Origin: Oculina patagonica
Taxonomy: Eukaryota
Length of the DNA: 64,000 nucleotides
Direction: 5' to 3'
Assembly (NCBI RefSeq): GCF_052425735.1
Contig: NC_135765.1
Location: 14,260,001-14,324,000 of the forward strand
Part shown: in pieces, positions 1 through 64,000 of the stretch
Layout: every line of letters begins with the position of its first letter
Numbering within the stretch: the stretch's first letter is position 1
Notes under the pieces: generated by a model
The model's database searches: none
What the model saw: only the letters and a program-made list of their open reading frames with translations
What the model was told of the DNA's origin: nothing
Position numbers and translations under genes: made by a program

Positions 1-13115: not shown

Positions 13116-13816
13116 CTTTAGCATATAGGCCGGAAATGCATGCACAGTCTAAAAGCGTACACATTTTTACCAATAGGTAACAATTGATTTTTTTTGTAGA
13201 CGAAGTTTTATGTACTGAAGACTGTAACGTAGTGAAAATCACCCTTTACTCCAGTCGCAAGTAATGTCGTTGATTTTCTTTTTTTTCGACAAATGAAAAA
13301 AAGTCGGCCACATTATGTGTGATTTTCGCTTCTGTTATTTCTAAGTACGTGCATTTGCCAATGTTCGACACAACTTCATTCACTTAGAATACATTTGAGT
13401 GGAAATGTAATGTTTACGCAGTCACTTGCTTTAAAACATGACGCTTGCATATTGTTTGACTATTTTGTTTGTGTGTATAAAAAGCTTTTTTCCACAGGAG
13501 AATTGTATGGGTTTTTTTTAGAAAATAATTTTAAACACGGGAATGTTTCATTTCGCCGATGCCTAAATATCTAATCTTTGAAATACGAAATGAACCTTGA
13601 ACACCAAAAGCATTTGCAACATTCATTCAATTTTGGTGACTTTTTATTATATTAAGTACTGCCCGAAACATACTGAAATATATAATTTGACTTGCTAAAC
13701 ATATTTACATTGTGGAATGTATAATACAATTTACTCAACATTTTAGTTGTGTTATTTTTTTCCATCGCCACTTTCTATCGACTTAAGCATTTTTTGTACT
13801 ATTCCTGCAATGAAAT

Positions 13817-14042
13817 CTCGAACATTTACCGAAGGCGCCAATTTAAAATTGCCATAAGCTTACGTCAGTATTATTGCGAAATCTTGGAACGCTTTAAAAA
13901 AAAAAAAAAAAAAAATTAACGATACGTCCTTGCTTTATAGATAATTAATGTTAGATCCATTGCTCGAACATTTACCGAAGGCGCCAATTTAGAATTACCA
14001 TTGTAGCAGCTTACGTCAGTATTATTGCGAAATCTTGAAACG
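13817..14042. repeat. Two-copy ~146-bp tandem duplication
   Basis: ctcgaacatttaccgaaggcgccaattta...agcttacgtcagtattattgcgaaatcttg at ~13817 and ~13963. Confidence 0.85.
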
Positions 14043-14466
14043 ACTTGTTTTCCAAAATTCAACGATAAGATCAGATGGTTAATTTAAGATCCATAGCTAG
14101 CGGATTTTTCCAGACATATGGTGCAGAGAACTCGAGTTGCTAAATGCTGAATTCGAAAATTAAACTGTTTTTGGTCCCCAGCGTCTGATACCTACCAGGC
14201 GGTTTTATAACATGTGAAACGTGTTTATGAAGACAAGACACGTTCGTGGTGTAAACATTTGCAAGAGCGTGGTGCGAGGTTCAGTAATACATCCCGCGTG
14301 CAATGCGCGAGTATCCTAACTTTTTCCCAACAATTAACGAGGTCAGGAGCCGTGGGTGTGGGGACTTATCCTTTTTCCCTAAAATTAAACAGGGACAAAA
14401 AATCCCAAAAGCTAACTAGCCAAGAGCTTAGCTTTACTGACACTACGTACTAAGCTTTAATAACAC

Positions 14467-16259
14467 CACAGGGTGCCCAGACAAACTGTTTGTGTATGGC
14501 CTGTGCACATTTACATTTTTATAGAGAATGTATGGAATTTACCGAATGGTTTGTAGAATTGCGTAAAATGGTGCAAAACATTAACAAATTTGTGATGAGT
14601 AAATGTTAAGTTTCCTACCTTTTGTGTAGTGTCGTTCTTTTGGCTCAAAATGGCGAATTTGAGCCGACTGAAGGGTATTTTGCTTTCGCTGTTTACTATA
14701 CATCTAATTATATGGAAAGGGTGGAAACTCCAACAGCTCCAAAGTAGAACACTTCCAGCGCCGAGCCGATTTTCGACCTGATAATCCCATCGCACAGCTT
14801 TCAAACTACGCACCAGAAAAGAGGAAGGCTTGACTAATCTTCTCGTATCATTTGATCGAAAATTTATCCAAACGGTCCGGAACAAGCCCTCAAACGAAAA
14901 CGGGTATCCAAAATTTTTAAGCCGTCCGAATGCGTAGCACCAATTTGTGGTGCCGAAGGGAAACGCTATTCCCCAGCCTCTTTGTGATTGGATACAATTG
15001 AACAATGGTCGTTCAAGATTTTGTTTCGTGGATAGGGAGGCAAAGGCAAAACAAATACTCAGTAGTATAGGGATTGATGCCAATAGTGCGACACAACCTA
15101 AGGACCCTCGCGCAAAATATGGCATTTATGACGGCGATGCCGGAAGCGATGTATTATCAGTTAAATATGGGTCGTTGTAACTTGTCAGTGCGGCGAAGTA
15201 ATTATGAAATATTTATACTGACTTAAGAAACGAGCAAGTACCTACATCTAGTCGGTATGAGTTCATTTTTAAAGTTAGCTAGCTTCAAATAAAAGTCAGC
15301 GTTCATTATTCAACGAAAAAAAAATATTTTACAGCCCTAAAAAAATATCAGACTTTAGTCATCTCACCTAGTTGTTTTACAGAGATTGCAAAACAATACA
15401 CCCACATGTGAAACTCTCGTGCGAAACCGTTGTTGTGATTTGCTATTCTTATGTTAAGGTCCGACTGATTGGGAAAACCCCGCGAAGTTCCATCACGACT
15501 TTCGTAGCGCAGAAAATGTAGGCGATCGCGAGTTTGCGGAAAAGTGGGATTTTTTCGGGACATACGAATATGGCAAGGTACTCGTGTTTGAGTTCCTTTA
15601 TTTTTCTTTCTGTTTTTGATGTTTTAAACATCTATGGCTGCAATCACCGAAATAGTACTCATTTTCTAGGTTCGAAACCTTAACTTCTGAACAATCTGAA
15701 ATCCTACACCTAGCCGAAGCTGGGCACAATATTCTTGTAACTGGGGAGGGAGGAACAGGGAAATCTTTCAGTGTGGTGAAGGCTATCAACAGTTGACTGC
15801 TAAAGCAAGGGAAAAAGGTTTTCATTGTTTGTGGAAGCGGTGTTTCGGGAAGAGTGTATTTGGAAGTAAATAAACAGACGTCAACGGCGCACTCCTTTTA
15901 CTTTGACGCATACAAGTTACAACGACGCATATTTAAATGATAATGCACGCTTCCGGCATCGCCGTCATAAATGCCATATTTTGCGCGAGAGTCCTAAGGT
16001 TGTGTCGCACTTTTGACATCACTCCCTATACTATTGAGTATTTGTTTTGCCTTTGCCTCCCTATTTTTATTGCCATTTTGAGCCAAAAGAACGACACTAC
16101 ACAAAAGGTATGAAACTTAACATTTATTCATCACAAATTTGTTAATGTTTTGCACCATTTTACGCAATTCTACAAACCATTAGGTAAATTCCATACATTC
16201 TCTATAAAAATGTAAATGTGCACAGGCCATACACAAACAGTTTTTCTGGGCCCCCTGTG
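14467..16259. mobile_element. Non-autonomous DNA element with long terminal inverted repeats enclosing a PIF1 helicase fragment
   Basis: Left arm ~14467..15203 is the reverse complement of right arm ~15896..16259 (right arm lacks ~14660..15030). Termini CACAGGG...CCCTGTG; flanks ataacac / ctaacac. Confidence 0.8.
15662..15902 (+). pseudogene. PIF1-family (SF1B) helicase N-terminal fragment with an in-frame stop
   Basis: Manual translation: FETLTSEQSEILHLAEAGHNILVTGEGGTGKSFSVVKAINS*LLKQGKKVFIVCGSGVSGRVYLEVNKQTSTAHSFY. This shows the Q motif, Walker A, motif Ia and TxHSF. Confidence 0.82.
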
Positions 16260-16444
16260 CTAACACCACTTACGGGGGTCCGGGAAAGTATTACTCAACT
16301 CGGAAAATATGCGCGTTTTATATGTTAATCCGTTGACTAACTTAAGGTGTGTGAATTCACTGGTCGTGAGTTATGGTCCATTTACAACTCGTACTTTAAG
16401 CATTTTCCTTAAATACTCCATTCTTGGGTAAGCCGTTTTCCTCA

Positions 16445-16612
16445 ATTGCTGGTTTGCAGCTGACCGCACAGCAGCCATGTTGGATGACAGGAACAAAGCG
16501 TTCTCCTCCGTTGGGAACTAAACTTTTTTATTATGCAAATTCCGCAAAAACATGTTTTATTGTTTTGTCATCCAACATGGCCGCCTTGTCACGTGGTTGC
16601 AAACCAAGAATA
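16445..16612. mobile_element. Short MITE-like element
   Basis: ttgctggtttgca...gccatgttggatgaca / tgtcatccaacatggc...tgcaaaccaagaa inverted termini. Confidence 0.65.
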
Positions 16613-17243
16613 CTAGAAACAACGGACTTCTGTAAGGATTCATTTAACGTCACAATACTTTCAGATGGTAAAAAAGGATAATGGTTGTGTAAAACGTAGG
16701 CCGGTGTATAAAAATCAAACCCCTTGAACTTTTCTTTTCAAAACACTCGTGATAGCTACGTACTTAGAACGTACGTAAACTCCTCGAAACTGTTGTGTTG
16801 TGTCGTGTTAGCTCAGTGTCATTAAGATAATTGTTAATCATTCTTTTTTTTTTTAACTTTTAAAGAGTCCACCACGGAGTTTGGATCAGGGTAATAAATA
16901 AGCTTTGAAAGAAGAGACTTCTTTTGCAGGGTTGACACATTCTTTATTTTTATCAGGCGCCTTAGTTAAAACAATATCAAACTGTCATTTTCAATCTTGC
17001 AGCCCGGTCTTGCAACCTACAAGCTATCCTAAGCAATCGCCACAGAACTTTACACAAAACAAGTAAAAAGCGTGGAGACCCGTTCTAACTACTGATAAGT
17101 TGTTTACATCGATTCGAAAGGTCTCTGACAACTGATACTTCGGACAGAAATTTTCACTGACACCGGAAACCCAAAATTATTGACACCTGTCAATTACAAC
17201 TCAAACCCCTTTGTATTTCATTTCTCCCCTCTAAAGAACGCGC

Positions 17244-18308
17244 CTACTCTCCGAGTGCTCTCTTAGGAACAGGAACCGGCCCAACCACTTGGAAACTAAC
17301 AGCTGGGGAAGAAAGGTGAGCTAGCTTTTCCTGGATACCGGTATTTGCGTTTACATGTATGTTACTAGCACGTCCTTCGGTATATTCTAAGTAATCGTCC
17401 ACTGCGACAGTGTACGTTCCAGGCTTGACCATGTTGTAACCAGAAGAAAGGTCAAACTTCGACGAGAGGGTCTCCCCAGCAGCAATGGTCACAAAATTAC
17501 GACGCCCCGGATCTTCGCGCTTCATCATGATACCTTCAAATTCCAATTTTTTCCCATCTCGGGTGACGACCAGACCTTTCGGTCCAAGCTTGTTCAGCGG
17601 TGTGTTCCACGTGAGCACAGAATATGCGCGGTCACCGATGTTCTTCAAGTGGAAATCACACTTGACATCCTCGGTAGTTTGATAAGAAGGCTTACACACG
17701 ATGGAAGCGGAGAAAAGCCTGTTAAAGCAAACATGAATTTGTCAACATATGGGCGTCAAACAACAAATTGGGTAACAAATTTGAGCCGAGTATTTTTGCC
17801 ACTAGAGAAATCTTCAAAGAACCTTTGGAAGAGCTTTCATTTCTAAGCAGGAAAACAACAAGAGCGGAAACAACAACAAAATCAACAACAACAACAGAAA
17901 CAACAAGAACAATGACAACAATTTCATCAGACATTAAAAACACCAATGATTAAACAACGTGAATCTCCGTATACTTGTACTCAGGCCGAAGTGTACTGAA
18001 CCAATTCTTTTCGTGGAATAATTGACATCGTGAATGGTAATTCATGGACAGTTATTTTTGTTGAGGGGTCGAGAAAAATAAACCAACAACGTGTTTGCAA
18101 ATTCTCGGAGATATTTTCACGTCAGTTCATCTCCTTCCTGCCTTTATCTGCCTTTCTTAATTTTTTTTTTATTAAGTGTATTTTTTTTAACTACAATCAC
18201 TCACTTGGTTTCCAGAGAATTCGACCGTACAGTGTCGTCTCCATTTACCGTCATTGCAACTAGCAGGAACGACCAGACAAGTATCTTTGCCAGCAACATG
18301 ACTTCCAT
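17244..18308 (-). CDS. Gene B: secreted M35 propeptide-only protein (no catalytic domain), complement join(18205..18308,17244..17718), 192 aa; could be a truncated pseudogene
   Basis: Exon 1 on minus: MEVMLLAKILVWSFLLVAMTVNGDDTVRSNSLET-AA|gtgagt. Acceptor tttaacag|G at 17719, same phase-2 intron as paralogs. Exon 2 aligns with the whole propeptide of genes A/C/D. TAG falls in the LG[QE]xARSLE motif. AATAAA at ~16948..16943. Confidence 0.75.
17853..17922. repeat. Degenerate (ACA)n microsatellite in gene B intron
   Basis: aaaacaacaagagcggaaacaacaacaaaatcaacaacaacaacagaaacaacaag. Confidence 0.8.
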
Positions 18309-19920
18309 CTACAATTATTTCATTGAAAAGGAAGGAAAAGAGTGAGCTGTAACTGACGTTTATGTATCTTGCTCCTTCTGTGTCTGTTGCTTTGGCTTGT
18401 GTTTTCTATTTTTTTTAAAGGGCGAAGAGTTCATTGTCGAAGACACTCTTCTCCGAGCGTGCCAGCTTCTTAAGAACTACAGGTAGATAGCTAATCAGAC
18501 CGATGCGAGAATGCAGTAGGTAGATCTAAGAATTAACCGAACTCTGTCGAAAATAGGGGCTAAGTTAGAGTTTTTCCCGCCGCACCGTTGCTGCAGAAGT
18601 TAAAACTGCTTGTGATTGGTAATTAGTGGCAGGTCACTTTTTTCTAGTAGCGATGAAAAATGAGAAAAATATGAGAACAACATCTACTTGAGTAACAGAT
18701 AGCTTATCGGAGTTGGAATTGAACTATATTTTAAGGTGGCTCCAAGAATTAAAGAGACTCTGTTGTAAATAAAGCTTCATTTAGCGGTATTGCCGCCACA
18801 CCATTGTTACATATATTAAAATTGCCTGTCAGGATTGTATAAAATAAGCAAGTTTCTCGATAGTAATTGATCCGTTTGCTTCAAGTTATTTTTTTTCCAA
18901 TCACGATGAATAATGTGAGTACAACATATTTTTGTTAATGATTTTCGCTATTCTAGAAATTATGCTTGACAACAACTCGAAAACGAAAAGGTGAAAATTT
19001 TGCCCGAAAAGTTCTTAAAATATATATTTTTTAAAGCTGGTTGTAATTTAAGCGAGCCAGTGAGTTTCAAGTCTTCAGTTCATTTGGAAGATGTACGGAC
19101 GTTTTTCTTAATTTGTGCGAGCCTGAGAACTGCATTTTGATCAAACTCTGAGCCTTGTCATAGTGGAACATCAAAAGAAGAAAGTAAAAACATAAAAATA
19201 TCGAAGATCCAATACCAGCATTACTGAACGATAAAAACAAAAACAATTATCATCTTTAAGAACTTTATGATGTATAAATTTGCACCTCGTAACAACCGTT
19301 AACGGGTACGGGTATGGCGATTCAAAAAGTCGGCATACTAACTGAAAGATGGCTTTAACAAGATATCTCTTATTAAAGTAAAGGCTATGCAACTGTTAAC
19401 AACTATCTTATTGTGGAGAGGCAAGTTTAAATGGACAATAGTGTAAACTTACCATTCTTAACTTGGGTTTGTTCACTGTAAAGTGTCTGCTAAGCGTGTG
19501 TATCACCCAGTTTTACCTTTAAATTGTATATTCATTTCTTCATAACGTTAAAAAAAAACATTCTTGTTTTTACATGGCAACCACACTGCTGTTAAGAACA
19601 AGTTTTGTAGTGATTGAGGCTGTGTCCCTGTATGGTCGTCTGAGGGCATTGTGTGCGCGTTTGAATAAAGTACAGAATTTTACAATGTCTTGTATGAAAA
19701 TTAAAAAATAATCAAAACTTCTTGATAGTGATTGGTCATTAGGTGCAAGTTATTTTTTCTAATGAAAAATGAGAAAAATATGAGTGCATCATGACTCTCG
19801 TTATTCTCAAATACACGTTTACTTCAAAATTTAACATACAAAAAGAACTTCGGTATAACCATATCATGCAGAAAACCTACTGAAGCGCACATTATGCAAA
19901 CAAAAGCATACCTCTTACTT

Positions 19921-20163
19921 TGAAAATGAATATATGTGATGTTATGTATTTGAGCTGCTGGAGAAAGATGTAACACCTGAAAGATCTTCGAAGTTATGAA
20001 CGCAAATTAAACAGTTGCGAAAAGAAAGCCTAAAAAAGCCTGAACTTTTTACAGGCTTCTTTTCGCAAGTGCTTAAGTTGCGTACATAACTGCGATGATC
20101 TTTCATGTGTTACATCTTTCTACAGCAGCTCAAATACATAACATCACACATATTCACTTTTAA
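19921..20163. mobile_element. Fold-back (near-palindromic) MITE
   Basis: tgaatatatgtgatgttatgtatttgagctgct..agaaagatgtaacac...gtgttacatctttctacagcagctcaaatacataacatcacacatattca; arms ~110 bp. Confidence 0.88.
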
Positions 20164-22114
20164 ACTGAAAAGTAATGTTTTTGCTTGCTCCTAAACGAAT
20201 ACGGTGACCCCCCTTTTTTATTTCAAAATTTAACTTCCCTGACAGTAAACAACAAACCTGCAAAGTTTGGTTGAAAATCTATGAGCAGTTTTATTTCCCA
20301 GGAATTACCCTAATTTGCTCGAACCAGAGAACTGCATGTTGATCAAAACTGTTTGGAACTTCAAACACAGAAAAGTATCATCTTTCAAGAATTTTATGAT
20401 CTGTAAATTTGCACCTCGCAAACTACCATAAATGGACGCAGGATAAAAGAATCAAAGGTATTTTCTTACCACCAAACGGCTTGTCATGAAATCAAGATGA
20501 TTTCTTAAGTATATTAGTGTGCAGTATTCAACATTCATTGACCCTGTTTTGTTTTTATACGGTGATAAGTTTCTTGACCAACGCATTTAACTGTTTAATC
20601 GATCTGCTCAAATTTTTCCGCACGCAAAACCAAACGTTCCTAACAATAATTGCTTTCAAAATAGCCCCCGATACCATCTCCAACACCTGAAAAAGTGATT
20701 CTCCGATTAGCTTTAATATGCGTTAAGGAGATAAAAGCTCCTGCGATCGAGAAAGGTTAGATTGAAAACTATACATTGTACGAAAGGAAGCGTGAGCTAG
20801 TTCCGGACCATTTCTTCCATTTTTTTCGTTTCGAAACATAAATAAAATTGTGAGATACTAAGTGCTTTCATCAGGGTCTGCGTTGATGCATTTGGGCTTA
20901 AATTTGCATCTTTGTGGTCACCAAATTTGAGACACGTTAATCGTAATTTTCTTGAACAGATAGCAGTAAAAGATGGAATTGAACCGATCAATTATTAAAA
21001 AGTAGGTTATATATGAACATTTCACAGTACAGCCTACACGTAGTTCTACTCAATTTCAAGTGCATGGGTTAAGCTTGCATGGCGATTAAAAAAGTCGGCA
21101 TACTGATTGAAAGGTAGCTTTTGCACTATCCCTCTTATCTGAGTAGTGGCCACAACTGTTAATAATTATCATATCGTGGAAAGGCAAGTTATAAAATGGA
21201 CAGAATTGTGAGCTTACCGTTCGTGGGTTTACTCGCTGTATAATGTCTGCTAAAGGTGTGAATCACCCAATTAAGCCTCTATAATGTTTATTTATGCTTT
21301 AAAACATAAAAACATTCTTGGTTTGACATGACAACCATACTGTTGTTAAGAACAAGTTTGTAGTTGATTGATGCTGTATCCGTTTATGGTTGTTTGAGCG
21401 CATTATGTGTGCTTTTAATAATCTACAATGAATTGAAAATGGAGTGCTTTTAACAAATTCATGTTACTCAAGCGAAAAGAAACAAACTTAGTTGAGGGGG
21501 ATTTAGTGTTTTGCCCATAAATTTTAGTGTTTGCTGTTACATTGGCCAATCTTTTTAATGTTTATTGTTTCCGGAGAAAATACTGTTAAGTGTTTTGTGT
21601 TTGGTGAGTTTTTCGTGAAAAAATTTATCATTGTAATTTCTTTTCTGCTCTTCCAAATCGGATAACATCACTCATAAACTTAGAGAAAATTTTCGGTTTT
21701 CTCCTCAGAAATCTTCGGTAGTCTTCGGATATCTTCAGAAGTCTTCAGCAGTGTTCGGTAGACTTCGGAAATCTTTCGAACTGATCGGAAATCGTCGGAA
21801 AATGGCCGAAAACTTCTTTATATACTAAACAAAATAATATTGGCCTTTTTGAGCCTTTTTTGTCTCTTTCTGGATAAAATTTACTGTTACAGTGAATTTT
21901 TTACTGTTAATGTTAAAATGCCCAAAATTTTACTGTTTCATGTTACAGAACCAAAAAATTAAGTGGTTTTTTTTTGGTATCGAGGTACCCCCATTCAGAC
22001 TCCCTAAGTTTAATGACTGTAGTACTGTTGTTTGGTTTAAAAACAACGTTAAAAGAAAACTATATACGCAATAGCAAAATGACCAGATTGATAAGTAGAA
22101 AGTAATTTACCAGA

Positions 22115-22297
22115 GCTAGAATCCCGATTGCTCCAATTCAACCCTTGGTTTTTCAAAACTCCCGAGTTGTCGAACCAATTTTTGTTTCCCTTGGATAGTA
22201 CTTTTCCTGCAATTTTACAGCTGATTTCTCGAATCTCCCGATTTTTCGAAGCAATTTTCGTTTTCTCTGGGAAACGTGAAATCGGGATTCTTCTGTA
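22115..22297. mobile_element. Degenerate pogo-like MITE (related copies at 38624..38815 and ~62270..62350)
   Basis: agaatcccgatt...aaatcgggattcttctgta; internal tcgaa motifs. Confidence 0.55.
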
Positions 22298-22319
22298 TTT
22301 AAATAATAAGTCGAGTGGG

Positions 22320-23010
22320 TGTTATGGACGTTTCAGTTTGATCTAAACAACGTGATGGTATATATGAAAAAGCGCAAATTTTGTTGAAAAGCAAGGAAAG
22401 CGAGCGAGACCGTTTTTTTCTTCCGAAATGTTCCTCGCACAATCTCCACTAAAGATGTCTATATTCCGTGAAATTGTTACAAACGAAAACGGTTGGTGGC
22501 GAGATCCGTAATAATAACGTTATTAAAATTTATATTCCTTTTGCGAGTCAACTTAAGCAGTTTACTTGTTCAAGGCGCACGGCTGTCATCATCAAGACTA
22601 CAAAATGATTGCGTTTAAAACGAAGCTAAGCTCAGAATCGAAATAATGGACACGCATGGCGCAGATTAGGGGGACAAGCTTTAGTATATCGCTCTTCCCG
22701 TGAATTCTTTGCTGCTCTCGCCTTTATTCAGCGGTTTTTGTCGCACATCAACATGTTCAGGCTGTTTCAATTAAAGCTCAGTAAAGCCGTGAGTTGATTT
22801 CTTTTACCGTGAGTGATATTTTTTTATCGCCAGTTGGTTTTTGTGTCATACACTGATTTATTTACGAGAATAATGTCGCTTTCGTTGCGAGTTTAGCATT
22901 TATCGATAGTTGGAAATAAGTGAATCAGGAGACGCCGGTCGCATTTTGCAGCTGACCAATTGACCAATGACCAATTGACTTATTGAATTTTCTTAATTTA
23001 AAAAATGGAC
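22320..23010. repeat. ~700-bp block duplicated in direct orientation at ~26140..26830
   Basis: ggacgtttcagtttgatct, aagactacaaaatgat.gcgtttaaaacgaagctaagctcagaa and aatgtcgctttcgttgcgagtt occur in both. Confidence 0.85.
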
Positions 23011-23021
23011 TGAACGAAATG

Positions 23022-24660
23022 GTATCTAGCTCAAGATATCTATATGATGCATAGGATTACGCAAATCCGCCGATCCATGCTATTTTTGGCCAAATCCGTC
23101 AACCCGCCACTATTTTCGTTCAAATTTAAATTCGCACTTACTACTTGAAAATTGTTGTGGTATATTTTCAGTCCCAGTAGTTGCTGTTTCTATGTCAATA
23201 TTTAAAAAAGTGTCGTTTCATTGCTTCTTTCTTCGACAATTTTGCCAACATACCGATAAAGACCGACCAAAAAGAACCGAACTTGCTTTAGTATCCACGA
23301 TCCGTACGTCCTGACATGAAGAGTCCAAAATCAGGACCAAAACTCTCAGCTTATCTGCGATCCACCAACCTATTCCCTCCCTTCAGTCTGTAATGTTTAC
23401 TCACAATCAGATTAAAGCGAAGAAAAGCCCGTTAACATAAAGTACGGTGAATAAATATAAGTAGCTCCATTCAGTTTACTCTCAAAATTGAGCTGAAACC
23501 CTAAACATTTCTCAAAAAGTAATAAGAATATTTAACAACATCAAATATAGCATGCACGATCGATCCACTGTTAATTACCCCATAACGTTATACCATGTAT
23601 TGTAAACTTACCAGAATTTTTCTTCAGAGTTCTCTCTTCTCGTAGGTGACTGCTGAGAGTGTGAGCAACCCAACAGGGCCTCCGGCTAGAGTGTTATACA
23701 CTACTTATTGCGTGCAAAAATCTTTACATTCTTCATTACACATACTGGATTGTTGTTAAGAGAACGTTTTACACCAACATATGCTCTTGGCCCCTTTAAT
23801 GATTCTCTGTGGGAGGCTCGTAAGTGCATCAGACAAAAGAGCATTCTTGATTAAACATGGCAAAAACGATTGCTGCTAAAAAAACCTTTTATATCAATAT
23901 ACGCTCTCTCCCTTAATGGTTATTTGTGGGAAATTCATTGACAAGTACTTGCCATGTGGGCACGAAAAGAATCAATAAAAAGTTACTTTAAAGTACCAAC
24001 GAACTCTTGGGATCACAAAAAGAAATGTACTGGAACTAAAAGGATAATTTAATATGTTGTAAACATGTATCTGAAATTATTTACAGCACGTAGTCGATAT
24101 GGTAATATTGTTTGGAAACGTTTCACCGATCACTCCGAATAAAGAAGGTTTTAAACGCTTTTATCGTCAAAGTGTACGTCCTTCTGAAGTTCACATCACG
24201 CGATCAAAACAGATAATGTTGTGCATAATATGTATACAAATAAAACAGATATATTTGTTTAAGAACGCCTAAAACAACCATAAACTTAATGGTTGTTCGC
24301 CTCAAACAGCATTACCTTGATGCTGTACTGACACTTAAGGTCCGTACATCACCTTCTCGAAAACGAACATTTTGACCAGCTTCAAACTTCTCATTCTTTC
24401 AAAATTCATAGGTTTTAAAATATCTCTGTCAAAAAGAGTACTTCCCGGACAATTGTCGGTGCGGCAATTTTCCTTTTCATAAACGGCCGATGCCATTTTA
24501 GCCATGCATATATCATGGTCACTCAATGAACAAGGCTCAAACAACTGGCGCTTTGATGACAAGTTGAACGCATCAACCATATCAGGCGAGCGCGCCACTT
24601 GCCAACACCCAAGTAAGTGCGTAAACTTCGAATCGTCGTTTTCCTTTCCTTGTAGCAGCG
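23022..24660. repeat. Block duplicated in inverted orientation at ~33190..34447 (covers ~23022..24300) and ~29200..29900 (covers ~23940..24660)
   Basis: tatctagctcaaga / tcttgagctagata; gggaaattcattgacaagtacttg / caagtacttgtcaatgaatttccc; gtgtacgtccttctgaagttcacatcacgcga / cgcgtgatgtgaacttcagaaggacgtacac. Confidence 0.88.
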
Positions 24661-27600
24661 AAGACAATAAGCCGAACTCAAGGCAGTAATTATTTAACAC
24701 AAAACTTGTGGCTCTGACATCAACTATTCAGACTAGCCCACGATCAAAATCTATAAATACCATGTACATGGCTTGATGACTGTAGTACCGTTGTTTGATT
24801 TAGGAGGACAACGTTCAACTATAACTATATACGCAGCCAAAAAAAAACAGATCTAGTAGCACAATTTTCTTAGTTGAAAGCACAGTACTTTGTGTAGGTT
24901 TTTTTGCAATAACAGAAAAAATGTTTTGCTTCTTACATTATGAATAACAGTGTCGCTCAGAATATGTTAACGAGCCCAAACGTTGACTTTCAGGAGAAAA
25001 TGTGACACTGCCAAACAGATTCACAGATTCGCAATACTTTTCGGTTTGTTTTCAACTAAAATAAAATTAAACCCTGATGTAGTATTGTATTTTATTCACA
25101 AAATAGGAACAAAGGGGAAAAGGCAAAAGCGGAAGGTGCAGATAGAAATAAAACACGAAAATGAGTCGAATATATTTTAACACTAAAAGCATTCTTCTCT
25201 CAACGGGCTGTTGTAATCTTTTTGTGAAGCGTTAAACCCTTTCCATCTTAGACGGGAACCTCAAATAATCAAATGTAATCTTATAATCAACTTATGATTC
25301 GAAAAGCCTTTCTAATTTTGTGCGAAAGAGTTTAGATAGCATGTCGATAGGCCTTTTCGCGGTTTCTGACACCATCTAGTTTGGAGGGGGAGGGGAGAGT
25401 GGGGAGCAAACACGGTAAAAATTACAGTAATTGTATGGGAGAAGTGGGGAAGCTAATCTCGAACAATTCACGGCAAATTCTTATTCCGAAATGTTAATGA
25501 ATTAAAAACTCAAGACACAGGGCATTTTGATTTACTGATTAGATTTGAAGGATGCAGCCTCCTTATGTTTTTTCGTACATTTGTCTGTAAAGCAGGGCAG
25601 CAGTTCCCGGAAATATTTTGCGACATTTGTGTGGAAATCTTGAAATGCGCTCCTCGCCTCCCAACATAGCCGCATCCTTCCAATTTGATCAACAAAATCT
25701 TCTCCTGGGTATTTTTACCTTTTAGTTCATAAAAATTACAGAACATTAATCTTCTTCAAATTATTGGGCATCGACCTCCCAGCTTTTCCCATATTTATTT
25801 ACTGTAATTTTTGCCGTGTTTGCTCCTCCAACAATGAAGACGCCAAAAACCGTGAAATGGTTTACTAATTGAAAGGTAGCTTGGGAAGTTCTCAGTTTCT
25901 TATAATTATGGCTACAACTGTTAACAACCACCATATTCTGGAACCAGGCAAGTTATTTAAAATGGACAGTATTGTGAACTTACCATTTTTGGATTTATTT
26001 GCTGTATATTGTCTGCTGAGGGTGTGAACCACGAAGTTTTATCAGAGCCAAATTGTATCGGTCGCCCGTCGTATTTTTCGTATCTATAAAAAGGACCCAT
26101 TGACGCCGTGCTAAATTTATTTAAATTATAAATTAACTGGATGATGCGGACGTTTCAGTTTGATCTCAACGGAAAACTTTGTTGAGCGTTTTTCGCTGTG
26201 TGAGTTGAATTAAACGCAAGGAAGGCGAGCGTGACTGCTATTTTCTTCCAGAATATTCTTCGCACAATCTCCTCTAAAGCTGTTTATATTCCGTGATATT
26301 GTGACAAACGAAAAAGGTTTATGGTGAATTCCAAAATAATTGCTTTATTGAAAGTTATATTCCTTTTGGGGGTCAAATAAAACAGTTTAGCTCGGGTTTG
26401 CTTGTTTAAGGCCCACGACTCTCGTCATTAAGACTACAAAATGATGGCGTTTAAAACGAAGCTAAGCTCAGAAACGATCAAGTTCGCTGAAGAACGGACA
26501 AGACCCAGATTAATTAAGGCATCATACAACTTTAGCTCTCGCCTTTATTCAGCGGCTTTTTTCGCACATGAACATGTTCAGGCTTTTTCGTTTAAAGAGC
26601 AGAAAAGCTGTGAATTGATTTCTTTTACCGTGAGTGTGACATTTTTATCGTCAGTTGGTTTTGGTGTCATACGCTAATTTATTTGCGAGAAAAATGTCGC
26701 TTTCGTTGCGAGTTAAGCATTTATCGATAGGTGAAAATAATTGTATCGGTAGACGCCGGTCGCAGTTTCCGTAGCTTTTAAATGACCAATTGACTTATTA
26801 AATTTTCTTAAATTATAAATGGACTTAACTAAGTTGTATCGGCCCCGTTTTGTTCCTATCTTCCCATGATTTTTTTTGCTTAATTTTCCCTTCATTCAGG
26901 CGATATCCATCCTGCACCTATGGCCACCACACTTTTCGTATTTTTGCTGCTTATTTACCAGAATAAAAACATACTGTAAATTCCAGTATATTATTTTTAA
27001 ATTACGGGGATGCTACCCTTTTAGGTTTGCCTAAATCTTTATGTTACCTCTATTGTGTATATTCAATACACACAAAGCATAAGGAAATTTTTCGTTTCAC
27101 ATGCATGAGAAGCACGCTGTTGTTCAGAAAAAGTTTTTAATTCATTGATACTGCATCTCTTTATTGGTTATTTGAACACACTATGCTGTATCCCTCTGTG
27201 GTTGTTTGAACGCATTGTGTGCGCTTTGGATAACGTACAATGAAGACAAAGGGCTTTAAGCAAATTTATTTTATCTTAAAAATAAACGAACAAATAAAAT
27301 AGTTGAATGTAGGTTATACCATTGTTTGTTTTAAGACAACGTTAAACTAAAACTTTATACGCAACAAGAAAAAACAGACTGAGTACTATTATATCTTAGT
27401 AGAAACTATGGTGACTTATGTAATTTCTCCAGAATCGATATCTATAGAAGAAATGGATTTTCCTAATAAACTTGGAATATGCTCCGAATATCACTCAAGG
27501 TGTATTTAAATTATAAAATACGAAAACCCCCTTTCCATTTAACAAGCTAATAAATTTTAGAGTAAAATGTTAATTAAACGCCCTTTCCATCCCAGAGCCA

Positions 27601-30600
27601 AACCACGAGTGACTTGATGTAGTCTTAAGATTTTAGTTTAGTTTAATAGCAAACTATCCTTAAAAAATTATATACTCATGGCGTGCTTTCTCGCCGAACC
27701 CTTTTAATACGCTAAAACACTTTCAAGTGAGAGGAAGTTGAATTGGCAATTATCTGTTAGTATAATAACTGATTCTTCTTTTAGCTCCAGTTATAAACAA
27801 TCACCATTTTCTTAAAGAGCGACATTAGAGCGGGTATTATACAAAACTTACCATTTTTCGTCTCCACACAGTTCTCTAACTGTATCGTGTAAATTTCCTA
27901 CGCCAGGACTCTAAAAAAGGCTTTCGTGCGAAGAAGGGTTTATTCATGTCACGTAAAACTGAACATTTTTTATTTTACATGACAACCAGAATGTTGCTAC
28001 GAAAAGTCACGAAATAGTTATTTCTCAACTGTTTCGTAATCAATAAACCCTCGTCGTAAGCAATGGTTATCTTTTAAGAAGTTGGAAGCACTAACCGATT
28101 TATCTGTCGTATAAGAAAATACCCGACTTTGATTCAAGTAGTCATCGTGTTAAAGGAGTTAAGACGGAAACAATCAGTAAATCGAGTAATGCTAATTTTA
28201 GTTGGACAAAAATCGAGTACCAGAATAATTTAAATCACATTGCGTTATTTTCTACCCTTTCTAAAAGCTAAAGATATAACTAATTCTCCGTGATAACACC
28301 AAAATCAATTCCGTATCAGAACTAGAGGAAATGAATTTCAAAGTTCACAAGAACCATGTAAAGTATTAATAAAATCTCTTACGTCTTTTAAGTGTTCAGT
28401 GGAATTCAGTGAAGCTTCGAAATTCGGTTTTGATGTTTGGTTTTGTTAGAAATGATATTGACAAGATATTTAAAACAGTAACACAGAGAGTTTGCAATAA
28501 GACGTACATAATTTCGGTACATAATTTTGTCCAATAAATACTTAAAGTCCTGGTGGACCCTTTTTTTTTCTCAAGACTAATTTTAATTACATTTGTCCTT
28601 ACAATTTCGACAAATTTTCAAAGAAATAAGTCGTCTGTTTGTAGCACTTAAAACAAATTGAGCTGCAGATAATATGGCGCTGCATCAAGAAAGTCGAAAC
28701 GTTTCGTGATATTTTTCAACCAACTATTAAGGGGTGATGCATCAACCTAACCATAACGTGTTCCTAGCAAGGGAGTGGAGGCCATGCGGTACGAAGAATG
28801 TATACACATGCTACAAATACATTTAGGAGCCTTCTTAGCAAGTGAATTGCACCCGTGATGAAGCGACTGAACTTTAAGTACAAAAGCTAGTAAGTTCGGT
28901 TATTCCTTATAAATTCCGTTTTGGCATCGTACTTTACGGTAATGGTTGCCTACAATAGTAATAAAAGGCAAGGGGGGTCTTTTGCCTTAGCTGGATTTAT
29001 GTGTCTCGACAGATCCAATCGCCTTTTCAATGTCTTACGCTGAACTGTTATATAACTAAATAAAAATACCAAAATTTACGCCGTGATACGTTAAGTACTT
29101 TAAAACTTTTAAATGTATTTAGAGTTTTTGGTCGCGGACAAGGTTTCAGCTCAGTCTGGATAGATTATGACACAGCCACAGTATTTGTGTAAGATAATTA
29201 CTGCTTCGCCTCAAGAAAAAACGACGATTCCGAGTAAGTGGCAAGTGGCGCGCTGGCCTGATATAGTTTTCGCGTTCGACTTGTCATCAAAGCCGGTCAG
29301 TTGTTCGCGCCTTATTCATTGAGGGACATATATACGTGGCTAACATGGCATCGACTGTTTACGAAAGGGAAAATTGCCGCGCCGACAATTGTCCGAAAGT
29401 ACTCTTTTTGACAGATATATTAACCCATGAATTTTGAAAGAATGAAAATTGTTTAATAAGTTTGAAGATGGTCAAAACTTTCGTTTACGAACTGGCAATG
29501 CACAGACCTTCAAGGTTAGTACAGCATCAAGATATTGGTTGTTGGGACGAGCATTCATTAAGTTTATTGTTGTTTGAGGTGTTCTTAAACAAATATATCT
29601 GCTATTTGTATACATATTAAGCACAACATTATCTGTTTTGCTCGCGTGATGTGAACTTCAGAAGGACGTACACTTTGATGAAAAATGCTTTTAAAACCTT
29701 GTTTATTCTAAGTGATTAAGGTGAACCTTTTTCAAACTATATTACCATATCGAATGAGTGCAGCTAATTATTTCAGTTACATGTTCCAAACATAAATTAT
29801 CTTATTAGTTCCAATGAAATTCTTTTGGTGATCCCAAGACTTCGTTGGTACTTAAACGTATCTTTTTATCGATTGTTCTCGTGTCTGCATGACAAGTAAT
29901 TTTATAAGGAATCGGCTACAAAAACCTATAAACACTGCTTGACGCTCTTTTTAACGCCCAGACAATTTGCTGAAAATCCTCCTTTATTCACAGAGATTAT
30001 AAAATAATCGGGCCACTCTGTCCATTTTCGAGGTGGACCATCTTGCTCAATAAACATCTTTCTATTGGTTAAATGTTAAGAAAGGATTTTCTCCACGCTA
30101 AAAGGTTTCCGGCTTCAACACTGGGACACAAAATGCACGGCCTCTTACTGTTTCAAACAGGCAGACAATTGCCCGGGAATCCTTCTTTTTCATAGATATA
30201 TCAAACAGGTAAATATTAATATAATCTTGAATGTCTTGTAGAAAATTTACGCGCCTCGAATTTATATTGACGCATTAGTATGGTAAACGTTGTAGAATAT
30301 GAATATATATAGAATCTACTAAAGGTGCCTCGTAATGCCTGTAAACTTCAGCTACAAGAAAATTTGAGGAACAACTCACTACACATTGACATTCACGACA
30401 AGAGCACACATCTCCAGTTTACACTCATCCACTTCTTATATGTTCACCAGCGCTAGGTGCTTATTTTCTTATTGTATGTAAGGAAAATTGCCCTGTTTAT
30501 TTTCAAAACGAGGATGTTTGTTATTCTTGCCATCCTGCTTTTTACTCGTGAATGCATAATGAACGAGTATAGTGGGGAAGTTGAGCCATCCGTCCATCCT

Positions 30601-32127
30601 TCCATCCATTCATCGTTGTTAACATTATGCAAATTAGGTATGCTCACGGGCGCTTTCTAAATTTCGTTTCCCTCGGCTGTGAATAAAAATACAGCTTTAC
30701 AAAGGTATCATTTCAAAGAAATAAGTGTAGAAAATACTTCACCCCTGTAAATGAGAAACAATCGTTTCCCAAACGATGAAATATTGCCCACTGGGCGCCG
30801 TGACGTCAAACAAGTGATACACTCAAGAACCAAACAAACTGAACAGGGAATTTCAAAGGAAGATTGCGGCTTGGTTGCCGGAAAACCGAAAAAAAAAAAG
30901 CTAAAGGCTTGGAAGTTTATAAATGATCTGAAGTCTAGAGGGATACTAGTGTAATAATAGTTTTTTTTAGAAAAGCCGATGGAAACAGCGTGTGAAAATA
31001 AAGCTATCATATATCATATCAGCAAATATACAGGTAAGTAAAATGAAAAGGCGGTTTTTAATCTTGACGTATTAGGCTCAAAACGAATTTAGAAGTAGCG
31101 CACGTGTTGTTGTGATTTAGCGATTTTAAATCTATGCCGTCGCAGCTTTAAAATTCCATGTTCGGTTTGTTTGGTTATTGAGTGTATCACTGAGCGCATT
31201 CTTGTTTGACGTCACGGTCAAGAAAGATTTCGAATTTCTTTTTTCGATGTTCCCATCAGTATTCCACGTACATTCGATCAGGCAAATAAGAAAAAACTGT
31301 GTCATATACACTTTAAATAAAGTTGATTATTATAATTAATCCCTATAATGAATATTTTCCATCGATACTATACTGTTCAAAGGAACGATTTAAATATATC
31401 TAACGCATTCACGAGTAGGTCATAGACCTCTTTGATTTGACAAAGGGGCCGTTTCTTTGAGTCGCAGAGAAAGCCCGACCGCGTTCACTAACTGGGAACG
31501 TGCTAATCTGATTAACGTGCACAGTTTTGCCTATTTAAAGGAACAGTGTCACCATGATTTAGTGCTACTTGAAAATGAAATCGAGGTGTACGTTGGTATT
31601 AATTGGGAATCCAAAAAAGGGCCTGGCCTTGCTAAAATGTACTGTACTAGTCATGAAAATTGTCAGGGCAGTAGTGGCCTAAAACTTGAAAACGTCGGGC
31701 CGACGTTTTCAAGTTTGACAGCGTTTCTTTGAAGAAAATCACTTAAAAACCATTGATTACGTTTATTCACACCTTGGAGAACGAATTTATGCTTTCTTTT
31801 GTTGCTCAAAGGTTATTTTGCTGATCAGTGGTGCACCCTCATAAATCTGTCATCGTTTTCAAACAAACTAAGACGACTTCTCGTGATACTGAAAGATGTG
31901 CAGTACAATAATTGGAAATTGCTTTTTAGGTAGCTTTGTCTCGAATCTCAAAACAACCGAAGAGGCGTTGTTGTCGACACCTTACTTTACGGTAAACGCA
32001 AAATAGCCGTTATTTTACAATGGGCTCTTTCTGAGTTTGTGGCCGTGTGCTAGCTAGGTGTCTGCACTCTTGCATAGCAACGAAGCTGCGAGAACTGGCG
32101 CTACGCAGACTACACGAGTTCGTGATA

Positions 32128-32697
32128 CAGTGAAACCTCGAATTAACGTAGTGCCAAGGGACTGGGGAAATTTGTTTGTTATATCGAGGGTCCGTTATAT
32201 CGAAAACCTCGATAGAACGAATTTGTGGGAAAACAACCAAAATGTTCCTTAAATCGAGGTATAGTTAATAATTGTTTTTCACGCTATTACGTTGCACTGG
32301 CCAAAATTGACTGATCTGAACGACTGTCAAAAATAACATTTGCGCTTCAGTGTCTAATATCCACATAGACATGGACTTTGAAGTTGTTCTCATCCTTGTT
32401 TGTCTGTTCTACATTCGTCTTTTGTCGCGTGTTAACTATAATTCGTTATATCGGGGTTCATTTTAAGTTTGGGCTTCCGGATTTGTTCGTTATAATGAGG
32501 ATTTCGTTATATCGAGACACTGTTCTATACATTTTACTTTAACTTTGGCCGGGCTGAAGAATATAGTTCGCTATACCGAGGACTTCGTTATATGATAATT
32601 GATATTTAAACAGGGTGAACACTTTAGTCGCAGAACTGGTATAAACTGGGGTCCTGTATAAAATGATATAGAGGTTCGTTAAATCGAGGTTCCACTT
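32128..32697. mobile_element. Tc1/mariner(pogo)-type MITE, TA flanks
   Basis: TA|CAGTGAAACCTCGA...TCGAGGTTCCACTT|TA; internal ttcgttatatcgagg repeats. Confidence 0.8.
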
Positions 32698-33772
32698 TAC
32701 GTATGTGATCTTCGCGGAAGCACCAAATCAGTTCGAAGTTGCTCGGAAAAGAAAGATAAAAAGCGCAAGGTAGTTTTATAATTCTGCTTCCTTATTACGT
32801 CTGTTTAGCAAGATTTAGATGGAATTTAAAATGGTTCGGCGTGGACAAAGTGCAAATTTGATGATAAAGTGCGAAACAAGGCAGATTTAGTGCCTCCTCG
32901 GGGGCTAGGGGTGTTATCCATGTTCCCTTATTCCCAATAAAATTTTCTTTATATTCCCGTGTTCATTAAAAGTATTTTTCGATTATGGTGTTCCCTATTC
33001 CCTTAAATATGCTTTTGATCTCGTTTTCTCAGTTTTATTTTGCTTTTATTCCCATATTCAAAAAAATTGTTATAATTAAGTTACTTGCCACGTTCCCTCA
33101 AACCCCCAGGGGAGCCTTATCATTCTTGACTTCACGCCAACCAACTGTTGTTAATAAAATGCTTCCAAATGGTTGACACTGAATTGACCTGGATGGTTGT
33201 TTGAGGCACAAATGTATCTGTTTTATATATCTGTATACATATTGAGCACGACATTATCTGTTTCGATTGCGTGATGTGAAATTTAGAAGGATATACACCT
33301 TGATGGTAAAAGCGTTTAAAACCTTGTTTGTTTGGAGTGATGAAGGTTAAACTTTCCAAACAATATTACCATATCGACTGCGTGTAGATAATTTTTAAGT
33401 TACAAGTTTGAAACATAAATTATCCTTTTAGGTCCAGTACATTTCTTTCTTTTATCCCAAGACTTCGTTTGTACTTCAAAATAACTTTTTATCGATTCTT
33501 TTCGTGCGCGTTTAACAAGTACTTGTCAATGAATTTCCCACAAACACCCATTAAGGCAGAGAGTGCATATTGATATAAAACATTTTTAGCCGCAATCCTT
33601 TTTGCCATGTTTAATCAAAGATGCTCTTCTGTCTCATCCGCTTACGAGCCTCCCGCGGAGAACCATTAAGGGGCCAAGAGCATCCATTTGTTAGTGTAAA
33701 ACGTTTTCTTAGCATCAATCCTGTTGCCATGTGTGATCAAGAATGTGAAGCGTTTTGCACGCAATGGTAGTG

Positions 33773-33860
33773 CATAAAACATTAGAGACCCTCTTGGGTT
33801 GCCCACACTCTCGGCCCGCACATGCGAGAAGAGGAAACTCTGAAGAAAACTACACTGGGT
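33773..33860 (+). promoter_or_regulatory. Putative TATA-like box, non-coding first exon and splice donor of gene C
   Basis: CATAAAA at 33773; cacactctc.. exon; donor GG|GTAAGT at 33859; matching polypyrimidine acceptor tttttttctctgtacag at 35577, just upstream of the ATG at 35608. Confidence 0.5.
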
Positions 33861-35607
33861 AAGTTTACGATACATGCTATATCGTTATGTTGTAATAGTG
33901 GATTGATCGTGTATGCAATACTATTCGATGTTACTAGATATACTCTGCTTATCACACTTTTTTAGAGAAATGTGTAAGGTTTCAGCTCTATTTTGAGAGT
34001 TAAATGGAGCTACTTGTATTTGTTCACAGTAGCTTTTGTTAATGGGCTTTTGTTCGCTTTAATCTGATTGTGGTAAACATTACAGAAGGGGGTGAATAGG
34101 TTCGTGGATCGCAGATAAGCTGAGAAAAATTTGGACATGATTCCGGAACTCTTCATGTCAGGAGGTTCGGATCGTGGGTACTAAAGGAAGTTCGGATCAA
34201 TTTGGTCGGTCTTGTTGGCAGAATTGTCGCAAAAAGAAGCAATGAAACGAATCTTTAAAAAAAAAAAAAAATTGGCATACCAACAACATCTTCTGTCCGT
34301 TAAAGTGAAAATACCACACCAAATTTTCAAGTAATGCGGATTCAAATTTGAACGAAAACAGTGGCGGATTGACGGATTTGGACAAAAATCGCACGGATCG
34401 GAGGTTTTGCGTACCATATTTTTTACATATCTCTTGAGCTAGATATAAAGAAATTCTCATATATTGGAGAAAGAAGAAATGCTTCCGAAAAATATGGACT
34501 AGCTTTTTTCCATTTTTCCAAGAAAAAAACGTTTTCAAGTGTCGATCTTTATAGGAAACCAAGGACCAAATAGTTAATCTGTGGAACTCTTTTTTTCAAC
34601 CGTTGACCGGGATTTTATGGATTTTTGGTCGAAACTGTTCTGAAATTAGTGGTAGGCAACTATACCCATGAAAAACATCATATTTGAACATCTAAAAGAA
34701 GATATAACCTTAGTTTTCGGAGAGAGATCAGACCACGGCTATAAATATCAACCTTGCGAAGAAGTTGTAATCAATTTCCATCCTAGCCATCGGCAGCCAA
34801 AGACAGTTATCAATAGTTTCAGTGCTCTAATATGGCAATTGTGAATAAAAATTGACTATTATTTTTAGGTTTCCATCGACATAAATATATATTTGGCTGT
34901 TCAAGAAAACCTGTTAAGTTACACTACGGAAAATTCCTATTTTGTGTGCTATTGCGGTAGACCGGGACAATCTTTTTTTTTAGGTAAGCTGTTTGTTGCC
35001 GCATCCGAGACAAATTGATAACTATCGATGCGATCGATAATTTTAAAATCTTTGACAAGTATCGTTGAAAAGAAATTGCAACTTCAAATGATGCTGTACG
35101 TAATAATTTATGAGAGCTTTCTGAATTTTGCATTAGGTGATGCTGTATCGTTTAATTCTAGTTAGGGTTACTGTGGCAATGTCATACGCTTTTTTGAGCT
35201 CATCAAAAAACTTCTCCCCAGCGTTTGAAAAGTTTTGGAAAAAAATCCGTGTCAATCTTTCCCATCTTCGAAAGTTTTCGGCTGAAAGCATCTTCGGAAA
35301 TCCAGGAATCGGGAGCTCGGCCTTCGGTCTACGATCTTCGATTTATGGACCTTTCAAGTTATCATAAGCATCGGAGGTCTTCGTGAGTTTTCGATCAAAA
35401 GTCTCCGAAGTATATTAACAGCCGTTTCAGGTCTTCGAGTTTCTTTAAAACAAAATATTCATACAATTTGCACTCATTATACACTTAAATCCCAGGTTAA
35501 ATGCACCTCTATTTTATTGTTTGGCCAACAGGATTATTGATACTCAATTTGTGGAACTATTTTTTTTCTCTGTACAGGCGATCAACTAACACACAAGGCT
35601 ATTGAAG

Positions 35608-36831
35608 ATGGCAGTCTGGATAATCTTGTTGATATTGGGGATGGCAAATGGTGATCAAAATGTGGAATTCGATATTTCGGAAACCAAGTAAGTATAGTCG
35701 ACACTATAAGAAAACAAGAAATACTCACAAGTTCTTTTAGACATGAAATCGCTAGAAGGCAGTGTGCAAAAACACTAAGCATTTTAATGTCAGGTTAGAA
35801 AAATTTGAACTCGTCAGTGCAAATATTTCTTTCTTGAAAATGAAGAGTCAAAAAAATCCAAAGCGCTGCATATCACTTTATTTTATCCGCCATTACAGAC
35901 CTTCAAAGCAGTCCAGACCGGGTTGTCACTTGGTTTGGAACACTGACTAGTTCAGATACAGTTGCCCAAAAGTTTCATACATTGGAGGCGGTGCTAAGAT
36001 CAGGGACAATTATTTATTTCTACAGAGGCGAACACTGTTTTTTTTTGCGTATGCTTTTGCAGAAACGCGCTCAATTTGGTTTTGTTCAAATTATGAAATC
36101 TGCCCTTGAAAATCCCTTACTGAATTGTGACCAATTGTACCCGACGGGAATCATTGACACCTTTCTGTAGTAAGAACAAAAGAACTTGTAAAAGTACTTC
36201 TCCATTAACTGCTGTAAAGAGTTCGTTGCTCGTTAGACGATAGAAAAGTCACATTTTAATATAATAAATTCCATTGGTAAAAGTTTTATACATTTTCTCT
36301 TAACCCTATTCAGACCGGGCTTTTTAGGACCTTCTCTGACCATGTAACTTCCAGAATATTTAAGTAATCACAATGAAACTTATAGGATGTATAGTAAGTT
36401 CAAACATCTTTCTTTTGGTATACGTCAAGTGGGATGATGACGTCGCATCACGTGACAATTACATCATGATGTCAAAGCAGCCGCCATCTTGGATCCGCCA
36501 TCTTGGATTTCAAAACTTTTCCAAAATGCCAGAAAACCACCCAAAATTACGGCAAAGTACCCCACAAAATCAATAAAACTGTTCTTAAAGACCGTAAAAA
36601 GGTAAAAATTAATTGCATTTCAGTTAAATTTCATTAATAGAAACACGAAAATTACAAATTTGGGAAAACATGCCTATCAAAATGCCGTTGCCATGGTGAT
36701 GTCAAATTTCTGACACAACATCCTATCCTACCAATTTGTTCCCAGATAAATTTTAGATAAACTCAGAAATTTTGGCAGGGTCTGGTTGAATCGTGAAAAA
36801 GTTATAAGCGTTGAAAGTTAGTGCGTACCTC

Positions 36832-36870
<39 letters not shown>

Positions 36871-38583
36871 TGAATAGGGTTAAATATGCTCATTTCATTT
36901 GGTTTGCACAGAGTTTTCTCTGCCTCCCTTGAGTGTTCACCGAGATACAGAACAACGGAAAAAATTGAATGCCAATTCAATTTAAAGAACGAGGGTCAAC
37001 GAGACTTTTCTGTGCTAAAGTGGCGCACACCGCTGCAGCAACTGACGTCTGATTGCCTGTCTGTCACGCGGAATGGAAACAAGATACCATACGATGGTAT
37101 TTTCATAAAGCGCAGTACTCCTGGCCCTGATCAGTTCGTGCTCGTGGCAGTTGGACAGACCGTGTCATCAACGTTTGAAGTTTCTGAAGGATACGACATA
37201 AGCAAAGCTGGAACGTACTCTATAGCAGTAGACACTTATATAGAATATGTAGTAGGTAGTGTAAAGGGTATGAACGAACCTGGTAAACCAGGTATCCCCA
37301 TCAAAATAAGTCATTTATCTTCGCCATCAGTTAGTTTTCAAGTTGTCGGCAGAAAGGCGGGTTATGGAACTCTGGGGCAAAGGGCTCGCTCTCTTGAAAA
37401 GGAACGTAAACGTACCTTATCAGTTGGGAACTCTCCTAAACGTAGTGAAAGTGTTAATGTTCTTCTAGATCCTGTTGTCAAGGGAAATGCAGCCCAAAAA
37501 GAACTAACAAAAGAAATTCACCGCGCTTCATACCTTTATATAGAATACGCCATTTCAGATCTCCAAAGCAGTCCAGACCGAGTTAGAACTTGGTTTGGAA
37601 CAACAAGTGCAGACTTTCTTATCACAAAGTTCAGGGAAATGGAGAGGTTGTTAAGATCAGATACATTTACTTATGTCCATGGAGGGGATCACTGCTCTAA
37701 CATATATGCATACACTTGGTTAGGATCACGCACAATGCACCTGTGCGGTTTGTACGAAAGTTCCTCAAGTCTTTCGGGATTTTACAGTAAAATGACAACA
37801 ATTGTGCACGAGTTAGCCCATGCTTTAGCTTACATCGACGACATTGGTTACGGTGTAAGTTATTGCAAAAACTTGGCCAAATCGGCCCCTCACCAAGCCG
37901 CTAATAATGCGGAAAACTATTGCTATTTTGCAGCATCGCTATTTCCATTTAACTACGGATTTGATGCTATGACTACATTATCAAACGGTTATACATACCT
38001 GTTTAAAGGGAATATTTACGTGCGATATACAGATACCAATGCTAGAACTCTTAACCCTGCTTACCCAACGCTGATAAATGACGGTTTTGACAATTTGCCT
38101 GAAAACTTTACTCAAGGGTTTGATAGTTTTATCTTTAACAAACTATTCGGGCATCCCTATGCTACAAGGGGCGATCAGTATATTCGATTTACAGATGGAA
38201 AGGCGTCAACAGTTAGTAAAGGGTATCCACACCAAATTTATGGTAACTGGGGTGTTAGCCGTAGCATGAGCACAGGTTTTGATTCTATGACGCAACTACC
38301 AAATGGCAAAACCTATGTCACAAAGGGTCCCTTGTATGTACGGTACTCCGATAAAGCCCTGGAAGTAGTGGATTCTGGGTATCCCAAAAGACTCGATTCC
38401 GGTGAGTGGGGAAATTTGCCAGAAAACTTTAAAAGTGGTTTTGATGCGATGGAGGTCATCCCGAATGGCCAACTTTATGTGATTAAGGGCACTGAATATC
38501 TTCGATATTCCAACCCGTTTTCTCACGTTGACGCTGGGTATCCCTTGCCTATAAAGGGAAATTGGGGAGACGTTCCCCAATAG
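35608..38583 (+). CDS. Gene C: secreted M35 metalloprotease with C-terminal four-bladed hemopexin-like domain, join(35608..35687,36912..38583), 583 aa
   Basis: Exon 1 MAVWIILLILGMANG-DQNVEFDISET-AA|gtaagt; acceptor ttgcacag|A at 36911. Propeptide and HELAH + YIDDIGYG follow, then four GFD[AS]...Y..[KR]G..Y[VIL]R[YF]...[GA]YP..[IL]...[WF] repeats from ~37957. Confidence 0.93.
35855..36050 (+). pseudogene. M35 catalytic-domain fragment stranded inside the intron of gene C
   Basis: cgccattacagaccttcaaagcagtccagaccgggttgtcacttggtttggaac...gctaagatcagggacaattt matches 37548..37670 (cgccatttcagatctccaaagcagtccagaccgagttagaacttggtttggaac...ttaagatcagatacattt). Confidence 0.8.
36304..36879. mobile_element. 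piggyBac-type MITE with TTAA target duplication in gene C intron
   Basis: TTAA|CCCTATTCAGA...TCTGAATAGGG|TTAA. The paralogous introns show the empty site (gene A: cattttctctaaaatatcttttcatttgg). Confidence 0.92.
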
Positions 38584-40053
38584 TAAATTCGTCTTATATT
38601 TGAAGGGGATTAATTGTTTACTTACAGTGGAATACCGATTTCTCGAAGCCTCTATTTCTCGAACCTTCCGTTAACTCGAACCTAGCTAAGGTCGTTTCTC
38701 TTGAGTTTGCCTCACTCAGTCGAACAATACACGATTTTACCCTCGATGTCTCCAGCTCCTAATTTTCGTACCAATTTTCGTATCCATTGGAGGCTCGAGA
38801 TATCTGGATTCCACGGGTTTTTTTCGACTTTGGGATAGTACCAAATGGCTAGAATTTGTAGAAGTTATGGTTCAGCTTTATGACTTAGACGATCTCTAAA
38901 GGAACTGTATGTTCTTAAATAATTCTTGATTTAAGTCCTAATTTTGCTTTCGGGTATATAAATTGCGTGTTATTATCTAATTAATGCTTAGTGCTGTTGA
39001 TGTTTTGCTGTTATTAACAAGTCATTAATATGTCATATGAAGGAAAAATAAATATATTAAAACCATACAATTGTGATGACTGAATTTTTGTACTTTTCTT
39101 GTCCCCTGTCATCCAGGACTAAAATGCAATTTTTGTAAGTTTCATAGCTGTATAAAAGATAAAGCCTTTTTAATCGAATTCTATAGAATGATTTGAAGGT
39201 GTTTTTAATCTCTAAGAAATACTTCCTTAACATGTGCACGGAAATATCTGATGGGTCTTGAAATTGGTTTCCTCTTAATTTAACTTGGAAACACTTGACA
39301 TGTACATGCAAAAATCCGAAGACTCTTGAAATTTGCTTTCCGCCTAACTTTACTTTTCAATTATATCGTTTTAGGGTATTTATTACTATTTGCAGTAAAA
39401 TGCAAGATTTGAGGCTAAAAGCCAAAAACGGACACCGAATTAACTGAAGTCGCCTTGTTCAGATCTTACGCAAGCCAAAGAAATAAACAAAATGAACATA
39501 TGTACACGGATTTCAGTTTTTTCCGGAGATTAAAGCACAAAAAGTGCATTGAGCTACAGGGATTGCAGAAAAAAGGGTGTCAACAAATTTAAAGTTGAAT
39601 TCTAAAGTCGTTTGCATAAGTCGTCCAAAAAAGGAAAGTTTCAGAATGAAAAAAACGGGTTTTTAAAACTGTGATGGCTGAATTTTTTGTCTCTTTTTTA
39701 TCCGCCTTGCCTTATGTTTCAAGAAGTGCAGTTTTCTTTAAGTTCATTTTTAATTTCAAAGAGAACGGCCTTGTCAACCAAATTGTATAGAATGATTTGA
39801 AGGTGGTTCAATCGCTTGGTGACACTTGTTTTACATGTATTTTTTTTTTTCTTATTTCGCTTTTGAGTATTTTTGGTGATGCAAACCATTTAAATCTGGT
39901 AAGTAAAAACGAACATCTAATAAGCTGATCTCCTCTGGGACTCGCCATGGTTAGATTGTAGGCGCTTAAAAATATTACTATTAAAAAAACGGCATCTCGG
40001 TTTCATCTCCATTATAACTTAAAAAAAAAAGATAAAGATACTTTTCGCATTAT

Positions 40054-40560
40054 AACCAGGTATCCCCATCAAAATAATTCATCAATCTTCGCCATCCGTT
40101 ATAGAGTTTCCAAGTTGTCGGGAGAAAGGCGTGCAGGTAATGAAACCCTGGGGCAAAGAGCGCTGTCTCTTAGAAAATAAAATAAACGTACCCTATTGGT
40201 CGAGAACTCTCAGAAACCTAGTGATCCTTTAAATGTTTCTCTTGATCATATCGTCGTGCTATATATATATATTTGCAGCAGAACACGAAGAGACAGAACA
40301 AATTCACTGCGCTGCATACCATTATATAGAATCCGCCATTTTTAGATCTCCAAAGCAGTCCAGACCATCTTGAAACTTGGTTTGAAACAACTAGTTCATA
40401 CTTTGTTTGAGAAAAATTTAAAATGATGGAAAGGCTGTTAAGATCGGACACAATAACTTATGTCTTTAGAGGTCCAAAATGCCGAAGTAAATGGTTAGCG
40501 TACGCTTCAAAAGGATCGCGCAGCCAGAATTTTTTTCTGCGGGTTTTACTAGTTCCTCGC
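40054..40560 (+). pseudogene. M35 pseudogene fragment (end of propeptide plus first half of catalytic domain)
   Basis: aaccaggtatccccatcaaaataa, ctggggcaaagagcgc, gatctccaaagcagtccagacc and gttaagatcggacacaataacttatgtc, with frameshifts and stops. Confidence 0.88.
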
Positions 40561-40574
40561 AAGTCTTAAGGGAT

Positions 40575-41866
40575 GCTTATTCGATTCTTTAGGACCTGGA
40601 TTGAACATCAGCCTGATTCTACGTGGTTGCGTTTTCCCAAAAGGGCTTAAACTGTACATTTAAAGTATTAAACTGCCACTTTTTGGTGCATTTGGAGTGA
40701 AAATAAGGCTAAATCTACATAGTGGCAGTCATCACAATGGCCAAAAAATCTTCATTTTAGGTTCCCCATGTGGCACTTTCTTATTCCATTCTCTTAAACC
40801 TGGAGTGAACAGTAGCCTGAATCCATGTGGTATCAATTTTCCTAAAACATGCTAAAAGGTCCGGACTGTACTCTTTTAGTTTCAAACTGCCAGTTTTTGG
40901 TGGATCTGTAGTGAAAATAAGGTCTTACTGCACGTGGTGGTATTTCATCACAAGGGCCAAAGATCATTTTTATGAGCTCCCATGTGGCACTTTCTTTATA
41001 TTCGATTCTTCTGGACCTGAAGTCAACATTAGGCTGCATCCAAGCGAAGAATTTTTTCTCAAGAGGCCCAAACTGTACATTTTAAGTTTCAAACTCAGCC
41101 TGACAATTTTTGTGTATCTTGAGTGAAAATGAGGTTTAACCTACGTGGTGGCATTTCATCACAAGGACCAAAAATCTTTATTTGAGCTTCCCATGTGGAA
41201 CTTTATTATTATCTCTGACCAGGAGTGATTATAAGTCCGAATCCACGTGGTTGCCTTTGCCCCCAAATGCCCAAACTGTACATTTTAATTTTCAAACTGC
41301 CAGGTTTTGATGTATCTTGAGTGAAAATAACGCTTTAACTATGTTGTGGCATTTCATCACAAGGGCCAACAATCTTCATTTTGAGCTCCCCATGTGGCAC
41401 TTTCTTTTTTTTATTTGATCCTTTAGGACCTGGAGACAACGTTACGCTGAATACACGTCTTGGCGTTTTCCCAAAAAAGCTCAAACTGTACATTTTTAGT
41501 TTCAAACTGGCAGTTTTTGGTAGATCTGGGGTGAAAATTCGACTTAATCACTGTGGTGGTATTTTATCACAAGGGCCAAAACATCCTCATTCATTTCTTT
41601 ATGTGGAATTTTCTTATTCGATTTAGCTGGACCTGGAGTGAACATTAGCCTGAATCCACGTGGTGGCGTGTTCCAAAAGGCCCAAACTGTACATTTTGCG
41701 TTTCAAACTGCCAGTTTTTGGATAATCTACGTGGCGGCATTTCATCACAGGCCAAGAATCTTCATTTTCAGTTCCCCATATCGTACTTTCTTATTCGATT
41801 CTTTTTGACCTGGAGTGAACATTAGGCTGAATCCACGTGTTTGCGTTTTCCCCAAGAAACCGAAAC
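40575..41866. repeat. ~205-bp minisatellite, ~6.3 diverged copies
   Basis: gacctggagtgaacattagcctgaatccacgtgg...aaactgtacatttt..tttcaaactgcc recurs at ~40591, 40797, 41013, 41217, 41426, 41629 and 41807. Confidence 0.9.
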
Positions 41867-42680
41867 TGTAACAGTAGACACTTATTTAGAATATACAGTA
41901 GGTAGTGTTAAGGGTATAAACGAAGTTGGAAAACCAGGAATCCCCATCGAAGTAAGTCATCTTTCACTGAAATTGACAAGGGAAAGGCCGATAAAGGAAG
42001 CTTGGGTCAAAGCGCTCACACTCTTGAAAGAGAAAATAAAAGTACCCCATCGGTCGGGGATCCTCGACAATGTAGTTTAAAAATTCTGAATTTTTTTTTC
42101 TTAAATCCTGTTGTTCAGGTGAATTCAGCCCAGAAAGCAGAGATAACAAATCGACGTGTCACATACCAACCATTGTAGACGAATAAGTCCATGTTTTAGC
42201 GTGTACAGACGACATAGTCTACGGGGTTAGCGTCTGCATACAGCTGGCCAGATCAAGTCCAGATGTCGCCAATAATGCGGAGAATTACCAGTTTTTTTTT
42301 CGAAGAGACGAAAATTTTGCTTCCGACCGACTGAAAGAACACGATTGCAACTGACTGATCGCATGCGCATGCTCTCTCATGTGACTACGGAGTGACTAAG
42401 ACTGGAGACGAGATAGAATTACGGATTTGATGTCATAACCAAACTATCTGACAGCCATATTTACTTGTTTAAAAAGGCAATTTGTAAGCACGATATGCAG
42501 ACAGCAATATTTTAAGTCATCGGGTCTCTATAAACGGCGATTAGACAGTCTTATTTTGAAAAGATATACGGGCGTGCTTATGTCATAAAGGCCAATAGAT
42601 GGTTGGCTACAAAGATGGAAAAGCAACATCAGTTAATAAAGGATGTATTCGTGCATAATTTTCTACTAACTGGGATGTAC
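41867..42680 (+). pseudogene. Second M35-hemopexin pseudogene (internally deleted)
   Basis: VTVDTYLEYTVGSVKGINEVGKPGIPIEVSHLS; then acagacgacatagtctacggggttagc...aataatgcggagaattacc; then acggatttgatgtcataaccaaactatct and gatggaaaagcaacatcagttaataaagga (blades 1-2). Confidence 0.85.
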
Positions 42681-42710
42681 GCGGTATGTGGTCCAAATGG
42701 TATAAGCTCG

Positions 42711-43049
42711 AGGGCGTAGCTAGGGAAGGTCCTGGGGTGCCGGTGACCACCCATCCCCCCTTTGTAGAATATATGTTTAAAGTCAATAACGTACAAATCT
42801 TATAGTTCAGGTGGCAAAATTAAAACGCACGAATCTAAAGAATTAACATGTCATATTTTTGTTTTACTTTCCAGTGCTTATCCGAAAAAATGTCACTTTT
42901 AGTAAACACAGCTGGATGTCGACATGAACATCTGGTAAGAACCCTCTGTATAACACAGTGTGACAGACAGTCGTGACATACTCCCAAATTCCCCCCCATC
43001 CCCCCCCCCCTCCCCGTCAATTCAAAAATTCCAGCTAGCAACGCCCCTG
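42711..43049. mobile_element. Possible hAT-like MITE
   Basis: agggcgtagctag...ctagcaacgcccctg termini with C-rich subterminal tracts; TSD not clean. Confidence 0.5.
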
Positions 43050-43399
43050 AAGCTGTGCCTCAAAAGTTCCGGACCCTTGTATGTACTTTAATAAGACCAG
43101 AAGTGTTTGGGGATTTACTTCTTGTATCCCTACGATTGACCAGCTCCTTCACAACATGATTCAACAATGTTGCAATGCATCTGTGCGTCCAAATGTTGCG
43201 TGCACCGTGGCCGGGCGTTTAAAGCAAGTAGACGTTTCGAAATGCCTACTTGCTCTAGATTCTAGAACATATTATTCGCCTCCTTTTTCTTGACTTAAAC
43301 TGACTATTTTACTGCCTAACCTATCATCAGTTTTCATTACATAAATTAATTTAAAAGGTAAGCGCTTATTATAGTCTTGCGACTAACAAACTGGCTGTG

Positions 43400-43579
43400 G
43401 GCCTCGGATTGCCCATCGAATTGGAATTAAGAAGTGTCGGAGAGCCCGGTGAAAACCCCTCTGAGTAAGGACAAGAACCAAGAACAAACTTAACCCACAT
43501 ATGACGCCTGGTTCGGGAATCGAACTCGGGCCACATTGGTGGGGGCGAGCGCTCTCACCACTGCGCCATCCCTGCTCCC
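43400..43579 (-). mobile_element. tRNA-derived SINE
   Basis: Minus strand: gggagcagggaTGGCGCAGTGGtgagagcgctcgcc..accaatgtggcccgAGTTCGATTCCc (Pol III A and B boxes), followed by a non-tRNA body. Confidence 0.75.
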
Positions 43580-44231
43580 CTCAAAGATAAATTATCTTCC
43601 AATGGACACGCGTGTGCCATGACACATTTTTTCCAAATAGAAACTCAAGCATCAATGTCCTGCTGTAGAAGAATAAAAGAGTCTGAGAGATGCAAAATAT
43701 TGCCGGAAAAAGAGCGGTTTTTGACTAAATCTTAAAAAAACAAAATGTGTTACCTTACCGAAAACGAGACATTATCTTATGTATAAAACATGTCTATCGA
43801 GCTAAAGAATGACGTTTGCAGAATGACGTTTGCACGTTTCGAAATGCCTACTTGCTCTAGATTCTAGAACATATTATTCGGCTTTTTCAGAAAAGATTTG
43901 GGGTTCATCGAAAACAATTAAAAACAGAACGATTAAAAACAGAACCTTGCAATTCTGAACACTAAATGTTGATATTATTTTTTCTTGTCCATTCAATCAA
44001 AACTAAAGTACAATTTTCTTAAAGTTGTTCGCTTTTTTGAACAAGAATTCCCTTCTCAACCAAATTCTATAGTTTAAAGGTGCCTCTTTAGAAACCTGTG
44101 CATAAAAAAAACTTATGAGTCTTGAAATTGGTTTGTACTTGGTTTAACTTCTTTTTCCATCATTATTTGTTTGAGCATTTATGAGTTTCTACAGTAATTT
44201 TCAGGTTTAAAACAAAATGTTTGCGAGTGTT

Positions 44232-44784
44232 TTGAAGCCCGCGCTGACTTTGAACTCTTATAACTTTTTTAAGATTCAACGAAACGCTAACAAACTTTGC
44301 GAGTTTTCCTAAAATTTATCTGGAAATAATTTGATAGGGTCGGACGATGAGTCAGGAACTTGACATTACCATGGCAACGGCATTTTGACAGGCATGTTTT
44401 CCCAAATTTGTAAATTTGGATGTTTCTATTAATTAAAATTAACTTTAATGGGATTATTTTTACATTTTTACGGTTTTAAAGCACATTTTTATTGATTTTG
44501 AGTACTTTGCAGTAATTTTGGGTGGTTTTCTAGCTTTTTGGAAAAATTTTGAAATCCAAGATGGCGGATCCAAGATGGCGGCTGTTTTGACATCATGATG
44601 TAATTGTCACGTGATGTGACGTCACCATCCCACGTGACGTATACCAAAAGAAAGATGTTTGGGCATACAATACATCCTATAAGTTTCATTGTGATTGCTT
44701 AAATATTCTGGAAGTTACATAGCCCCCCCCCCCCCCCCCCCCGCCCGGTCTGAGAAGGTCCAAAAAAGCCCGGTCTGAAAAGGG
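44232..44784. mobile_element. piggyBac-type MITE, left end truncated (family of 36304..36879, opposite orientation)
   Basis: Ends TCTGAAAAGGG|TTAA; lacks the CCCTATTCAGA end. Confidence 0.85.
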
Positions 44785-46277
44785 TTAAAAGAGAACGCTG
44801 TTTTCAAACAAATTCTATAGAATGATTTAAAGGTTCCTTCAATCTCTTGGAAACACTTGTTTTACATGACAAGCAAAAACGGACGAGTCTTCAAATCAAT
44901 TTCCATTCAATTTAACTTGTTTTCCATCAGATACGTGTTTGGACATTTATCAGTATCTACAATAATGTGCAGGCTTAAAAAAGCTTGTTTTTATTTATGA
45001 AGAAAACAAACGTGTGTATCCTTCAACTTTAACAGGCCACACTTATAACAAGTCATGTGATGCGCAGTATAAAACATGTGTATCTAGCTAAAAGGATTGC
45101 ATTTGCATTAGACGAAAGTTTTTCTAAACATGTTTCTATAGACTCTTTTTTGTTAGAAAAAAGTTCCTTCGTCTTAATTAAAACAAATTTTGATCGCAAA
45201 TTTTCAGAACGACAAAAAATGCTGCCTTAATTTTATATATTTGCTGCCCACTACTGTTTGTGACCTTTAAGTCACAGTAAAATGTGCAATTCCTTCAAGT
45301 TCATTGCTGTTTGAAAAGAGAACGCTCTTTTCAACCAAATTCTATAGAATGATTTGAAGGTTCCTTCAATCTCTTGGAAACACTTGTTTTACATTACAAG
45401 CAAAAACTCATGAGCCTTCAAATCAATTTCCATTCAATTTAACTTGTTTTTCAACATGTACGTGTTTGGACATATATGAATATCTACAATAAATTGCAGG
45501 CTTCAAAAAAAAAAGCTTGGGTCTTATTATAAAAAAATAAACAGTGGTTATCTTTCGACTTGAACAAGCAATACCGGTAATAAGACGGCTGATCTGCTAT
45601 ATAAAACATGTGTATCTAGCTAAAAGGATTGCATTTGCATTAGAAGAAAGTTTTTCTAAAGATGTTTCTAGGCCCTTTTTTGTTTGGAAAAGGTTCATTC
45701 GTCTAAATTAAAAATTTGATTACAAATTTTCAGAACGACAAGAAACTGTGCTGCCTTAATTTTTATTTATTTGCTGGCCACTGCCTTTCGTGACTAAATG
45801 TGTGTGCAATTCAAACAAATTCTATAGAATGATTTGAAGGTTCCTTCAATCTCTTGGAAACACTTGTTTTACATTACAAGCAAAAACTGATGAGTCTTCA
45901 AATCAATTTCCATTCAATTTAACTTGTTTTTCATCATGTACGTGTTTGGACATTTATGAGTACCTACAATAATGTGCAGGCTTAAAAAAGCTTGTTTCTA
46001 ATTCTGAAAAAAAAAAAACAGTGTGTATCTTTCGACTTCAACAACCTATACCGATAATAAGACTGGTGCTCTGCTATATAAAACATGTCTATCTCGCTAA
46101 AACCCTCTGAAAAGGTTTCTAGGCTCTTTTTTGTTCGAAAAAGGTTCATTCGTCTAAATTAAAAATTTGATTACAAATTTTCAGAACGATAAAAAACTGT
46201 GCTGCCTTAATTTTATATTTTTCCTGGCCCTGTCGTTTGTGACTAATTGTGCATTTTCAAGTTCATTGCAGTTTTAA

Positions 46278-46856
46278 CCCTATTCAGACCGCGGGGGGGG
46301 GGGGGGGTTGAAGCCCGCGCTGACTTTGAACTCTTATACCTTTTTTAAGATTCAACGAAACGCTGCCAAACTTTGCGAGTTTTCCTAAAATTTATCTGGA
46401 AATAATTTGATAGGGTCGGACGATGAGTCAGGAACTTGACATTACCATGGCAACGGCATTTTGACAGGCATGTTTTCCCAAATTTGTAAATTTGGATGTT
46501 TCTATTAATTAAAATTAACTTTAATGGGATTATTTTTACATTTTTACGGTTTTAAAGCACATTTTTATTGATTTTGAGTACTTTGCAGTAATTTTGGGTG
46601 GTTTTCTAGCATTTTGGAAAAATTTTGAAAACCAAGATGGCGGATCCAAGATGGCGGCTGTTTTGACATCATGATGTAATTGTCACGTGATGTGACGTCA
46701 CCATCCCACGTGACGTATACCAAAAGAAAGATGTTTGGGCATACAATACATCCTATAAGTTTCATTGTGATTGCTTAAATATTCTGGAAGTTACATAGCC
46801 CCCCCCCCCCCCCCGCCCGGTCTGAGAAGGTCCAAAAAAGCCCGGTCTGAAAAGGG
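46278..46856. mobile_element. piggyBac-type MITE, TTAA flanks
   Basis: TTAA|CCCTATTCAGACC...GGTCTGAAAAGGG|TTAA. Confidence 0.92.
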
Positions 46857-48350
46857 TTAAAAGAGAACGCTGTTTTCAAACAAATTCTATAGAATGATTT
46901 AAAGGTTCCTTCAATCTCTTGGAAACACTTGTTTTACATGACAAGCAAAAACGGACGAGTCTTCAAATCAATTTCCATTCAATTTAACTTGTTTTCCATC
47001 AGATACGTGTTTGGACATTTATCAGTATCTACAATAATGTGCAGGCTTAAAAAAGCTTGTTTTTATTTATGAAGAAAACAAACGTGTGTATCCTTCAACT
47101 TTAACAGGCCACACTTATAACAAGTCATGTGATGCGCAGTATAAAACATGTGTATCTAGCTAAAAGGATTGCATTTGCATTAGACGAAAGTTTTTCTAAA
47201 CATGTTTCTATAGACTCTTTTTTGTTAGAAAAAAGTTCCTTCGTCTTAATTAAAACAAATTTTGATCGCAAATTTTCAGAACGACAAAAAATGCTGCCTT
47301 AATTTTATATATTTGCTGCCCACTACTGTTTGTGACCTTTAAGTCACAGTAAAATGTGCAATTCCTTCAAGTTCATTGCTGTTTGAAAAGAGAACGCTCT
47401 TTTCAACCAAATTCTATAGAATGATTTGAAGGTTCCTTCAATCTCTTGGAAACACTTGTTTTACATTACAAGCAAAAACTCATGAGCCTTCAAATCAATT
47501 TCCATTCAATTTAACTTGTTTTTCAACATGTACGTGTTTGGACATATATGAATATCTACAATAAATTGCAGGCTTCAAAAAAAAAAGCTTGGGTCTTATT
47601 ATAAAAAAATAAACAGTGGTTATCTTTCGACTTGAACAAGCAATACCGGTAATAAGACGGCTGATCTGCTATATAAAACATGTGTATCTAGCTAAAAGGA
47701 TTGCATTTGCATTAGAAGAAAGTTTTTCTAAAGATGTTTCTAGGCCCTTTTTTGTTTGGAAAAGGTTCATTCGTCTAAATTAAAAATTTGATTACAAATT
47801 TTCAGAACGACAAGAAACTGTGCTGCCTTAATTTTTATTTATTTGCTGGCCACTGCCTTTCGTGACTAAATGTGTGTGCAATTCAAACAAATTCTATAGA
47901 ATGATTTGAAGGTTCCTTCAATCTCTTGGAAACACTTGTTTTACATTACAAGCAAAAACTGATGAGTCTTCAAATCAATTTCCATTCAATTTAACTTGTT
48001 TTTCATCATGTACGTGTTTGGACATTTATGAGTACCTACAATAATGTGCAGGCTTAAAAAAGCTTGTTTCTAATTCTGAAAAAAAAAAAAACAGTGTGTA
48101 TCTTTCGACTTCAACAACCTATACCGATAATAAGACTGGTGCTCTGCTATATAAAACATGTCTATCTCGCTAAAACCCTCTGAAAAGGTTTCTAGGCTCT
48201 TTTTTGTTCGAAAAAGGTTCATTCGTCTAAATTAAAAATTTGATTACAAATTTTCAGAACGATAAAAAACTGTGCTGCCTTAATTTTATATTTTTCCTGG
48301 CCCTGTCGTTTGTGACTAATTGTGCATTTTCAAGTTCATTGCAGTTTTAA

Positions 48351-48936
48351 CCCTATTCAGACCGCGGGGGGGGGGGGGGGGTTGAAGCCCGCGCTGACTT
48401 TGAACTCTTATACCTTTTTTAAGATTCAACGAAACGCTGCCAAACTTTGCGAGTTTTCCTAAAATTTATCTGGAAATAATTTGATAGGGTCGGACGATGA
48501 GTCAGGAACTTGACATTACCATGGCAACGGCATTTTGACAGGCATGTTTTCCCAAATTTGTAAATTTGGATGTTTCTATTAATTAAAATTAACTTTAATG
48601 GGATTATTTTTACATTTTTACGGTTTTAAAGCACATTTTTATTGATTTTGAGTACTTTGCAGTAATTTTGGGTGGTTTTCTAGCATTTTGGAAAAATTTT
48701 GAAAACCAAGATGGCGGATCCAAGATGGCGGCTGTTTTGACATCATGATGTAATTGTCACGTGATGTGACGTCACCATCCCACGTGACGTATACCAAAAG
48801 AAAGATGTTTGGGCATACAATACATCCTATAAGTTTCATTGTGATTGCTTAAATATTCTGGAAGTTACATAGCCCCCCCCCCCCCCCCCCCCCCGCCCGG
48901 TCTGAGAAGGTCCAAAAAAGCCCGGTCTGAAAAGGG
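48351..48936. mobile_element. piggyBac-type MITE, TTAA flanks
   Basis: TTAA|CCCTATTCAGACC...GGTCTGAAAAGGG|TTAA. Confidence 0.92.
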
Positions 48937-60610: not shown

Positions 60611-60806
60611 AAGGAGCATGGGACAAAAGCATGTTTTAGGGAATAGAGAACACCAAAATCGAAGAAATACTCTTAGAGGACGCGAATACAAGGCAAGTTT
60701 TGGTGGGAACGGGGAACATGGACCTCCCCTGGGAGGCTCTCATAGCTGAAAGTTTCAATTCAGATGATAATCCAGTCCGCACGCGGTTTCGCTAAAGCGT
60801 AAAGTG

Positions 60807-61101
60807 CCCGGGGGGGGGGGGGGGACTCCCATATGAAACGGACGGGGATGCTCGTTGGAAATTTTGAAAAGAACCCCTAAAAGAGACCAATCTGGGTGTG
60901 GCTCAAAAACTAAGAATGGAGTTTATATTTGTATATTTCTTCGTGTGTAACCCTAAACGAGACCATTATGGCTAAAAATATTGGCGTTTTGGGCGTTTTT
61001 TCCCGGAACACCCTAAGCGAGACCAAAAGTCCGAAATTTACACCCCTAAGCGAGACGACGAGCATCCCCGTCACTTTCATATGCGAGTCCCCCCCTCGGG
61101 G
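60807..61101. mobile_element. MITE with CCCGGGG-type termini
   Basis: cccggg(g)nactcccatatgaaacggacggggatgctcgt...acgagcatccccgtcactttcatatgcgagtccccccctcggg. Confidence 0.8.
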
Positions 61102-61249
61102 TAAAGTGGAATTCGTTATTTGAAGCAAATTTGTTAGAATGCTACGAAAACAATAAGATGGTAGCTGATTCGGCCTTTGACCTTATCAACTATTACCTCA
61201 GAAATCTCGAGCTTATAATCTGATTGTTTACAAGAAGGCCCTCGAACGA

Positions 61250-61505
61250 TACCCTGGGTATAAGTACCAGAGGATTTTTCTCGCGGCGGTAGCCTGCGTA
61301 GCAGGCGTCTGTGTAGTTTTCAGCGCGTTTAATACGCGCGCTACAAAAACTACTCAGACGCCTGCTAGACTGCTACGCAGGCTATCGCGGCGGTGGATAC
61401 TTCGGCGGCCGAAGACCATCGCCACGAGTGTTTTTCGCGCGGGTCACAATAGAGAGATGACCGACACCGGAAACCGCGCAAAAAAATCCTCTGGCACCCA
61501 GGGTA
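61250..61505. mobile_element. MITE (TACCCTGGGT..CCAGAGG termini) carrying a nested hairpin MITE at 61290..61384
   Basis: Outer TACCCTGGGT...accagaggattttt / aaaaatcctctggcACCCAGGGTA. Inner TAGCCTGCGTAGCAG...CTGCTACGCAGGCTA, flanked by a perfect 9-bp duplication TCGCGGCGG. Confidence 0.88.
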
Positions 61506-63050
61506 TCGAAACGAGCGCTTCTGCGTCGTCTGAAAATTTGACTTGCGTGAAACAAACCATCAATAAATCAATGTTATCGATATTTCGTGTGTAACAAATT
61601 TTCACTGGATTATGCTAAAATTATAAGACTGCTCGTTTTCGGTTTCTAACGACCTACTGTACATACAGTTTTGTTGGGAGTAAGAGTCAGTCAGTCGTTT
61701 GATCAGAATGTATCGTAATAAAGTAATCTGAGTGTATTATTGCAAATTACAACCTGTGTTAGGTCAGATACCAAAAAAAAAAGCTAAAAAAACTCTTTGG
61801 ATGTGGCCATATTAAGATATGCGGGAACTCATTACTCATTTCACGCAGTGAGTGCACTGTGGTAACAAAGGAACATACCGACAACCCGACGTAACCAATC
61901 GAACGTTCGGTGATCGAGCCCAATCGAAGTCATCGAACAACAATCGTTGTTGTTCGATTGGGTTCGGTAATCGAACACAGTCGAACTCACAATAAAATTT
62001 GGTCAATCGAACAAAATCGAACGTGGTCAAAGGCATTCGCTACCCTACCTAAAGACCAATCGAAATCATTCGGAAACATGCCACTTCAGTTTTGACTTAT
62101 TCGTCTGTCGATGGAATTATATTTGCAAGATCCCGTTTAGTCAAATTACAAGTTTTACTTTCATACCTGGAGAGAATTCACTAATTCGTTCCCATGTCAC
62201 TCAATCACCGGAAACTACATCCCAAATCGGGGGTAAAACTGCAGTTCTTGATTCAGTGAAGAAATTCGAGGGAAACTGCGAGTTTTGGTTCGAGCCTTTA
62301 TATTGGGATGTTCAAAACATCGAGGTTTAGAGAAGTCAGGATTCCACTGAAAAGGGTATATTTTTAGGTATTAACGTCACTGAGGAACTCCGGAAGATAG
62401 GCACGGAAACTTCCCTCCTCTCCTGAGTGTAATTATACGCGGACCTTCTCTTTTAGTGTTTTGTCGTCAACAGTTCTCATAAGTTGGTGCTTGACAGGTC
62501 AAGATTAAACGAATTTGGCCCGAATTGTTTCAAAGCAGTCGCCAGCCTGGCTTAATTAAGACGAACTGAGAACAATCGGCAACAGGACACACCAGTTATT
62601 AATCCAAGAATGAAGGTTTTGACCCATTCGTTGTTTTTCTGTCGTTTGATTTTTATTTGCAAGATCACGTTTAGGTTAATTTCTACCTACCTGAAAATCA
62701 AGCAGATCTCACAGCAGCCAACGAAAGAGAAGTCGTTCAAAGTCCCGGTTCAAATTGTAGTGCAAATGATACTTCCGCAGCAAGCTATAAGACGAGTTAA
62801 AGGTGTCACTATTGAAACCTGATTCGACGGCAAGCGTTTAAGTGTCAGGCCACAATTCGTGGAATTCATCGCTGATAGCTGATAACACCTTTGTGATTAT
62901 ATTCGAAATGTGTTTCATCGGATCCACGTTTTCTACGAAATAAATTACCCTTTTTACGTAAACATAAGTTATGGGGAAAAATACTGTAAAGTTTCGAAAG
63001 TCAGGATCGATCCTCGTTTAATACTTTCGGATTAAACATCCCACAGGGAT

Positions 63051-63136
63051 TAGCCTGCGAACGAATACAGCCGCCTCTCATTCGCTCCCGCACGTAGTAG
63101 TGGGAGCGAATGAGAGGCAACTGTTTTCGCAGGCTA
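63051..63136. mobile_element. Short hairpin MITE (TAGCCTGCG family)
   Basis: tagcctgcgaa...gcctctcattcgctccc / gggagcgaatgagaggc...ttcgcaggcta; imperfect flanks ..agggat on both sides. Confidence 0.75.
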
Positions 63137-63344
63137 CCTAGGGATACTCCAGTCAACTTTTGGCAGCTTGATCAGAGTGAAGTGTGGGCTAAATGTATAC
63201 TTTTGTTGAAAAGTTACTGTGAGCATACGAAAGCTGTACCCTTTTTCATGCTTTTGAAATCGTCCCCAGTGTAGTTTGCTTTGATCATCTTTTCACAGAA
63301 TTCTTCGCTTCAGATGCGTTCTCACCGCATTATGCTTCAGACTA

Positions 63345-63575
63345 TTACAAGGGGTAAAAGTGACAAGCGACATGACCCTGAAAACGGGCGACACGGAACA
63401 TTTTAAAAGCGACAAGCGACATCATGACAGCACTGAAATGCGACAGCGACACAATGCAACAGCAAAACAATGGGGTAAAAAACGACAGCGACATTTACCG
63501 CTGTTAGCTTGGCGACATGGGTTGTCAGAAACATGCGACATTGCGACACGGCTACCCCCCTTGGAAGGCCTCATT
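63345..63575. repeat. gcgaca-rich degenerate MITE-like repeat
   Basis: Multiple gcgaca motifs between caaggggta and tacccccc ttg termini. Confidence 0.5.
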
Positions 63576-64000
63576 AAAAGGACAATGGCTTTATCGTGTG
63601 ATATTTATGAAGGCATTATTTAAAGGGGTTATGCGTGACGTGTGATTTGGGCAAAAATAAGCGCGTGACAGCTCAAATCTGGCCGTGATCCTTAATTTTC
63701 CGGTCTAGTATGAATGTTGATTGCTTTTTGAGGACCGTGATTTGTGAATCAAGCTGACTGAGCACGTCCGTGAAGCCGAAGACAGATTAACTCAAACATC
63801 AATTTTTCAATTTTCAATTTTTGTTGCTGGCGATTCGCGCTCTGTTAACTCGAATTGTAGGCAAGTCTACAAAATTAACAAAGGTTCAATCTTGAAGCCA
63901 AAGACTAATTTTGTTTAACCCTTTCACTCCTATTAAAACGCGCACTTACGCGCTATTTGGAGGTGCAGTCATTGATTCACTTGTGACGTCATCAATTAGC

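Follow-up and report, generated by a model that had tools for sequence, protein, structure and literature searches.

Gene B lies on the minus strand of the window, by which we mean the whole 64,000-nucleotide stretch of Oculina patagonica DNA analysed here (contig NC_135765.1, positions 14,260,001 to 14,324,000). Its spliced coding sequence of 579 nt specifies 192 amino acids followed by TAG, and the encoded protein comprises a signal peptide followed by the propeptide β-sandwich of an aspzincin (M35-like) protease, without the catalytic domain. The features of gene B, together with the catalytic domain of gene C from the same cluster, are as follows.

18205–18308, minus strand: coding part of exon 1, with the ATG (18308–18306) and the signal peptide; it ends ..GAA ACC AA, followed by a GTGAGT donor at 18204.
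17719–18204, minus strand: intron of 486 nt, GT..AG, phase 2, with the acceptor AG at 17720–17719.
17244–17718, minus strand: coding part of exon 2, 157 codons plus the TAG (17246–17244).
17280–17717, minus strand: propeptide β-sandwich domain (exon-2 residues 1–146), homologous to the AsaP1 propeptide and under purifying selection.
17508–17537, minus strand: loop E-G-I-M-M-K-R-E-D-P (exon-2 residues 61–70), predicted to sit in the protease active-site cleft.
17217–17243, minus strand: remnant of the pro-mature linker that follows the TAG and reads ARSLEGRN, then GAA where the family's ancestral TAA stop stood.
17176–17187, minus strand: GGTGTCAATAAT, a likely poly(A) signal that most B-type genes carry in their 3′ UTR, either exactly or with slight changes.
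37444–37953, plus strand: catalytic aspzincin domain of gene C (residues 187–356), with HELAH at 308 (Pfam PF14521, E = 4.4e-25).

The N terminus of the gene B product has a hydrophobic core followed by VNG|DD and reads as a putative signal peptide. The intron is identical in position and phase to that of gene C, exon 1 ending GAA ACC AA|gt in both, and exon 1 of genes A and D aligns with that of B up to a common ..ETK/ESK end; the design of an N-terminal signal-peptide exon is common to B and to A, C and D. The intact signal-peptide exon, canonical splice sites, same-phase intron and unbroken 192-residue frame described in the original prediction were all reproduced from the sequence. The RefSeq model of gene B has 193 residues and begins MMEV, and RNA-type contigs diverge from the window exactly at 18307/18308; the AG directly 5′ of the ATG therefore probably accepts a further 5′ leader exon. 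One of three loose RNA-contig ends matches the window at 2767–2796, with a weaker match at 4297–4326, and the other two match nowhere in the window. The 2767–2796 site fits the leader of B3, a paralog just outside the window, and blastn found no copy of this leader module in 19260–28010.

Searches of the 6 kb downstream of gene B found no trace of a catalytic domain. With gene C as the query, tblastn detected no catalytic remnant between 11091 and 17199, and a profile of the linker and catalytic domain returned only noise from the same stretch (best E = 0.14, 1.6 bits), compared with E = 4.6e-27 on control fragments. The earlier statement that no recognisable remnant persists is thus confirmed by both methods over 6 kb. 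Because the Pfam search of gene B gave no PF14521 match, the open reading frame ends in the linker and the downstream stretch holds no remnant, the product is, as judged from its sequence, not a peptidase. At seven short-gene loci from other corals, no same-strand catalytic domain was found within 2–8 kb downstream. That transcripts might skip the stop by joining a catalytic exon, which had been raised as a possible objection, is contradicted by a spliced Acropora mRNA contig, which runs from the stop into the 3′ UTR, where the contig ends, and by RefSeq models that are short in three genera.

Exon 2 of gene B is 48–50% identical to the propeptides of genes A (10000–10440), C (36910–37350) and D (52316–52756); these three genes are mutually 66–68% identical over their whole length, and B is more diverged from them than they are from one another, as had been proposed. 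The pseudogene fragments at 35847–36038, 40056–40533 and 41859–42643 are split across different frames, in keeping with the claim that true fragments in this cluster carry lesions whereas B is intact. A single Oculina contig carries all four short genes and the full-length genes, which number about 12; the four short genes lie inside the 14.06–14.35 Mb protease group. Short genes also lie inside protease clusters at two other coral loci. Some full-length coral enzymes are fused to hemopexin repeats.

The domain encoded by exon 2 matches residues 34–162 of PDB 2X3A in a profile comparison (E = 1.3e-16), and the N-terminal part of PF02102 (profile positions 42–139) matches at E = 5.4e-4, short of the Pfam cut-off. 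The fold model of gene B is all-β (pLDDT 81). In a fold search with this model, the top four PDB matches were AsaP1 zymogen chains (E = 8.6e-9 to 7.9e-8), the best being 2X3B (E = 8.6e-9, 146 columns). The zymogen propeptide of AsaP1, the Aeromonas salmonicida aspzincin (PDB 2X3A/2X3B/2X3C), is thus a homologue of B in sequence and in fold, and the neighbouring full-length coral genes match AsaP1 in propeptide and catalytic domain alike. The two differ in that the AsaP1 propeptide is part of the protease chain, whereas B comes from a gene of its own, which encodes a signal peptide but no catalytic domain. Inhibition by the AsaP1 propeptide is reportedly the subject of a 2016 paper in FEBS Lett. 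A small β-sandwich protease inhibitor is also known from Bacillus, the intracellular proteinase inhibitor BsuPI (PF12690, PDB 3ISY). Its likeness to B is weak (Pfam E = 0.078, fold E = 1.1e-3, Atlas 0.85), and membership of PF12690 was rejected, with 13.4 bits against a cut-off of 22.9 and all scores under the family thresholds.

Related genomes, where the original prediction proposed looking for orthologues, do contain short homologues: Acropora millepora and A. cervicornis have them (174–191 aa), as do Stylophora pistillata and many coral assemblies. The Acropora evidence comprises one mRNA contig and an Acropora-type genomic locus (L024). In a phylogenetic tree, 19 short sequences group together in a single clade separate from the full-length proteases (support 95/87; 98 in a quick tree). 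Acropora and Stylophora stand on opposite sides of the robust/complex split, which has been dated to at least 245 Mya (PMC5730576). Because members from both genera straddle this split, the short-gene family is at least about 245 million years old in stony corals.

Values of dN/dS near 1, which would have spoken for decay, were not obtained: they range from 0.12 to 0.52 among the short genes, the median for the propeptide region of intact full-length genes being 0.34, and gene B compared with B2, B3 and B4 gives 0.35–0.42 (P = 0.002–0.006 against neutrality). The 146-codon domain of gene B has no stop or frameshift, and none of the 11 genomic short-gene copies carries a lesion in it. It is scarcely credible that all the short genes are dead protease remnants. 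The missing catalytic domain and a stop within the linker would suit that explanation, but the clade spans the complex/robust split with its domain frames intact, selection is purifying, spliced mRNA is present, and the genuine fragments in this window carry frameshifts. Pseudogene status was rejected for the short genes on the lesion count, the dN/dS range and the spliced RNA. The proposal that gene B has been purposely kept is well supported.

RNA-type contigs from two runs cover exons only and contain the exact 17717/18204 joint, which in the contigs of run X1 has CT..AC ends. Most of these contigs are 90–95% like B, and the few near-identical ones are not assignable to B with certainty. 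RNA records 6 and 15 differ from B at 1 of 105 exon-2 bases. A contig of run X2 at the 17718 acceptor carries 17 exon-1 letters that differ from B at two places and from B3 at one, so it comes from B, from an allele or from a converted copy carried by another individual. The transcript evidence therefore bears out the exon-only coverage and the predicted splice, but assignment to B rather than to a near-copy is insecure.

The stop codon of gene B has a history within the family. The ancestral stop is a TAA after EGRN, nine codons beyond the gene B TAG; it is kept in B4 and in three loci of two other coral assemblies (L018, L020 and L021), is traceable as a relic at two others, and aligns with the AAA that encodes Lys in the first N-K-R dibasic site of full-length A, C and D. 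ARSLE-like codons had been noted after the TAG, and they are there, as ARSLEGRN. The concern that the TAG might be private to this assembly did not hold, as paralog B2 (dS 0.17 from B) has it too and the ancestral stop nine codons on crosses species. Relative to that stop, B, B2 and B3 have differing premature stops. These stops are one reason to consider that the family is functional but that B is a young redundant copy drifting to loss, one of three recent Oculina duplicates (B, B2 and B3) with newly shortened tails. The terminal branch of gene B carries about 6 synonymous and 8–9 non-synonymous changes (ω about 0.4), and these roughly 15 changes are too few to show selection or to exclude relaxed constraint; transcripts specific to B are, moreover, insecure. 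We nevertheless give this reading little credence. The 146-codon domain is lesion-free, and neither the splice sites nor the signal peptide is damaged; dN/dS between B and B2 or B3 is 0.35–0.36 (P = 0.002–0.006); and tails were also shortened independently in the Acropora and pocilloporid types, where the gene clearly persisted.

At the 3′ end, the AATAAA of the original prediction is present at 16943–16948, about 300 nt downstream, but a closer AATAAT at 17176–17181 lies within GGTGTCAATAAT. RNA-type contigs end near 17100–17140, and the distal AATAAA was rejected as the 3′ end, 16884–17096 being without contig coverage, although contigs cannot prove absence. The Acropora mRNA contig has AAATAAA at the place that matches GGTGTCAATAAT.

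We then considered what a free propeptide of this kind might do. The loop at exon-2 residues 61–70 contains K66 (codon 17522–17520), which is K102 of the RefSeq protein, and the IKRAAP of AsaP1 aligns with the coral G..(I/M)KR..P loop. The G, K and P of the loop are invariant in 25 coral sequences, and the short clade shows no or almost no variation at G62, K66, R67, E68 and P70. In a model of gene B with the catalytic domain of gene C, this invariant Lys loop is docked onto the HExxH site, with K66 of B touching H308, E309 and E343 of C. The co-fold, which had been suggested as a check, thus placed B at the active site with a complex score of 0.89, compared with 0.01 for the best control (the mark for such scores is reached by 51 of 78 solved complexes and by 2 of 108 mismatched pairs). 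Model runs showed at least 95% contact agreement, and the partner pLDDT was 88. The high score may reflect memory of, or likeness to, the solved AsaP1 zymogen. The model cannot discriminate which protease family member binds. Conservation of the predicted interface did not differ significantly from that of the rest of the domain (P = 0.11 for short and P = 0.68 for full-length genes), only the loop core being invariant.

Other positions of the loop behave differently: 61, 64, 65 and 69 show high variability within the short clade (entropy 1.9–2.4), and position 61 is invariant in full-length genes. The short clade also differs from real propeptides in a fixed manner (KRE versus KRS, Gly versus a conserved Cys, and TRDG versus TRNG), and these sequence differences could mean a changed function. 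The family might then be conserved for another role, such as blocking microbial Lys-specific aspzincins or binding another extracellular partner. Aspzincins homologous to the coral ones are bacterial virulence factors, AsaP1 among them (PMC12924839), and variable positions 61, 64, 65 and 69 would fit varied or changing targets, as would the short clade's fixed E68, D54, G48 and N38 and its loss of the conserved propeptide Cys fit a different role. We judge such a role unlikely, given the placement of short genes inside protease clusters in Oculina and at two other coral loci, the invariant core of the active-site loop and the docking of B on a coral protease in the model.

The docking pose is identical to that of the zymogen propeptide, which would equally suit a folding chaperone acting in trans on catalytic domains rather than an inhibitor. 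Propeptides of secreted proteases commonly assist folding. Effects of propeptides on protease expression have also been reviewed (PMC11985622). That B-type proteins serve mainly in this way is nonetheless quite improbable because each of the approximately 12 catalytic-domain copies in the genome (fragments excluded) adjoins its own propeptide, and no propeptide-less client was found.

We consider it somewhat probable that gene B encodes a working, secreted, free aspzincin propeptide of an old scleractinian family, which inhibits or buffers the clustered proteases in trans. Of the trans-acting role originally proposed, the part that holds is that the gene has been purposely kept; the inhibitor part gains from the model and the invariant loop while staying conditional, and the chaperone part has become less likely. 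The analysis shows the structure of the gene, the age of the family, purifying selection, transcription of the family, the fold and docking at the level of a model; binding in vivo, inhibition and the target protease are what we infer for B. The family would have originated by duplication of a protease gene, one copy of which acquired, by a nonsense mutation, a stop in place of the Lys in its first N-K-R dibasic site. The truncated product would have ended roughly where a convertase would free the propeptide; the catalytic part would have been lost afterwards, and the leftover linker tail would have been shortened repeatedly by earlier stops, the gene B TAG being one such. The secreted β-sandwich would bind mature aspzincins of its own cluster in trans, as the cognate propeptide does in the zymogen, with the loop G-x-x-x-K-R-E-x-P in the active-site cleft and the invariant Lys near HExxH and the Glu of NAENY. 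B would thereby be an endogenous inhibitor or buffer of protease activity. A bolder version, which we hold with less than even confidence, is that stony corals have retained a dedicated family of free, secreted aspzincin propeptides from a time before complex and robust corals parted. These would inhibit, by tight binding, the Lys-directed zinc proteases of the corals' own clusters, with an invariant Lys-Arg anchor and fast-changing contacts that tune individual copies to given protease paralogs.

For serine and cysteine proteases, stand-alone inhibitors that resemble propeptides are established, among them yeast PBI2 and fungal POIA1 (MEROPS I9) and mouse CTLA-2 and insect BCPI/crammer (I29). 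We know of no described counterpart for aspzincin/M35 zinc proteases and, to our knowledge, no propeptide-derived inhibitor family has been described for a metalloprotease in an animal. SUB1-ProM of Plasmodium, a stand-alone propeptide-like inhibitor of a subtilase, has proved potent and selective (PMC6993865). Like these inhibitors, B is a separate, conserved, propeptide-only gene that adjoins protease genes and is predicted to sit on the active site. By contrast, SUB1-ProM and the I9 and I29 inhibitors act on serine or cysteine proteases, whereas the B fold is an unrelated β-sandwich and its putative target is a zinc aspzincin. Membership in I9 or I29 was rejected, as B has no such Pfam match and its fold matches are the AsaP1 propeptide and other β-sandwiches; B is analogous to both families without belonging to either. 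A literature search on coral aspzincins, M35 or peptidyl-Lys proteases and on these gene identifiers found nothing relevant. If the inhibitor reading is true, corals have a protease/anti-protease module that has lasted at least approximately 245 million years, and a further level of extracellular control would act on their full-length enzymes. Such proteins could also be of practical use as natural scaffolds for inhibiting Lys-N type enzymes.

Short propeptide genes are found outside corals as well. On a bacterial contig (L027), an Aspzincin_M35 gene is directly followed by a 169-residue propeptide-only paralog in which the TLGQQQR linker is kept, and the design recurs on a phage-like contig. 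None of the 100 nearest Atlas clusters to B has a common Pfam family; at least three of them are bacterial, represented by proteins of 158–184 aa with feature scores of 0.95–0.96. We found no name on record for the bacterial short homologues. The bacterial and phage homologues are 29–38% identical to B; the Lys position varies among them (K, R, S or Y) and the next Arg is invariant. Because the short genes of corals originated inside the coral clade, these homologues appear to be separate truncations. The copy adjacent to the bacterial aspzincin gene and the one on the phage-like contig suggest a wider, unnamed protein family; if so, the coral genes would exemplify a theme that has recurred as far afield as bacteria and phages. 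Correct annotation of the short genes matters for coral transcriptome and proteome work; they are currently annotated as 'uncharacterized' or, wrongly, as 'extracellular protease'.

The original prediction of gene B, a signal-peptide exon, GT/AG splice sites and a 192-aa frame ending in TAG, was reproduced. The gene lies on the opposite strand to three full-length aspzincin (M35-like) protease genes, A, C and D. The window spans positions 14,260,001–14,324,000 of Oculina patagonica contig C8.

Features in the window
ATG at 18308, 104 nt, minus strand: B coding exon 1, ending ..GAA ACC AA, then GTGAGT
486 nt, AG at 17719, minus strand: B intron
17718–17244, minus strand: B exon 2, continuing the exon 1 frame, TAG at 17246–17244
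8668–8745 and about 9979–11049, plus strand: exons of gene A, full protease
About 35608–35688 and 36912–38583, plus strand: exons of gene C, full protease
51770–51847 and about 52292–53353, plus strand: exons of gene D, full protease
10000–10440, 36910–37350 and 52316–52756: propeptides of A, C and D
35847–36038, 40056–40533 and 41859–42643: aspzincin pseudogene fragments, split across several frames
1467–1605, 2700–2950, 4143–4393, 5366–5552 and 6665–6913: five homologous modules of about 140–250 nt, in both orientations

The spliced coding sequence of 579 nt encodes 192 aa, and the N terminus, read from sequence, looks like a signal peptide (a hydrophobic core, then VNG|DD). The Pfam M35 model matches the exon 2 product weakly and only in its N-terminal propeptide part (E = 5e-4). 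A common splice phase with the proteases had been claimed; position and phase are identical in B and C, the gene on which this was checked, and the signal-peptide exon alignments of A, C and D stop at the matching ..ETK/ESK point of B. In A, C and D, exon 2 encodes the propeptide and an Aspzincin_M35 domain (PF14521, E = 1e-25 to 1e-27), connected by a linker that contains dibasic sites; C additionally has hemopexin repeats. B is, as predicted, the more diverged, its propeptide being 48–50% identical to those of A, C and D, which are 66–68% identical among themselves. The predicted lack of a catalytic remnant near B was borne out: tblastn found none between the end of A and the B stop, and a linker plus catalytic domain profile gave only noise over 11100–17300 (best E = 0.14), whereas, as a positive control, it recovered the frameshifted fragments at 39800–42800 (E = 4.6e-27).

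Searching proteins with exon 2 recovered B, annotated as uncharacterized LOC144663891 (193 aa), together with three more short Oculina proteins (88, 86 and 75% identity). It also matched dozens of 113–216-aa proteins in other coral data, including Acropora millepora LOC122946893. Acropora, Stylophora and other coral loci have B-type short genes too, and these form a well-supported gene family. The Oculina genome contains four short genes (B, B2, B3 and B4) alongside some 12 full-length ones, all of them on contig C8 in groups at 13.27–13.31 Mb and 14.06–14.35 Mb, the second of which holds all four short genes. None of the four (0/4) adjoins a catalytic domain, and at seven other-coral loci no same-strand catalytic domain follows the short-gene exon within 2–8 kb downstream, depending on the locus; in two of the seven, as in the window, the opposite strand carries full-length protease genes nearby. 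The A. cervicornis copy (174 aa) is wrongly labelled ‘Extracellular protease’, the Stylophora pistillata copy has 150 aa, and Acropora isoforms X1 and X2 differ solely at the N terminus, both terminating at FQVVL. The B models also differ at the 5′ end, upstream of 18309 (235 aa in GenBank, 193 aa beginning MMEV... in RefSeq).

Transcription was assessed in Logan contigs from two runs of one study, X1 and X2, whose RNA type is only guessed on record. The contigs cover 17097–17735 and 18204–18319 and almost nothing else in 16600–18700, and an X1 joint that links 17717 to 18204 (CT..AC ends) is the predicted B splice, a pattern characteristic of spliced RNA. The majority of contigs are 90–95% like B, which points to an origin in paralogues or another individual, and a few are at least 99% like it. 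Records 6 and 15 (17614–17718) show a single difference from B in 105 bases, where B2 and B3 show 8 and 5, and an X2 contig at the 17718 acceptor carries exon 1 letters that match B3 slightly better than B. Because of this ambiguity, transcription and correct splicing are claimed at the level of the family; for B itself they are no more than probable. Splicing past the stop into a catalytic exon, which had been envisaged, was seen in no transcript among the contigs examined, and a 1,036-nt Acropora Logan contig contains the whole spliced 174-aa coding sequence, its stop and a 3′ UTR with the decayed linker.

A maximum-likelihood tree of 47 propeptide domains places 19 short sequences in one clade (support 95/87; 98 in a quick tree). 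It includes Oculina, Acropora and Stylophora, whose full-length genes fall in other clades. The split between robust and complex corals is at least 245 My old, according to PMC5730576, and, since Stylophora is robust and Acropora complex, the short-gene lineage predates it. One short coral protein, P0220 (159 aa), lies outside this clade and groups with the full-length type, whose TSDC and KRSNPGPDQF it carries. It terminates just past the propeptide, through either an independent truncation or an incomplete gene call.

The dN/dS values near 1 that would speak for neutrality were not seen. By the Nei–Gojobori method over 144 aligned domain codons, dN/dS is 0.12–0.52 in all 55 of 55 short-gene pairs, and the median over this propeptide region in full-length genes is 0.34, so the free propeptide is constrained to the same degree as a functioning one. 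Comparing B with B2, B3 and B4 gives 0.36, 0.35 and 0.42 (binomial p against neutrality 0.006, 0.002 and 0.004), with p down to 5e-7 against short copies of other species. B alone could possibly be a drifting duplicate, its terminal branch having an omega near 0.4 from too few changes for a test (~6 synonymous, 8–9 non-synonymous), but nothing in its sequence points to that.

The earlier suspicion that the stop is recent applies to the TAG, which is secondary, and not to the truncation, which is old, with an ancestral TAA common across species. B4 and three loci of two other coral assemblies end in ...ARSLEGRN-TAA, and a further two loci, one of them the Acropora type, retain this TAA as a relic behind newer stops. 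Genes A, C and D have AAA at the aligned position, encoding Lys in their first N-K-R dibasic site, so the founding event was likely a single nonsense change; it would have fallen where a convertase could free the propeptide. The TAG is not private to B, being common to B2 (which also has a still earlier TGA), but B4 has CAG there and B3, with its own earlier TAG, has TGG. Pocilloporid, Acropora-type and two other lineages have their own earlier stops just past the last strand (..FQV..); the tail is thus dispensable and decaying, whereas the domain persists. About 40 nt past the ancestral stop, most copies carry the motif GGTGTCAATAAT, exact or slightly altered (17176–17187 in B; AAATAAA in Acropora mRNA), a likely poly(A) signal.

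By sequence, the Aeromonas salmonicida AsaP1 zymogen (PDB 2X3A/2X3B/2X3C) is the closest solved relative both of C, over its propeptide and catalytic domain, and of the short-gene profile (E = 1.3e-16). The AlphaFold model of B is all-beta (pLDDT 81), with AsaP1 zymogen chains as best match (E = 8.6e-9). The proposed docking of B on its neighbours was modelled for C, using the B exon 2 domain, the C catalytic domain (residues 187–356) and zinc, with three controls and three runs. In this model B docks on C with a score of 0.89, against 0.01 for the best control, passing a mark that 51 of 78 solved complexes and 2 of 108 mismatched pairs attained in a ligand-free calibration mostly on microbes; because a like complex has already been solved, this indicates likeness to the zymogen and is not proof of binding. 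Contact agreement was at least 95% across the runs, with a partner pLDDT of 88. In the model, B loop 61–70 (EGIMMKREDP) pairs with C strand 271–279, and K66 contacts H308 and E309 of HELAH and A342, E343 and C346 in the NAENY segment. Across 25 coral sequences, G62, K66 (K102 in the RefSeq protein) and P70 never vary; within the short clade, entropy is zero at K66, E68 and P70 and variability is high at flanking positions 61, 64, 65 and 69.

The best reading is that a secreted free propeptide would bind mature aspzincins in trans and block the active site, making the B-type proteins candidate inhibitors. Action as a chaperone is less likely, since every Oculina catalytic-domain copy, fragments aside, adjoins a propeptide of its own. 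The target may have changed, to microbial aspzincins or another partner: the short clade has fixed residues of its own and has lost a Cys conserved in real propeptides. In function, the nearest precedents are stand-alone propeptide-like inhibitors such as Plasmodium SUB1-ProM, further ones being the I9 and I29 inhibitor families; B is an analogue of all these and not a member, given its different fold and protease class. The SUB1-ProM gene neighbours subtilase genes, and its product proved to be an inhibitor of SUB1 (PMC6993865). A literature search found no paper on coral aspzincins or B-type genes.

Stand-alone copies of the B-type domain are also encoded in bacteria and on a phage-like contig. 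In one bacterial case, a contig that also bears transposases (L027:3788–5510), a 169-aa propeptide-only paralogue (P0065) follows a 346-aa Aspzincin_M35 gene at a distance of 170 nt and keeps the linker motif TLGQQQR. This is the coral design again, and it appears to have arisen separately. The phage-like contig, densely packed with small genes, encodes a 160-aa homologue (P0072; L028:5001–5483) near an Acb5-family gene.

Full-length propeptides have a near-invariant third Cys (..TSDC..) adjoining the predicted interface, where all short genes have an invariant Gly. This Cys could be a cysteine-switch-like latency feature dropped by free propeptides; the four Cys counted in the C catalytic domain could pair among themselves. 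One pseudogene fragment sits just upstream of the second exon of C. The D open frame stops where the catalytic domain ends, with weak hemopexin-like remnants beyond it (52292–53425, 53476–53622 and 55707–55766); a near-identical copy 33 kb further on (C8:14345446–14346483) matches up to the same TGA, which suggests that a gene without its former hemopexin part underwent a recent segmental duplication. Of the five modules, that at 2700–2950 ends, on the minus strand, in ..TCTTGTGAA, then GTAAGT, and in RNA-type contigs the ..TCTTGTGAA sequence (2 mismatches) is joined to the beginning of a B-like coding exon. This module probably serves as the 5′ leader exon for B3, situated immediately ahead of the window. 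Oppositely oriented copies face gene A, and leader or promoter modules may therefore be common to short and full-length genes.

Follow-up and report, generated by a model that had tools for sequence, protein, structure and literature searches.

Results

Gene structure and genomic setting

The window analyzed here, a stretch of 64,000 nucleotides from Oculina patagonica, holds M35 paralogs and pseudogene pieces, and among them lies a two-exon gene whose 583-aa product joins a propeptide and an M35 aspzincin protease to a hemopexin domain (Table 1). The combination of an M35 domain with four hemopexin repeats, which the earlier note had read from exon 2, was confirmed by Pfam matches, an intact open reading frame and the spliced translation. 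The open frame (36886-38583, 565 aa without the stop) begins at an ATG that is intronic; the first base of exon 2 is 36912, the start already given in the earlier note. The splice sites are a GTAAGT donor at 35688 and an acceptor CAG that ends at 36911, and translation of the two joined exons gave the annotated protein (P0001) with no change. Exon 1 encodes the signal peptide, MAVWIILLILGMANG, followed by DQNVEFDISET and two nucleotides of the Lys27 codon. The order of signal peptide, propeptide, catalytic domain and repeats proposed from exon 2 holds, with the amendment that the signal peptide lies in exon 1, outside 36912-38583.

Within the intron lie a fragment of an M35 pseudogene (35847-36038), an interspersed repeat of high copy number with very high contig depth (about 36198-36881), and a run of approximately 32 C residues directly before the acceptor. 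In run X2, one contig terminates at 35687, the end of exon 1, and in run X1 a contig begins at 36912 with exon-1-like letters upstream of this position instead of intron letters. The latter contig points to splicing in a transcript that belongs to a close relative or paralog, X1 being RNA at a guess. At 92-99% similarity, the matching run contigs derive from relatives or paralogs and are informative only for the junction at 36912; none of the runs recorded as RNA contains the gene, with a share of sampled words of 0.26 at best.

All M35 copies of Oculina are located in two arrays on one chromosome-scale contig (C8), where over 20 paralogous pieces were counted; the protein record lists 34 Mb as the length of the longest contig. 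Downstream of the stop codon of a hemopexin-less paralog in the window (53321-53622), decayed remnants of the blades, interrupted by stop codons, are still present, and some MMP genes with hemopexin domains, of which Oculina has many, are found approximately 10-40 kb from the window (C8:14334497, C8:14361655). The locus is a genuine gene of two exons that belongs to a tandem family on a coral chromosome, and its intron, signal exon, host repeats, host-like GC content (43% in the gene vs. 37% in the flanks), tandem paralogs and pseudogenes mark it as fully integrated and domesticated in the coral genome.

Table 1. Features of the M35-hemopexin gene, with positions in the window
Feature	Position	Strand	Evidence
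Exon 1: start codon and signal peptide	35608..35687	+	tblastn with P0001 aa 1-27, 100% identity; GTAAGT donor
Phase-2 intron, GT..AG, 1224 nt	35688..36911	+	
Exon 2: whole propeptide, catalytic domain, hemopexin domain; TAG stop at 38581-38583	36912..38583	+	
AsaP1-type propeptide, all-beta, aa 28-197	36913..37422	+	Profile, model, Foldseek
Basic disordered linker, aa 198-214, VGNSPKRSESVNVLLDP, with EKERKRTLS just before	37423..37473	+	pLDDT, sequence
M35 aspzincin catalytic domain, aa 215-372	37474..37947	+	Pfam PF14521
Four-bladed Cys-free hemopexin propeller, aa 373-583	37948..38580	+	Pfam PF00045 x4, model, Foldseek
Blades 1-4	37957-38115, 38116-38274, 38275-38436, 38437-38580	+	

Propeptide and catalytic domain

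Comparison of a family profile with AsaP1 of Aeromonas salmonicida (2x3a, residues 34-339, propeptide included) gave an E value of 3.8e-51. The propeptide was modeled as beta strands with a pLDDT of about 90, and the N-terminal part of the model matched AsaP1 in Foldseek (E 1e-20 against 2x3b). Residues 199-209 form the only internal stretch with a pLDDT below 50, and the basic linker to which they belong is the presumed activation cleavage region.

The catalytic domain scored 89.2 bits against Pfam Aspzincin_M35 (PF14521; cut-off 30, E 4.4e-25); the score against PF02102 was only 20.5 bits, under its cut-off of 27. The HELAH motif occupies aa 326-330 (37807-37821), and the zinc ligand D337 (37840-37842) is found with Y340 (37849-37851) and G341 within AYIDDIGYG. 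These zinc-site residues (H326, E327, H330, D337 and Y340-G341) lie in HELAHALAYIDDIGYG and were invariant across 15 fused homologs (alignment A1); by residue alignment, their counterparts in GfMEP (1g12) are H117, E118, H121, D130 and Y133. With all of its catalytic residues intact, the domain is predicted to be an active M35 aspzincin zinc endopeptidase. The cysteine-switch motif PRCG is absent, and the protein has no match to Pfam PF00413 (M10). The earlier proposal of a pro-catalytic-hemopexin layout on a fold other than M10 is thus borne out by the Pfam, profile and Foldseek matches.

Among characterized enzymes, AsaP1 (2x3a/2x3b/2x3c) has the same propeptide and aspzincin unit, with HExxH, the Asp ligand and the Tyr, but it ends after the catalytic domain and is a secreted bacterial virulence factor rather than an animal gene. 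GfMEP (LysN) of Grifola frondosa (1g12; TM 0.79-0.83) and Aspergillus deuterolysin (1eb6; TM 0.70) share the zinc site of the coral protein and the catalytic fold predicted for it; these are fungal proteins whose mature form is a single domain, to which the coral protein adds a propeller. The solved structures of AsaP1 (343 aa), GfMEP (167 aa) and deuterolysin (177 aa) agree with the claim of the earlier note that characterized M35 enzymes are without such a domain.

The S1' positions of the coral protein are E361 (37912-37914), which aligns to Asp154 of GfMEP, and C364 (37921-37923), which aligns to Glu157. Asp154 and Glu157 are reportedly the acidic S1' pair that gives GfMEP its specificity for lysine at P1', and the Glu also contributes to binding of this lysine in AsaP1. 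The pair is incomplete in the coral protein, where Cys replaces Glu at position 364 (NAENYCYF vs. NADNHEYF in AsaP1), and strict Lys-N specificity is consequently not assured. Among four hemopexin-less Oculina paralogs, the equivalent of Glu157 is Glu in three (P0016, P0017 and P0037) and Leu in one (P0015). In other fused copies the residue is Cys, Arg or Gln, and Cys or Arg occupies the position in 3/4 of the fused copies compared; such differences concern specificity and leave membership of the M35 family untouched. Because Cys364 contrasts with the Glu of the hemopexin-less neighbors, specificity has probably shifted between the propeller-bearing and propeller-less forms.

Hemopexin propeller and predicted structure

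Pfam Hemopexin (PF00045) matched the C-terminal part in four stretches (89 bits, cut-off 21.3, E 2e-25). The blades consist of 53, 53, 54 and 48 aa, each beginning with GFD[AS] (aa 376, 429, 482 and 536) and each containing one invariant or near-invariant Asp (D378, D431, D484 and D538). The last catalytic helix, NAENYCYFAASL, continues directly into blade 1 (FPFNYGFDA), and aa 373-583 contain no cysteine, which precludes a disulfide between blades I and IV; the near absence of a hinge and the lack of Cys in the repeats, both remarked on previously, were seen here as well.

An AlphaFold model of the whole chain had a pLDDT of 86.7 and a pTM of 0.85, with a pLDDT of about 90 across aa 373-580. 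In this structure prediction, which the earlier note had suggested as a check, the repeats did form a hemopexin propeller. In Foldseek, the C-terminal part superposed on the hemopexin domain of MMP-14 (3c7x) with a TM score of 0.84 and an rmsd of 2.6 A over 211 columns, and on MMP-2 (1rtg) and 1pex with TM scores of 0.81 and 0.82, respectively; vitronectin, lectin and plant hemopexin-fold (albumin) structures were also among its neighbors. The model predicts a four-bladed beta-propeller fold with confidence, and its pTM and pLDDT values are consistent with rigid packing of the propeller against the protease.

The M10A matrix metalloproteinases (such as MMP-14, MMP-2 and MMP-1) have the same order of modules, and their propellers superpose on that of the coral protein (TM 0.81-0.84). 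However, their catalytic fold is different, with His as the third zinc ligand and a Met-turn where the coral protein uses Asp, and their cysteine-switch propeptide, flexible hinge and blade I-IV disulfide are all missing from the coral protein. The lineage of the MMP propeller also differs from the bacterial-type lineage of the coral M35 propeller, as described below.

Distribution of the M35-hemopexin fusion

The full-length fusion was found in three bacterial phyla, in Heliobacterium undosum (GTO91_12410, P0035; 37% identity over 98% of the length), Actinomadura sp. 3N508 (L001:5989-7626; 30% identity) and Taklimakanibacter deserti (WP_119270449, P0143; 760 aa, with extra hemopexin repeats). 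The closest bacterial fused proteins are 37-40% identical to the coral protein. The earlier note had inferred convergent assembly; its implication of an architecture newly put together in animals is not supported, as these bacterial genes carry the full-length fusion too. The bacterial fused proteins, which are known from sequence alone, have no intron and more regular blades than the coral protein, and the hemopexin domains of the Heliobacterium and Actinomadura proteins are likewise free of Cys. Four bacterial-type fused genes (Heliobacterium, Actinomadura, Taklimakanibacter and metagenome contig L014) were checked and leave no room for a signal peptide.

The neighbors of the fused gene are MFS, GGDEF-EAL, MCP and CheW genes in Heliobacterium, and PriA and ABC transporter genes in Taklimakanibacter; the Actinomadura gene is located on a 1.36-Mb contig. 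Contamination of the bacterial assemblies with animal DNA was excluded by these gene neighborhoods and by the GC content of the bacterial copies, which matches that of their hosts at 57-66%.

The fusion was present in 22 of the 150 best representative clusters (50% identity), and also in Porites and on other eukaryote-like contigs; the only named eukaryotic matches were stony corals. Its occurrence in bacteria is rare and patchy, with one carrier among 201 genomes sampled in the Actinomadura family. Two of the eukaryote-type contigs could be compared with Oculina through their repeats: L013 has in common with Oculina an interspersed repeat of 225 bp (93-95% identity), which identifies it as coral, and L012 shares just short simple repeats and is for this reason not a close coral. 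For a second eukaryote-type group, a protein atlas search with P0020 returned generic M35 clusters only. A protein homolog search with the propeptide and M35 part of the Heliobacterium protein returned only that protein itself. Stand-alone bacterial hemopexin proteins, with no protease attached, are numerous, and their propellers are 44-54% identical to that of the coral protein vs. 31-42% for animal propellers. The suspicion that the architecture might already be widespread and characterized proved half right: it is moderately widespread under automatic annotation, but our literature search on aspzincin and hemopexin found no paper describing it, and a search on aspzincin or deuterolysin in coral returned nothing relevant.

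Phylogeny of the two domains

Separate phylogenies of the two domains, as the earlier note had advised, gave a bacterial-type propeller and recovered the same subgroups in both trees, indicating that protease and propeller moved together. The M35 tree split the eukaryote-type sequences from the bacterial ones at 99/99 and supported the coral clade at 100/100, with the fused Porites protein basal within it and hemopexin-less clades nested inside (97/95 and 100/100). The hemopexin-less paralogs of corals therefore lie within the fused clade, and it is probable that the coral family expanded and that the propeller was lost on two or more occasions. Since the M35 tree is unrooted, it does not prove the direction of transfer.

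The hemopexin tree placed the coral M35 propellers within a bacterial grade, in line with the earlier reading of the blades as microbial rather than MMP-like, and a split with a support of 98 parted them from the MMP sequences, four propellers of Oculina and one from a mite. Forcing the coral M35 and MMP propellers together cost 82 log-likelihood units (AU p = 1.2e-5). The eukaryote-type fused propellers nest in successive Dokdonella, Spirulina, Sericytochromatia, Heliobacterium and metagenomic fused branches. The Actinomadura and Taklimakanibacter propellers fell in the other half of the tree, which suggests that their fusion probably arose separately and that hemopexin was probably joined to M35 twice in bacteria.

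Discussion

Altogether, our results favor, with a probability of about 0.6, a secreted four-part zymogen with a body assembled in bacteria and a propeller that serves as a targeting or exosite module. The gene product would be secreted by means of a eukaryotic signal peptide carried on its own exon; an AsaP1-like propeptide would fold and block the enzyme, an M35 zinc endopeptidase to which the hemopexin propeller is joined without a hinge. As to its history, the propeptide-M35-hemopexin body would have been assembled in bacteria and acquired whole by an ancestor of stony corals, perhaps also by other marine invertebrates, after which it would have gained the signal-peptide exon, adopted the base composition of the host and been amplified in two arrays on one chromosome, with at least two losses of the propeller. 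We regard this sequence of events as rather likely. As to its action, the basic linker would be cut after secretion, either autocatalytically or by a convertase, the propeptide would leave, and the rigid propeller would direct particular extracellular substrates, namely proteins of the matrix, mucus, prey or microbial surfaces, into the cleft; on this part of the proposal the odds appear to us evenly balanced.

Several other explanations bear on the origin of the gene. The bacterial affinities of the family might be thought to reflect bacterial or symbiont DNA misassembled into a coral scaffold, or a dead gene, but this is scarcely credible for a gene with a GT-AG intron that separates off a signal exon and holds coral interspersed repeats, with flanks of approximately 37% GC, with so many paralogous pieces on the same contig, and with an open 583-codon frame, complete catalytic residues and an exon-exon junction contig. 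It is also very improbable that corals themselves built the fusion from an M35 protease and a hemopexin domain already present in the animal genome, such as that of an MMP. The raw material is near at hand in the neighboring MMP genes of Oculina, but the well-supported split from MMP propellers and the likelihood cost of removing it, the full-length homologs in three bacterial phyla, and the closer identity of stand-alone bacterial propellers than of animal ones all speak against such an assembly. Transfer in the reverse direction, from animal to bacteria, or an ancient fusion followed by vertical descent and massive loss, seems unlikely, if less far-fetched. In its favor, eukaryote-type contigs carry the fusion much more often and in greater variety than bacteria do, the Actinomadura family yielded a single carrier, and the M35 tree has no root. 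Against this, eukaryote-type fused propellers nest within successive bacterial branches, the coral body is a single exon with a separate signal exon while the bacterial copies lack a signal, and stony corals are the only eukaryotes named among the matches. In addition, M35 is a family of bacteria and fungi whose reported occurrence in animals was confined to a sponge (PMC4784904).

The role of the propeller can be read differently as well. Serum hemopexin and the plant hemopexin-fold albumins bind a small ligand or ion, and the coral propeller could bind haem, a polyamine or a metal, mediate oligomerization, or anchor the enzyme in mucus or skeleton matrix, thereby serving localization or regulation and not as an exosite. 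Plant albumins, lectins and vitronectin are among its structural neighbors besides the MMPs, each blade contributes its conserved Asp to the lining of the central channel, a feature of hemopexin folds that bind ions, many bacterial hemopexin proteins stand alone, and propeller-less paralogs persist, implying that the protease works without the propeller. The hinge-less, confidently modeled junction, on the other hand, is easier to reconcile with a module that works jointly with the active site than with an anchor on a tether, and we consider a role other than that of an exosite to be on the unlikely side. This reading overlaps with the secreted-zymogen explanation that we prefer.

Outside corals, a 299-aa protein in AlphaFold DB (A0A1X7U3H2, 'Lysine-specific metallo-endopeptidase domain-containing protein'), which by its accession series we believe to come from the sponge Amphimedon, aligned at 19% identity only; this suggests that the M35 proteins of Amphimedon form a lineage separate from those of corals. 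In Amphimedon queenslandica, 76 M35 genes were interpreted as bacterial transfers that were tandemly amplified and acquired introns (Conaco et al. 2016, PMC4784904), and the term hemopexin has no occurrence in that paper. With the coral genes described here, stony corals join sponges as M35-bearing animals, and these genes are a well-documented candidate for an entire multidomain enzyme having crossed between kingdoms to reach reef-building corals.

In most discussions of hemopexin domains, they appear as the module by which animal MMPs recognize their substrates. In the coral protein, such a module is found on an unrelated zinc protease, free of hinge and disulfide and with bacterial ancestry. 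We tentatively suggest that a ready-made bacterial cassette may have given stony corals, and possibly other marine invertebrates, a second protease system of MMP layout, independent of the MMPs, through a secretion exon, amplification and forms with divergent pockets, and that the propeller could be a recurrent, portable targeting module of zinc proteases. The side-by-side paralogs with and without the propeller offer a clean comparison of what it adds to a protease, and the expanded family of secreted proteases in corals may bear on the turnover of mucus and matrix, on feeding and on interactions with microbes.

Structure of the coral gene and its product

The window has the character of an animal genome (GC 33-42%, few ORFs). 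When exons 1 and 2 of the M35-hemopexin gene were spliced, their translation was identical to the 583 aa annotated as 'extracellular protease-like isoform X2' (P0001). The earlier note had the gene start at 36912 with its signal peptide; this position is an exon boundary, and the signal peptide is real but sits 1.2 kb upstream of it. A contig from a public run, presumed to be of RNA origin, starts at 36912, and the letters before this point read D-V-S-E-S-K, i.e., the exon 1 end of the family and not the intron. The change from exon-1-type letters at this junction indicates that a very close relative or paralog is transcribed and spliced.

Coordinates of the gene and of related features (window positions unless a contig is named; C8, contig NC_135765.1)
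Feature	Position	Strand	Remarks
Window	C8:14260001-14324000		Oculina patagonica
Uninterrupted reading frame	36886-38583		
Exon 1	35608-35687		
Intron	35688-36911		GT-AG, phase 2
M35 piece in intron	35847-36038		from another M35 copy (aa 226-288, 55% identity)
Repeat in intron	36198-36881		very high-copy, interspersed; ends in ~32 C directly before splice acceptor
Exon 2	36912-38583		
Propeptide-only paralog	17199-17720	-	151-aa ORF, 49% identical to aa 27-197
Hemopexin-less paralog	52253-53425		
Propeller relic	53321-53425		
Propeller relic	53476-53622		51% identical; stop codons, internal deletion
Weaker blade relic	42417-42701		by pseudogene pieces 40056-42482
Weaker blade relic	55707-55866		
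ORF with SRGHMDP	57099-57701	-	200 aa; resembles DNA/RNA non-specific endonuclease domain exon
Prochloron stand-alone hemopexin	L002 (Prochloron MAG chromosome), about 6001-6660		

The proposed fusion of an M35 protease to a hemopexin propeller was borne out by domain search, profile and model. Pfam gave 89 bits both to Aspzincin_M35 and to Hemopexin, the latter in four repeats. A profile from 15 fused homologs matched the AsaP1 zymogen over propeptide and catalytic domain (E 3.8e-51), as well as Grifola frondosa peptidyl-Lys metalloendopeptidase (GfMEP), deuterolysin, MMP-14, vitronectin and plant hemopexin-fold proteins. The AlphaFold model from this alignment was confident (pLDDT 86.7, pTM 0.85), its sole internal disorder being aa 199-209, within the basic linker. 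Using this model, Foldseek assigned the N-terminal two thirds to AsaP1 and the C-terminus to the hemopexin domains of MMP-14 (TM 0.84, rmsd 2.6 A), MMP-2 (TM 0.81, rmsd 2.1 A) and MMP-13 (TM 0.82), confirming that the repeats model as a hemopexin propeller. The latter begins immediately after the last catalytic helix, lacks cysteine, and has a conserved Asp in each blade.

No variation was seen across the family at the zinc ligands H326, H330 and D337, the base E327 or Y340, which align with GfMEP H117, H121, D130, E118 and Y133, respectively. Furthermore, E361 aligns with GfMEP Asp154 and C364 with Glu157, two residues that reportedly bind the P1' lysine. Of the fused Oculina copies compared, two have Cys at the Glu157 position and the others Arg or Gln, whereas the hemopexin-less Oculina paralogs have Glu (P0016, P0017 and P0037) or Leu (P0015), which suggests that the two forms may cleave different sites.

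Distribution of the fused architecture

The fused architecture is not unique to the P0001 gene or to corals. A word-based search found ~35 full-length fused proteins, including other Oculina copies and a Porites cluster (50% identity); the only named bacterium in this search was Heliobacterium undosum (37% identity over 98% of the length). A genome-contig scan added a 545-aa fused ORF of Actinomadura sp. 3N508 on a 1.36-Mb contig. An exhaustive representative search (3450 matches at E <= 0.001) yielded a 760-aa fused protein of Taklimakanibacter deserti, with both domains present in 22 of the 150 best representatives. The Heliobacterium and Taklimakanibacter genes lie in clearly bacterial neighbourhoods, and GC content follows the host, at 57-66% in the fused genes of all three bacteria versus 43% in the coral. 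Occurrence in bacteria is patchy, with a fusion in 1 of 201 sampled Actinomadura-family genomes. A search of the literature turned up no description of an M35-hemopexin protein.

A second large eukaryote-type M35 group (~40% identity) was found on sparse eukaryote-like contigs of up to 2 Mb. The sparse contig L030 (GCA_015179865.1, JAAGOD010026082.1), from a highly fragmented NCBI assembly, carries two tandem hemopexin-less M35 genes, which group with the eukaryote-type sequences in the M35 tree.

Ancestry of the propeller

The coral propeller showed 44-54% identity to bacterial stand-alone or differently fused hemopexin proteins, including those of Prochloron, Dokdonella, Spirulina, Sericytochromatia and Pseudoalteromonas, and 33-42% to other Oculina hemopexin exons. 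Four of the latter lie directly downstream of M10 catalytic-domain exons and thus belong to real MMP genes. Among named bacteria, the ascidian symbiont Prochloron has the nearest propeller, a stand-alone hemopexin protein that shares 54% identity with aa 373-583. In the hemopexin tree, a split (98) placed Oculina MMPs, a mite MMP, giant actinobacterial proteins and the Actinomadura and Taklimakanibacter fused genes on one side, and all eukaryote-type M35 propellers, Heliobacterium-type fused genes and several bacterial stand-alone proteins on the other. A single clade of M35 and animal MMP propellers was rejected (delta lnL 82, AU p = 1.2e-5). The split and this test uphold the earlier view that the blades are of microbial type.

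The giant proteins (~3400-5000 aa, 7-12 hemopexin-like stretches; e.g. P0147 and P0151) are common in the Actinomadura family (Thermomonosporaceae, L018-L023) and make up the bulk of hemopexin-only matches in the representative search. Such matches occurred in 27 of 201 sampled genomes of this family, nearly all within open frames of ~3600-4700 aa. In Oculina, Peptidase_M10 catalytic matches at C8:14334497-14334796 and C8:14361655-14361930, about 10 and 38 kb past the window end, make MMP-type and M35-type protease genes neighbours on the same chromosome. C13 carries a large MMP array (34.25-34.37 Mb), and hemopexin matches cluster at C5:25974609-25978589.

Loss of the propeller in corals

A tree of propeptide plus M35 (60 rows, unrooted; quick version, 112 rows) set the eukaryote-type group apart from bacterial sequences (99/99). 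It contained a stony-coral clade (100/100) with fused Porites basal inside. Nested in this clade were a pan-coral hemopexin-less clade (97/95) including Acropora, Orbicella, Stylophora and Oculina, and a recent hemopexin-less Oculina trio (100/100) inside a 98/95 group with the Oculina proteins P0001-P0003. Two decayed propeller pieces behind the stop of a hemopexin-less paralog directly attest such a loss; together with the nesting, these relics indicate that corals had the fused form first and that the plain M35 genes descend from it. Weaker blade relics occur at two further sites.

Every Oculina copy lies within two C8 arrays (13.27-13.31 and 14.06-14.35 Mb), and about six are fused, two of them broken. 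Within the window are one fused gene that is intact, two copies lacking hemopexin, one ORF with the propeptide alone and several fragments; elsewhere in the C8 array there are at least three further propeptide-only copies.

Origin and predicted function

Fused-gene subgroups recurred in the M35 and hemopexin trees, so the two domains travelled together. The M35-hemopexin architecture was most likely built in bacteria. It probably arose there repeatedly, since the hemopexin lineage of the Actinomadura-type fusions differs from that of the Heliobacterium-type ones. The fusion would then have moved as a single unit into an ancestor of stony corals. The M35 tree being unrooted, this direction is suggested by the grade of bacterial sequences surrounding the coral propeller, by the occurrence of M35 in bacteria and fungi, and by gene structure. 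A sponge M35 family has likewise been read as a bacterial transfer (Conaco et al. 2016, PMC4784904). In the four bacterial-type fused genes examined (Heliobacterium, Taklimakanibacter, Actinomadura and the metagenome contig L014), no more than 20 in-frame codons precede the start, and none looks like a signal peptide; the coral gene devotes its own exon to the signal peptide and encodes the remaining protein in one exon.

The layout is analogous to that of MMPs, yet independent of it. Of the convergent assembly proposed earlier, this independence stands, but the implied assembly in an animal is not supported, since fused homologs occur in bacteria. Judging from the two families, the coral protein would be a secreted zymogen whose propeptide may be released at the basic linker, and whose rigidly joined propeller may steer the enzyme to particular targets.
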